Assembly: GCA_001662655.1 (NCBI GenBank)
Contig: KV460216.1
Length of the DNA stretch: 64,000 nucleotides
Source: Pseudogymnoascus verrucosus
Lineage: Eukaryota
Direction: 5' to 3' (one strand)
Under the pieces are notes generated by a model. The model saw only the letters and a program-made list of their open reading frames with translations. It did no database searches and had not been told where the DNA came from. Numbering within the stretch: the first letter of the stretch is position 1; each line of letters starts with the position of its first letter. Below are positions 1-64,000 of this stretch, one piece after another. The position numbers and the translations under genes are program-made.

Positions 1-1185
1 GCCAGTGGGACTTTGGGGGCGACATCATAAAATAAGCGCCGACTTCCGTGGAGCCGAATACCTGCCAGAGATCTGCATTGGTGTTGTTAACAATCCATTC
101 TCCAGTGCTAAAAGCCAATGGACCTGATATGTAGTGTTAGCAGTGACTTTCAAAATTTGTTCTTGCTCGGACAGGAGATCCATCCAGAGAGAACGATTAG
201 GCCTTGAAATTTATAACGTACCTCCCAGCCAGCATATATGTCGCAACGAACCCAGATATGGGCGTATCTCATCTCTGTACTCCGAGAATACAACATCGAA
301 CATGTTTGGAACCATGATGATGCCATCTAGTTCAATCCTCTTCGCAATTTCAACAACCATCTTTCCTGTCAGCGGACAAACTGGTGGGCCAATCACTGAA
401 ATTGCTGGGCAAAATATCGCATAGACGCCGAAGAATATTCCACTTAGATGGAAGAATGGAGTGGATGACAGAAATGGCTTGTTCTTTGCAATCATGCTGT
501 ATAAACTTAGCGACATTCGTCCTGGTATTGACGGGTTGCGGTAGGAAGCATCCGGAAAGGCCAAAACCTTATTTGTATAGTATATGGGCTTCGGGGCACC
601 TGTCGAGCCTGATGTATGTACTATCATGACAACATCATCTTTTGCTTCTTCCCAAGTCTTGGTGTATAAGTAAGGCTTAGACGGAGTATTTATCATTTCA
701 TCCAGGTCCGGAACTTCCACAATCCGCAGGCTTGCCACGAGGCTTTGCAGCTGGATGCACTGTTCCTTGCAATTGCCAGAGTAAAATACCATGCCACACT
801 TGGTGGCTTCAAGCAGCGACACTGTGTTTGGAAGGGCATTCTTAGGGCTTGGAAGAAGCAGCGGATGCCCGATCTTGATAGCAGCAATCTCCATGACCCA
901 ATATCTGAAGTCCTGGGTGCCGATATATGCAATCGTATGAGACAAGCTGGGTTGGGATTCTAGCCAGTGTGCAGTGTAGTTCACAGCTTGGGAGAGCTGC
1001 AAGGCCGTATATGAATTGAAGCCCTCGGATATATCAACCTTTGCAGACATTGCCAAAACATGGTTCGGGTCTGTAGATGCAAGGCCATCCAGGACTTGGG
1101 GAAGAAGCCTTGTCCCGTGACCGACTGTGTCGTTTTGGTCTTGAGGAGAAGAAGTGCCATTCGGGACGGAGGACGAGGAAGCCAT
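1..1185 (-). CDS. NRPS-like (carboxylic acid reductase-type) enzyme, N-terminal AMP-binding adenylation domain; 3' end runs off the window
   Basis: A3 motif HTSGSTGAPKPI, PFFHLSG and FGSTE after an intron (GTACGT donor ~221, CTAAC..CAG acceptor ~124); likely start MASSSS at 1185. Confidence 0.85.
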
Positions 1186-2057
1186 ACTGATCAATATTCC
1201 CCTGGGGCAATGAAGTAAATATCGAAAAAGAAATTGTTGGTCTTTCTCCTCAAAATATAATATCTCGTACATCTTAGTATCAGAGCGCAGGTTATTTTCT
1301 CTTTTACTACGTTTACTATCAGCCCATTTTTTGTCAGCTTACAGACTAAGAGCACCTTCTCATACGTACGTCGGTACGTATCTGTTCCCCGTGTATCATC
1401 GACCAAATCTACCACCAATATAATCTGTGAACCGGCGAACCGCCGAATCGCTTGGTAGTCTCCATGTTCTTCCGGGGAGGTCAAAAAGGCTAGTGAGTAC
1501 TAAAATCTCACAAGAGATCCCTTCGACTAAGGCGAACACAAGAGATCTTAGCGGCTGAGATGTTCGCCTTCTTTGCTCTAGTGTAACTTTACATCGTAGC
1601 TTTGCGCTGATACAAGCATTCCGTGATGACAAGACAACTTGTCTGCGCTTACGGCAATGGATGCTGACGTGAATCCGAATGCGACAGCAACACGCCTTGT
1701 GGTGTCATCCTCGCCTGGTTACCCCCGTTTGATGCTTCTTGAAGCCAATAGGGATTCGATTGATACCTTGGACGTCGGCTATGTGTTATATGATGTGTTT
1801 TTTGAGGCGTGCTCGGTCCATTGTGGAATCATTCCTTCGCTCTTCGGTGAAAATTCCGGCCTGGTGGACACAAAATCATATTTGGCATTATATTAACATA
1901 CCCCTCAAGTTACCATCCAAACTCCCCCCCCGATTACCCCTGTTATCTTATATACGTTACCCCTTCCATTCCCTCACCCCCCCCCCCCCCCCCGGGATCA
2001 TCGCCCCACTCGCACGTTGTCGGTATCACATTTCTCTTTCGGACAACTTCCCTCCCC

Positions 2058-3026
2058 CTAATGCTGTCCCGCCAACTCGTGCTTCGCCCTCGAATCCAAC
2101 TCAACCACATACCTACTATCCATCTCCGCCGGCACCGTCCCCGCCGGATAAAACTTCCCCTTCCCATCCCCCCCCACCACCCCCACACCCCCCGGCCTCC
2201 TCTGCCTCCGCAACACCATCCCCAAAGCAATCAAACTCGCCACCAAAGCCGCGCCCAGCACCGCTCCCACCGACGCCCCCACCACAGCCGTATTATCCTT
2301 CGGACACTCCTCTGCCGTCGTTCCGCTCTTGGTCTCGCTCACGGCTGTTGTCTGGCCCGCGGCGTCTAGCTTAACTGTTTTGGTTTCCGTCTCTGTTACT
2401 ACCACCGCACTGCCCGTCAGAGTCGTCGTCGCCCCGCCGCCTAGGACGGTACGTGTGATTGCCTTGGCGATCGGGAGGACGTCGCGTGGGTTTAGGGTGA
2501 TATGGGGGAGGGAACAGCATTTGTCGCCGTCGGGGCTGCAGCACCAGTTCGCGTCTTCGCAGGAGTGGAGGTTGTATGTGAGTGCGCCGGTATCTATCAT
2601 CCATCGTCAGTCCTTGTCCCCCCAAAAATCACGCCCTTAACCCCCCCCCCCACGCTCTGCAACAAAAACTCCCACGGAAAGAAAGGGGAGAGGAAACTCA
2701 CTTTTACAATAAGTCTGACAAGCAACATCCTTCCCCGTCGGATCCGTACACCCATACGCCACCAAAAGCTGCGCAATCGTATTCCCATCCTGACTATAGC
2801 ACAACCCCCCCCCAATACATATATCCGGCGGATCCTTGGTGAGGTTGCAGCATGCGACGTGGCTACCCGCTGGCAGATCCGCTTGGCATGGTTTGATGTC
2901 CGAGCTTTGGAGAGAGCCGTTTACGCCGTAGCATTTTTGGTCGTCTGCTGCTGTTGAGGGGCCGGCGGCGGAGAGGAGGAGGAGGAGGAGGCGCGGGATG
3001 AGGGCGGGGAGGTGGCGGCAGTGCAT
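2058..3026 (-). CDS. Single-pass cell-surface protein: signal peptide, Cys-rich ectodomain, Thr-rich stalk, Mid2-like TM helix
   Basis: Hydrophobic N-terminus LLLLLLSAAG, Cys-rich CC..C..GGLC..GCTDPT region, one intron ~2607-2702, TM AVVGASVGAVLGAALVASLIALGMVL followed by RRQRR. Confidence 0.75.
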
Positions 3027-3793
3027 TGTGAGGTCGCTGCGTGCGGTGGGATCGCGGGGTGGGTGGATTGATGGGTGAGCGAGCGACGGCGAGGAGGTTG
3101 AGGGTGAGGGCGCGATGGGGATAAAAAAGGCTCACGACGTCGGTCCAGCCATACCGTCCACCCTGTGTCACCGAACCCCGAACACGAGCTATTTCCAGCC
3201 ACCACCCGGGGTTAATTTTCCCACCCCTCAGCTCTCCCAATGGGGATTTTATGAAGGATTCTGATCTGCGAGGCTGAAGCCTCGGGTGCATAAATGACGG
3301 GTCTTGGCGAATCAGAAGATCGGGATAGTAGGGGTGGCCCGGATCCTTCATCTGGACTTTGCGGGACGATGAGGGGGTTGGGGGCTGTGATAGGTGGGTG
3401 TGGAGGGGGGTAATTCCACTGTGGGTTACGGCTGGACTGTGCGGGTAGGGCGATGACCGATCCGGGCCGTGGCGCAGGGGGAGCTGGATATAATTTGGAA
3501 TTTTTGTGGAATTTCTGAGCTTGGGATTTACTGAATAGATGGCATCGCTAGCATCGCTGAATGGGTATAGGCATAGTCGGTGAGCGGAGGAGAAGATGGG
3601 GTAGAGGCAGAAGGTTTGATATTGCGATCAATAGACGCCATGCGACAGCCGCTATGGAATGTGCGATATATCTCCCCTCCCCCCCCCAAAAAAAAAGCCA
3701 AGCAAGACTAAGCAAAGCCAAGCATACAGCTAGTCAAGCCAGCCAGATGTTAGAAATTATGTTTAAACCATTACTTCCTCCCCAACGACCACC

Positions 3794-5593
3794 TCAGTTC
3801 TCCCACCCCTCCACCCCCCTCTTCGCCCCCCTCCCCGGCTTCCCCACATACCACTCCCCCACCCACCCCTTAAGAATCTCAATCTCCTTATCCACCACCT
3901 TCTTCACCCCGGGATCAATATAGTTCTTCAGAATCAAATCACTACAATGGAACCCCCCCGGAATAATCTCCACCGGAATCTCCTTAGTGCTCTTCAGCGG
4001 CCCACCGGGCCTGAACTCGGACGACACACCGGCTGTGCGCCATGGGTCGAGTTCGCCGTTGACGTAGAGGAGGCGCTTGGACTTGCGGGGTGACCAGCCG
4101 GAGGTGTAGTGGTTGGTGAAGTCGACGGTGCGGCCAAAGGCGGAGTTGGGGGAGCCTTGGGAGGGGGGGAAGAAGAGCGCGCATTGGCGCTGCCAGTAGG
4201 CGGCGTTGATGTTGCGGGAGACGATGGTTTTGTGGTTTTTGGGGGCACCACTGGGGAGGGGAGTTAGTATATGTTTCGTAGCCTATTGGGGGGGGGGGAG
4301 GGTAAAACGTACTCTTGCCACCATCCGAATGGCTCATTGCACAACATCCACTGCCATTGACGATCAATAGCGTTTCCGACAGTGCGATCAGTGAACAGCT
4401 TGTTATCCGGGTTATAAGTATCATAGCACTCAATGGACGCTGGATCCTTGTAACCGAAAATCTGGCACGACTCAGGGAGGTAAACCTCCTTCACCCACTG
4501 CGCGTAGCCCTCGAGCGCCTTGACGACACCGACGCCTGCGACGCCGTGGTTGGTGGGCGCGCTGGTGGTGTTGGAATGGGCGCCCTCGACGTAGTCGCAG
4601 AATTCCGTCAGGGGGTGGGGGTTGTAGAAGTTGTTGGATTGTTCTTGCCATGGGCCGTATTCCAGGACACTGGGGTGGATTAGCTTTTGCTCGGTCTTTG
4701 TAAACTTGCTGCTGGGGGGACTCACCCAGAGAAATCATCATTCCTCAGCTTGCCCAATCCAAACTTATCCTTCAACGCCACCTGCTCCTTCTGCGAACCC
4801 TTCGCGAACACCTTATCGATGTACTCCACGACCTTTGACACATCCGAGCTGCAGTTCCTCGGCATCGCCTTCTCGACAGGCACAAAGTACTGCCAGTAAT
4901 CGTCAATGGCCTCGACTGGCGCACTGCTGGAATGGTACGCCCAGAAGGTACCGGGCGATACGGACTCGGTCCACGCGGAGAGTGAGCCGGCGTAGGATCC
5001 ACCCATCATGATCCATGGGGCGTGTGCGGCGTCCGATTTGTGCGACGGGTCGAAGGGGAGTTGCACGGTAGCAGCGATGCGCACGAAATCCGCGATGGAG
5101 TTGCGGAGAGTGAGCTGCTTCAGGTTGTGGCCGGTGAGGTCATCATAGGGGGAGGATTCGCCCCAGAAGCGGTCTTTGAGAGGCGAGTTAGTCACGGATT
5201 CTCAATTGGCAGTAAATGGGGAATTGGGGACGCACGCTCAACCATAACCACAGCGCCCTTAACCTCCTGCGCAAACTTCCCCGTCAGGGTCGCATTAGTG
5301 AGATATCCTCCATACCCGCCCGCGGCGGTCTCGCCGGGCGTGAAGAAGATAATTGGCGACCCCGGGCCGGCCCAATGCTCCGAGTTCCACCACACGCGCT
5401 GACCGAACGTGTCGCCGTGGGGCGAATCATGGTCGAGCAGCTGCGTGAAGACGAAATTGCCCGTTGAATTCGAGATGCGCGCCGCAGCAGCCGGTGGGAG
5501 CGGTACAGCCGGTGGCACGAGACGTGGGCGTTTAGCTGAAGCCGGGGTGAGGAGGGCCAACAGGCCGAGGCTGAGAGCGGCGGAGAGCTGCAT
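3794..5593 (-). CDS. Secreted serine carboxypeptidase, family S28
   Basis: Signal peptide; FTQLLDH, PIIFFTPGE, GGSYAG nucleophile motif, SSSAPV, WQWMLCNE, GGFHCSDL; spliced over four ORF segments. Confidence 0.92.
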
Positions 5594-7847
5594 TGTCGCA
5601 GTTGGTTGTGAGGGGATTGGAGGAAGGAGAGGAGAAGGGACAGAAGGAAACCAGGAGAGCAGCTCAAATCAACGAGCTTGCTGGACCTAGGTGCTTACCT
5701 CTCTTGTCGACAAACTGGGCACACGACGATTTATAAACAGGACCATGGCATGAGCAGCCTCGTGCTGGCGCCAGATCGGCACGGTCAGATCGGCAAGGTA
5801 AGACAGATGTCTCCTTCCAAAAGCATACCTTGCACGCCGAGGCTAGGGAGATTCCCTTGCTGCCCTGCCACCCTGCCACCCTGCCAGCCACTTTACCTTC
5901 CTTCCTGTTGCTATCCACCCAGCCACCCCTGTGTAGCTTAATGCGGGAATCTTGGAGTATTTTATCTCGGTCGTCGTAAATGCGACCTTCTACACCCGTT
6001 TCCGCACCCTAGATTGCCTAGGCATGGGCATGACAGTGGGACATTCCTCTTTCTGACCAGCGTCCCCCTCCCCTCACTGACATCGCCCGCTACTGCAGGT
6101 TTGCCAGGTATAGCACTCTCAATCCCTGTGTCCCTGTCTCTTCATCCCTGTGGAACGTTGCAGGTGCAGGCGCAGGCGTACGAGAATGCCATAGCAGCTG
6201 CTGATTGCGCGCCGGGTGATTTGCGATTGGCAGCGAATGTGGCAGGTGTAGATCGCTGTCTCGGGTGGGAATAGTCGTGTTGTGATAGTGGTGGATAGTG
6301 TTGTTATAGTGATCTTGGCGGGAGCGGGGCGGAGGGGCGGGGGGGGCGGAGGGGCGGAGAAGGCGGAGCTTGAAGGAGGAAGCTGGCTGTGATTGTGATT
6401 GTGGTTGTGATGCATGAATATGGAAAGTTATATTTATATTTTTGTATGTAAAGGGCATATATCTGCGTCTACACAGCATATACAATATTTTATTATTATT
6501 GTTATGATATAGCTTCACATTCTGACAGTTGCGTACTCTGTCTTGTATTTGCATTTGTCCCACTGTCCCCCCAGGTACCGAAACATTCCCAGGCACACCC
6601 GAGCCGTCGCCAGGAACAGGAACAGCCGCCACCCACTGCCTCATGCTGCTATAGAAACCATCCAACACCGTGGCTTGCTATAGAAAAATCAATAAGAACA
6701 CATCTCCACGAGCCTTTGCTATATATTATATATTGTCTGCTATACCTCATCCCATCCATTATAACCCCCCAAGCACAAACAACCTATATAAAAGGGTCAT
6801 TCACCACCGTTTTCACACTCTATCCGCTATCCCATACAATATTGATCATTTACCCACCGCCATCCCACCACCAAATAAACAACCCTCAATTCTACCCCGA
6901 TAATATCCAAAGTAGCCATTACAAACTCTCTCCCCTTTCCTCTAAAGCCACGAGATCCATATCTAGAATCCCCCTTACTATCCATTTTCCTTGGTATCGC
7001 GTACAACATCACACACGGCACAACTTCAAACGCAGTTCAACCCGTGTGTACCATACAAACATCTCAATCACCCCTCCCGGCCACCCTCCTCGAGCCGCCG
7101 AGAATTCAACCACCGTCCGCGCCTAGATCACACAGGTATACCAGCAATTTAGGGGATTAATTATATTGATTATGAGGGGGGATTCCATATCCCTCCCGAC
7201 TTCGCCGAGGCCGACGCGCATATACAGGGAGAAGAGGGGAGGGAGGGGATCCAGACGCGCCAAGGTATGCTGTACTATGTGACTTATATCACCAATCCCC
7301 CTCCCTTCCGACATTCCGACGACGCCGCCTTGCTTCTTCTCTCTTTACCCCGAGAAACTCCTCCTATCCCCCGCGGGTCTATTCTGTATCGATTCTTCGA
7401 CCTAGAACTTCTCCTCGGGCACAATCACGACCGTGCTAAACAGCGCGTTTACTTATCTCACCACCCACACACCTTCCCCATCTAGCACCCCTCCACCCCT
7501 AGCACGCTAGAACCCACAAACCCACCACATAAGCCCGCACAAGCACTACGAGCGCGCATAAGTGCCGATGGATAGCGGCGCGCGTGTACTAGAGCGAGAG
7601 GGGCAGGTGTTGGGGGTGTGTGTTTGTGCGTGCGTGCGGGGTTTGGGTGGTGTGCTGTGCAGTGTCCTGGGAGGAGGTGTAAGGTGGAAGGTGTGCTGTA
7701 CTGGTAGTGAGTCTGCGAGTGAGGGAGGGGAGAGTGAGGGGAAGGTGAGGAGGTGATGCTGGTGAGTTGTACGTGAACCAATCGTGATAACCCAGAGTAC
7801 GAGGGCAGGTGAGGATGTTGTGTCGATGCTCAGTTGGTGTATAGGCC

Positions 7848-7946
7848 AAGTCTAGGGCGAAGACGCCGAGAAGGAAGACGAAGTGTAGGGTGAAGACGGC
7901 GAGAAAGAAGACCAAGTCTAGAGTTAAGACGCCGAGGAAGAGCTGT
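7848..7946 (+). repeat. 33-bp tandem repeat, 3 copies
   Basis: AAGTCTAGGGCGAAGACGCCGAGAAGGAAGACG / AAGTGTAGGGTGAAGACGGCGAGAAAGAAGACC / AAGTCTAGAGTTAAGACGCCGAGGAAGAGCTGT. Confidence 0.85.
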
Positions 7947-8436
7947 AAGATGGGTGATGGGATACATGAGGCAAGGAGTACGACACAAGGAGACAGCAGT
8001 GACGCCAGTGACAACAGTGGTAGAGTGGTAATCGTTCTTTCTTTTCAATCCCCTCTCACGAACCCGGGCTCAGATCAATTAATCACTGGCCTGGCCTGAC
8101 TAGTTCTAGCTCTAGCTAGTCGGTATAAATAGACTATGAATAAGATCCCATCTCATCTCATCTCATTCCCTTGAGGTCTTCTCCAACATCTCTACGCATA
8201 CAGATATCAATCTTCGCTCACAGTCGCATACAGACTCCCATCTTTTTCTTTTCCCATCTCTTCCATTCCCATCCCATCCCATCTTTTCCTCCCAGACCCG
8301 TTCGCTTTTCCCAAAAAAAACATAAAAACCCATATAATAACCCCCAAACTGCCAGTCTTTCAATCTGTCCAGTCCAATTCATCTGCCTCTTCCTTCCCCC
8401 CAAAAAACGCCACCCACAAAACCCAAACACACCAAA

Positions 8437-10421
8437 CTAACTCACCGTCCTAATAAAATTCTGATACCGTTCCTCCTCCGACAACCCCTTCGGCGGCGCC
8501 TTCACCCTTGCCCCCCCGCCATTCACCTGATTCGCGCTCGTATTCCACAGCACCGCCTCCTCCCCCGTCTCCCTCTTCAGCTCCCTCTCCCTCTCCTCCT
8601 CCTTCTTTACTTCCTTCTCGCGTTCCCTCTCCCGATCCGTCACGCCCCGCTCGCGGGGTAGGCGCATAGCGAGTAATACGTACTCCCCCCTCGTCATCCC
8701 CTCCATCACCCCATCCATCCACCTCCTCACCTCCTCCTGCGGTCTCACCACACGCGCCAGACTCTCAAGCTGACGTCCCTGTCCCGTCCACAACCTCATC
8801 GTAACAGGCTGGTAGTAATCCAGCGCCGGATCATAACCCCCTCCCTCCCCAGCTGAGCCCTTCCTCACGATCAAGAAAGATGCGATCACCTGACCACCCG
8901 GCACGTATTCGAGAATGCTGTACTTAGGGAAAAGATACCTATCCCCGTTCCCCCCCACGAACTCGAAGACCACACACGAGAGCTCGGGTTTCGTGCTCAC
9001 GGGCCCCTTTGAGCGGAGTGCCTGCGGCTGAGGCGGCGCGCCATACGGCGACGCGTGCTGGAGCGGCTTATCATACGGTCGCGGCTGCGCGAGCAACGGC
9101 GGCGGTCCACCCTGTCTCTGCGCATGCGGCGGCAAGGGCTGCGTCCCAGTATGCTCCCATTTCGGCTGCACCTGATGCTGCCCCGGCATAGGCGGCTGCT
9201 GCGTCTGCAGCGGAGGCGGTGGTGCGGGGGAGGGTTGGGATTTGGGCGGTCCGCCGCGAGCGTTCAGGGCTTTGGTGAGCTCGTCGATGTGCGTCTGGAA
9301 GCGGCGCAGTTCGGCGGGCGTGGCTTTGCCGTCGGCGACGATGCGCATTAGGGCCTTGAGATCGGGGGATTTGGCGGCGCGCTCGGCGAGCATTTGGATT
9401 ACGGGGTCGAAGGTTTTGGCTGGGGGGGCGGGGGAGGGTGCGGGGTGGTGGTTGGGGTTGGAGGGGATGTGTGGCGGATGTGAGGGGTGTGAGGGGTGTG
9501 AGGGGTGTGATTGGGGGGTTGGGGGTTGTGATTGTGAGAGCGGTGGGGGCGGTTGTGGTTGAGTTTGTGGAGTTTGAGGATGTGGTTGCGAGATGAGCGG
9601 AGGTGGGGGGTGAGGGTGGCCGTTCAGAGGGGGTGGTCCTGCGGGTTGGCCTGTGTGTGTTGGTTCGGAAGGTCGCGTTGGTGTGTCTTGTGGCCTTGAT
9701 TGTGGTGGGTGTTGAGGATGTGGTGGTTGAGGAGGCGGAGCCGCATGCATTGGGACGAATTGCTGGTGAGGGGCCTGTGGTGGTGGTGGTGGCGGGTGTT
9801 GGGGAACGACACCATTAGGCGGTCCGTATTGCATGATGGGTCGATACTGCGGCAGCTGTTGTGGCGTCGGTGGCTGCTTCGGCGTCGTATCTTTGACAAC
9901 GTACATGATAGCGTCGAAGACGTGTGGCTCGATCGTAATTGTGCACTGTCCGATTTTCGTCATGGAGTCCTTGGGCGGGTTCTTGAGCTCCTCCACCGGC
10001 CGGCCATCCTTGGGTTTCTTCTTTGACGGCTTTGTCCAGTACTTCTCGAAGATGCCCTCGCTCAGCCACTTCCTCCTCGATCGATCCAGCGACTCGGCCA
10101 AGACGCGGCTGTTTCACAGAAAAAAGTCAGTATATCCGCACGCCAAGCTAATCGGCCATCCCCAAGGTGCATGCTTGCTTACCTCTCGGCAATGGACTGG
10201 TATTCGCTCGACGACAAGTCATCTGGTTGTTGCTGCTCGACAGTCGGCAGCGGCTTGCCCGGGACTATGCTCTTGGGAAGTGGTTCCTTCTCGACGACGA
10301 CGACAGGAACCGGGGTGGGTGGACGCGCAGGCTCGCGGGGCGGCGTCGATGTCCGCTTCTTGCTGGCGGCCTCGACGCGCGACGAGGTGCGGGCGGGGAG
10401 CTTGCGCTTCTTGCTCTCCAT
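8437..10421 (-). CDS. SWC3: SWR1-complex protein 3-like
   Basis: YQSIAE/S.VLAESLDRSRRKWLSEGIFEKYWTKP, DPVIQMLA..LKALMRIVA, and VVFEF..GDRYLFPKYSILEY blocks recognised from Pezizomycotina Swc3; Pro/Gln-rich linker; intron ~10109-10182. Confidence 0.7.
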
Positions 10422-11104
10422 TCTGTGAGCGGCCACGGCGGCTGCAGAAATCGGAGATGAGTGTTGGTGGTGAGTTGCGTTTTGGTGGTCTGGACGCGTC
10501 GGGGCAGTAGATGGAATGGCGGACGGCGGCCGTTGAATAAATTGCTAAACGAGGGTGAGGTGAGCTTGGCTTGGGTGCTGACGCCGCTTTGATTCGGCAG
10601 CCGAGATGCGCGGTTGTTCGCGACTACTCAACTTAGATAGTTCATTGATTTATTTCAATCAACGTGATAACAAGATTTGTCACGAATGCGTTGAAGTTGA
10701 GGAATTGTATTTATATATCAATCGGATTGATGTGCGTATTGTGTTGTATGTATCTCCATCTCCTGCACCTCTGCGTTTTATCTTCGCCTTCGGCGACACG
10801 CGGCCGCATGACAGTTTGCCTCGGGATTCGCTGTTTGCTTGTTTTATAATGCATTTCATGGCCACTTGTATGGTTTCTCTCGAATATTGGGATTACAACT
10901 ATGTTTGCCGGTTATTTGCCATTAATAGCTGCTGTCCGATGCCCTGTTCTCCTGCGCATGATCGTCGATGATGCTACACTAAGGCTTCTCTTTTGAAAAT
11001 CGATATCTATCGACCTTTCTAATACGTTGTACAGAGATACACGGACAAGTTGATTTTCGCCCCATCTCCTGGCGCGCCAGCCCTCGGGCTATCAACTGAG
11101 TCCG

Positions 11105-12537
11105 ATGCCTCCATCTACTTCTATATTTCACACCTCCCTCTTGGTCTTGGCAGGGACCGGGGCAATCTACGCCATCTGTCTTGGAGCCCTCACAAATCCA
11201 TTTATCCAGAGGCAGTAAGTCTACGCTCCTCTCTTCGAGTATTTGTCATCTCACTAAGTTGCATTGCAGCGCCTTGTATATGCACAAGTTGCATACAGCA
11301 TACTTTGAAGACCTCAACAAGCCCGAGCAATGGGGATTTGCTAGTAAGTAGAACGGCTCTATCTTCGACTGTCATTTCTGACGGATCCACAGACAACCAG
11401 ATTACCCCTTTCAATTTCACAACTCCGGATGGCGAGACTTTGTATGCATGGCACGTGATTCCACCGGGGTTGTACGCCAAGCACGAAGAGGAGATTCTTA
11501 AACAGCCATCTGGATTGGCGGAGGATATTACAAAGACGAAGGCATTTGCTCTCCTTACGGCTGATCCACGGGCCAGGCTTATTATCAGCTGTGAGTCCAG
11601 TGTGCCTTCCCCCATGGATGTGGCTATGCTAACCTATCACAGTCCATGGGGTCAGTAACACTGCTTAAACGGATAGACCCAACTTGCTAATAGACACTCA
11701 GAACGGCGGAACCGTTGCACAAGGCTGGAGGCCAGAAATCTACCGTACACTATCAGATGGTGGCACATCAATTTTCCATATCCTGGCAGTCGATTACCGC
11801 GGATATGGCTATTCAAGCGGGGTCCCCACTGAATCAGGCCTGATCACAGATGGAATCGCCACAGTCAACTGGGCGCTGAACGTTGCGAAGATACCCCCCA
11901 GCCGTATTGTCATCGTTGGCCACAGCCTCGGGACGGCAGTGACAGCAGCAACGGTTGAGCATTTCGCGGAGCAAGGCGTTAGTTTCGCGGGGGTGGTGGT
12001 GATAGCTCCGTTTGCCAGCCTCACTACATTGCTAACGAGATACTCTCCGGGGGGGCTGATACCGCTCTTCGGACCTGTGGGATGGGTCCCTGGGTTCGAT
12101 AAATGGTTCTTCAGCCTGCTTGTCGATAAATGGAACTCTGCACAGCGGGTGGCAAACATTGCAAGCATCAGCAAACGTCTGAAATTGTTTATTATTCACG
12201 CACGAAACGATTGGAATATCCCGTATACCCATTCAGTTTCTTGGTTTGCGGCTGCGGCCAATGCTGCAACTCCGGGGGCCTCGGATGTGTTTGTGGAGAC
12301 GAAGGCGTCTAATACTGTTCATGTGGGTGATGGTGGGTCAATAAGCACCTGGACGGCACCCGGAAAGTTTATCCAAGAGATTCTTGTGCCGAATGGAGGT
12401 AAGTTTGGCATGGGCTCGGGAATGAGGTAGTAAGGATATTGCTAACGTATCCAGGACATAATGTGGTGATGACATTGCCTCCGGTGGCGTTGGCGGTGTT
12501 GAAAGCGTTTGATATTGATGAAGAGAATGTGCTGTAG
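11105..12537 (+). CDS. ABHD12/Bem46-like alpha/beta hydrolase with N-terminal membrane anchor
   Basis: TPDGETLYAWH, (L)HGNGG, DYRGYGYS, GHSLG nucleophile, IHARND, terminal GHN; multiple GT-AG introns. Confidence 0.85.
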
Positions 12538-13243
12538 AAGTCGAATTGGGGGGCTTGAGATCGTGGTCTGGAATAGAATAGCTGGCTGTGCCCAAGTAAA
12601 GAACGTATAGTAAATACGTATATATACCCTTTATTACTACCTGCCAAAGTCAGCAATCCCTCCCCCCCCTTACAACCCCTATTTCTCAGGCCAACCACCG
12701 ACAGGCGAGGCAACCTTATAACCAAACTTAACTCCTCTTCATCTAAGCGGCACAGTGGCGCAGTGGAAGAACCACTGTCTGGACAATCTGGCCAGCGGAG
12801 GATAGATGAAAGGTTATGGATTCGAGACCCGGCGTGGAAAAGATGAAACCAAAAATGAGAAAGAGTTTGGAAACGAGCGATCAACACGACATGATGTAAC
12901 GACAAAAAGTAAAATCACAAAGATGATTTTCTCCCTTATCAAATCTCAATAATCGACGAGATTTGATAAGTCTTTTGCATTTTTAATATCTCCAATTCTA
13001 TTCTTTTTAAGTTCATTTCTCTCTCCTCTAATATTCTATGTAACTGCTCTTCATTGTGATTATCGTTCCAACGGGTTTGAAGCTATACTCTAAATTTTAG
13101 CCGTCTTGCTCCGAACCAATCACACAGCTCGGGTCCCTCAATTGAATTCATGCCTCAGGCGCTAAATAACCCCGCCGCCGTTGTACCTGCCACATTTATA
13201 TAAACACCATCCTCACTTCACCGTACAACAGCAACATCAAAAC

Positions 13244-15037
13244 ATGGCCGAAGAAAGCAAACTCATAGACACGACAGCGCCCCAAGAGGCACCGGCCTCG
13301 TCCGCCCCCATCGCGGCCACCGAAGACGCCTCCTCCGGCTCCGAAGACGATGCCCCACCATCCACCTCCACCGACCCCAACGCCGCCCCCAAAAAGAAAT
13401 CCAAGAAGAAGCGCTCGAAGAAGGACCGTCTAAAGTCCGCCGTTGGCCTCGCCTCGAAGGATGATAAGCCCGGCGAGAGCAGCAGCGCTGCGGACCATAA
13501 CCCCGTCAGCGCCTTATCCAAGTCGCAGCTCAATGAGCTGTTGCTGATGAACCCCGCGCTTGCCCGCGAGGTGGGTCTCAAGGATGGTGAGGAGGCGACG
13601 GGGACGGCTATCGAGGCGCTGAAGAAACTGAGTCTGCAGGATATTATGACGGGGTTGGCGGCGAGCGGGAAGAACGCCAAGGATATCGGGTCGTATAAGT
13701 TCTGGCAAACGCAGCCGGTGAGGAAGTTTGGTGACACGGGCGAGATTGAGGAGGGGCCATTCAAGGTTATTGATCCGGAGAAGGTTCCCAAGGAGCCGGC
13801 GACGATGATGGAGGGGTTTGAGTGGGTTACGATGGATTTGGAGAAGGATGAGGAGCTGCAGGAGGTGTTTGATTTGTTGAATGGGCATTATGTTGAGGAT
13901 GAGGAGTCGACGTTCCGGTTCAACTACTCGAAGTCGTTCCTCAAGTGGTGAGTAATACTACTAATTTCAAAATACATCGCTAACATCAACTTTCAGGGCA
14001 CTTCAAGCACCGGGCTGGAGGGCAGAGTGGCACGTCGGTGTCCGCGCCTCGAAGTCAAGGAAGCTCGTCGCATTCATCTCTGGTGTCCCCGTCGCCTTAC
14101 GAGTCCGCCAAAAGGTGCTAAAGGCCACCGAGATCAACTTCCTCTGCATCCACAAGAAGCTGCGCGCGAAGCGCCTCACACCCGTTCTCATCAAGGAAAT
14201 TACACGTCGCTGCTACCTGCTCGGCATCTTCCAGGCCATCTACACTGGTGGCGTGGTACTGCCAACACCAGTGAGCACGTGCAGGTACTTCCACAGATCG
14301 CTGGATTGGATGAAGCTGTATGAGGTTGGTTTCAGCCCGCTGCCAGCGAAGAGCAAGCCATCATACCAGGTCTCAAAGTACCGCCTGCCGGAAAACACAA
14401 ACACCAAGGGTCTACGCCCGATGGAGGCTAGGGATATCGATGCCGTTCTGGACCTGTTGAAGCGCTACTTGGCGCGCTTCGATATGGCGCCTGTCTTTAC
14501 GAGAGAGGAGGTTGAGCACTGGCTCCTCCAGAAGAAACTAGATACCCCTACTAAGGACCAGGTCGTTTGGTCATACGTGGTCGAAGTAAGTTCACTCTAA
14601 ACCTACAGCTTTCAGTCTCTAACATATCCCAGGACCCCCAAACCAAGAAGATCACCGACTACTTCTCCTTCTACTCCCTCGAGTCCACCGTCATCGACCA
14701 CCCCCAACACGAGGTTGTCCGCGCAGCCTATCTCTTCTACTACGCCACCGAGACCGGGCTGACAATACCCTTCGACAAGCCCGCCCTCAAGGTGCGCCTG
14801 AACGCGCTAATGAACGACTGCCTCATCCTCGCCAAGCGGTACAAGTTCGACGTCTTCAACTCGCTGACTCTGATGGACAACGTGCTGTTCCTTGAGGACC
14901 AGAAGTTCGGGAAGGGAGACGGACAGCTGCATTATTACCTGTATAACTATAACGCGAATCCGATTGCGGGTGGGGTGGATCGGAGGAATGAGATCGATGA
15001 GGCGGGGATGAGCGGGATTGGTGTTGCGATGTTGTAG
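13244..15037 (+). CDS. NMT1: Glycylpeptide N-tetradecanoyltransferase (N-myristoyltransferase)
   Basis: [67 protein letters not shown]; two introns. Confidence 0.97.
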
Positions 15038-15435
15038 GGGGGGTGTGGGTTGAGCCTGGGATGGAGAATAGGAGCATAGCATGATCAATGGGATTTGGAC
15101 AAAATGTATTAGGTCAATTGATGGACTTGATATCTAACCTCGAGAAGTTTTCTCGTAACTCGTTCAAACTCAAGTGCACCTCCGTTCTCAACCATGTGAA
15201 GATCTTGTCAGGTATCATTCCGAGTAGTACACAATAAAGTGTACATTCTCGTCATTAAATCATTTCATGTCGTCTAATCGTATACTGAGATCGAGCTAGA
15301 ACCATCAATGTCGCTCAAACAATCTTGGTACATCCCCATCCGCGCAACTGTATGCCTTTACATACTCCCAATTGCGGCCCTGCCCCAACTGACTATTAAT
15401 TACATATAGCTCGCCCTTCACCAACCCACACACCC

Positions 15436-16515
15436 CTAAAAAAAATCCTGATTAACCCACGCCGCCGAATCGCAAATCGGCTCCTTCTGAACCGCAAACC
15501 CCTCCCCCCCAGCCGCCTGCCTATTCGACGTATACCCAAAGCACTGTCCGGGGAACTCATTATTGTCAAACGTATTCCGCCAGCAGACAGCATTACACAC
15601 AGCCGCCTTGCCCGCCTTGATATCAGCCCTGATCTGCACGTTATAGGCGGCGCAGAGGTTGATGCAGTCATCCAAGCTCTTGGTAGCAACATTGACGACG
15701 GTACTCCCGAGATCGTTGGGATAGGAGAGCCCGCAGATCTTCCGGAAGGACATGACGGAGCCGATGTCGACGGAGTAGAGGGTGTTGTTGGAGGAGGGGC
15801 AGTCGCTGAGGAGGGTTGCGGAGGGGCCGCGGATTTCAGTGGTGGTTAGGGAAAGGGTGGTGCTTGTGGGGGAGGGGGTGGTTGTGCTGGAAGGCGCGGA
15901 CTTGGATTTTGTAGGTGAGGTTTGGGAGGGTGTGACATTTGACCCTGGAGGCGAGGTTTCCGAGGGCGTAGACTTCGACTCTGTAGGCAAGACTTCCGAG
16001 GCGGAGGTCACTGCTGGTAAAACCGTTGGTGACGAGCCCGCCCTATCTCCGGTTTGGGCCAACACAGAGGAGGATGAAGAACTTTCGGCGTTGATCGCGT
16101 CCCTGCTATTTTTAGCAGCGAGGCTCCCTCCTACGCCTCCGGCCACGGCACCCACGACCACAATTGCAATTATCACAGTGAGGAATATCCAAAAAGTTCG
16201 CGGCGCAAGACCGCAGATGATGCGATCTGGAGGCGGTGGCGGAGACGGCGCATTCTTCTCGAGATAAGGCTCGATTCCCGAGTAATACTTGGGATGCTGG
16301 GCCTCGAGTCCTGTGTAATCCGGGTCATGGAGCCCAGAAAGACCAGGGAGCTGGAGCCCCGAGGAGTCGGGTGCTACGGATTGCAGCCCTGATGAGTCTG
16401 GTTGGTGTCTCGAGGATTCGGGCGCTTGGGGTTGGAGGTAGCTGCGTAATCGAGACCGTCGAAGGTCTAGGGGCTGGCCAGGAACCACTTCAAGATCGGA
16501 ATATGAAAGGACCAT
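15436..16515 (-). CDS. Single-TM protein with Ser/Thr stalk and C-terminal Cys-rich (PAN/apple-like) domain
   Basis: ICGL..TFWIFLTVIIAIVVVGAVAGGVGG TM; C-terminal CP..F...CG..Y...SLDDCINLCAAYN..CNAVCW; intronless ORF. Confidence 0.75.
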   Translation of the reverse strand: MVLSYSDLEVVPGQPLDLRRSRLRSYLQPQAPESSRHQPDSSGLQSVAPDSSGLQLPGLSGLHDPDYTGLEAQHPKYYSGIEPYLEKNAPSPPPPPDRIICGLAPRTFWIFLTVIIAIVVVGAVAGGVGGSLAAKNSRDAINAESSSSSSVLAQTGDRAGSSPTVLPAVTSASEVLPTESKSTPSETSPPGSNVTPSQTSPTKSKSAPSSTTTPSPTSTTLSLTTTEIRGPSATLLSDCPSSNNTLYSVDIGSVMSFRKICGLSYPNDLGSTVVNVATKSLDDCINLCAAYNVQIRADIKAGKAAVCNAVCWRNTFDNNEFPGQCFGYTSNRQAAGGEGFAVQKEPICDSAAWVNQDFF

Positions 16516-17587
16516 GTTGACTGACAATCGACAAATTTTTCACGAGGCCGAAGGCCTCTGCCTATATCTCAAAATAGTCCTAAGATAGCCGCTGTCAAAC
16601 CCTGCATTTTGACTGTCTAGTTTGAAAATCGCCTTTTAAGCTTTTGACGCCAAATCATGTCGTAGATCTACTGAAACACCAACATCCATACAGGTCCTGT
16701 AACAACCCAATGACACAGCTTACCGTCCCCATATCCACCCTTCAAATCCATAATTAGACCTCGAAGACGACGGGTCTGTTGTTTAAAGCGGTTGTATGTG
16801 TTTAAGGATAGGCTCTCGGCCGCTGGACCACTAGCCTAAATTGCGCCTCGGCGGTTAGAGGCGATTGGGGGCGCTTCTGGAGATTGGCACAAGCTGAAAG
16901 GCAGAAGGCATTCTGAAACTTTGCGGCGCTGTCAAGGGCATCTGTATTTCCGGGTAGGTGGATTGAAATCTGGGAATTAGTGGGATAGAGAGGCGAAAGT
17001 GTGTGAGATGAATCCTGAGGGTGAGAAGCGGCGTTTGTTTCTTGTGGAATTGCCAAGGCATCTGGACCTGCCTAGCGGGGGTGGGGCGCCCCATGAAGAA
17101 TGGGTGCCGGTCTATTTTAGGGAACATATTTGCGGGAGCGGGGTAGCTGTTGACAGGTACAACTGGGGCGGTGATGATGTGTCTCTTGACAAAGGGCGAA
17201 TTCAAATCTGTTTAAAGTCACTGTTAAAAATGTTAATAGTAGGGGCTTGTGCAATTATAGTGTGAATTAACGACTGTTATTTTATTGCGATTTAAAATTG
17301 GTGATTATAGCCTGGAATTATTTACTGTCGGGAATATCACTGATGAAATCAACCTTACGTTTGATTTTCCTCTTGAGATCATTATATTTCATTGTATTTT
17401 AGACTGATTCATAATCTTTTCCGCCAATTGTGTAGAAAGTAAATAGTGAACTATCAATGTTTCCAATGGTACCAGAGTAGTCGATACTGGAAACAAAGAC
17501 ACCATCAATATCCAATCCCATCTTTGGACGGGAGGTATTGCTGTTTAACCTGAGCAGCTGGTGAGCTGGGCTTCAACCACGCACGCC

Positions 17588-19075
17588 CTAATCCTTCACC
17601 TTGTAGAAACTCAATCTATCTCCATTCCCGCACAACTGGTTGTCATTGCCGCTGCAAGTCATGCTGCAGTCAGTGCCTTCAACCGCTCTGGCACCTGGAG
17701 TGATTGTATTTCCACACCAACACTCAGTGCTCCACTCAGTCCCAAAGTACGTGTAGCCATTACAGAAAGTAGCGCACGTCTCCAGCGTCATGTCATCGCT
17801 CCTGAGCATATCCCCCGTCAACGTACGCGATGACTGGAGATCAGTAACACAGCCTGTGTACTCGTAGTTGCCAACCGTAGTTGGTTGCTGGGGACCAGTC
17901 AGTGCGGAATTCACGTAGAGCGACAGACGGCGCGAGCCTCCGCATAGCTGCGATGCGTCTCCAGCGCAGGGGTAGTCGCACTCTCCCAATGGAGCTAATC
18001 CCCCTCCTGCTGGCCCAGTGCCGCACCAACACTCCTTGCTCCACTGGGTGCCGAAGTATGGGTAGGCGGCGCAGAAGGTGGCGCATTTCTCGTTAGTCAT
18101 GTCGTCGGCGGCGGTGGATTTGGCAGCGAATGAACGGCCGGCAGCTGGCTCGGCCCAGCAGTATACGAAGTCGTAGTCACCGACTGTTACTGGGCTGGTT
18201 GGGGTTGTAGGGACTCCAGTGTTCGTTGGTGGTGCGACGGTGGTTGTTGGTGGTGGAGCAGTAGTTGTTGGAACCACAGTTGAGGTTGGGGGCGGCGCTG
18301 TGGAGGTGGGAGGCGTGGCGGTACCAGTTGGGCTTATGCCATTGCGGAAAATCACCATCTCAACGGGCATAAATTCATTGTTGATCTCTAAGTAAGGCAG
18401 ACACAGGTGTCAGCAATAGTAACACATATTCCCCCATTTCTGGGGTCTTGAATTACTCCCGTGGGGTAAAGAAAAGTTAAAAGCAACTTACTGGTGTTTC
18501 CTGGGGGTGAGTAACGGAACTCCAATGTCCCGACCGCGTCCCGAATGCCGATCTGCCCACCAAGCACGGGCGGATCAGTGAGGCGAGCAACAAGTTTCAG
18601 GCGGATCTGCAGCTCATCTGTGTCTGGATCGCAGGCATACTCGCCCTTGAAGACAGCAGATGGGTGGTATTCACGTGCAGTCATGAACATCTTGGTCGTG
18701 TCATCTTGGTCGTTGTACTAGCAGGGTCGGTCAGCTTTAACATTGCTTGTCCCAGCTTCCCTAGGCCAATTGTGGAAATCTTACCTCCAGATCGATCACA
18801 GCGTGGATAGTATTGTAAATGAGACGGCCATTTTGAAGATATAGCACGTCGTTGGTCGCAACGCCTACAGGAGGCAGCACAAGATGCTCGTCGTCGCCAT
18901 TGGCCCTGAATCTCATGACCTTGTTGTGAACTGTGGGAATGCTCGGGTTCTGGACAACAATGCTGAACTTGTCAAGGATGGTGTCTCCCGGCGGCGTGGT
19001 AGGGATTGTACATGCTATCGAGCTGGCCACAGATCCAAGCAAAGCAAGGAGAAGGCTAGATGATGGACGAGGCAT
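17588..19075 (-). CDS. Secreted protein with two C-terminal WSC domains
   Basis: Signal peptide MPRPSSSLLLALLG; Pro/Thr linker; two MT.E.CATFC..Y.YFGT.WS.ECWCG..C...C.G..QLCG...RLS.Y repeats. Confidence 0.9.
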
Positions 19076-20212
19076 AATTGTTGATGTTGGCAGTAACGAT
19101 GTAGCCGTAAACAACGGCAACAGTAAGCTTACAAGCAAAGGAATACAACTCAATGGAAAGGGAAAACAGCTAACTACCATTACTTATAGGTCGTATTTAT
19201 CCCCTCCCCTTCCCTTCCGTCCCTGCTTGTCCTTGTCCGTCCCTGGCCGTCCCTGTCGCCTATAATTCTTTATCCAGTGACGTGGTGCCCTTTCGGTGGT
19301 GACGGCCGGTGTCAGCCGCAGCTTGGCGGCCCTAGCCAACGAATACGAAGCCGTATGCCGCCAAGACAATAGTCACGGATGCATGGCATATATTGATTGA
19401 TGCACCTTACAGATTATTATTGAAAATAGATCGGGAGGCAAGGTATTGGTAGTGATTATTCCGTTTGCTTAATGATGCCTACAAACGAGGCCAAAAAAAA
19501 ATGCGCTGTACCACCTACACGCAGGGCAATAATTCGTTATCGTCCCCTCGAGTCCCTCGTCACAAAATAAATTGGAAAGCCGCATGCGCTGAATCGCTTA
19601 GATGAGGTTGTCTCACAATCAGACGCAGACGGGGTTGATTTATGACTTGGACCCCCGTTTGCTGGGAATTTCCATCCGCATTCATACCCGTGGCTGCGAA
19701 CTGTCATTTTATCGGCTCGGCTTAAAGTTATTATAAGCTTACTACGGCTGTCACCCACACAAATAGAAGCTTCGATCTACGGCTGTTGTACCACCTCTAT
19801 TTTTTTAAATTACCGCAATATCAAATATTCTGTAACCAATATCTCATAAGCTGAAAGGCAGTGTGACAATACACGGTTCGCGTACATGAATTTCCACGTG
19901 GCTGAAAGTTCTGCAGATTTCCAGCGAGCGTGGAACACGCATACAAGCTCCATGTGCCACATATGTACCGCATTACTGGAAGTAAATCAAATATAGACCC
20001 CTACAGAATGTCAAATTTATTTGTATGGCGTTGCGTACAGCTCAAATGTGCAGCCGTACCAATTGAATGGCGTAGCTGTGATTACCTATCAGAGAGATAT
20101 AGACTATCTGCGTGATCTGAGCCGCACCGGTGTCACCCGAACCGTTACTGGTGCTATAGGTGTGACCGAAGCTCATAACATGCCTCGAACAACTTAATCT
20201 CGTGCTAATTAA

Positions 20213-20996
20213 CTACTTTGCCTTCGCCCTCGCCTTCTTTGCGAACTCTTCCGCACATGCTCTTTTTAAGATGACCCGTTTCGACAGCTCTCGCATTGCG
20301 TCGTCTTTAACCTTGGGGTTGGCAATACCAGTATACCGGGAACAAGAGACTTCTAGAAAAATAGCACCAATAGCTCGACTGAAGGCTTCTCCCTCTTCCG
20401 TAGTAACTTGGCGTGTTCGTGGTGATTTGGAGTCCATGTCTGAGACAGCAAGCACCATAACAGGAGGAGGCGGCCTTGCTTCAAGATGCCTCAGATGTAA
20501 CCTGCTCAGAAGCCTTCTCACCAAGCCGGGCTCAAAAGCGCTTTGTCCGGGTTTTGGGGTAGCTGCTTGTGGGATAAAAGAATTGCACGCTCTCTCGAAT
20601 ACAGATGGTAGCCCGAGAAAGCCCTGTCTCTCTGAGATGTGGTAAATGAAAATGACTGCCTCGCTGTTGCTGTTGCGCATGCCATATTCAAACATTGGCC
20701 CGCCTGCGGGACAATATTCCATTTGCATAAAAAGAGTTTTGTCGTTAATCGAAAATTGTCTGGATTCTTCGTAATTTTCAGTCGGATCAAAGAATGGTTT
20801 TTGATAGAATCCAAAGACGAGCTGCGAGATGTTAGAAATGTATTACATGTTAGACACTTGATGTTAGGGAGTGTACAGTATAAAACAGATCATAGCCTGG
20901 GTCGCGGGCTGTTACTACGGGTGTTAAGAACCTAAAAAAATTGTGGCTGTGTTGCCATTGGCGGACCATGTCCTCTTGAGTTGGGGTCAGCGGCAT
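20213..20996 (-). CDS. Divergent Ras-superfamily-like protein (probable pseudo-GTPase)
   Basis: Spliced frame gives FDPTENYEESRQFSIND (switch I-like), AVIFIYHIS, PPPVMVLAV, RQVTTEEGEAFSRAIGAIFLEVSC; G1/G3/G4 motifs degenerate. Confidence 0.65.
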
Positions 20997-21555
20997 TCTA
21001 TCAGCGGTTGATGCAAAAGGTTGGATTCTGTTCGTGTATGTTTTTTGATGTTGTTGTCACGACTAGATGATAAAAGATGGAAGACAGGTGGTGGGAGGTG
21101 GAAGGAGATGTAAGAAGTTAGTTGTTGGTTCGTTTTGGTTGCTTGATTTGGTTGGGTGTTGGCTGAAGGTTGAAACTCTAAAAGCTTACTCAGCTGAGAA
21201 CTTAGACTTTGGTGAGATCGGATTGGATATCTTTGTGCAATTATAAATTAGACGCATTTCAATCTTCAAATACTACAATAATTCGACGCATACACTGCGG
21301 CGATAAGCTTCGTGGGTGGTATAGCATCACGAAAAGTTATGCGTGGAGTTCTCACATCTGGCTAAGATTTGTTATCTTTGAACCGCTTCACAATGAGTAT
21401 GGCCCAATAAATGAGATAATAATAGAATTCCATGATTATCTATCCCTGTAGCTACAGTATTGACTTCCTCCATTCATTTCCTAGCCAAATTTCCAGTGTC
21501 GACTCAGTTGCAGCTCGACACCCTTACGGCCCATTTTATGGTATTGACAACTAAT

Positions 21556-22069
21556 TCAGCAGAGTCCAAGGTTGGCTATAATACCATGTGAAATTAGCAA
21601 CTATCCCCAATGTATATATATCATGTAGAAGAGACACAAGCTTACCAATAGAACAGGCGCTTGAAGTATAGTAACCGCTGATGTAACAACCATGCTCTGG
21701 CATGTACTCCCAAGTGCTAAACATCATGTCAGCTTGTCGTCGGCATCATTACAATTCAAACTCACCAGTTGCCACTGACACACGTGCCCCTCTTATAGCA
21801 TTTGAAAACAAACTTTTCTCCGTTGAATGTCTGGCCAACTACTGGGTAGCTTGTGCCAGGCCCCGAGCGACAGTTCACAGTTGAAGAAACGTTGACGATC
21901 GAGCAGGTCGTGGCAGCGCGCTCAAAGATATCGCCTTCGCTTCGTTTCTCGCTGACAAAAATGGGGTGTTTTTCATCAGATGTCACTGCGTCGGAGCTTT
22001 TGCGACTGGCGAGGCAAGGGAGACGATGGGGAGAAGGAGGATAGCGAGAGTGGTAGCGGAGAACTTCAT
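21556..22069 (-). pseudogene. Small secreted SH3-like (bacterial SH3b-type) protein with a frameshift after the signal peptide
   Basis: MKFSATTLAILLLPIVSLA signal frame stops at TGA ~21983; the shifted frame continues to VNCRSGPGTSYPVV..FKCYKRG..GNCTWEY..GCYISGYYT..C; two canonical introns. Confidence 0.7.
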
Positions 22070-24036
22070 TTTGATGAGTGAGTTTGGGATAATGAGCAAG
22101 AGGCTGAATATGTTGATAGTGAAGTGATTGAAGTCGAACTGATGATGATTGATGGAGAGCTGGCGGAATGGTTGCTTTTATAATCATTTGCGAGCTTCTA
22201 ACAAATCTGTTTCTTAGTCGGAATTTATTCTCCCCTCAAACACAAGATACTCCGCGGAGTGAAGCTGGAGCTGGAACAAAGGAATTAGTAAATGAGGCAT
22301 GAAAATATGCACGTAAGAAATCTGTCCATGGTGGTTCTCCGGATCCCAGTTTCCTATCATGGTCACCGAATGTTGCCTCGAATATTATTTCCTATTCTGT
22401 TGTAAGATGTTTCTTGGAATCTCTTGAAGATAGCTGCTTTGTGGTTTCTGCCGGCCTCCCATATTGCTTGGCTATTCTTTGAAATGTATCTAATTAGATC
22501 ACAATTAACTTTCGTTGCATACTTCTTGGGTGTTGGTAACCTTTCGACCCTTGCCTCGAAGTACAGAGAAACATTCTTAACCTTTTCCGAGTCTCACGTG
22601 GTATAAACAGTTGTCAGGCAGGCATATAGGCAGGCCGATCTTATATTCTGCGTACGCGTTTTCTCCCATCAAGATACCCAAACGCAACACAAGACGGCCA
22701 CTTATTATTCTAGAAACTCGATCTGACACAAACTGGTCTAGTAATATTGATGATATATTGCAATTAGGTCATAATGAACCATACCGGACATGAGAGTCGC
22801 ATTTCTCGCATTGACTATCAGAATTTGGTGCGTTAACCATGGGAAGATGCGCCTCCCCCGAGCAGTCTAATATATTAAAGTGTGGCATCTCGGTTCAAAG
22901 CTAATCCTTGGCCTGCAGCGGCAATGACGGCACCAACCATTTCCTACCGAGCACTTAGTTTAGGCCGAACTTGGAGCATTTGCTGACACGTAGAAACCAG
23001 TGAGGCGTGAGATGCGGGGAAGAACGCGTCGACTCAATAAGATGTGGAGAATGGAAGCGCCCGACAGGGATAAAGCGCGGGGAACAAATTACCAAGTCAT
23101 GCAAGTACGTAGCCTTGCCTACTTTTAAAGACTAGTTTGCCTTTTTGTTGATTTACATATGGATCGAATTACTTGGGATGCAGTGTACACGTTGGTCCCT
23201 ATCTATTATCCCGTTGGCTAATGGCTGGGATGTAAGACGGGCCAACTTAATAGAAGCCGCTCCATGGATATTCACTTCCAAGGCTAGCCCGAGGACCAAT
23301 ATTTTGAATGTGGCTCATTAGCAGAGTACTCTGATGCCGGTGACCCCTAGCTGTTTGGATGGAAGAGTTCCGAGGCCGTGCCGGATATCCGGGGGAGTGG
23401 GTGGTGGATTAGGAATGGTGAAGATACAGAGTTACGGTGCCTCCTTCAACAAAACGGCTAATGAATAGGCATAGAAATTGATCTTTTGTTGCGCCATTCT
23501 ATAAACTGTTAGGCCGCGCTCCTGGGTTAGTGGCGGCGCCACCCGCCGACGATCAATTATGGCGTGCAATGTGGAGACAGTGATCAACTCCATCACCACG
23601 TTTTTGTTCGCGTAATATCGTGAATTCAATCATTTAGGGTGTCACTTGGTGGGAATCTACAGAGTTTCAAAGATTCTGGGCACGGTTCGTCTGACAGAAT
23701 GCAGATTGTTGTTGAGCTCTTACACAGTCGAGGCTGGCACCATAATATGATTGATAATATAGAAACGTAATGTTAGTCTAGTCCGGAATGCCGTGTTTAC
23801 TACCAAGTATACATGGCAGGCCTGGGATCTGACGCAGTTGGTTTAATTCCCTGTAGAAGACAAGATGCAACATCAATTCCCCGATTTTTATGTAGCCGGG
23901 AACGAGCGGTCTCTCTTCGGGCCTATGCACATAAACCAACTTTAACCACTCCAATCAAGGCACCGCACAGCTCCCCAACCATAGGAACACAGCCACAGCA
24001 AATTCGCCGCCTCTCATTGGCGTTGATTTCGCTTTT

Positions 24037-25874
24037 CTACCTTGCTATTGTGTTTATATATGCGACTCCATCCTCTCGATCAGTGTCTGCTTCCACATAA
24101 CTTTTGTCTTTCCGAAACACAAAATTCTGTGGGGCTTTGCCATATTTCGGCCATTTGGCGATATTTGGAACTAGATTTCAAAGTCTATATTAGCCAATAG
24201 CCTATTACTGTGCAAATACAGAGGCTCTCGTAGATAGACTCACCACCGTGTCCATTAGGGTCGAGATCATGTGCAAACGAGGTCCACATTCTCATCACCA
24301 GGCGTGACAACTCGATATTCTCCGTGCTATTTCCAAGTGGCGTAAGATCCTGCTCTGGGTTGCCAAACACAAAGGGAATCTACATTTGGTAAGTGTGTAT
24401 TATATAATCCTTGTGGGGCTTTACTTCACCTCAGAGAAATGGTTGATTCCAATTGACGTTGTTGTATTATACTTGGGCGCATCCCACCTGTACGAATATA
24501 CATTGGACTTGAACTTGCTCATTTGCTTTGCCAGTAACCTTCGGGGAGCGAACATTGTGATATCGGTAGCCATGCTTTGGAAACGCTTGAATTGAAGGCC
24601 GTATTCCGGCCAGGTCCGGTTACCCCATCCGTACGGAGATCCGACGACAGGATCATTGGGATATCGTTTTAAGACTTCTTGGGCTTCGGGCTCTGTTAAA
24701 ACGTAACGTTTGGAGTGAGTAAGCTGCCAGATAGCATCCGAGTCCGTGTTGACCCCATTGACGCCGAAGCCCTCGTCAGTGTTTGTCCCAACAATTATTG
24801 GAATTTTTGCGAATCGCCCCGTTACCAACGACTCTTGGCCGTACCGTGGGATAAAAGTACCATCAAGAGCATGAAACCATTCGAGCCCCTGGTATGCCAA
24901 TGGGCCTATGATTTCTATCGGTACCTTGCGGAGGCATGCGAGTGAATCAGTCTGATTGCCACACCCTGTAGCAGTGGCAATTTTGTCATACATCGGCTGA
25001 TACCATGTAGTGCCATTCAAAGGCGGTCCAACGGATCCGCCGCTCTCCAGGATTGCAGCTCGAAACAGTCCTTCGTTGTTGCCATTGTAGGCATTGATAT
25101 GATCCCCGACGGAGTAGGCGCCAGCTGATTCTCCCCATATGGTGACTTTATCTGGGTCCCCGCCAAATGAAGAGATGTGTCGGTTTATCCACTTGAATGC
25201 GACGCGCTGATCTCGGAGTCCAAGGTTTTCATTGTGGCTTTCTGCTATCTCTTTGCTGTAGAGGAAACCAAAAGCGGCCAAACGATAGTTTATGGAGACT
25301 CCAATGACTGGTTTTTTGTTGAGAACAGACTGCTCAACAACGTAACTCAAGTTATATCTGTTTTTTGGTCAGCAAACTGAAATAAAATACATTGTTCAAA
25401 CCGCTTCAATATTTGTGAATATTAAATTAAATAGAATAAAACGATTAAATATCGGAATTAATATTACCTTGGATCGCTTGTTGCGCCCTGCGTCCAACCG
25501 CCACCATAAATCCATAAAAGAACCGGCAGTCCTTTGCTCTCACCAGCTGGCTTCACAATATTTAAGTTCAGGCAATCTTCTCCCAAGGTGGTAAAACCAC
25601 GGGAAACCAATTGGTCAGTGTCTGATCCAATGCCATAGCAGTCAGTTCCATAATTGCTAGCATTAAAATGGGTCTTTGGCGAGTCGTGATTGAGGACAGA
25701 GGGCGTAAACCGGACTGGCTCCGGTGCAAATTTTATGCCCAGAAATGCATCTTGGTTAAAGTTTGACAGGTGCCGACCATGATAAATCCCAGCACGGGAG
25801 TGGACCACTGGCTCCACGGGCAAGCTCCAGACAGAAGTGGCAAAGGCAAGGATTAATAACCGCTGCAGAAACAT
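24037..25874 (-). CDS. Secreted type-B carboxylesterase/lipase (COesterase)
   Basis: EDCLNLNI, WIYGGG, NYRLAAFGFL, GGDPDKVTIWGESAG, GTNTDEG, HFSE; signal peptide; 3 introns. Confidence 0.93.
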
Positions 25875-26839
25875 TGTACGAAACAATTCACGGGTTATAT
25901 AATGGCCAATTCCGTCGAGATGGTACTATGAAAAACATGCTGATCAAATCGTGAAATGTAGGTTCTTATGATAAACTTACGCCGGAGCTAAACTCATCTC
26001 TCGGCAGAATGAAGTAGCTTATTCCTTAGTTTGCGGGGTTTGGTAGGAGCATCCATTTCCCACCAATGAGACAACCTCTCATAACGGCATCAGTGCATCC
26101 AGCTGGCTGGATGCACCATAGTTGAACAAAGTTGAGGTGAATTAACGGAATAAAGTAGCCCCAGGTATCTTCCCACTGTAATATATACGAAAAACTACCT
26201 TCGGGTGAAATTAATACGCCGTGGAAAAAAGTAAAACGTTTCTTTCCTTAATTTCATTGTTATTAATCTTATATTAATATTGCACTCGCATCGCAGGATA
26301 TAATCTACAGTAATTAATCTTAAAATCCAAATATTTTCTTTGGGTCGTTATTACATCCTCATTTTTCAAGTTATGGAATGTATGGATATGCTAGGACAAA
26401 GAAAATCCCGACCACCCTTGTGGTAATTTTGAAGCTTCTTAGCACAGCTGCCTAACGTCCGACGTGGCAGAGCGGGATCTTAAGCTTCTCATCTTCTTTT
26501 TCTTTAATATAAACGATTATAGCCCCAACATTAACTTTTGTCCCTGTCTGTGTTGAACAGCCGTCTCATCCAAACTATTGGGAATTAATCGGGAAATACG
26601 GTGTTCTACACCCAAAATAGGGTGATAATCTCCGGTATCCCGTACGATCCCACAGTGCAAACGGTGCCAGGGAGTATCACAAGTAAATACAGTATATAGA
26701 AAATATAAAATCGATTAAATTATCTACCTATCTTACTGGGCTACGTGGCTATATACTCGATTCCTAGGGGGTGGCTAAAACCCTGAGTTTTGACCTGTCT
26801 CACATCAGCTAGTTTGCTGAATCGGTAAAGCTAATAGGA

Positions 26840-27480
26840 TAAGCCTGGGAAACGCCCAAAATATAGGGCTATTTCTTGGCAAATCCCAAGGCATCCCCCG
26901 AATCTCCAAGACAAACCACCCTCGTCCGGCAGAGAAACCTCTTCATGTCAGTGTTATGGGACCTTTGTATGCGATTCAAAAGATCTTCCCTGAAGTCAAC
27001 TGGCCGCTGGAGATTTCTCCCGACCGATCCTTCCTTGTAGAGGCAGGTACCCATCTCTCGAACTTGGTGTTCTCGACCATCTACGGCTGTGGCCCAGATA
27101 AGTATCACAGCGATGACTTTGTATTCAAAAGCGCTGCATAGAATCGATTGAAAGGCTCCGCTCCCACTCTGTAGGCCCCCTGTCTTCTATCCGATTTATA
27201 GACAGGCGAAAAATAATTTCTGATGAAATGCTAATGCTATACGACTAGTGATGGAGTGAACTTCGAAGCAATATTTGATCATCTCGTGCCCTCCGGCGTT
27301 AATAATCCTGAGGTCCTTCAAATAAACATTGTGGATCCAGAGGAGAAGGAGTCAAATGATAGATATCTAAAGATTGTTATCAATCTAGAGGAGCACAGAG
27401 GGACCTTCATCGCGGTCCCAAGATGCTGCCAAGTCAGAGTCGGATCTACCGAGCGCGCACGGGTCAATGACCTACCTTGA
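26840..27480 (+). pseudogene. Probable degraded fungal hypothetical-protein gene
   Basis: Protein-like frame HPRPAEKPLHVSVMGPL..FVFKSAA with in-frame TAG at 27139-27141, then an intron (GTAGGC..GCTAAT..TAG) and exon FDHLVP..PEVLQINI..AVPRCCQ; no ATG found at the inferred N-terminus. Confidence 0.45.
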
Positions 27481-27657
27481 TGATGGAGTAGTCAATGAAA
27501 TGGACCCAGGGTGACTATTGTGGGAATGGCTGAGTTTGAATTCAAATGATGATGTCAGGTGGAGAGAATGCACGGGGTTATTGATTTATTACACAGCATT
27601 TTTAACTTTTACCCAATCGTTTCGTACCACTCACGACTGCAATGCAACCCCAAGACA

Positions 27658-28182
27658 CTACATCTTGTTTATCCCATCGCGTCCAACACTACTCGTTGAG
27701 GACTGGTAGATACCGCTGTATCCCTCCACGGTTTCCCCCATTTCCTCGAAGACAATCTGTGCGAGCTTGGCATCCTTGTACAGAACAACTCCGTTGGGAT
27801 TCTTCACCTCCATCAACGCTCCCATAGCACCCTCATACCCAGCATCAACTACACCAGCACTGATTCCCACGCCGGACCGCCATAGCGAAGATCTAGGGAA
27901 AACGCTTGCCATGCAGTTTCGTGGAATTTGAACCGTTTCGTTGAAATCGATCAAGTAAGCGCCTGGTTGTAGTGTAATTGTGTGGTTGGTGCTGTCGAAA
28001 GGTAAGTTAGAAACTTGCGCCGCCTGGCGATTGGAATTATCAAAATCAATCGTAGCCGCAGAGGTCCATTTAGAAACCTGACGCAGAGTAAGGTCAACAC
28101 CGCATGGCTGTTGTTGCTGGGCGACATGTCGCAGGTTGCGCACCAATTGGCGGGTGACGATTTCGAGTCCACTGAGAATCAT
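27658..28182 (-). CDS. Trimeric dUTPase / dCTP-deaminase family protein, prokaryotic-like, intronless
   Basis: QPCGVDLTL (motif 1), PRSSLWR (motif 2), GVVDAGYEG (motif 3), LAQIVF (motif 4), GYSGIYQ. Confidence 0.88.
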   Translation of the reverse strand: MILSGLEIVTRQLVRNLRHVAQQQQPCGVDLTLRQVSKWTSAATIDFDNSNRQAAQVSNLPFDSTNHTITLQPGAYLIDFNETVQIPRNCMASVFPRSSLWRSGVGISAGVVDAGYEGAMGALMEVKNPNGVVLYKDAKLAQIVFEEMGETVEGYSGIYQSSTSSVGRDGINKM

Positions 28183-29566
28183 AGTGATGATTGGGAACGG
28201 AATAGCCTAGGTTACTGGAATTGGCACCTCGTCTGGTTGCCTTTGTCACTTGAGATTAATAAGCTAGCTGGAGTTTGGTTCAAGGCTGTTCGGCTGGCTG
28301 ACTTCGCGACCAGTGTATGTATGAATTTGATCTGTCCACAGGATTAGAGAGAGATCTTCCCAGAACACCTATTTCGGGAGCTCGCAGTCACACCAGAAAA
28401 CGACCTGCAGCACGAACTGTATATGATATCAAGCCCTTTGATGCGATTGTAAGCCCAGAATTCTCTTCCTGAAGCGAAGTCTAAGTCGTCGGCATCGCAG
28501 CTTATTATCCTTTTATTTGGGGAAAAATTCCTTATTCAAGATAAATGTTTCGGCTGACCACGACGAGTATGATGTGAGAATTTATATTACATAGCATAAG
28601 TGCTTTGGCTTATTCCCTGAATTGTACGAGCAGATTACAGACCTGAAGAGACTCACTATCTTCGTAAAGACAATGCAAAACAACGTTGGCGAGGCGACCA
28701 AGCCATTCTATCTCGCAGCAGCCAAGGAATGTGCAAGAAGGATAAAGAGTTTGTGCCAAAGACCATGAAACTCGATGACACATCTCCCCCAAATTATTCA
28801 CCAGAGAGAATCTGGGAGATTAGAAGTCCAAGTAGATTGGCAAGTCCTAAAACCCGAGTTTTCGTCTTATGAGCTGCTGGATATGGCACGACACTGGAAA
28901 TATGAGTATGGACGAAGCGGTGAGTCTGACTCCGACATTTTTCCCGGACTTATAAGCTTGAGTCCGGAACCTTGCTCATAAATTAAGTTTAGCTATGGCC
29001 TGCAAGATGAGTACGACATCTGTAGACACGACAAGCGCTTCGGCCCGTTCCTGGGATGATAATAGCCACGTTCAACACGCGCCCCTGGCTGGCAATTCGC
29101 TGTAAACAAAGAAAAAACAGTCCTAGGAGAATAATTGTACATAATGGCGGTTAAGTCGGGAGTTAAGTTGTCCGTGATAACATCCCTGATAAGGTGGTGG
29201 GGGATGACGCGCACGCCATGTTGATCTTAAATCGCAAATTAGGGTAACGAACCACGGCATTCTGGATGCCGACATACCGCGATTTCGTGGGGGGGAAAAT
29301 GAGAAAACGATCCAGACAAAGCTTCACTGACTTATTGTTACATACATAGTATATTTAAATAGAGTTAAGTGTAAGGATCTTAAGGCGGGGTGAATTACCC
29401 TGGTAAAATCACAAGTCGCAATGGCGACATATCTACTCATATCGCCGTCATCGGCTATTGCACTGGAGGTCCCATCTGGCTCTCGATATCTATCTTTCAT
29501 GATACTGGTGCCTCAAATATCCATTGACAACGAACTAAACAGTCCAATTTGGTGGCTATTAGAAAC

Positions 29567-31655
29567 ATGAGACAAAGTTTTTTATCTGCCGCTTTATTAG
29601 CGGCCGTTGCCGTTAACTCGACAGCTACCCCTGATCAGCATGCCCTTAACAACACCCCGCTGCCAGACCGTGAAACCCAACGCCCAAATGTGGTTTTTAT
29701 CTTAACGGATGATCAAGATGTGCATCTTGATTCACTGGAATACATGCCACTCCTTCGCAAGCATCTGATTGAAAAGGGCACACAATTCACCAAGCATTAT
29801 TGCACCACGGCTGTGTGCTGCCCATCGAGGGTCACGCTCTGGACTGGAAAGGCTGCACATAACACAAATGTCACAGATGTGTCTCCTCCATATGGTAAAT
29901 GAAAAAATACTCATCTTTATAGCCGGCGAAGCTTACCCTTCTTCCTAGGCGGCTACCCAAAATTTGTTTCTCAGGGGCTGAATAAGAATTATCTCCCGGT
30001 GTGGTTGCAGCAAGCCGGCTACAACACATACTACACTGGCAAGCTCTTCAATGCGCACACGATATTAAACTATTTCGCTCCATTTCCTGGTGGATTTACA
30101 GGAACGGTAACATACCGCTGCTTACTCTGATACCGTCCAAGGCTAATTATCGAAGGAATTTTTACTTGACCCGCATACATATGATTATATGAACAGCGTG
30201 TTCCAGCGCAATAAATTACCACCTGTGAGCCACAAAGGAGAGTATTCTACCGATGTCCTCACCAAAAAGGCGTATGGGCTTTTGGCCGAGGCTGTCAAGG
30301 CTGACAAGCCTTTCTTCCTCACTCTCGCGCCAATCGGACCCCATTCCAATATCAACGTGAAAGACCTCTTGACTCCTCCCTTCGGCGGTATCGTTTTTGA
30401 CGCGCCAATCCCAGCTAAGAGACACGAGAACTTATTCCCAGATGTTAAAGTGCCTCGCACAGCAAACTTCAATCCCGATTCGGTATGTAATCGACCCTTC
30501 AATACTCATTGGGAAAGTTATCATATTGTATTCTAACTCTGCTTGAAGCCATCGGGGGCCAATTGGGTCCGCGAGTTAAAGCAGCTAAATGAGACGAACA
30601 TCGAGTACATCGACCACTTTTATCGATCGCGCCTCCGAGCACTTCAGGCGGTGGACGAATTGGTGGAGGGAGTCATTGCTAAATTGGAAGATTATGGCAT
30701 ACTGGATAACACTTATATCGTGTACAGCAGCGACAACGGGTTTCATATTGGACAGCATCGCCTGCAGCCTGGCAAGTCCTGTGGTTATGAAGAGGATATC
30801 AACGTTCCCCTGATTATTCGCGGACCTGGAATATCTGCCAATTTGACGACGGACGTAGTATCCACTCACACAGACCTTGCACCGACATTCTTCGAGCTCT
30901 TGGGAATACCTCTCAGGGACGATTTTGACGGGACACCAATCCCACTTACGAAAGAAGCCATTGCCCAGGCAAAGAACTCGGGCACAAGACGAGAGCATGT
31001 TGGCGTTGAGTACTGGGGTATTGCGGGGGGTGAAGGTATCTATGACAGCGGTAAGACATGCGTTATATCCCCTTTAAATGTGTTTGATGGCTGACGTTTG
31101 ACTAGGCCTGGTTGGTCCGCGGAACAACACCTATAAATCTATTCGGCTTTATGGGGAAGGCTATAACCTCTACTATTCTACCTGGTGCAGCAATGAGCAT
31201 GAGCTCTACAATTTAGATGTATGTCTCCATGCAGTGTAACAAGCTACCAGTGATATAAACCTGCCGCTAACCTAATTATTTTTCAGGATGACCCTGGACA
31301 ACTCAATAACCTACTTTTTGAGGAAGATGGACCCAAGCCATCCACAAAGCCTCTTACACTGCTAGGCTACCCAGTCTCCAAAATTGTTGCCAGACTTGAC
31401 ACGCTGTTGTTCTTGCTGAAGTCATGCAAGGGCCAGGTTTGTGTAAAGCCATGGGAGAAACTGCATCCCGAAGGGGACGTACATACGCTAAAGGACGCAT
31501 TGTCTTCGAATTTTGACAATTTCTACGAGATCGAGCAGACGAGAGTCAGCTTCACTACCTGTCAGCCGGGATATATTATTAGTGCCGAAGGCCCGCAGTT
31601 TGATCAAGATGGGCTTATCTTCAGGGATGGCCTATCCTGGGACCAGTGGACTTGA
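29567..31655 (+). CDS. Secreted arylsulfatase (formylglycine-dependent)
   Basis: RPNVVFILTDDQD, CCPSR..LWTG motif, YTGKLFNAH, SSDNGFHIGQH, GKSCGYEEDINVP; signal peptide; multiple introns. Confidence 0.95.
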
Positions 31656-32361
31656 GTCCGGTGATGGTGGGGAATAAATTGTGTCTGGGCGAGCGAACAA
31701 TTTATTCGCTATTTAATTGTCATATATGCGATAAATATAAACATGAGAATTTGCCCATTTAAATTAAAGCAGGCATTATATACATTCTTAAGGCTGGATA
31801 TATTTTCGAAGGTTATGTTAGGTAGGCGATTTGTTTTTGGTTCTCAGATACCCATGGAACTTTAATTGGGAGCATGTGTCGACACCAACAATTTATTCTA
31901 CCAAATCGGCAGGCCTGGCCTTTTTAATCCAAACTCCATGAATGACCTCCAATGCAATTAAATATGCATATTCAAAGCCCACAAATAATGGTACTGACCG
32001 ATAACGGACTGTGATTTTTATGGTTGATTTCGCACGGCATTAAGGAATGCCGTGCTCTCGTGATTCTGCACGAAATTACGTGATTACCCACTCCAACAAG
32101 CATAGCGATGCACACTTTATCAGCAGGACTTATACCAGGAACATGGCGAACACAGAGCTTTTGGCGATTTAGTCGCGAAATAAAGTTGACTATACTCCCG
32201 CGTTGGCCTATTGATAGTAGGGTGGGTTTTGTTTCCGGGACATCCTTTCTGAGTGTAACCATCGCACATGACACATCTTCCAACAAGTTTCTGACGACAG
32301 CACACTTGTACGGCGGAATCCAAAGGAAACCATTGAATACGAACCTATAAAACAAGCAAGT

Positions 32362-34702
32362 ATGGGGATCGGCACGGATACCAAAATCGGGTTCCCACAA
32401 GATAACGAGGAATCACCATTGCTTGTGTCGAACCCGTCCCAGTCGACCACCATCTGTGGAAGTTCCAGCGGCACAGACACTGAAGGCGACGTCGAGAATG
32501 CAGCAGATGAATACTCTCCGAAGGCAACGAAGAGGTCAATAACTGTCATTATCACGGCTTTATTAATCGGTTCGTCTTGTTATCATAATTCTTGTCACAT
32601 GATGGGTTGGCTGACCTCGATGCTCAGGGGTTTTCATTGCTAACGCCGATGGGTCTCTACTTTTGGCTACCAATGGCTGGATTGCGTCTGAATTCAATGA
32701 TCTTGAGAATGCAAGCTGGTTGGTGACGAGCTATGTGTTGACGTTGTGTGCGGCACAACCCCTTGTAAGTGATGGTTAATCTTCTTGCGGCACTTATGGG
32801 TATACAGGAATATTAACCAGATTGGAATTTATAGTACATCAAGCTCAGCGATATATATGGTCGAAGGACTATGATCTTGATCGCGTATAGTATCTTTGGA
32901 ATTGGCTGGTGAGTGTCGCACCTTTGCTTCATTATGTGAGAAAGCTAACAAAAGACCCAGTGCAATTTGGTGAGTTACTGATACTAGCTCCATTTTTTCT
33001 CCAGTTATCATACCAATGGCAATACTAAATTAAAATGCAGTGCCTTGGGCCAGTCCTTGCTAATTGTAGTAGCTGGACGGATTGTTTCTGGGATAGGTGG
33101 GGCCGGTATGGACTCCTTGGTAAATATCTTGATCACAGGTGAGTGCCCATATCGCATGTGGTGGCTATTATCGCTGACATCTAAAAAGATCTGGTACCCC
33201 CGAGAGATGTTGGGTCCTGGAGAAGCTATGTGAATATTGTAGCTACAACTGGCCGTTCACTTGGTGGGCCAGTTGGTGGGTACCTGGCAGACACAGTTGG
33301 ATGGCGATGGTATGCCCTTTTTAATCGCAGATATATTTGATCTGATCTGATAACCTCTAGGTCTTTCCTTGGACAATGTCCCCTTACACTTCTTGCAATC
33401 ATATCAACATACCTCCTTGTTCCCAAGCAAACCGCAACGCGGACAGGGGATGTGAAGGAAGGGAGCAAGCTTGCACGGATTGATTTTGCTGGAGCATTCT
33501 TGCTGGCGGCCACAATCCTGTTCTTCCTTCTGCCACTTGAGATTACAGGAGAGAAAATACCTTGGACGCATCCTTTTGTCCTGGGATTATTTGCGTCATC
33601 CATAACGATGGGGGTTCTCTTCGTGGTCGTTGAGACTCATTGGGCCAAAGAGCCGATATTCCCGCTCAACCTCCTCCGTTCTCGACATGTCGTTATCCCA
33701 GATATTCTTGTATTTCTTCAATTGGCTGCACAATTAGGCGTATGTGCTCCAGAACCCCCCTTATACGCATAAGTCACTAATACTATTTGGAATCACGGCA
33801 GATGATGTATACAGTCCCTCTATATTTCCAAGTCACCCAGGACGCATCGACTGCAGTTGCTGGAGCGCATCTATTTCCCGCCGTGACAGGCGTTGCTGTG
33901 GCAGGGCTCCTTTCGGGCTATCTAATAAAAAAGTACTCATACCGAGTTAACTCCATAAGACTCTGCTAACTTATACGTTCTGTATCATAGGACTGGACGT
34001 TATAAGGCGCTTCTTACAATTGCCTCAGCCTGCGCATCTATATCGTATCTCCTCCTTATTCTCCGCTGGCACGGCCATACAAACTGGCTAGAGTCATTAT
34101 ATGTTGTACCCGGGTAAGACCCTCAAGCACTAGTTGCCCTGGAAGATTAGCTACTAATGGGCTGTAAAGAGGGTTTGGTAGTGGGATGCTCAACTCAGCT
34201 GCCTTCGTCGCTCTCACAGCGACCATCAACCGCGATCAAATAGCCATGGCTGCCTCGACATTTTTTCTAAGCGCCAATGCAGGCATGGCTGTTGGCATGG
34301 CATCTGCAAGTGCAGTTATACAGAGTGGCCTAAGAAGTGGCCTAGAGGCGAGGCTGGGTGATATTCCAAATAGAGCTCTGGTACGTCGCTCTCCGATTGG
34401 CTGTTTTCTCAGCTGGTATATTAGTTAATCCCAAACTTGGGTACAAACTGACAACCATTCTTGAACAGGTCATCAAAAAATCGATGTCGAGCATTGATTA
34501 CATCCAGTCACTCGAGGGAGATGTAAAGAGCATCGTGGTGAGTGTCTATACGGACAGCTTACAAAAGTCTCATTGTATGTATAGTGATGATGTTCTGAAC
34601 TAGGCGCAACGAAGCTGATATATTGTGTTTCTAGATCTAAACCTTGGGTTTGCAGTCACTGGAATTTTCGTGAGCTTGCTTGTGGAAGAGGTTCAAATAT
34701 AG
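32362..34702 (+). CDS. MFS transporter, DHA2/Vba-like
   Basis: ASWLVTSY, KLSDIYGRR, GRIVSGIGGAG, GRSLGGPVGGYLADTVGWRW, RIDFAGA, AKEPIFP, PLYFQ; many short introns. Confidence 0.9.
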
Positions 34703-34992
34703 TGGTCATAAAATCTTTAGTTGGCCAACAATCGTATCAAGTTTCGACGCCTGGGTACGGACAGGAATGAAAGGTAGTCAAATTATGGCAATGGGCATAC
34801 AGCAAGCAATTCCTGGAAGCATCACATTTGGTATCGGGATCTCAGAGCCTCTAATATAAAATGTAGATCAATAGAATACAAGCCATCAGCGTTTGCTATT
34901 GTATCGAGGAGCTTTCATAATACATCGCCAAAAAAAACTGTTCACAATTTAATTAAAGCATCTCACAACCCCCAACAACACCATAACATCCC

Positions 34993-35952
34993 CTAAAATC
35001 CCATGAAAGATGCAAAAGCTTTCCATCTGGTGCTAATTGGTGAATCCAAGAACCCCTTATTCGGATTTAACTCCACCAACAGACAGTTCCCGGACACCAC
35101 CATGGGTGTTCCCTTCGTCGCAACAATTGCCGTCATTATCAGCTCCGCCAACGCCGGAAGTGCCATTGCAGGAGCCATTTGCGATGGATTGCCAAGAGAC
35201 ATGATGCCGAAGAGAGTCGAAATGGAAAATGTCACCGTCTGCAGGATTCGGAACTGACTAAACCGTGCTCCCTGTTGCAGATAGTCGAGGCCTTGGTAAG
35301 GAGTACACCCATTGAGATTCGTGACTTCGTATGCTACCCGTCCAAGATCGGAGTGCCAGCGCTGGATGACCAATGCTAGTGAGGCGGGATATTGGAAGAT
35401 GAGAGGGATTGCCGCGAAGACAGTGTAGAATTGCGAGAGGTCGAACCACATGGCCCAGCCGAGTACAGACATCCACCCTCCAGTTTTGAAGCTTGCTTGT
35501 GTCATCCCAAAAGCTACCACCCACGCAACGAAGAGGAATGGCGACAGGAGTAGTTGGAGGATATTGAACGGCGTGATGGAGAAACTGGAAACGACTTGTC
35601 CATTAATCTCATGTGACGATGTGCTGAAGCAATTGATCGGTGGGTTTATCAAGATGTACTGCACCAGCGCTTGCGGCCAGCTGGGCATGAACGCAGCATC
35701 TTGAGGTGTACTGTCGACGATGGTGAGGTTATAGAGTTTGCGAAACGCTTCAATATCTTCGGTTTTTTTCGACAGTTTCCAGAAGTTCTGTCCGGTTTCG
35801 CTACGATTCGCATCAGTTGTATCCTCGCGCCTGAGAAGCTCTGGTTGGGTTCCAGAGTACAAGGCTGGATTTCTCGGAGCCAATAGGCCTAGTGCGGTAT
35901 GGCCCCCACTGCTGATCGCTAGAATTGTGAGAACATAGCGGAGGATCCACAT
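34993..35952 (-). CDS. Hypothetical multi-pass membrane protein with signal peptide
   Basis: 319-aa intronless ORF, hydrophobic N-terminus and several hydrophobic segments. Confidence 0.65.
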   Translation of the reverse strand: MWILRYVLTILAISSGGHTALGLLAPRNPALYSGTQPELLRREDTTDANRSETGQNFWKLSKKTEDIEAFRKLYNLTIVDSTPQDAAFMPSWPQALVQYILINPPINCFSTSSHEINGQVVSSFSITPFNILQLLLSPFLFVAWVVAFGMTQASFKTGGWMSVLGWAMWFDLSQFYTVFAAIPLIFQYPASLALVIQRWHSDLGRVAYEVTNLNGCTPYQGLDYLQQGARFSQFRILQTVTFSISTLFGIMSLGNPSQMAPAMALPALAELIMTAIVATKGTPMVVSGNCLLVELNPNKGFLDSPISTRWKAFASFMGF

Positions 35953-36402
35953 CGCGAATGCTAAAACATACAGATTTGATGACTTACGATTGTTTACATG
36001 TCTGTAGTCAGATCCCTTGGAGAATATCTAATATTTATGACCAAGGGCTCCAGTACCAGCGCGTTCCAACTTCAGTGAGGCTATTCCAGGCTGACCACCT
36101 GTCAGGCTTGCCCGTTTTGCACAGCCACCACAATGCAATGCCCCAAGCATTTCAGCCTTACTTTAAGTTCCCGCCCATATATATGTGAGGGATTTTAAGA
36201 TTTGACCGTTGAAATTGTAGTAGAGAAGTAAAACTCCTCGAACAGCGAAGAATCTAAATTACTCGCCCGAAACGGTCTTCATACGATGCTTCAAGAAGCA
36301 CTGTAGTTGTTTTTGTTTTTCTTGTAGGACAGAAGAGATGCCTTGCCACCGGGAGCTTCGATGGTGGAGTTGAACCACCCTTCAAAAAAATTCAAAAATT
36401 AT

Positions 36403-36509
36403 GGGCTCAACCGGGATTTGAACCCGGGACCTGTCACATTCAAGCATCTGTTCTTTGAGAACAGGGGATGAATCCCGAAGCAACAATCATACGACTAGAC
36501 CATTGAGCC
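36403..36509 (-). tRNA. tRNA-Pro(CGG) with ~35-nt intron
   Basis: GGCTCAA acceptor stem pairs with TTGAGCC; TGGTCTAGTCG A-box; GTTGC-TT-CGG anticodon arm; CCGGGTTCAAATCCCGG T-arm; downstream T-run terminator. Confidence 0.92.
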
Positions 36510-37171
36510 TGTGATTTTCATCTTATGCGTCAAATGCGGCGTCTTTGTGAAGGAGAGTGTCACTCAAATGTTTAGACTAAGCTTGGCATATTGTTTCCTA
36601 AATATCGCTCGGTGTAGACCCTGCCAAAACTAGCTGACAGGGTGCGGCCAAGCACATCCTTGCCCTATACTGAATAATCTATACCACTGTGTGCACTGAT
36701 AGGAGGGCTGAGTGCCGTCACCCTTCACTCCGTGGATGGGTTGCATTCAAGATACCAGCCAATCCGACGATCAGCCTCATCATATCATCAAGCAGGTGAG
36801 CATTAAGCTTCAGTTTGGAATGTGACAGCTCAGGACCCCTGTATTCAGCCCAAACTTTGACTGTCTGCACTGTATAGTAAGGCAGTTTAGGCCCAAGCCA
36901 CGAAGCTGTAGCTCCGATAAAATCCGGGCAAATACCACAAAAATATTTCGAACATTGCGGAATGGTACCTTTTCAGAGAGATAGGTCCTAATAAATGGCA
37001 GCAAAATCATTAATGTGATAAATCGTCCGGGGAAAAATACGTGGGTACTATGTATCCTCTGGGGGAGACTGTCTGATTTGACTAAGAAGTTTATCTGATT
37101 TATTTACATTGCAAACATCTAAAACCCAGCAACACCAAGCTCTGTAAACAACAGGCGTCGCATCTTGTCCA

Positions 37172-38200
37172 TTATGCGGTTTTTAGCCATCCCATGAGTG
37201 CTTCGTGATACCTATCTGGGGCTTGAATCTGTGGCGCGTGGCCAAGGTCGGGAAACGCAATTAATTTTCCGTTGGGAATCATCGCAGCAACCTGTGGACC
37301 AAGTACATCGTAGTGGCCTAGTATTGCCTGAACTGCCGGGGGAGACCACTGAGCCCCAATGGCGGTGTTATCCTTGGCACCAATGAGCAGGAGCGTCTTT
37401 GGCTTCAAGAGATGAAACTCATAAACGACTGGCTGTGTGAGAACCATGTCAACAACAAGAGCCTGGTTCCAGGCGTAATCAATGCCTTTGGATCCCGAGT
37501 AAATTCCGACAAGCATATTCACCCAGGTGTCGTAGGCTGGAGCCCAGGTTCCCACGTAGTAGGTAGCCTGTTCGTAGCCGCGGATAGAGTTATAGGTGCT
37601 TGCTTGCTCGTTGGCCCACGAGATGTCAGTGTTGATATATGGTACGCCAAGAGCTTTCCAGTCCTCGAGACCGATAGGATTCGTCAGAACCAACTCCGTC
37701 ACGTTGCTAGGATACATCAAGGAAAAGCGCGTGGCGAGCATGCCGCCCATTGAATGGCCGATGAGAGTAACCTTATCGATGCCGAGGGTTTTCAGCAGAC
37801 CTAATGTGTTCATTGCGAACTGCTGCAGACTGAATTGGTACGTTTTTGGCTTGGATGATTTGCAGAAGCCAATCTGGTCAGGGAGAATGACGCGATAGCC
37901 AGCTGCAGTAAGCTTGTCCGCGGTCTCCTTCCAAGTTGGTCCACAGAAGTTTTTGCCATGCAGGAGCACGGCGGTCTTGCCATTAGGTGGACCCGTTGGC
38001 GCAACGTCCATGAAGGCCATCTCGAGCCTCTGTTTTCTTTGCGTCTCGAATTGATAGAGCTTCACGGGCCAGGGATAGACAAACTTAGAACCATTCAGGT
38101 CGAATGGGATATCGCGCTCCTTGATAGAGTCATTGGAGGTGGCGGAGACAAGACCGAACAGGCCTAGGCCGAGGATTGCAATGCATTGTAGTCCCTTCAT
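37172..38200 (-). CDS. Secreted alpha/beta hydrolase of a bacterial-type subfamily, intronless
   Basis: LLHGKNFCGPTW, PDQIGFCKSSKP, GHSMGG nucleophile, NPIGLEDW, GHAPQ; signal peptide MKGLQCIAILGLGLFG. Confidence 0.9.
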   Translation of the reverse strand: MKGLQCIAILGLGLFGLVSATSNDSIKERDIPFDLNGSKFVYPWPVKLYQFETQRKQRLEMAFMDVAPTGPPNGKTAVLLHGKNFCGPTWKETADKLTAAGYRVILPDQIGFCKSSKPKTYQFSLQQFAMNTLGLLKTLGIDKVTLIGHSMGGMLATRFSLMYPSNVTELVLTNPIGLEDWKALGVPYINTDISWANEQASTYNSIRGYEQATYYVGTWAPAYDTWVNMLVGIYSGSKGIDYAWNQALVVDMVLTQPVVYEFHLLKPKTLLLIGAKDNTAIGAQWSPPAVQAILGHYDVLGPQVAAMIPNGKLIAFPDLGHAPQIQAPDRYHEALMGWLKTA

Positions 38201-39279
38201 GGCTGTAATCTGATTTGGCAGGCTGATCTCAAAGTTAGTTCTCCTCCTGGAAACCAAACACGCCGTCGTATATGGTCACAACGCGGGTTTGCGATTGTAG
38301 CAGGGTTGGTGGGGTTGACCGACCTTCAGGAACCTAGGATCTACTTGATGTCTCACCGAACAATCGCGAGGGGATTGTATCACAGAAGAGATATATAGTA
38401 AACAAAACAAGCAGAATACAGCTCAGTGAAGATATTACATTTAACAAGATGGGATCCAGCCGAGAGCCAGTGGAGAACTCATGTCAACAACAGTGGAGGA
38501 CCAACGCCGTATTCTCGCCATTTTGCGCACTCCACGAAATTAGATATCACAAGGTAGAGGTACACTCGAGGGGAGATATATAGCTATACCACAGCACAAA
38601 TACCCCATCTGCCCAAGGTAGTGATACAACATCACCCAGCACCCACTGAGGTTACTGGGGTCAATATGGGTAGCATCGTTCTTCTTGGGGTGCTCACTGT
38701 GGGGATTCGGACTATTACCCCTCCTTCATCTCATAACTTTCTTACAACGTGCATATCTCATTTCCGGTCCAACTCATCGGCGGTACCTCGTTTATCCGTA
38801 GAATAAAGTACCAAACTTCCACTTTAGTAGCAAGTCCGGCTGACATGGCTGCAACCTGGTTCGGTACTTTCCTATTTTAGGAAGTCGCAAGTAGATCGGA
38901 ACGGGATAGGATTCGGCCCGCTAGGGACTTTGTGGACCTTCTTCATTGAGCAACATGGAAATGCATAGAGTTGGAAAAAAAAACAGGGAAGCCATCGTGA
39001 GATGCCACCGTGTACCAAAGTAAGCATGTCGCGTCGATCATCGCATGCCAGTATGCGGCTATTTCGTAGCTCGGTCTCATGTTCAGTGAAATGGCACATT
39101 TCAATGCCGTTTAGGGCTGATTAAGGCTGCATTGTTGAGTTATCTGCGATTTGGGACGGCGATGGTGAGTGTATATTTGGGCGACTGCCCCAGATTTATC
39201 ATGTTGGCTTTCTCTTCTTCCCTTCGGCGCATGTCCGACATCTTCTCCTCGCTGATGGGAATCTCACGTCGTAATTACG

Positions 39280-40624
39280 ATGGTTAGTGGTAACGCACCC
39301 GGAGAGAGCCACGCTCTGCAAGTTCAGATTCCTTGCATCGTGTTCTTTGTTGTCACACCCATCTTCATCATCATCAGAATATGGACTCGGATCAAGCTGA
39401 AGAGTGGCCTTGGCTATGATGACTGGACAATTTTGTTCTCTTTTGTAAGAATTCTTGGCAGATCGTGACCCGCCAAGCGGGCAGATCGCGATCCTCGGAA
39501 CTAGTTACAAACCTAATCTGCCTCACAGATCAATTCCTTGGCTGTTTCGGCCTTGATGATGGCATCCTGTGCCTATGGATTTGGGCAGCACAATGCCAAC
39601 TTGTCCGTGTATAATCGAAAGATGACTTTCAAGGTAATTATTTATCGCATTATCCATTCCGAGAATGCCGGTTGCTCACACTTCTCCAGCTGTTCTATGT
39701 AGCCCAAGCGTTCTACAAAATCACAATTAACCTGACGAAAGCTTCGATCCTGCTACTATATCTCAGAATTTTTATTCAGAGGCCTTTTCGGATTATGTGC
39801 TATGTTATGTTGGGGATCATCTTAAGTTACATGGTTGCCACTTTCTTTTCGTCTGTCTTTCAATGTACGCCTATATCGCGTGCTTGGGACAAATCGATTC
39901 ATGGCTCATGCATCAGTATTCCCAAGAACTGGTACGCCAATGCCGGCTTCTCGATCGCCACGGACTTTATCATTTTGGTGCTTCCAATGCCCATCATATA
40001 CAAGTCATATCTCCCTTCAAACCAAAAGGTGGCACTGATGTTTGTGTTTGCACTCGGAGCCTTGTAATTATGCCATACCCTTTTGAAAAATTAATTGCTG
40101 ACCCCTACAGTGTCATGATCACGAGTATCTTCCGAATGCAAACCCTTAATTTCTCATCAACAAGCCCTGATCCGACTTGTAAGTCCTATACACCACCCAA
40201 CCCCAGAATTATAAACAGCCGTTGACATATCCGGTAAGATGATATTGCCTCCTCACTCTGGACCATTGTTGAAGAAAATGTCGGCATCATATGTGCTTGT
40301 CTCCCCTCGTGCAGACCGATCCTTTCGATGCTGTTCCCCACTGTTTTCCCATCTAACTCTGGGAGCGGACCCTACGGGTCTTCTTCGGGGAACCCGAGAA
40401 GCAACACATTCGAGAACACTGATTCTGCCAAAAGCGGTTGGACCCCCTCACGGGGTGACAAAGACGCCATGGGAGTTAACCTCACGACTGTGAAGGCCCA
40501 TGGCTTGAAAGGCAGCACAAGCGAGGAATCCATTCTTAGGCGTCACGATGGGTTGGGTAATGACAGCGATGGGAATGGGATCCATAAGGTAACAGCTTAT
40601 TATGTTTCATGGCCTTTCGAATAA
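39280..40624 (+). CDS. PTH11-like integral membrane protein (fungal rhodopsin-like GPCR domain, no CFEM seen); 3' end approximate
   Basis: RIWTR..GLGYDDW, YGFGQH, TKASILLLYLRIF, FQCTPISRAWD..GSC, DFIILVLPMP, WTIVEENVGIICACLP. Confidence 0.9.
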
Positions 40625-40962
40625 TATTAAATACAGTTCACAATACCGACAGGGAAATATCTGACTGATGAAATATCCCTTAGGGTTAGGGTATATATAC
40701 TCTTCGCGATGTTGAAAGACATCATAGAATATGAACTTAAGTCATATGTGGTCGACGTCCAGTGTTTGATATTGATAACGAGGGTTGAAAGGTCCATGTG
40801 ATCCACATCCTTCGTAGCGCCTCCGTGGCAACCTCTAACAAGCCACAATTTTGTAGCCACCAATCAAACGTTGAGTTCTCCTGGCCAAAATAACCCGAAG
40901 CTGATGCCTGGGGTTAACTCAGAATCTACCTACCAGAGCTCCATCTCGCAGACATCCATTTA

Positions 40963-43560
40963 TCATAATCCGTCTTCTCCTCCCCTTCCCTTCCTTTCTC
41001 GTATTACTTCCCTCCATATTCTGACGCTACGACTTCTTTCCCCACCTCTTCTTTCCCACATCTTCTCTCCCCATCTCTTCATTCTTTCGCCCCCTCCTTC
41101 TCTCACTTCCCCTCCATTTTCCTTTACTTGGAGCCCTCTTATCTTTACCGCAGTGCCATTAGCATCTTTACCCTTTTTAGCAGGACACTCCTGTATTAAG
41201 AATTCGCAGTTCCTTCTTCTCCAATCTGAGAGGTCCCATTCTCTCTCCGCAATTATCATAACTGGTTGAATGATTTTGAGGGCCTCGTTATAGTCGCCAC
41301 CCCATAAAAGTACCCATGCGAGTGCTTGTTGTGAGGAAATAAGAATAGGGTGAGTAGGAGTAAAGATTGTGTTCTGTATCTGAACAACTTCCTGGAGTAG
41401 TGAAACAGCATGTTTATGCTTGCCGGCTCTAGAAAGCGCCATAGCAAGTTCATGTTGTGAAGTAAGGCAATTGACGTTGATATGGTTCATGTTTGTCTTA
41501 TGTATTTGAACAATATCCTCAAAGAGTAATATAGCCTCTTTATGCTCACCGGCTCTTGAAAGCGCCACAGCAAGTTCATGCTGTGAAGCAAGAAGGCTAA
41601 CATGTCCAGCTTTCTTAGTTGAGATCTGTATCTGCACGACATCCCGAAGGATAGAAATAGCCTCTTCATGGCTGCCGTCTTTTGAAAGTTCTATGGCAAG
41701 CCTCTGCAGGGAACTAAGACGGCTAGGATTTTCAGGTTCCGTTGTTGCTTTCTGCATCTTAACAATATCCTGGAGAAGTGAAATAGCATCTTTTGGCTTG
41801 CCATCCATCGAAAGTGCCCTAGCAAATTCATGCTGCGCCCATAAAATGTCCAGGGTAGAATATTGCGATGATGTTCCAATTGTTCGGACTACCTCTCGAA
41901 GGATGTCGACAGCAAGCTGGTTCTTCCCTTCTAATAGATAGATCGCTGCCAGTGCCATTTTTGTAGCAAACAAAATTCTATTTGTAATTGCTGTGGAGCC
42001 TTCATTGCTGCACACTATACTTTCAAGTATACCTTGGGCGGTATGATGATCGTGTAGTGGTATTAAGCATAGGGCATGGATATACTCTATCCAAGAGCTA
42101 TTTGTCAAGAGAGGATCTTCCGAATCAAACTTCTTCCGGAGTATTGTAGTTTGTGCTTTACACCGAATAAAGTTATCCACTCTGTAGAAAAACCATGCAA
42201 ATTGAGCGAACATTCGGCCAATCTCAATTGACGGGTATATATCAAAAGCCTTTTGGGGTGATTCGTCTATACAAGTCTCGATATGGGGTTGCAAAGGTCG
42301 CCAAAATTCCTCGTGGTCATGGTGGCAAGTTTCCACGAAAGATACTCACGAACATGTCGAAAGCGCGATCAGTGACATTGTACACACCCATGCATCCTGT
42401 CTATCGGCTTCTATAAGTCGATCCCATGCCCATGCGTGAGCTAACGGATGCATGGATATTTCCTTCGTTTCAAGTTGAATCGTAATGATGGCAAAAGACC
42501 GAAGAACTCCCAAGGCATCATGAAGAGAGGTGGGTAGATCATCTAATTCGTCGTTGAGGGATAGTCCATGGAGAAATTTAGGCAACCTTGACACATGCCA
42601 ACGCGACAAACCCGTAATGTCGTCGGCATTAAGAGGCTCTTCCGGAATGTTTTGCGCGTATTTCGAAGCACAGGTGAACATACCCTGGGGCACTCCCGTA
42701 AAATATAAATGGCCTAAGACACCGAGCAATTCCAGAGCATTAGCGTATGCTTGATTGGTTGATTTGGATTGCTCTAAAAATTGGGCGGAGATTTCGAATG
42801 TAGCGTAAACGTTTCCGCTTCTTGATGAAGCTTGTATCTGCCCGAAGCGCAGTAGAGAATCACGTTGCCGTTGAAACCTCTCAATATATTCCTTTAGCGT
42901 GCAGTAACGCTGGCTGATATATGCCCCTGCCTGTATTACAGCCAAAGCATGCTGCGCCAGTTGCTTTACCACAGCTTCGGCGTCGCCTTGTTTCTCAGTT
43001 CGATCCGATTTAGGGGTGTTGGATGCTTTGAATAGCAGCGAAATGGCATCATCGATCTCAAGTTCCGTCAGAGTTTTTGCGCCAGAAGTTCCATAATAAT
43101 GCATCTCGTTATTCCGGCTGGTTATTAGTATAGTGGCACCAACTCCCGTTGGAATATATGGATTTAGGTTTAATTCTAGATTGTCGGCGTTGTCAAGGAC
43201 AAAAAGATATGGGTGTTTTACATTGTCGAAAAAGGCCTTCGCTGTTGCAAAGTTCCTGATCTCTGAGCCTGTATCTGCTTGACATGCGTTAGCAGCATCG
43301 AGGTAACCGCGCTGGATGGTAGATGAAGCACTGGCATCGATCCAAAACACTCCCCAGAAACTAACAGTAATTAGATCAGCATCGATATGTTGGTGCATAG
43401 GTCAGATGTGATGACCTACCTCTGCCGATGTGTGGTCGCGAATCTCAAGCACACCTCCAATTCCAGTGATGGCAAAGCAGTTTTGTGGCGGTCCCTGACC
43501 AGTAACGAAATTGCAGAGCGTTGCATGCATTTCTTCCAAGAGTCTTTTGCCGTGCTTTCG
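40963..43560 (-). pseudogene. NB-ARC/NACHT-TPR NLR-like gene, disrupted
   Basis: FWGVFWIDASS, Walker B VLDNAD, ILITSRN, LAVIQAGAYI, MHPLAHAW and 42-aa TPR repeats (LASQHELA); Walker A GKS deleted with frameshift at ~43455; in-frame TGA 42346-42348; no N-terminal domain. Confidence 0.8.
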
Positions 43561-43933
43561 GTAGGATTCTTTTACCGATTGGCAGTTCTGAAGGAAACCG
43601 TGTCTGACGATGTGAACTACGATCCCGAAACTAGCCAGTCTGTAGAATAGCTGCAAAATCAATCACCATTTTTTGGCTCTAGTTGTGGCAGTTTTGAAAA
43701 ACTATTAGTTATGCCATGGATGCCATCGCTGTTTCCCAAATATAACCAATATTCTCTATGGCAACAAATTTGAAGTGACAAAAACTACATAAAGTAATTC
43801 AAAAATATTTATAGAAATTCCATTTACTGCTATAAGTAAAATAGCCACGTAGATTTGGCGCTTTGGCTATTCATATTGTCAAAGGGGTCTTATAGAGTGG
43901 CTATAATTGATTTAGCACAGCTTGCTTCCCTCT

Positions 43934-44773
43934 CTACCCTCTCCAGACGGCCGGACCAGGAATGGTATAGCTAGTTGGCTACGTAGACATAGTTAGTATC
44001 AGCATTATTATATTTCGTAGAAGCGTAACATACCACAGGCCAGTAGATTTGGATCAAAATTCCAGGATCAGTTGCCTTGTAAGCTCCAGGGAACGAAACC
44101 AATGGGGCTGGAGTTCCACTGCCACCGCCTGTCACCGTGATTTGTCCGCAAGACAGATAGAACTGTGCACCGTTTGCTTGGCTAGCGGCGTGAAGACCGA
44201 TATGCTCAATTCGTGCAAGATAATCACCGGACGGTGTAGCTTTTGGGATTGTAAAGCCGAGAGTCGTCAAACCTATGCACGATTAGAAACAAGTTATTAT
44301 ATGTAGGAAACACATACCACTTGAAGGCCAATCTCCTCCGTTACCAACCCATCCGGTGGGGCCTTGTTCCCAAACCTTGAACCAAACAGCACCACTTCCG
44401 TCCCAGGTGGCAGCAGTCTTTCCAGCTGGAACTTTGGCTAAGTATGCTAGACTTGGACCAGGATGCTGAATGCTTGGGTCGACAACAAAGCTAAGGGTGG
44501 ACCCTGCAGCTACTGACAGGATACCTGGAGCAAATGCGGAAGACGCATCCTTTCCACATCGGATATCCAGCAATGACGTGTCTAGTACTGGACCATGACT
44601 GTCTGAGTCGGATCTCTTTCGAACTGCACAATAATTAGAAATGAAGGATACGGGATAAAGGGCATACCTTGTTGCCAAGTTGCTTGAGTGGTGCCGCCGT
44701 AGATCAAGGCGTTGAAGTTGTAGTGGGCTTGAACCACAGAAGCGGAGGCTAGGAGAACAGGGAGTAGTTGCAT
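43934..44773 (-). CDS. AA9 (GH61) lytic polysaccharide monooxygenase
   Basis: Signal peptide then His1 (QA/HYNF), HPGP, WFKV, EHIGLH..AQFYLSC, FPGAY..TDPG, YTIPGP; 3 introns. Confidence 0.95.
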
Positions 44774-45467
44774 GTTGAGAGGTATTGAAAACGTTGAAAT
44801 GTGGGCGATATCATTGCCACTATTTTGGAAGATTGTTGCCTCATATACAAATTCACGGGTTTAGTTCCATTTTCATTAGTGCTTTCCTGTAGATGGCTAG
44901 AAAGGTCACCTGCGACGAATATATTATCAGATCACGCTGACCTTCCTCGATTGGCGGAAGTTCCCTGTATTCCACTTTAGGCTGAGGTAAAGTTGACTAT
45001 TTTCTTGTTTTGCGTTACGGCTAAATTGGGTCTATAATCGCGGTTCCAAAGCAGCGAATCTTAAGTTGCCATCATTAACAATCTTGTTTACTTGGCACTC
45101 ACCCACAGCAGAGATGACTGCCGTAAATATATTAAGCACACATGAAGCTAAGAAAGACGGCCAGTCCATTTGCTGAAGCTCCCACACAAACCGGCTAAGA
45201 AATAATTATCTCCGGGAGTACTATATTTAATTATATGAAATGAAATTAGCGTCATCAATATTTTGGTCACAAGCTTCGAAAGAACTGCCGAACATCAGAA
45301 GTTGTACTTCCGACTCTACTGTCGCAGAATTATCAAACGTAGGCAGTGAGCAGGACTTGGCATTCTACGAGGCTATCTTTCTTATCCTCTTTAAAGGGAG
45401 CTTCCTAAGACTTTTGAATATATTCCAAGCTCTCATCCTTAGCCAATCAGTCATGTTTGAGAAGTGG

Positions 45468-48400
45468 TTAGAAAACCGTGAAGAACTCCTTCCACTTTTC
45501 TTCCCACACCTTCTTAAGTTCATGCATCACTATTTTCTTGGGCGTATCCTCAGAAACCTCGATATAATCATGCCCCTTTCTGCAAACACCCAGGTTACTT
45601 CCTTTATTTATCTTTTGCCAGCACCTGTGACATAGAATGGTATTAGTGCAGTAGTAGCATAGACGGACTGGGTTGTCTTCGTCGAAGTTGTCCATCGTCG
45701 TGCCGCAGGGGCCATTGCATTCGACATTAATCTTAGAAGGTTTATGATTTGGTTTCTCCACTTTCCTAGACCTCGTCCGGTCCGCTTTCTCACGTTGCCC
45801 CCCATCATCGATATTTAAATCAGAACTGACCAGGCACCAGTTTTTGAACGCGGCTCTTGATTGTTCCTCTAGCCCTAGCAGAGCCAGAATTTTAGCAAGC
45901 ATCACGTAGCTTGGCTTGTCGTTGTAGATTACGTTGTCTGTCAGCGCCTTGTAGCAACTATGAAAGGTCTTGTCTACTTCCTCAAAGAATTTCTTCTCCT
46001 GCTTCGTACGTCGGTATATTATGGCAAGTGGGATACTCAGCGGCGACAAGGACACCTCAAAATCCGGGTCTTGTATGCCCGAAAACCATTTAATTACGTG
46101 TTCCATGCTGCCTTGTGCCTTCTCCTTTCTGCTTAAGTAGTCTTCAACTTCTTCGTTGGCCAACGGGCGGCAGAACTCCTCAAAGTAATAGTCCATTAGT
46201 TGCCAGCTTGCAAATGTCTTCGTCGCAAAACTAGCGTTTGTCGTAGGGTTTAGCACCAAAAGAAGATCCTTTACACTCTGCTCAGCCCACTCCTCCTTGC
46301 CGTCGGAACCCGGAAGACTGTAGAATCGCCAAAAGATAGCACGCCAAAGGAGTGTCGAGCCTAACAATTGACTGTTTTGCTGCTTCTCGAGGGTCTCAAT
46401 AGCTTTGTCGTATAAAACCTTGATTCTCTTAAGGACACTAGTATTTCCTTGCGCGCTGTATTGAATGAACTTATGTGTTTCTTTCTTGCATCCATCTGAG
46501 AGTTGCGTGTCGCTGACGCCATTTAAGAGCAGATGCATGTTGTCCCAATGACCCCGATTCCGCTCCGCTCGTTCCGCTATGTGCCTTACAATATCATCGA
46601 AGAAGGTTATTTCCGGGTACCCTGAAATTCTCCCGATAATTTTTTTCTCCTCTTCGAGACAGCTATTTAGCTTGATTTCAATTTTGAGTTTCAATTGCTT
46701 TGTCCTCTCAACTTTCTCTTTTCCCTTCTCTTTGTCTTTAGAGCATTTTTCTCCACACTTGACCGCTTCATCAAGATTCCTTAACGCTTCTCTAAGTTTC
46801 CCTTTGTCGTCTTTCCTAGGATATGAGTCTTCTACGTCACCGAAGTTAATACGACCGATCCTGTCATAAAGCTCAAACTTCGTCCATGGATCGTTTGGAG
46901 GATCATTTGGATCTAATTCTAGTCCCAAGTTGGCTTTTGATAAAGCCTCATCGTAGTGTCCATTATACCGCAAGGCCATCGCGAGGCACTTATAGTCTTG
47001 CGCGCTATATGACTTTCCCCATAAATTCTCTGAAACTTCCATGATAGAATCGGCTGTAATTTCCGCTTTAAATTCTTTACGGCCGGAATATCGAAGCATT
47101 TGATTGGCTAGTTGAAAGCAAGTGTAAGCCTCGACCGGAAATTTGCTGAATCGCCAATTCTGAGCATGCGCCCTAGCAATCTCTTTGCAAACATTTCTAT
47201 AACATTCGCTCCTACTTTGGCAACCTTCGCTCAAGTTTCGGCAACCGTTGCTCATCCTTCGGCAAAAGCTCTTGAGTTTCGCACGTTTAGGCCCATAGCC
47301 ATCCTCTTCCAGATACATGTTAGACCAATCCCAAATCGATTTCGCGATTTTGTCAGCATTTGTTCTGTTAATTTTTGTCTGGCTTTCGATCTTCGCTAGA
47401 GCGTCATTCCTTATCTCATCGACATCCAAGACATTAGAAATCATCATGATTACAGATTCAGCGCCTGGATACTCGTATTTTGTTTTGTGGGGGACACAAG
47501 TATTTAGCCTTAGGAGGTAGTCGCTCCATGACTTTGCGGCGTAAGAGGACAATTCCGCATCTGCCACATCTGCCGTAGAATTATATGCATCACTCTTTGC
47601 CATAGTGAGTACCATCGTAACCAGCTCAAACATCACTACTATGGGGGGTATCCGATCTTCGCTAGAATTACGGAGGAAGAAGGTTCGAAGCGATGGCTCT
47701 GAAAATGCGAGAAAGCTAGTATTGTCATACTCGTTTATCTTCGAATCTCGGTAATTGTGTTCTATCGCTGTCAAAAAATTCGGCGAAAGGGATAAGATCC
47801 TGTAAGTGTTAGAGCGTGCTAGGTTTTCGGTGTGAAATGTGAGGTTTCTCCTACCGAGACAAGGGACCGTCTAATTCATCGTCGATATCGATGTCTTCTC
47901 CATCTTCATGTTTACCCTTTTCCTTGATCCACTCATGGAGCCGTCGTATAGCACCCAGGGTAAAGCGATGCTCTGCATAGGCAAGCCATATCAAGATTTT
48001 TCTTCGCTGCTGGTACTCCTTTGCGCTGCGGCGACTACCAAACAATTGCTTGTAGATGTCATCAGTGCTTTCAGGTAGCTCGCCCCATTGAACCTTGAGC
48101 CACGTACTATTATTCAGTCCATGGAGGGTATGCTCAATATATGGAAAACCTAGGATTCGGTCAGCAAATCTAAGACTAGCTAAGTACGAGTTGGTAGGTG
48201 ACGTACTGTCAGCCTTGCTGCACACCTCGTCGATGATTATTGTCTTGCGATATTCCGGAAGCATCGAAAGCCTTTGCAAGGTTTGTAGGCGAGATTTCGC
48301 AAATATTTCCAAATCGTTCTTGCTTTCAGTTACATTCTCACGTCTGCTTCTAAATGTCAAATCGATGACTGCTGTCCTAGTTTCATCGGGCTGTTCCATT

Positions 48401-49911
48401 TCTTCTGAATTGTCTGATGCCAAAGAAATGGCAGGGTGCAACAGGATTTCCTTGAGCTTGTCGTTGATCTTGACCATTTCTGTGTAGGCCTCGTCGTCGA
48501 CCTTGATCTTTTCCATGTTGGCGCCATCTATCACTAAGAACATGCGTGTGTTCTTCACTCCCTCAGTTTTCTCAAGGAACAACTCTAGACATAAGTGATT
48601 CTTGATGTGTTTGTCTGTGCAGTTGCAAGTGTCCTGTTTTTTGTCCTCTCGCTCCTTCAAATCCTCAACGAGCCGTTTACGGTATTTATTATCCTGCATA
48701 GCAAACTGAAGCGCACAGCAACATATCATGTCTTGGACAGTGAAGCGCTTGCCGCTCCGATCTGCGAAGCTGAAGTAGGCCGTGAGAATTCTCTCTTCGG
48801 CCTCGGGTCGTTGTGCTATTAAGCTGTAGAAGATATAGAAGAGCAACATGCTTTTGCCACTCCAAGCGCCGCCTTTTATAATCAGTCGAGTGATTTCACC
48901 TTCCTTAAATTTCTTGAAATCCGCTGTCTCGTGCAACCAAAGACAAGTGTCTTGCATGAAGGCATACCCCATTTCCGCTATATGCTGTCTAAGAGACAAC
49001 TCAGCACCTGTAGAAAGTCGTTTTAGCGTGCCCTCTAATCCACTAAACCTTCTCTGTCCTAAGTCCGTCAACTTGTTTTCATAGGTGGTATCATTTGAAT
49101 TGTTTCTTTGAGAACGGACGCCACGGTATTCGCGCTCGGAATCGTTTCTGTGGTTTCCCATCACACCAAAAACAATGTCTTGCCGAGGCAACGTAGATAC
49201 ACTCCACAGTACCGTGCGAAGCAAACTCTGGGTCTCTCGAGACATTTCCTCCAAATTCTCTACTCCCCTGCCAGTTTGGACACTAATGCCAAGGGTGGCA
49301 GTGATGATGGCCGACTCGAAGTGGCTCATCTGATTGTTAAACTCGGCGTACGCTCCTGCTAGCCCGTCATCAGCCTGGAACAGCGTCTTGGTGAAAGTCA
49401 GCATGCGGCCAGCCTTCGTGAAAGTCTGCGCGATGGCACACATATTTAGAATTGTCCCTAACAACCGCACGAGCTGTGAGCGAAATGCGTTTTGAGGAGG
49501 CATCCTTTCTTGGAGAAGGGCCAACCTCTCACAGAAGATAATAACGGTTTCGTAGAAGCCGACAATCTGATCATACTTGTCGCTCACATTTTTGCATGCT
49601 CCAAGCACGAAGACAAGGGCCTGGCTAATAGTCGGGGCAGGCGGAAATGAGGCGCTTGCAATGTTGCCAGCCATGCCGACTAGAGTCTGGATGACACCCG
49701 ATAACTTCCCCAAGGATGTGCGAATTCTGTCTACCCATTTATCATTATGCCGAAAATCAAGGAATTTCTTTTGAAGTTCCGTTGCCTTCGTTGCAGGCTC
49801 ACTGCCAGGTTCAAATTTGTAGACGACTCCTGTGGTATTGTTATACTTCTTGATCGCCTCGTCCCAGATCGCCGTAAGGTCCGAATCTGCCGCTGGGATA
49901 TTGAGAGCCAT
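45468..49911 (-). CDS. NLR-like STAND protein: Goodbye-like N-terminus, NACHT-like NTPase, TPR-like region, C-terminal ZZ-like zinc finger
   Basis: DLTAIWDEAIKKY..F.FRH..ASASFPPA (Goodbye-like); TCLWL..IKGGAWSGKS Walker A; AYFSF; FLVIDG Walker B; C-terminal CNGPC..CYYC..LCHRC..C..H; introns ~48150-48206 and ~47800-47855. Confidence 0.8.
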
Positions 49912-50572
49912 GAGTGAACGAGGAGCAAGGTTCGCTTCTATAGGGGATATAATAGCTCTGTATTTTTTACAGCAGTTGAAGCAATATGTGCAAGTGTTGA
50001 TATTACAGCCGATAGGAACTCTTGGTCAATTTATTTTTATGTAACAATTGCCATTACATACATATACTGCGTTGGGCAGACCTGGAGAAGCACAATCGGT
50101 TGCATCAGGCAGGCTTGCAGGTGCATCCCGTTGCGTGTTTCTTCCGATACGGTTCCTGGAATCGGAGTATTATTTACCCGTTTACCACGTATTGTTCCTA
50201 GATATGGTTGCCTAAACTGTTTTTCGTTTTTCTTGGAGTTACACTGTACACAATGTGTAGAACTCTGTGTACACGAGATAGGGAACAGATCTTCCTAGTG
50301 CCAGTTCTGTGTTAACTCACTTCTAACGCTAGTTTATACGCGTAGTATTGCAGACTAGGTCACCGCAGCCTTACGTCCTTCATCAGCTCTTCTAAAACAA
50401 TAAAAATAAAAATAAAGCGGAGGTTTCCTACCACGACGCAGATTAGCCTTTCATTTTACCTCTAGTAAGTTCACGTCTAAGATATACTTATATGGCTTTT
50501 TCTTAACTTACTGCTAGAATACTGCAATATACTGTTTCTTTTATGACATAGTGTCACACCTACTCTTTAAAT

Positions 50573-52735
50573 ATGAGCAAACGGGCGAAGCGCAAAGCAA
50601 AGGAGATAACGATGTCCTCTGCCGGCTCTCAGAGCATTCAGTTCTACAATAAAGAAGGGAATATGTGCGAAAATACCTCTTTAGATGACCTGCGAGCTCA
50701 AAATAGTGAGCTTTGCAGTCGTTGCAACGGAATCGATATGGACAACGCATTAAAGGTTACGAATGATCAGAGTAGCCGCTTCATCATGCCTCTTGGAAAT
50801 ATCTCTGAGGATATGAAGTATTCTCTATGCCCACTTTGTCGCCTATTTTCTTTTACATTTGTCCCACTGGAGACTAAGCGATACCCTACTCTGAGAGGCC
50901 ATCACCTACGAGTGTTTATGGTTGATTCAACAGATATCAATACGATTAACTTTAGAGGACACGGAGTAGCTCTTGGAGTTTGCCAAGGAATTTTGGAAAA
51001 GAAGATAGCGGCTAAAGAACGACTGAGATGCCTTGCCAAGGGGTTTATTGCTCCCGTCTTCCCTCGGAATCCACACCCGAGTGCGCTTCAGCTGCAACTG
51101 GTTTCTAGAGGAAAAGTTGATTTTCAACAAATGCAAGCTTGGCTTCAGAAATGTCAAGATAATCATTCTGGAATTTGCGGACGAAAGACTGGCTCTCGTC
51201 CTATTGGTTTTAAATGCATTGATATCAACACCAGGTTGACTTGCTATATTAAGTCAGACGATGAGTATTATGCACTTAGTTACGTTTGGGCCACTTCAAA
51301 CACAGGCACTAGTGCTAAAGGTGTGACCGATGATGCTAGCGCACTGCCACTCTCCGGTGTGCCTCAAGTTATTGAAGATGCTATAGCTGTGGTGCGAGGT
51401 CTTGGAGGACAGTATTTATGGGTTGATAAGTATTGCATTAATCAAAAGGATCAAGATCAAAAGCAAACTCAGATTAACGCCATGGATAAGATTTATGAGG
51501 GTGCTATAGCAACAATTATCGCTGCTTCTGCAAAGAATTCGCCTCCTGGTCTGGCAGGTGTTAGTCGCCCCCGAATTCTGCAGCAACCTACTGAATTGGT
51601 TGGAAGTCATTTGCTGGCATCTACATTATCGCATATCTCTAAAGCTGTAGCAGCTTCTACTTGGGTCACGCGAGGTTGGACATACCAAGAGGCGGTCCTT
51701 TCCGAGAGGTGTTTTTTTTTTACAGACGAGCAAGTGCATTTTCTGTGCAGATGTTCGACTTCCTGCGAGTCTATTGCTGCGTCTCCAAAGGCAGTTATAT
51801 CGTCCCCTATAAGGGCAAGGACTAGGAATGATGCATGGAGCGTTAATGAAACAGCTGCTGGCCAAAACCTAACCGGCTTGTGGGACTTTTTCGACACCTT
51901 GCATCATTACAAAAGCCGGGATTTGACGTATGAGTCTGATTCTCTGAATGCTTTTCAGGGACTGCTAGCAAAGTCGAGCTTTAGGAACATCTGGGGGGTG
52001 CCAATTGCTTGCGATCCCGATCGAGAAGAAGCCGCCCTCTCTATTGGCTTTGCAAGAGGACTTTGGTGGGAGAATCCAGGAAACAACTGGAGCGATGTTC
52101 TGAAAGCTGAAGAAACGTACGTTTCATATACTCGACGTCCTAGTTTCCCAAGCTGGTCATGGGCTGGTTGGGGTGGTCCAACTCGGCCGCATAAATATTG
52201 TGGTGATAAGTCCTCTGATACTGGCTGCAACGAGGTGGACGATGAATCCTTCGATATACAGTTTTGGGTTGAGCTCACATCTGGCGAACAGATTTCTCTG
52301 AGTGAATTTTGTCACTTGACCAAAAAATCAAGCCAGGTTCCTCAACTGTCTCACATTTTACACATCGAAACAGAAATACACAAAGTAAGAATTCGTCGCC
52401 ATCCGCACCATCCAAAGTCTATGGCTTGCATTTGCGATTGTCCACTAGACTACAATCGATGCAATAAAAAGAAAAAGCATATGACGTCTACTCACAACGT
52501 CCGATTCTTCGAGGATCTAATGAGAAACGAAAGTTTTTCTGACGTCATCTTCTCTCAGTTCTGGGACGTTATTCCCCTTTTCACAGCTAAGGATTCAAAA
52601 TATTCAGTCTCAATTGCGTCGCTGATTATCGACTGGAATAAAGAGTCATCCGGTCTTGCTCAAGTTCGAGGGGTTGCATATCTTCACAGGAGATTATTTT
52701 TAGGTACTAGGCGCCTTAAGTTTCGGCTAACATGA
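50573..52735 (+). CDS. HET-domain (TOL-like) heterokaryon incompatibility protein
   Basis: YYALSYVW, PQVIEDAI, YLWVDKYCINQ, QINAMDKIYEGA..TIIA, WVTRGWTYQE..LSER, FPSWSWAGW; intronless 720 aa. Confidence 0.92.
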   Translation: MSKRAKRKAKEITMSSAGSQSIQFYNKEGNMCENTSLDDLRAQNSELCSRCNGIDMDNALKVTNDQSSRFIMPLGNISEDMKYSLCPLCRLFSFTFVPLETKRYPTLRGHHLRVFMVDSTDINTINFRGHGVALGVCQGILEKKIAAKERLRCLAKGFIAPVFPRNPHPSALQLQLVSRGKVDFQQMQAWLQKCQDNHSGICGRKTGSRPIGFKCIDINTRLTCYIKSDDEYYALSYVWATSNTGTSAKGVTDDASALPLSGVPQVIEDAIAVVRGLGGQYLWVDKYCINQKDQDQKQTQINAMDKIYEGAIATIIAASAKNSPPGLAGVSRPRILQQPTELVGSHLLASTLSHISKAVAASTWVTRGWTYQEAVLSERCFFFTDEQVHFLCRCSTSCESIAASPKAVISSPIRARTRNDAWSVNETAAGQNLTGLWDFFDTLHHYKSRDLTYESDSLNAFQGLLAKSSFRNIWGVPIACDPDREEAALSIGFARGLWWENPGNNWSDVLKAEETYVSYTRRPSFPSWSWAGWGGPTRPHKYCGDKSSDTGCNEVDDESFDIQFWVELTSGEQISLSEFCHLTKKSSQVPQLSHILHIETEIHKVRIRRHPHHPKSMACICDCPLDYNRCNKKKKHMTSTHNVRFFEDLMRNESFSDVIFSQFWDVIPLFTAKDSKYSVSIASLIIDWNKESSGLAQVRGVAYLHRRLFLGTRRLKFRLT

Positions 52736-52956
52736 ATGCTCTATGCTATAATGTCTCCTCCGTATCAAGTTCAGCTTTTTCTGCATAGTTATGTTATACG
52801 AAGTTAATATTATGTAGACAACTTTATATATACCGCCAACTTTAGATCTGCTGCATAGATGGTTCAAAAAAAAAATCTGAAATTCTTGCTTTACCTAAGT
52901 CTACATATTTTGTGTCACATATAGACTGATACAGCTAGCTTTGCGAGTGAAGAAAT

Positions 52957-54309
52957 CTAGATTACAGCCCCTGCCATTGCAATATCTAAAAGATGCTGAA
53001 TACGGCCTTTCACAGATTCATTAAAAGCCTCGCACTTTAAATCATTCTCGATTTCTTGGCGTAAAGATATGAGCTCGAGAGTCTTTGGGGTGTCCTTTGC
53101 GGTCTGTGTAGTGTCTCCTACAGTCTGTGGGCTGTCTTCGAAGATTGATGCGCTAGAGTCAATAGAAGCTTCGGAAGAATCCTGATCTTGGGATTGGGCT
53201 TGAGTATGTACATCAATTGCTCTCTGTCGTGCGCGATCATACAAAAGCGAAAACTGTGCCTTCTCATAATCTCTAGAGCGGCAATATTCTCTGCTGTATT
53301 CTTCTCTGAGTGAGATTTGCAATTGTTCAAAAGAACTAGCTGTATGAAATCGGAGCCTTTGCACAACCATTGAATGAGGTCCACATAGATGAATTCGATT
53401 TTGTTTACAAAACACTCTCAATTCGCGTGTATTGTAACAAGTCAGAGCATCGCTGATCAAAAATCGGGGTCTGCCATTTGCAATTGCCCTTGTTTGAGGT
53501 TCGAATATATTCATGAACCATTTCATGGTAATCTTTCTATCCAGATAGCCATTCCTGGATTGATTGTGGTGACAGTTAAGAACATGGCTGAGTGTTTGAT
53601 TTCTCTCGGCGTCAGTTGGCGAAATGATCAAGGGATTTATAAATCGACCGTCCATACTACTGCATTCAATGGTGGTAACAACCTTTCCTTCTTTATTGGC
53701 GTCCAAATAAGCGCGTATCGTATCCTCGCTGACAATTTCCGGAATTATTGCAGGAAATTTTAGTATGCCCCCTGTAGTAATAACGTGGTATGTGTTCTTA
53801 TTTAACGCCTTTAACGTGTCGAGTTTCGGTGATATGATGTTGATCCATGCATCTATATTATCGTAGATGTGCTGATCGCATTTTTTTGTGTTCTTTGCGA
53901 TTTTCAATGCGTTTTTTAGCGTAGGATGCCGTTTGTAGAATGCCGCCGACCAATTCTTTCCAGGCATGCGAACATCATCACCCTCTGGCTGATATTGGTG
54001 AACGGGTTCAATTGAATTGCGTTGGCGCTTAACATGATGAGCTATTTTTCGTATAAAGTTTCTTGGGGGACGATGCCCCCTCTGAGCCATAGACAACAAG
54101 CAAGTAGCAATTACTTTTTCTTCCTCATATGTCAAGTATTGTCTATCGTAGGCAGCTTCTCGTGTTGATTGGCGTCCAAGGTTCCGATGGCCTAAAGAAG
54201 TGAAATGAATCCCGCTCTTCAGGGAGAGATCCCTATATGTTATCCCGCGTGAATACCCATACTGGCTAAGCCAAGCCGCCGCCTTGTCAATTTCTAGGGG
54301 TTCAGCCAT
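52957..54309 (-). mobile_element. Fot1/pogo (Tc5 HTH + DDE_1) transposase-derived ORF, catalytically degenerate
   Basis: RQYLTYEEEK..GHRPP..PGKNWSAAFYKRHP (CENP-B-type HTH); VTTIEC.S.DG...PLII, NGY....WF..IFEPQT, RPRFLISD; no TIRs found. Confidence 0.8.
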
Positions 54310-54962
54310 AAGATCGATGCGAAAACGAGTATATGCCGAGCGTTAGGATTCGGAATCAGTACATGGTATTAAAAGATTTATGAGGACCTGGGATAAGATC
54401 ATTTAATTTTAAATCGCTTCAGAGCGTGATGATTCTGGTTTATATGTTGGGGACCCTGGCCCGTACAAGGCAGCTAGATGCACTGCCACCTGTCGTCCCT
54501 GTCAGTAGGTACAGTAAGGTGACGACGACATAGAAAGGCTGAGACACTATTCTGACTCAAAAATTTACTTCGCCCCTCCCATCCCTGAGGCAGCAAGGAT
54601 CTAGAATACACGTCACAACCTTTTAGCACGATTGATGGGAAGAAAAAACACGTACAATAGCAGATATCCGCTTAGTAGTCAGGCCAAGGAGAGTTGGGCA
54701 TCCAGTTCGCCTTGTTCAGTAATTGGGTAAGGTTATTCCATGGCTTAATGCCTCACCAAAACCATTCCCCGTTACCAGCGTAGCCTTCGCATCTCCACTC
54801 AAGCATTGCTGCTCTTTGCTACACTACTACTGGAAACCCCGTGGGGCAGCCGTTAGCGGACTGTGAGGAAGTGGGTGCTAGAAGACGCGAAATAGTTTGT
54901 TAATTTGGTTGATTCTGAAATCTGCCTCACCGCCTTGGTGAAACCTGTATTCTGTGCGCAGC

Positions 54963-55381
54963 TAGGCTGCGCCACGGGGGACCGACCCCAGACCGGACCA
55001 TGGTCTGGTCTGGTCCTAAATTTTTAGACCGGACCGTGGTCCGGCCTGAAGCCTCTAACCCACGGTCCCCCCACGGTCTGCCAAGAAACCGTTCAAAATA
55101 TAGCAGATGTACTGCTATACCTATTTTATAGGTAAAGGTACTTTATCATGTGATAAAGAGTTATAGTAGTATATTATGATTCGTCACGTGACAAAGCACC
55201 TTTACATATAAAATAGGTGTAGTAGTACATTTACAATATATTAAACGGTTTCTTGGCAGACCGTTGGGGGACCACACCGGTCTGGGCGGTTCGCCCTCAT
55301 TTTCCAACCCAGACCGCGGTCCGGGTTGGAAAATGTTCAGACCGCCGGTTTAGAACCACCGGTCCCCCATGACGCAGCCTA
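54963..55381. mobile_element. MITE / foldback element (419 bp), hAT-like TAG ends
   Basis: 22-bp TIRs TAGGCTGCGCCACGGGGGACCG (20/22 match), 7-bp flanking direct repeat GCGCAGC, internal 90-bp inverted arms 55064-55153 and 55184-55273. Confidence 0.9.
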
Positions 55382-55842
55382 GCGCAGCCTTGTCGCCGCC
55401 TGGCTTTTCTCCTCGATGCCCAAAATGAACAGATAACACATCACTAGTTGCCCGGGTTGCAGTGGATCCACTGCGCTGTACTGCAACCTGGCAACTAGTG
55501 ATGTCTGGTGATATACTATAGAAAAGAACGATACCGCCTCGAGAGTTCATTAGCACATGGTGTGAATTCAGGTGAGTTTCCTACAGCCGATAGTCGGTTA
55601 CAACATATGGGGCTAGATTATCAACATCATAAATTAGGGAAGCCAAACCGCTTGGCACTTTTCAGGTTTCAGTTAATGCATGTTTCCGTATTAGCTAACC
55701 ATTTACTTGCTTTAAGCGCTTGTTGAGCCCTGCTCATGTCCGACGGGCACGAGAGACTAGGCATCAACCGGAAAAACTCACAAAAAACTCACAAAAAGCG
55801 GCACTGGTACTTGTAACTTGTTATGGCTACCCCCCTCAATAA

Positions 55843-55864
55843 TCTTTGATGGTCTAATGGTCAT
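55843..55864 (+). other. 5' fragment (nt 1-22) of tRNA-Asp, att-like remnant
   Basis: TCTTTGATGGTCTAATGGTCAT matches 62803-62824 at 21/22; the upstream flank is also homologous. Confidence 0.85.
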
Positions 55865-56015
55865 ATAGACCATCCATAATTTGGGTGCATCCTGTTGCGT
55901 GTTTCTCGAATGCTGCTTTTGGTTTTCGCCATTTCGGTTCCTGGAATCGGAGAATGGTTTTCCCGCTTACTAGGAAGGTGCACAGCTTCTGGTAAACCAG
56001 AAACAATTTTCTAGT

Positions 56016-56060
56016 TCTTAGATTTATACGTCTTAGATTTATACGTCTTAGATTTATACG
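56016..56060 (+). repeat. 15-bp perfect tandem repeat x3
   Basis: TCTTAGATTTATACG repeated three times. Confidence 0.95.
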
Positions 56061-56454
56061 CTTTATACATTAGCTGTTTCCTAGATTCACGAAACGGTTT
56101 TCTCAATCTAGAACGTAAGGCCGCTTTCTCCATTTTTAGATGCAGCCTTGGTTATGCTAGTATAGAGTGAGAGAGTGGCCTTTCTTTATATACACTAGGG
56201 TCATCGCCTGCCCCCTTTTATCGCTGAGTAATATGAGCCCTCTTCTAAACTCTCTTGTCTTCTTTTATATTTCTGCTCCTGTTGCTTTCACTCCTCATTC
56301 AGGAATCTCTACCCCTTCAGTTCTCGCTACATCTAACTACCTGCAATGATACCTGGCGATAATGACTGGCTTCGTTCTCAATTTGCTGGGTTGGGGGCAT
56401 CGCCAGTGCCAAAACAGTAGCCTGTATGAGCAAAAAAAGAGATTACAGGTGGGA

Positions 56455-56607
56455 AATCGACCAACCATCCCCCGCTTCCAGGAAGCCGCTGTCGTGATCA
56501 AAAACACGGGATGCGGCTGTTAGAGCGGCCCGAGGCAGACATCACAATCGACCAACTGTCTCCCGTTTCCATAAAGCTGTCGTCACGTGACAGGGTGCGT
56601 CTCTAGA
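56455..56607 (+). repeat. ~91-bp repeat unit, two tandem copies (a further copy lies at 62482-62586)
   Basis: AATCGACCAACCATCCCCCGCTTCCAGGAAGCCGCTGTCGTG at 56455 and a variant at 56546. Confidence 0.85.
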
Positions 56608-56819
56608 CTCAGGAATAAAAGTTAGTCAACGTTACAGAATTTGTATCATGACCTAGTAATTTAATCACATAAACTAGCCAGTAATGAGCGCTAAATCACA
56701 AGGACTTATAAAATAGCTTAACCTAAAAAGACCATTAGAATATCCTGCTATTACTCATTAGGTGCTCTGATCTAGGACTAGGCTGGAGCCAAAGAGTATT
56801 CTTCTCATTCCGTGCGATC

Positions 56820-59800
56820 TTAACCTGTAGAAGATAGTGCGTGCCCTTCGAGAGTCTCGGCGATCAAATTGTGCCCTTTCATTAAAGCTTTTGCGAGAGG
56901 CATAACGCCATCGTTGTCTGGTATATGAAGGTCCGCATTTTTGCATAGTAGCCACGCCACAGCTTCGTTATGTCCATTCGCTGATGCCCACCAAAGAGGC
57001 GTACGACCGGTCAGATCTTGAGAGTTCACATTTACTACCCCTAGCTTAAAGAGGGTGGCCAGGACAGGGACATGGCCTTCTCTTGCAGCTAGCGCGAATG
57101 GAGTTTGGCCAGAACAATCTGCAAAATCTAGCTCCTTATGGCTCTGCGCCAACAGAAGAGAAACAATCGCAACATCCCCGTTATACGCTGCTGTATGTAA
57201 GGCGTATTTAAACCAGCCACAAGGGACATCTGTCCTCATCCCGTTGCTAAGTGCCAACTTAACTATATACTCATTGTGTGCTTCCACTCCCTCGTGGAAT
57301 GCCTTGATCTGAGCTCCACGCTCGAGTAGAACCTGCGCCTTTGCGTTAATATTCAGCGACAGTATATGTTGGATGGCCGTGAAGAATTGATTAAGAAGGT
57401 TGATATCGGCTCTCGCCTCGAGCAGCTGCGTGACAACGGCAGCGTGCCCTCTATACGCCGCCGCCTGCAGAGCATTGTCGTATTGTCCTCCCTGTGCGTT
57501 GACATTAGCTCCTGCCTTAAGCAGCTGCGTGACGACAGCCGCATGCCCTCCATACGCCGCCGCCTGCAGAGCGTTGCCGTAGTGTCCGCCCTCTACGATA
57601 ACGTCAGCTCCCGCCTCAAGCAGCTGCAGGACGACGGCAGCATGCCCTCTATACGCCGCTGCCTGTAGAGCGTTGCCATGTTCTCCGCCCTGCGCGTTAA
57701 CGTCAGCTCCTGCCTCAAGCAGCTGTGTAACAACGGCTAGGTGACCACTATACGCTGTCGCCTGTAGAGCGTTGCCGTAGTGTCCGCCCTGCGCGTTGAC
57801 GTCAGCTCCTGCCTTAAGCAGCTGCGTGACAACGGCAGCATACCCTCCATACGCCGCTGCCTGCAGAGCGTTGCCATGTTCTCCGCCCTGCGCGTTAACG
57901 TCAGCTCCTGCCTCAAGCAGCTGCGTAACCACGGCTAGGTGACCACTAATCGCTGTCGCCTGTAGAGCGTTGCCGTGGTGTCCGCCCTGCGCGTTGACGT
58001 CAGCTCCTGCCTCGAGTAGCTGGGTGACAACGGCAGCGTGCCCTCCATGCAACACCGCCGTCGCCTGTAGAGCGTTGCAGTACTGCCCGCCCTGCGCATT
58101 AACGTCAGCTCCTGCCTCAAGCAGCTGCGTAACCACGGCTAGGTGACCACTATACGCTGTCGCCTGTAGAGCGTTGCCGTAGTGTCCGCCCTGCGCGTTA
58201 ACGTCAGCTCCTGCCTCAAGCAGCTGCGTAACCACGGCTAGGTGACCACTATACGCTGTCGCCTGTAGAGCGTTGCCGTGGTGTCCGCCCTGCGCGTTGA
58301 CGTCAGCTCCTGCCTTAAGCAGCATATTAACCAATATCCTATTTCCTTTTGTAGCAGCAGCTTGAAGGGCATTCCCCGATGCTCCTGTGCTCTCATTAAC
58401 ATCGGCACCGCGATGTAATAAAAGTCGTAACATCTCTTCATGCCCATTTCCAGCTGCGCACTCTAGCGCTGTACTGTCGTTCCTACTCTTTGCCCCTATA
58501 TCAGCGCCAGCATCAATCAAAATTTCAGCCAAGACTTTGTGGCCCCAGCGTGAAGCATAGTGCAATGCTCGATTACCAGCATCATCTTCTTCATTTATAT
58601 TTACATTATCACGTTGGAGAATTTGGACGACGCTTCGAAGATTTGAGCTAGATGCAATGTGTAATAGGGTGGAGCCAAGCTCGGGGCATTTTGCGTTTCC
58701 TTGGAAATCTATTTTCCCATAGATTTTTACCCAGGTCTGAAAAGCTGGTCCTGGAGGGGATCCGAGTTGCTGCACCAAGTCCTGTTGTGAAGTTCCAAAA
58801 CTTTCGGCCTTTTCCGCATGCAAGAACCAAAACTTTGTGGCATACCTCAGAAATGGAAGATTCTCTAAACGTGACGATACATCCGTGTAGCCGAAGTCTT
58901 TATGGTCGGCCAATTCTGAGCCACCAACAAGGACTTCCTCCAACCTCAAATAGTTAATACATGACTTAGACAGCCGACCCTGACTTTGGCCGATAATATC
59001 ATCCATCGATGAGGAGAGATCCTTTAGACCGCCAGATAGGAGGAAATCGTTGACTGATTGATGGATAAATTGTACGGTGGTTTTGAACATATGATGCTTA
59101 ACCTCAACAAGGCCACCAGACAGGCTTCTGATCAGTCTCTCCATACGCGCATCAGTGTCCACAAAGTCCTTTGCTTCTTTACAAGATTCTCGTGCTGGAT
59201 GAATATACAGGTCATCTGAGGCTATCGCAAACCGTAGCTCTGTCACTGAGAGTGGTACCTCAGCTAGGCAAATCCACTGCATCAGATGAAATGTTCTTGT
59301 GCGATTCCGATGATCGATGACCTCCCTAAAGATGTGTTCGTAAACGTCGCCCAGGTCTGTTGGTACCTTGCTTAACTCTTTGTAGATATACTGTAATGAC
59401 TCTCCTTGTTGATTGAGATCAACGACTAGTGGAACAACAAGACGTGCCCACTGGAATACTCCTGAAGCTCGCGTCACAATAGTTCCTTCAAGTTCTTGGA
59501 ATTCGTCAATTGAAAGGCCCACCATGTTCATTTCTTGAATTCCAGAGTTGAGCCTGTGCTTGACGTACTTTGTAATGTCATTGTGGTTTTCGTCTTCAAC
59601 ACAGATTTCCAAACTGTTGTTGGCCGCTACTATCGGATAATGACGACATGAGATGCAGATTCTTGAAGCGCCTTTCATAGCTGCAAGTTTATCGTTTAAG
59701 TCGTGGAAGTACATAGCAAGATCTCGCGCAACAATGCTGCCAGCCTCATCTAGTGCGTCCACGAAGATAGTTATCTTCCATAACTTAGCGGAGTCAATAA

Positions 59801-61847
59801 GAGCGTTCGAGAAAAGGTCCTTCAATTCTTTGCACTGCCATTCCCAACTAGTTCCAGCCTTGCCAAAGCTCTTTTTCTCTTTAAAGGCAGTCTGTATTGG
59901 CAATCTCACCAATGGAATCTTTGTGTATATTTGATATAAAAGGGATCGAAACATGCCGATTGGAGTTTTTTGTAATGCAGCACCCCGCCCATGGAAGAAG
60001 AACTCAAGACCTATGCGTTGGTTTAAGAGAAAATTGTCCTGGGATGCCTGGAATTCCTGATAGAGGAACGCCATCAAGGTAGACTTCCCTGCGCCAGGCT
60101 TTCCTTTTATCCAAAGAAGTTCACGTTCCTTGCTTATCCACTTTGTATAGGACCTATGTTGCAATATCCACTCACACGTATGTAAATGAGCTTGGTCTGC
60201 CTCCTGCCGTCGGTAGGTAATCTCAGGAAAAGCGAACGACTTAAGGCAATCTTTCTAGGGTTAGAATTGCAGCTCCTGTGATATAACGGAGGGTCGAAGC
60301 ATACCATTATCTTCGGAAGTCATTTCCTCCTTCTCTAGGTTGATAAATTATTCAGTAAATTCCTGTAGCATAGATCCAATTTCACGGGCGATCAAGGAGA
60401 CATAATTAGTTATCGTTACCTTTGGTGGAAAATGTCACACGAGGAATTACCAAGACAGCAACAGACATCATTCGCTTCAGCACAGCGAGAACCCTTTCAT
60501 AGTCCTCATCGTTACTAGAGAACTTGACCAACTGTGAATGACTTCTTTTCAGTGCCAAACAGTGATGCGCTTCATTCTCCCATGGGCGGCCGTGCCTTGC
60601 GGATGAGCTATCGACCAAGATGCTAAGCGGCCCCGTCATCTTCCACTTCTCTCCATCCTAGAAGAAACCGTTAGAAGAAACCAACACTTAGAACATCGTG
60701 CTTACCTTAGCTGCAGTTGGCGACATTTCAGTTTCAAAGAAGCAGATTATTTCTGAGTCTTGATGGCCGAAGGCTTTGGGGAAATCTCTGCACTGGTTGC
60801 GCAGAATCTGTGATTCTTTTCCGAGCGAATGTAACAGACCTTGGTTAGGTTGATCTTTGACTAATGGAATAAGAGAAGTAATCTCCATTCCCTGACTTGG
60901 TACACCGAAAAAAAGCGCACCATATATAGAATCAAGCAAAGCATGGTGATTCTTGTCGCGCTTCATTTGTATTATAGCTTCTTTGACTATGAGGCCCCCA
61001 AGACTGTGGGCAACAAATATCAATGGTACTGTCTTAGGCTTGGTATGTTTAGAGTCTTGTGTAGTTAGGGTCTGAAGATCTGATCGTAACAGGCTCCCCA
61101 GTGCTTCAAGGTCTTGAAAAGTGTGACTATCATGCAGTTGGGTGTCATAGCCGTAGATCATGACTCGGGCGCCGGTAAGATCGGAGGGAAGTGAATCGCG
61201 CAACCACATATGTGGTCCTGCTCGCTCTTTGAAGGACCCAAAAGCGTGCCCGCCAAGCCCCGAGATCGCAACGCAGCTAACTCTGTCAGCCATGTAATTC
61301 CCGCCAAGTACGCAAAGATACCTACTCGATCTTGTGCTCTGCGACATTCTTGAAGGATCGAAATATTGTGATGCCTCTGAAGTGGCTATCGATTGTAATC
61401 GTAGGTGCCTTGGGAATGATATCGTCATCGTCGTCGCTCTCAGCATCGCTGTTGTCAACATCAGGGATCTCAAAAGACCACTCCTTTCGGTCTGATGACA
61501 GACAGGGAGGTGGGTTTTGGAAATTGACGGTGGCCATCTTAGTCTTCTGGTTAGGACTGATGGCTATCGACTTGACTTGAACCGTGCCCCGAGCTGCATC
61601 AAGTCCTAAGACTGATCGAAGCAATTCCTGGACCTGTCGCAGCTTATATTCCAGTGGTATTCCTCGCACCCGATATGTAACCTGCGATATTTTTGCATTA
61701 GCCGGCGGGTAAGCTATGGATGTCTTGATGTACTCATAGATTAGACTCAACATGAGTTTCTTGATTTGGTGTTAGACTTACAGACTCCAAGTCATTCAGC
61801 TTCCGTTTTTTTGATCCATTGCTATACTGAGTCGCATAGCTAGTCAT
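56820..61847 (-). CDS. NLR: SesB-like alpha/beta hydrolase + NACHT + ankyrin repeats
   Basis: VAISGLGGHAFGSFK, MWLRDSLP, FVAHSLGG (SesB/PGAP1-like); TCEWIL..LLWIKGKPGAGKST, IFVDALDE, ICISCRHYP; nine near-identical 33-aa ankyrin repeats; start MTSYATQYSNG inferred from splice phase. Confidence 0.9.
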
Positions 61848-62481
61848 ATTGTCAAATTATGAGAAGATCATAGAGTTAGGTTTGAATCTGCCTTTCGAAC
61901 TGTCTTCGAAGTTTCAAAACTAAATCGAGAGTAGTTCTTGTAAGATACTTTTTGGTACGCTGAAGGCTGTGGCTATATTCTCCACGACGTGTCAAAGGGT
62001 TGGTGCTTCAGCCGCATCCCAATATCTATTTATAGATACCACTAACAACTGACTTAACCGGATCTACCCTTACTATCAAGTGACTTCCTTGAGCGCTTAA
62101 TTTGGAGGTACCTACCCATGTGGCGACGTTGTATGGCAAAACTCCGTAGTCACCATAAGGCTGAAAATGATTTGTTAGCATCGTGGTGAGGCTCGGAAAC
62201 CTAGACCAAAGTGTTCTATGAGTTAAAAGACGCAAAGAGCTCGTGGTGATGCTACAGGTCGAGGGGTTCTATTATACTTCGAATTGACGCAACGCCCTCC
62301 GCAATTAGGTGCGACGGCATACTTGTAAATTTCAATGTAGCTGGGGCTTGAACTATTCAAGAGTAGTCACATAACATGACTGACACAAAAATGCTGGAAT
62401 TTTCAATGGATTCACAAATTTAGAATCAATTGAATTCAAAGTACTAATGGCTCGTCTTGAATCGTTAATTTGGCACAGCAA

Positions 62482-62586
62482 GTAATCGAAGATACAGGAT
62501 GCGGCCATTCGATTCGAGAGGCCTGAGGCAGATTTGGTAAATCGACCAACCATCCCCCGTTTTCATGAAGCTGTCGTCGTGTTCAG
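62482..62586 (+). repeat. Direct-repeat copy of the 56455 unit
   Basis: ..ACAGGATGCGGC..GGCCTGAGGCAGA..AATCGACCAACCATCCCCCGTTTTCATGAAGCTGTCGTCGTG. Confidence 0.85.
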
Positions 62587-62802
62587 TGGCTTGTAGACCC
62601 CACGCCACAAAGGACGGGAAGCAAGAAGCCGTATTGTGCATAATTCTAAAAACAGTCTTTTATGCTAACGAGAAACTGAAGTCGGGAATTAGAGAATGAC
62701 AAAACCCGATTCCAGGCATCAACTTTTTGGTTGCTAGCTCCGGAAAAACTGACGAAAAGCAGCGCCAGTTCTTCTTTTCCGTTACCCCGTTTCCGACAAC
62801 AA

Positions 62803-62884
62803 TCTTTGATGGTCTAACGGTCATGATTTCCGCTTGTCATGTGACAAAGCGCGGGAGACCGGGGTTCGACTCCCCGTCAGAGAG
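62803..62884 (+). tRNA. tRNA-Asp(GTC) with ~10-nt intron
   Basis: TCTTTGA/TCAGAGA acceptor stem, TGGTCTAACGG A-box, TCCGC-TT-GTC-A anticodon arm with TGTGACAAAG intron, CGGGGTTCGACTCCCCG T-arm. Confidence 0.92.
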
Positions 62885-63383
62885 AATTTCCTCTCTGAGC
62901 TCATGGCTCAGAATATATTTTTGCTTATTTTTTTGTTTTATCGCTGAAGCCATTCAGTTTTAAACCGTTATTTCAATACCTTTTTTGGAGCTGTGTCGAA
63001 GCTGCGAGGAGGGTAAACTGGTTAGCGTACACGAAGAGCAGGCGACTCTCTTCACGCTCAGAAAACAGGCTCCAGGGCATCATATCAGGGTCCTGCCAGG
63101 GAGAGAGTATTGAGGATAGCGCGCTTAGCCAAATTCCCCCCAGTTGACAGTGGTGAAACAGGTCTAAGATGGCCGTGGGGTGCTCTCCTACCAACTAATA
63201 CTACTATTTTCATATCTACAGCGTCGGAAAACTATCACTTCGTTCACATTAATCTGCGTCTATTATATACATCGCAAGATAATCTCTTCCTCTACACTTT
63301 ATATATCATCGCAACGCAGCGCCGCCCTGGCGACAAGGGACCATTCTATCTACGTCGCCTTTCGCGACGCGTCGATCAAAGTG

Positions 63384-64000
63384 ATGTCAACACTATCCAC
63401 TTTCCACCTCTTCCCCAGCCTCCCCGTCGAGATCCGCCTCAAAATCTGGTCTTTACTCCTCTCAATTCCTCGATCGGTAAGATGTACCCAAAACATCATA
63501 AGTCATGCCGCCCCTCGCGTTATCAAAGTCTGGGATACCGATACTCCATCCCCGCCTCTTCTCCACGTGAACCGCGAATCTCGGTACGAAGCCCTCGCCG
63601 TCTATGCACCATATTTCGCCACCCCTTCTAATCCACGACCCATATATCTCTCCCTCCCTCAAGACGTGGTCAGGTTCACGGATGGCCTCCTGCCTTATAT
63701 CCCCGATGGACCCCTGAATGAGATCCAGCATATGATTACGGATACGAAAGATTGTGCTTATTTTGGGTACTATCACATGGGCACTCTAAAGAGCATGAAG
63801 AGGCTGAGGGAGCTGGAGATATATGCAGAGAAGGGCCTAGTCTATGGAGGGGATGATACGGATCGGTTTATTAATTTGCTCGTGTCAGAATTTGAGGACG
63901 CGATGGAGGCTGATCCAGGGTGGGAATGTCCAAAAGTCAGGATTGTCGATGCGCAGACAGGAAAGGACTTGAGGTTTATTGAGGGTGGGGCAAAAATACC
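63384..64000 (+). CDS. 2EXR-domain protein; 3' end runs off the window
   Basis: Open frame absent from the ORF track: MSTLSTFHLFPSLPVEIRLKIW..PPLLHVNRESRYEALAVY..IYLSLPQD. Confidence 0.85.
   Translation, partial: MSTLSTFHLFPSLPVEIRLKIWSLLLSIPRSVRCTQNIISHAAPRVIKVWDTDTPSPPLLHVNRESRYEALAVYAPYFATPSNPRPIYLSLPQDVVRFTDGLLPYIPDGPLNEIQHMITDTKDCAYFGYYHMGTLKSMKRLRELEIYAEKGLVYGGDDTDRFINLLVSEFEDAMEADPGWECPKVRIVDAQTGKDLRFIEGGAKI

Follow-up and report, generated by a model that had tools for sequence, protein, structure and literature searches.

The window, a stretch of 64,000 nucleotides from Pseudogymnoascus verrucosus (contig KV460216.1), contains an intact tRNA-Asp(GUC) gene on the plus strand at 62803-62884. 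ARAGORN predicts it as an 82-nt tRNA-Asp(GTC) with an intron, which follows the anticodon loop, and its sequence is identical to that of tRNA-Asp genes in metagenome contigs (e.g. L009); the gene is absent from the Rfam matches at the gathering score. On the same strand, a copy of tRNA nucleotides 1-22 lies at 55843-55864, matching at 21 of 22 positions. With up to three mismatches allowed, this 22-mer occurs twice in the window, at 55843 (one mismatch) and 62803 (none), and not at all in 100 dinucleotide-preserving shuffles, and the 3' part of tRNA-Asp has a single occurrence. The first-pass annotation had described a repeat of 23/24 between 55841-55864 and 62801-62824, covering nucleotides 1-22 of a tRNA-Asp 6,960 bp downstream and stopping abruptly in the D-arm. 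Direct re-reading confirmed the 23/24 agreement, a repeat finder gave 26/28 for 55837-55864 against 62797-62824 (92.9% over 28), and identity to the tRNA indeed ends after nucleotide 22. Overlapping the fragment is an inverted repeat, GATGGTCTA / TAGACCATC (55848-55874), with 9-bp arms and a 9-nt spacer; in less decayed relatives, the arms are 12-13 bp long and surround CGGTCAT. This palindrome is a putative recombinase core site, with the fragment as an attL-like left junction and nucleotides 1-22 of the intact gene as its attR-like, restored counterpart.

The interval between the two copies is occupied by one NLR gene on the minus strand (56820-61753), modelled from three open reading frames (ORFs), with its 3' end facing the fragment. 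The ORF at 61322-61753 matches no family, that at 60688-61473 matches DUF676 / alpha-beta hydrolase, and that at 56820-60164 encodes an NPHP3_N NACHT-type NTPase with ankyrin repeats. The interval had been annotated as holding one SesB-NACHT-ANK gene and no mobility gene; the single NLR and the lack of a mobility gene stand. The SesB label is that annotation's own; Pfam gave DUF676. Pfam searches of read-through translations of 55865-56900 and 61700-62802 on both strands yielded no recombinase or transposase, tblastn with pieces of DUF3435 genes, the Starship "captain" tyrosine recombinases, found no captain in the window, and neither DUF3435 nor another mobility gene was seen in or beside the interval. 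DUF3723, FRE and patatin domains were likewise absent from the window ORFs scanned. A HET gene and two further NLRs lie just upstream of the interval, and the window also holds a DDE_1 ORF at 52957-54309 and a MITE-like palindrome at 54961-55383.

Both copies of the tRNA 5' end are preceded by related leaders, as had been claimed from shared words (AGGCATCAAC at 55759 and 62714; CCGGAAAAACT at 55768 and 62740). Local alignment of 62744-62824 with 55783-55864 bears this out: identity is 69.5% over 82 nt, and the score of 45.4 bits compares with 26.8 bits for the best of 30 shuffled queries. About 80 nt of leader are related. The leader of the intact gene (62681-62802, leader L2) belongs to a tRNA-proximal terminal repeat on the plus strand at 62142-62802, which also includes a subrepeat, D2c, at 62482-62585. 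Positions 62681-62794 match positions -127 to -10 upstream of another tRNA-Asp gene, L005, at 70.7% (E 1.5e-9), with further matches at L065, L060 and L010. Across 62142-62608, summed contig depth is 5-18 times that of neighboring bins in three related organisms. Within one assembly, a leader repeat of about 470 nt stands upstream of only some tRNA-Asp genes, and the others have unrelated, TATA-like leaders. The leader of the fragment (55759-55842, plus strand, leader L1) is likewise of the element type, which suggests that an earlier insertion had already restored the tRNA into which the element went. On this serial-insertion reading, leader L1 would be what is left of an older element's tRNA-proximal end.

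The junction recurs elsewhere. In a metagenome scan with the tRNA 5' 22-mer, 22 of 124 matches (16 distinct sequences) break at the same base and go on as [A/T/G]TAGAC..., which is the tRNA 5' end copied in inverted orientation. This recurrence indicates that the window fragment is not a random truncation. Arms of 12-13 bp are perfect in L059, L061, L071, L096 and L014. The first-pass annotation had proposed looking for 5' tRNA-Asp fragments kilobases upstream of intact copies, and such pairs were found: among the nine fragment loci with at least 3 kb of downstream sequence, five have an intact same-strand tRNA-Asp 0.2-13.8 kb away (6,960 bp in the window, 6,577 in L014, 3,152 in L022, 13,767 from L071 to L005, and 198 in L020). 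The other four (L030, L052, L077 and L002) have none within 4.9-10 kb. The L020 locus does not fit a simple model of integration, since its fragment has the repeat-type leader and the tRNA 198 bp downstream a TATA-like one.

The refuting outcome named in the first-pass annotation was an old, decayed tandem duplication, in which two neighboring tRNA-Asp genes with similar leaders existed and the upstream one was truncated by an unrelated indel, with no part played by site-specific integration. Tandem or paired tRNA-Asp genes do exist (L022, L073, L115), the two leaders are only about 70% alike, and no empty allele was found at the window locus. However, homology that should run through and beyond the tRNA on both sides stops at nucleotide 22, and neither the remaining tRNA nor its trailer is represented after the fragment. 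In addition, the same breakpoint and inverted arm occur in 16 other distinct sequences with unrelated leaders, the leader itself is the roughly 470-nt repeat common to many loci rather than a local duplicate, and the sequence beyond the breakpoint shares homology with the region in front of a DUF3435 gene in L071. A tandem duplication, already disfavored, is therefore highly unlikely.

A different reading is that the fragment and hairpin form a conserved tRNA-Asp-derived Pol III gene or a protein-binding palindrome (a small hairpin RNA, or a TFIIIC/insulator site), kept by selection and tending to lie in NLR- and transposon-rich regions. The fragment still contains the A-box portion of the tRNA, its stem is well preserved, and several classes show T-runs and conserved blocks (GGATGCATC, GCTG(C)TTTT) at +40 to +95. 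In L014, where the spacer differs from the tRNA, the 13-bp arms are still perfect, as would also suit a selected hairpin. Yet the stem has decayed in L022, in the window and in the class 2 fragments, and no Rfam family was found in 55600-56500 (best E 3.6). This reading also leaves unexplained the pairing with tRNA genes, the captains, and the empty and occupied contigs, all of which an element accounts for; we give it hardly any credence. A tRNA-derived SINE or Helenus TRIM was also considered and rejected, as no B box or tRNA 3' half follows the fragment and no LTR pair was found.

At six loci, a DUF3435 gene or pseudogene lies within about 1 kb of the 22-mer, captains being assigned here by Pfam DUF3435 membership. 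In L071, read-through translation after the fragment, on the same strand, gives DUF3435 matches at E 1.5e-8 and 6.2e-12, with both scores above the Pfam cut-off, and L014 and L059 are homologous to this captain region (best E 2.8e-20). A second layout is seen on the tRNA side, where a divergent DUF3435 gene lies 0.3-0.9 kb from nucleotide 1 of an intact tRNA-Asp at three loci: L057 (DUF3435 E 4e-13, with a Myb domain), L073 (E 3.9e-26) and L063 (tblastn E 9e-22). As a crude control, all six captain-like regions fall within about 1 kb of the 22-mer, although only 18% of the 800,751 bases searched are that close (0.18^6, or about 4e-5, for six loci that are not independent). No captain was found near the class 2 fragments, the most numerous class, in the contigs examined. 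A DUF3435 captain in first position at one end, a feature of Starships, is present at these six loci, and none was found in the window interval. In its close relatives, the captain gene starts about 190 nt after the fragment; in its place, the window has filler that includes three 15-bp tandem units (56008-56065) with no Pfam family.

The ends of the window interval have homologues at the ends of a captain-bearing element. A terminal region on the plus strand at 55884-56011 is homologous to the L071 stretch between fragment and captain gene, with 55902-56011 aligning to positions +51 to +159 of L071 at 64.6% over 113 nt (35.4 bits; the highest score among 100 shuffles was 24.0). The L071 element terminates on its far side in the L005 tRNA, whose leader is homologous to the right leader of the interval, so both ends of the interval have counterparts in one element. 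On these grounds, 55843-62884 is probably a decayed, captain-less Starship-type element that integrated into a tRNA-Asp gene, restored it, and encloses an NLR. The first-pass annotation had proposed a tRNA-integrating element, and the recurrent junction, the paired tRNA genes, the DUF3435 neighbors and one case resembling an empty and an occupied site support it, but three parts do not stand as worded. What had been called a small non-autonomous element looks instead like what remains, after decay, of an autonomous Starship-type element, given the homology of its left end to the pre-captain stretch of L071. A trans-acting recombinase, also postulated, is unnecessary for the anatomy, and nothing indicates that the window copy is still mobile.

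The association of the NLR with this element is subject to a further rival, in which the ends are real debris of tRNA-Asp-targeting recombinase elements but several decayed insertions and rearrangements have together produced the interval, the NLR being an ordinary chromosomal gene or a later arrival rather than delivered cargo. Two subrepeat units (D2a and D2b, plus strand) of the same type as in the tRNA-proximal terminal repeat lie across the NLR from it, at 56450-56591, and match 62482-62585 at 84% over 51 nt and at 73% over 97 nt; they are possibly debris of another element end. These extra subrepeats show that the interval is composite, and thus that the NLR need not have come with the element. 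End-like pieces also occur at 45253-45298 and at 50120-50190, the latter a partial second copy of the left terminal region, around another NLR and a HET gene. Additionally, NLR genes and transposon debris abound in the region, and the enclosed NLR is found at 97-99% identity in four related organisms. Against a separate origin, the two recognizable ends flank the NLR with the same order and orientation as in the L071-L005 element, L002 and L038 have NLR-type genes immediately inward of the fragment, as L030 has ankyrin repeats, and NLRs are named as Starship accessory genes in the available part of PMC9156397. NLR-like genes are weakly enriched near fragments (3 of 14 fragment loci versus 2 of 60 others; one-sided Fisher p = 0.044). 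Overall, a separate origin of the NLR appears unlikely.

The integration model is also consistent with three contigs whose public names share one assembly prefix. L041 is unbroken from 422 nt upstream of its tRNA-Asp to 2.2 kb downstream. L061 is identical to it for exactly 126 nt ending at tRNA nucleotide 23 and then continues as a fragment, and L057 is unlike it up to the base before nucleotide 1 and then identical for exactly 126 nt, from nucleotide 1 to the contig end. The junctions are placed at nucleotides 1 and 23, and from these contig overlaps the set looks like an empty and an occupied allele. For the window locus itself, the empty site predicted to join 55864 to 62825 was seen neither in the contigs of four related organisms nor among the 15 joints listed of 42. 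Organism B is colinear across 50000-64000, fragment included, and organisms C, D and J have the NLR and the tRNA flank on separate contigs.

In the mechanism we propose, the element would move by means of a DUF3435 captain tyrosine recombinase and insert site-specifically into tRNA-Asp(GUC). In its attachment site, the 7-nt spacer CGGTCAT would be flanked by a pair of inverted arms of 12-13 bp (TTGATGGTCTAA and its complement), with one arm and the spacer identical to tRNA nucleotides 1-22. Recombination within this 22-nt identity would presumably split the tRNA after nucleotide 22 or 23. The left junction would then read from the host leader through tRNA nucleotides 1-22 into the inverted arm of the element, which is the fragment observed, and at the right junction the element's own copy of nucleotides 1-22 would be fused to the remaining tRNA, rebuilding the gene behind an element-borne leader. 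The DNA between would be that of the element, here with the alpha/beta-hydrolase-NACHT-ankyrin NLR as presumed cargo. The window copy would since have lost its captain, with its inverted arm eroded to 9 bp; it may have landed in a tRNA rebuilt by an earlier insertion, and the restored tRNA is presumably expressed.

The closest known systems include the Starships of Pezizomycotina, especially the families that target 5S rDNA (Voyager, Enterprise, Arwing). According to the available sections of PMC9156397 and PMC11162782, they resemble the relatives described here in having an inward-facing DUF3435 gene in first position at one end, and in the direct repeat and short inverted repeats at their ends (in the window, a 22-nt direct repeat reflecting the target site and 9-bp arms). 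Similarly, in the same sections, the 5S target is a multi-copy RNA polymerase III gene, elements that have decayed and lost their captain survive as remnants, and palindromic sites can receive some families in either orientation. Reported targets there include 5S rDNA, which insertion disrupts, AT-rich DNA, and short motifs such as TTAC(N7)A, with direct repeats of 2-16 bp, whereas here the target is tRNA-Asp with a direct repeat of 22-23 bp and insertion rebuilds the gene. No report of a tRNA target for Starships was found in the literature searched. The novelty claimed in the first-pass annotation is the third part that does not stand as worded, as NLRs are among the conserved accessory genes of Starships in the available part of PMC9156397, but the tRNA target and its restoration appear to be new. 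The intervals found here are also short (0.2-13.8 kb) and decayed, and the 7-kb window interval, with one NLR and no captain, is far smaller than described Starships. Starships are usually tens to hundreds of kilobases in size, and in filamentous fungi they are the principal means known by which genes are transferred horizontally on a large scale.

Genomic islands, ICEs and prophages of bacteria and archaea, mobilized by tyrosine integrases, offer a second parallel. As in the window, their att core is identical to part of a tRNA gene, with a fragment at one border and the restored tRNA at the other. Other shared traits of the two kinds of element are an integrase gene adjoining a border, serial insertion at a single tRNA, and adaptive or defensive cargo. 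Most prokaryotic insertions duplicate the 3' part of the tRNA, whereas here it is the 5' end (nucleotides 1-22), which brings a new upstream leader, in a eukaryotic nuclear genome and with a recombinase of the DUF3435 family. In the available text of PMC9156397, Starships are likened to prokaryotic islands for target stability only. Cryptons, which are likewise fungal nuclear tyrosine-recombinase elements using short target identity, are small and lack long direct repeats and cargo; we know of none that target tRNA genes, and Pfam assigns the genes here to DUF3435. Finally, tRNA-derived SINEs and Helenus TRIM retrotransposons are dispersed repeats with tRNA-like sequence and an A box, carried within the LTRs in Helenus (PMC10886601, PMC5063351, as far as the available portions describe them). 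In contrast, only nucleotides 1-22 are kept here, the flanking leader is common to real tRNA genes, the partner copy is a complete, functional-looking tRNA gene, and an LTR pair, PBS/PPT, poly(A) tail and short target duplication are all absent.

More broadly, we lean towards the view that one or more DUF3435 lineages widespread in Pezizomycotina behave like prokaryotic tRNA islands, using a palindromic core of tRNA-Asp(GUC) nucleotides 1-22 in either orientation, rebuilding the tRNA downstream of a leader that the element brings, stacking serially, and carrying NLR and other cargo. If so, a family that repairs its target tRNA through 22-23 bp of identity would be a eukaryotic counterpart of the bacterial island strategy, NLR turnover would be tied to a defined integration hotspot, with tRNA-Asp genes as hotspots of fungal immune-repertoire turnover, and the tRNA 5' 22-mer followed by its own inverted copy would serve as a search signature for elements and remnants in any fungal genome. 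The long conserved "leader" on some tRNA-Asp genes would also be explained. Given its palindromic core, and given captains that look intact in related contigs, the mechanism lends itself to direct testing.

The only tRNA that ARAGORN calls in the window is a tRNA-Asp(GTC) of 82 nt, with an intron, at 62803-62884, a gene missed by Rfam at its gathering score in the window. A copy of the 5' part of this gene, reported upstream by the first-pass annotation, was confirmed: 55841-55864 is identical to 62801-62824 at 23 of 24 positions, and at 26 of 28 when extended by the repeat finder (family D6). With up to three mismatches allowed, tRNA nt 1-22 matches two places in the window and none in 100 shuffles; the 3' part of the tRNA occurs once. 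The leaders are also related: 55783-55864 and 62744-62824 share 69.5% identity across 82 nt (45.4 bits, versus at most 26.8 bits in 30 shuffled queries). The abrupt stop described for the D-arm holds as well, with the identity of the upstream copy (the fragment, 55843-55864) ending after tRNA nt 22. Just past the fragment, the DNA folds back on itself (GATGGTCTA, nine bases, TAGACCATC), and a permissive Rfam search of 55600-56500 returned only chance-level matches (E at least 3.6). A likeness between the intron/anticodon stretch at 62836-62850 and 55183-55197 and 56582-56596 (family D5) was dismissed as chance around a CACGTG-type palindrome, scoring 21.1 bits versus 21-27 in shuffles.

Public metagenome contigs were scanned for exact matches to the 22-mer, with either C or T accepted at position 16, which gave at least 118 stretches; 117 loci (L-numbers) with 124 matches were analysed. 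Most of the matches listed are ordinary tRNA-Asp genes with varied introns, and 22 of the 124, representing 16 distinct sequences, lose tRNA identity at one and the same base. Past this shared breakpoint, all 22 run on into [A/T/G]TAGAC..., which repeats the tRNA 5' end in inverted orientation. Perfect inverted arms of 12-13 bp surround CGGTCAT in L059, L061, L071 and L096. The arms of L014 measure 13 bp, those of the window 9 bp, and those of the largest class of junctions (class 2) 6 bp, sometimes split. Downstream blocks (GGATGCATC-like and GCTG(C)TTTT) are common to several classes and the window. The upstream leaders are wholly different from class to class, which makes this a single kind of junction found in many genomic contexts. 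An RNase P/MRP-like leader was rejected as an account of the fragment, because the GGAAAGTCC-like motif of class 1 falls on non-conserved positions of the other classes.

Nine fragment loci, the window included, have at least 3 kb of downstream DNA among the matches listed, and five of them are followed by an intact tRNA-Asp on the same strand: the window at 6,960 bp, L014 at 6,577 bp, L022 at 3,152 bp, L071 at 13,767 bp (paired with L005 on one contig) and L020 at 198 bp. L022 (three mismatches) and L014 (a changed spacer) are decayed fragments added by a fuzzy search. No intact same-strand tRNA-Asp follows L030, L052, L077 or L002 within 4.9-10 kb of the fragment. Two loci depart from the proposed model. 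In L020 the leader in front of the fragment is repeat-type and that of the intact tRNA, 198 bp on, is TATA-like; L014 has perfect arms around a different spacer. Readings of the fragment as a retrotransposon primer-binding site, a SINE head or a Helenus LTR (PMC10886601) were rejected, since the leader is shared, there is neither a B box nor an LTR, and the fragment pairs with genuine tRNA genes.

Three loci, L041, L061 and L057, lie on public contigs whose names have one common assembly prefix. L041 is unbroken from 422 nt upstream of its tRNA-Asp to 2.2 kb downstream. L061 begins 103 nt upstream and equals L041 for exactly 126 nt, to tRNA nt 23, where the fragment junction follows. L057 consists of 3.5 kb of other DNA, with no base in common with L041 immediately before nt 1, and then equals L041 for exactly 126 nt from tRNA nt 1, where the contig ends; L061 and L057 have no mutual overlap. 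As equal overlaps at both junctions match the output of an assembly graph, these contigs suggest two forms of one locus, the 126-nt overlap presumably representing the assembler word length minus one. To judge from the contig sequences, the L041 form looks like an empty site, and the other like the same site with an insert of over 5 kb separating nt 22/23 from a second copy of nt 1-22/23.

The DNA following the L071 fragment, translated through stops on the fragment's strand, contains two matches to DUF3435, the tyrosine recombinase known as the captain of Starship elements (E 1.5e-8 over profile positions 108-210 and E 6.2e-12 over 212-362, both above the Pfam cut-off), at +1,447 to +2,261 from the first base of the fragment. 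An ATG-initiated frame common to L059, L071 and L096 begins about 190 nt after that base. By tblastn, L059 and L014 (+0.84 to +1.8 kb after the fragment) are homologous to the L071 captain (best E 2.8e-20), although DUF3435 was not detected in the L014 read-through by Pfam. In three other loci, a divergent DUF3435 gene lies beside the intact tRNA. The ORFs of L057 match DUF3435 at E 4.2e-13 and 3.4e-6, and the second of these also encodes a fused Myb domain, with homologous N-terminal pieces from about 0.7 kb off tRNA nt 1 and a matchless adjoining open frame reaching to about 0.34 kb. In L073 the match (E 3.9e-26) is 336 nt from nt 1 of a minus-strand tRNA, and in L063 a captain match lies 0.9 kb upstream of the tRNA (tblastn E 9e-22). 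Since L057 is the right-hand contig of the empty- and occupied-looking set, that insertion has its own captain.

All six captain-like regions start within about 1 kb of a 22-mer, and such DNA makes up 18% of the 800,751 bases searched; 0.18^6, about 4e-5, is a crude control given that the six are not independent. Viewed on the opposite strand, the fragment-side layout, too, has the captain pointing away from a TTGATGGTCTAA arm, so the two layouts may differ only in the direction in which the asymmetric spacer faces. Pfam read-through of the short contigs of class-2 loci L030, L052, L055, L068, L032 and L077 revealed no captain. This largest class instead contains, also on short contigs, a PD-(D/E)XK nuclease domain, an NLR-like (immune-receptor) gene, the start of a kinase and a Tf2 fragment. 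The nuclease frame of L030 (PDDEXK_12) is broken and lies on the fragment's strand at +1.5 to +2.4 kb after the fragment, with a Helitron-like N-terminal fragment and ankyrin repeats on the opposite strand.

Both ends of the window interval resemble those of the captain-bearing element. At the left, 55902-56011 aligns with L071 +51 to +159, within the stretch between fragment and captain (64.6% over 113 nt, 35.4 bits versus at most 24.0 in 100 shuffles). At the right, 62681-62794 aligns (70.7%, E 1.5e-9) with -127 to -10 of L005, the tRNA that bounds the L071 element on its far side, and also with L065, L060 and L010. This right-end leader is part of a repeat of about 470 nt with subrepeats of about 90 nt, which precedes L005, L010, L014, L024, L025, L039, L060, L065 and L070 at 70-87% identity; same-assembly tRNA-Asp genes L009, L040, L044 and L073 have unrelated TATA-like leaders. 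The absence of a mobility gene from the interval was upheld, as Pfam, applied to read-through translations of the two strands, detected neither DUF3435 nor any other recombinase beside the fragment or tRNA, and tblastn with captain pieces found no match in the window. Thus, the interval has both ends of the element family and lacks the captain.

The proposal of an element that integrates into a tRNA and restores it was right in substance, given the observed anatomy of the junction, its recurrence, its pairing with intact tRNAs, its linkage to captains, the homology of the ends and the one empty- and occupied-looking set. A new class of small non-autonomous element is less apt as a label than a captain-less Starship-type remnant, since both ends match a captain-bearing element. 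We therefore consider it fairly probable that the window element is a decayed, captain-less member of a Starship-type (DUF3435) lineage whose target is of a new kind. The main residual doubt concerns the arrival of the NLR as cargo and the movement of the window copy as a unit.

In the mechanism we propose, a DUF3435 tyrosine recombinase would recombine the palindromic core of the element with the tRNA-Asp gene, with catalysis and crossover point assigned by inference. The core would comprise an arm, a 7-nt spacer and a second arm, one arm plus spacer corresponding to tRNA nt 1-22, and the arms would serve as binding sites. The left junction would then consist of the host leader, tRNA nt 1-22 and the inverted arm of the element, and the right junction of the element leader and a rebuilt, presumably active tRNA. 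Rebuilding would make insertion neutral for the tRNA and leave the site free for further insertions. Such serial use of one tRNA would explain the element-type leader on the window fragment and end-like debris upstream. The NLR would have been carried as cargo. Sitting less well with the model, NLR-like genes are only marginally enriched near fragments among the matches listed (3 of 14 fragment loci versus 2 of 60 others, p = 0.044).

Starship targets reported in the accessible parts of two papers are 5S rDNA, AT-rich DNA and short motifs, with direct repeats of 2-16 bp, and 5S rDNA accounts for 23% of 222 curated sites and is said to be disrupted by insertion (PMC9156397; PMC11162782). The window element, in contrast, would target tRNA-Asp and rebuild the gene. 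Conserved accessory genes named in part of this literature are NLR, PLP, FRE and DUF3723 (PMC9156397). A search of openly accessible full text with Starship and tRNA terms found no tRNA described as a Starship target, which does not imply that such a target is unpublished. In the parts of these sources covered, tRNA appears only in analogy to bacterial ICEs, as tRNAscan in methods or in unrelated annotation (PMC9156397; PMC11162782; PMC13004909; Tangerine and Peltigera preprints). The junction motifs are absent from the searched portion of the supplementary tables of PMC11162782, a portion possibly without the direct-repeat table.

Contigs of four related organisms (B, C, D and J) from public runs were compared over 50000-64000. 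Organism B is colinear throughout, including the fragment, and C, D and J carry both the NLR and the tRNA flank, suggesting that the arrangement predates the divergence of these organisms. In organism D, one contig shows 121 differences over 3,902 bases. Contig cover is absent over 55604-56070 in D and 50000-54669 in C, where a hole in cover proves nothing, and contigs end within the tRNA, which is what a multi-copy gene should produce. An empty allele joining 55864 to 62825 had been anticipated and was not found at this locus among the 15 of 42 joints listed for the four organisms. Joints 56499 to 62606 and 62585 to 56450 (X5) were rejected as empty sites; they fall on the D2 subrepeat, their short sides measuring 22 and 50 letters, and represent repeat artefacts. 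Summed contig depth over 62142-62608 is 5-18 times that of neighbouring bins, which marks the DNA just upstream of the tRNA as a repeat dispersed through these genomes.

The interval contains one minus-strand gene, read from three ORFs: 61322-61753 (no Pfam family), 60688-61473 (DUF676/alpha-beta hydrolase) and 56820-60164 (an NPHP3_N NACHT-type NTPase with ankyrin repeats). Two D2 subrepeat units at 56450-56591 recur across the NLR at 62482-62585, and these extra subrepeats show that the interval is composite. A 2EXR gene lies downstream. Upstream are a DDE_1 transposase ORF (52957-54309), a HET-domain gene (50573-52735), a Goodbye-NACHT ORF (47851-49911) adjoined by an ORF with a weak TPR match (45468-47774), and a TPR-repeat ORF (40963-42336), while the first 40 kb of the window hold ordinary genes. 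The fragment-side terminal region, starting at 55884, has a partial second copy at 50120-50190, and the tRNA-proximal leader has a third, partial copy at 45253-45298 (36.8 bits versus at most 26.8 in shuffles). These two end-like pieces may have been left behind by older insertions into the same tRNA gene. They bracket the Goodbye-NACHT NLR, and the HET gene follows. A MITE-like palindromic element at 54961-55383 has terminal inverted repeats of 24 nt and, inside them, an inverted repeat of 90 nt; each related organism has several contigs that cover it.

Other features of tRNA genes were also observed. Rfam reports a minus-strand tRNA at 36403-36509 (38.1 bits, with a long insert) that ARAGORN does not. 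At 62877-62898, the 3' trailer of the window tRNA-Asp repeats the acceptor 3' strand in inverted form (TCAGAGAG ... CTCTCTGAGCTCA), which creates a hairpin immediately beyond the tRNA, as in many metagenome tRNA-Asp genes with or without the repeat-type leader. In L037 (nt 1-15, then 24 nt, then the full gene), L036 and L072, the 45 nt upstream of the intact tRNA-Asp start include short, degenerate copies of its 5' end, which may be footprints of lost insertions. Besides the usual post-anticodon intron, some metagenome tRNA-Asp genes (L013, L015, L035, L050, L053, L066 and L093; L042, L047 and L078) have an additional stretch, about 50-55 nt long, inserted into the T-arm at about +70 to +125 from the tRNA start, with spliceosomal-looking ends (GTAAGT or GTTAGT ... 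CTAAT ... AG), after which the tRNA 3' end resumes.

Follow-up and report, generated by a model that had tools for sequence, protein, structure and literature searches.

The perfect inverted repeat at positions 55848 to 55874 of the window, by which is meant the whole 64,000-nt stretch of Pseudogymnoascus verrucosus DNA analysed here (contig KV460216.1), probably marks a left junction of attL type, where a Starship-like element, since decayed, was put into a tRNA-Asp(GTC) gene by a DUF3435 'Captain' recombinase. An attL-like site had been suspected at this position in an initial annotation made from the letters alone, and that suspicion is supported by a junction that recurs at five fungal loci in metagenome contigs, by a DUF3435 gene inside the junction at three of them and by a remnant of such a gene in the window itself. 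The window is a nuclear region of a filamentous ascomycete. The proposed insertion would explain the puzzling half tRNA at this site.

Anatomy of the junction and its recurrence

The dyad (no strand assigned) is composed of the arm GATGGTCTA at 55848-55856, the spacer ATGGTCATA at 55857-55865 and the arm TAGACCATC at 55866-55874, exactly as first described in both letters and coordinates, namely as a perfect 9-bp inverted repeat with a 9-nt spacer. As single-stranded DNA, 55848-55874 is predicted to fold with -7.2 kcal/mol (z -3.4). Taken alone the dyad is within chance and unremarkable because seven loci in the 64-kb window bear perfect 9-bp inverted repeats; these comprise 11 arm pairs with spacers of at most 12 nt, against a mean of 3.2 pairs (sd 2.0, maximum 9) in 100 block shuffles. 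What goes beyond chance is the position of the dyad and its recurrence.

The position is defined by a truncated tRNA gene. Nucleotides 1-22 of tRNA-Asp(GTC) occupy 55843-55864 (+) and are taken as the remnant of the target gene, matching 62803-62824 at 21 of 22 nt with a C to T change at 55858 as the sole difference. The end of tRNA identity had been placed within the spacer, and in comparison with the intact gene it does stop there, after 55864. The intact tRNA-Asp(GTC) gene (62803-62884, +, 82 nt; identified by ARAGORN and scoring 44 bits with the Rfam tRNA model) lies 6.96 kb downstream of the remnant in the same orientation; it is used here to represent the target before interruption and could itself be the right junction. 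It is the one tRNA that ARAGORN calls in the window, neither ARAGORN nor Rfam calls a tRNA in the remnant (55843-55864), and besides the intact gene the window holds no further 3' part of a tRNA-Asp. Elsewhere in the window a 107-nt tRNA gene at 36403-36509 (-), presumably with a long intron, reaches 38 bits with Rfam and is missed by ARAGORN.

Related junctions were sought with a pattern consisting of tRNA nt 8-22, then 0-8 nt, then 7 nt of the right arm, so that 15 nt of tRNA and 7 nt of arm are demanded by the pattern and are conserved by construction. Metagenome contigs gave six matches, which correspond to five distinct loci (L001, L002, L003, L004 and L006), L003 being the exact reverse complement of L005, one 3023-nt sequence of 41.6% GC in two metagenome records; each locus was followed for 1.5 kb on either side of the junction. 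The pattern had no matches in the prokaryote genome collection and none in viral contigs. Whether the same TAGACCATC arm follows tRNA-Asp fragments elsewhere was the check proposed at the outset, and the arm is present at these five distinct environmental fungal loci; the dyad is therefore not unique to the window, the finding that was to have told against an att site. Outside the pattern, tRNA nt 1-7 are kept at all five distinct loci, at one of them with a single mismatch.

Tyrosine recombinase core sites consist of inverted arms around an overlap of 6-8 bp. The related loci have arms of 12 bp, separated by 7 nt in L001, L003/L005 and L006, by 8 nt in L004 and by 9 nt in L002, and this consensus of 12-bp arms with a 7-bp spacer fits the expected overlap, already invoked in the initial annotation, better than the 9-9-9 arrangement of the window. 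The hairpins of these loci are predicted to be stable, with -10 to -11 kcal/mol (z -4.7 to -6.7). Read against its metagenome relatives, the window dyad is a slightly decayed 12-7-12 site in which 10 of 12 arm positions still pair around 7 nt. The left, target-side arm TTGATGGTCTAA at 55846-55857 (+) is tRNA nt 4-15 and is the same in all five distinct metagenome loci. The spacer and proposed crossover region at 55858-55864 (+) reads TGGTCAT in the window, and CGGTCAT in the intact tRNA gene and the related loci. The right, element-side arm ATAGACCATCCA at 55865-55876 (+) differs from the consensus of the relatives, TTAGACCATCAA, at 2 of 12 positions. The intact gene bears the left arm and spacer at 62806-62824, and the overlap CGGTCAT that it has in common with the junction (tRNA nt 16-22, 62818-62824) is expected from the nature of the fragment. 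No inverted second arm is recognisable after its spacer (62806-62836; about 2 of 12 positions match by eye), so that the target would offer one good arm only.

Downstream of the junction the DNA is homologous among L001, L003/L005 and L006 and, more distantly, L004 and the window. The upstream flanks of the loci are unrelated except for a short flank motif. The boundary is sharpest between L001 and L006, which come from one assembly: 417 of 439 downstream positions (95%) are identical, compared to 154 of 248 (62%) upstream, the latter being background for that scoring. Such a sharp boundary is what a recently mobile element gives. As minor observations on these contigs, L004 carries a tRNA-Ser(AGA) gene at 759-839, 660 nt upstream of its junction, and the upstream ORF of L006 (3-983, -) was judged by eye to be a UV-endonuclease-like host gene.

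Three of the five distinct loci (L001, L003/L005 and L006) contain a DUF3435 tyrosine-recombinase gene that begins 450-480 bp past the junction and reads inward on the same strand. In L001 only the start of the gene is present before the contig ends. In L006 a series of ORFs begins about 450 bp past the junction on the same strand, and its segment 1973-2773 matches the 592-aa protein P0001; L006:2441-2734 shares 73% identity with it (E 2.6e-31), and P0001 in turn matches DUF3435 (PF11917) with an E value of 1.1e-32. The direct Pfam DUF3435 score of L006:2441-2734 is 20.3 bits, below the cutoff of 25.8, so the family assignment of this piece rests on P0001. With tblastn, P0001 aligns over aa 1-221 to L006 and over aa 8-267 to L003/L005, where the copy is a pseudogene and looks decayed, its frame being broken by stops. 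L004 shows homology at the DNA level only, and its first exon looks degenerate. No recombinase gene was found within 1.5 kb downstream of the L002 dyad; an ORF that was judged by eye to be FHA-kinase-like (581-1549) is found there in its place. The closest named relatives of the recombinase are from a Pseudogymnoascus strain. Junction anatomy, recurrence and recombinase homology are all seen in the sequences.

In the window the recombinase gene is reduced to its first 34 codons with two in-frame stops (56346-56447, +), as seen by tblastn and in translation. The interval 56346-56453 matches aa 1-36 of P0001 at 53% identity (tblastn, E 3e-6), and the translation reads MIPGDNDWLRSQFAGLGASPVPKQ, stop, PV, stop, AKKEIT. 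P0003, whose N-terminus shares 88% identity with the first 24 aa of this translation, has Q and R at the positions of the two stops; these changes would fit C-to-T decay. Similarity to the recombinase gene ends at about 56447, where a repeat termed D2 begins.

Proposed course of the insertion and alternative readings

For recombinase binding, the position of the crossover and the direction of events we infer the following course. The target-side arm is tRNA nt 4-15 and the 7-bp spacer tRNA nt 16-22. The element-side arm would be the end of the element itself, which repeats the target arm in inverted orientation. Two recombinase monomers would bind the two arms, and strand exchange would take place within the 7-bp stretch common to the element and the tRNA gene. 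In the product, the end of the element would directly follow tRNA nt 1-22 and the recombinase gene would begin about 480 bp farther in and read inward, a layout that by its sequence corresponds to the B-O-P' of an attL.

It has to be considered whether the 22 tRNA-like bases are a target remnant at all. They could belong to the element as a tRNA-mimicking terminus, in which case insertion could occur anywhere and the site would simply be an element end. Similarity among the copies begins exactly at tRNA nt 1, as this would have it, and the flanks of L002, L004 and L006 do not resemble the sequence before the intact tRNA-Asp gene of the window. The upstream bases in the window, L001 and L003, however, are homologous to the 5' flank of intact tRNA-Asp, the piece begins at the first base of the tRNA and ends in the D-loop region, and the tRNA-Ser gene upstream of the L004 junction suggests a tRNA neighbourhood; a mimicking terminus is accordingly improbable.

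The homologous flank, here called flank A, comprises about 85 nt before the disrupted tRNA-Asp (55759-55842, +) and aligns locally with a copy before the intact gene (62714-62802, +), where 3-5 contigs per related genome cover the flank. Over the 50-90 nt that precede the tRNA piece, the window fragment, the window's intact gene, L001 and in part L003 can be aligned, with pairwise identities of 47-59% in the four-sequence alignment, and the 10-mer AGGCATCAAC stands at -84 to -75 in both the window fragment and L001. Beyond flank A no longer shared upstream block was found, BLAST among the upstream flanks giving 36 nt between L001 and L003 only. The remnant and its flank are by these comparisons paralogous to the intact gene and its flank, and a flank of this kind may be conserved among the tRNA-Asp genes of these fungi. 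A weak flank-A-like match at 45253-45310 (nhmmer E 0.004) is not followed by a tRNA piece. Duplication of a 6.96-kb unit in tandem is ruled out, as only about 107 nt are common to 55759-55865 and 62714-62825.

A second alternative sees in the conserved hairpin a cis-regulatory or RNA feature of the region upstream of the recombinase gene, such as a relic of a Pol III A-box or a transcript hairpin. The stable folds predicted for the related loci and the T-runs 50-70 nt downstream in the copies are in its favour, and the left arm overlaps the tRNA A-box region. No Rfam family matches 55843-56345 even at an E value of 10, though, no B-box-like motif is seen downstream by eye, and a regulatory hairpin leaves unexplained why unrelated DNA begins exactly upstream of tRNA nt 1. 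We regard it as quite improbable. The Rfam result, together with the absence of an ARAGORN call, also disposes of a SINE or known RNA; a Helitron-type 3' end was rejected because no hairpin with a CTRR end is seen on either strand by eye, and a Tc1/pogo-type end at the TA beside the junction because there is no matching terminal repeat, a nearby DDE_1 remnant being unrelated.

The initial annotation had named a template-switch or fold-back repair scar as the alternative to an att site; it would be the trace of a single event at a break in the tRNA gene. tRNA genes are known fragile sites, and the right arm exactly repeats, in inverted form, letters that stand a few bases before it, the outcome expected of snap-back synthesis. 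A random scar would be unique, whereas at five other distinct loci the same arm follows tRNA-Asp nt 22 at nearly the same spacing, and homologous DNA and a recombinase gene come after it; the unrelated flanks speak against copies of one ancestral segmental duplication as the source of this recurrence. The scar can hence be set aside as very unlikely. Least likely of all is a chance inverted repeat beside a rearrangement breakpoint, for although 9-bp repeats occur at seven window loci and about three pairs are expected in shuffles, the dyad recurs, is 12 bp long elsewhere, and its pattern is absent from the prokaryote and viral collections.

The proposed element in the window

If the junction is an attL-type left junction as proposed, the element behind it would be an old wreck, judging from the two changes in the arm, the one change in the tRNA piece and a recombinase gene of 34 codons with two stops that is cut by a repeat. 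The non-coding left end, consisting of a subterminal region and the 5' leader of the recombinase gene, spans 55865-56345 (+) and was recognised with nhmmer: a profile built from metagenome left ends only matches 55843-55956 (E 1.8e-12), partly due to the shared tRNA and arm letters, and 56246-56454 (E 3.4e-6), a match that is independent of the scan pattern. Three 15-nt tandem repeats (TTAGATTTATACGTC-like) at 56008-56065 lie in this non-coding left end and are not seen in the metagenome copies.

The D2 repeat that cuts off the recombinase gene occupies 56450-56591 (+), with copies at 56450-56500 and 56541-56591. A further copy is found at 62482-62585 (62535-62585), upstream of the intact tRNA-Asp gene, and D2 is multi-copy in relatives. 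Paralogous contigs of two related genomes match 56212/56240-56451 at about 88-90% and then continue with unlike sequence; we read them as probable other copies that run on into the rest of the recombinase gene. In relatives the summed contig depth over 62016-62700 is at least 10-fold, that of a high-copy element.

The junction is not an assembly artefact because an independently assembled contig of a close relative spans it, covering 54000-57663 with six letters differing. For an empty-site comparison, contigs of four related genomes were examined over 54000-64000, and none of the 15 joints listed connects about 55865 to about 62825. Two joints in one related genome, 56499 to 62606 and 62585 to 56450, were considered as excision and ruled out, as they stem from the D2 repeat. 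Contig cover is absent in three relatives at 54000-54667, and in one at 55670-56337, which has no meaning on its own.

A second, shorter left-end relic with no dyad and no tRNA piece lies at 50117-50190 (+), about 460 nt upstream of the start of a HET-domain ORF. By BLAST, 55884-55906 matches 50120-50142 at 96% and 55935-55970 matches 50150-50185 at 86%. A longer homology between 50115-50674 and 55881-56437 comes from an over-gapped alignment and is not trusted outside the two BLAST blocks; the HET protein itself has no match in 55800-56900.

Among the features of Starships, the DUF3435 gene beside the 5' boundary and reading inward is present in the related loci, the window having only the 34 codons. 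As for end repeats, the left end alone is seen, in addition to a 28-nt direct repeat (55837-55864 and 62797-62824, 26 of 28) that is simply the tRNA 5' part of the neighbouring intact gene. As for possible cargo, the candidate interval, with its provisional limits, includes an NLR gene, and just upstream of it there are HET and NLR genes.

A more far-reaching version, which we hold as a tentative and on balance doubtful one, is that this Captain lineage behaves like a bacterial tRNA-integrating island and rebuilds tRNA-Asp on insertion, so that the intact gene would be the right junction. Both element ends would then be inverted copies of tRNA-Asp nt 4-15, and as a consequence the joined ends would form a perfect 12-7-12 site. 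The right end of the element together with the conserved flank A would restore a working tRNA-Asp gene, and at 62803-62884 a 7-kb element with an NLR gene, now eroded, would have its right junction. Flank A before 55843 together with the relic at 50117-50190 would be the remains of an older element, several elements having been arrayed in tandem at a single tRNA locus. If true, this would account for the occurrence of flank A in fungi with unrelated surroundings and in several copies per genome.

Comparison with known elements and genomic surroundings

Starships are the main known vehicles of large gene cargoes in filamentous fungi, and to our knowledge the choice of site by their recombinases is understood for very few. 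Among integrative elements and phages of bacteria and archaea, tyrosine integrases use tRNA genes as attB and the elements restore the gene. The junction described here resembles theirs in a crossover inside a tRNA gene, in inverted arms around an overlap of about 7 bp and in a tRNA fragment displaced to one junction. It differs in being eukaryotic and nuclear, in its DUF3435 enzyme, and in that the crossover would lie in the 5' (D-loop) part of the gene with the 5' fragment displaced. Retroelements such as Ty3 and the Dictyostelium TRE land upstream or downstream of tRNA genes through Pol III factors; like the present element they have Pol III genes as safe landing places, but they do not recombine at a specific site within such a gene.

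Starships have 'Captain' tyrosine recombinases, which are DUF3435 proteins; the Captain always occupies the 5' end with the same orientation, NLR and HET genes often accompany it, and many elements survive only as degraded relics. Bacterial tRNA-integrating elements have been cited as an analogy for Starships (PMC9156397). Reported Starship targets are 5S rDNA, AT-rich DNA, a TTAC(N7)A motif and one palindrome, with many elements inserting at fixed internal positions of the 5S rDNA (PMC11162782), and Voyager as well as many elements of the Enterprise and Arwing families are site-specific in 5S rDNA (PMC9156397, PMC11162782). The element described here is like the 5S rDNA Starships in having a DUF3435 Captain at the 5' end reading inward, common relics, a fixed internal position in a small conserved multi-copy Pol III gene, and NLR and HET genes nearby. 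It is unlike them in that the target is tRNA-Asp and not 5S rDNA, and in that the element terminus, known here from the left end alone, would be the inverted target arm giving a 12-7-12 dyad at the junction. The true target of Enterprise from Podospora is reported to be a 10-12 bp palindrome with a direct repeat of 5-6 bp (PMC11162782). Enterprise thus also has a dyad-type site for a Captain recombinase, but there the palindrome exists in the target before insertion, whereas here the intact target holds one arm and the dyad arises at the junction. Cryptons, likewise tyrosine-recombinase transposons of fungi, form the outgroup of the Captain tree (PMC11162782) and have a recombinase of another family, in contrast to the gene described here which groups with DUF3435 proteins.

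In the 2024 survey by Gluck-Thaler and Vogan insertion sites were screened with tRNAscan, and 5S rDNA and AT-rich sites were reported (PMC11162782). Supplement tables S1-S10 of that survey contain neither the arm nor the tRNA motif, and in the full-text literature searched no Starship or DUF3435 element was found for which a tRNA gene is given as the target. The recurrence of the junction in other fungi points to a tRNA-targeting lineage of these elements, of which no description was found in that literature. If there is indeed a lineage that inserts at one fixed tRNA-Asp base and whose junction reads like a textbook 12-7-12 core, it would provide a site at nucleotide level for binding and cleavage experiments, and intact or wrecked elements of this kind could be located in genomes by the junction as a simple sequence tag. 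A direct parallel could also be drawn to bacterial tRNA-targeting islands, which raises the testable question of whether a gene that is hit is repaired by the element.

The surroundings of the site are rich in NLR and HET genes and are likely to be wreckage of mobile elements. They include a HET-domain protein ORF (50573-52735) and NACHT-type NLRs with Goodbye or ankyrin domains (47851-49911 and 56820-60074), and a 2EXR protein is also encoded nearby. A 450-aa ORF at 52957-54309 (-) with a partial DDE_1 domain (pogo/Tc5-type transposase) is probably a transposon remnant. The sequence 54961-55383 is palindromic and MITE-like, with outer 24-nt arms that are 92% and inner 90-nt arms that are 87% complementary; its raised depth in related genomes is that of a multi-copy family, and its only Rfam hit is a sub-threshold miRNA-precursor match of the kind typical of long hairpins. 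ORFs at 60688-61753 with a DUF676/hydrolase domain may be the N-terminal part of the NACHT-ANK NLR gene at 56820-60074 (-), which in turn contains at 57357-58432 at least nine tandem 99-nt units encoding near-identical 33-aa ankyrin repeats.
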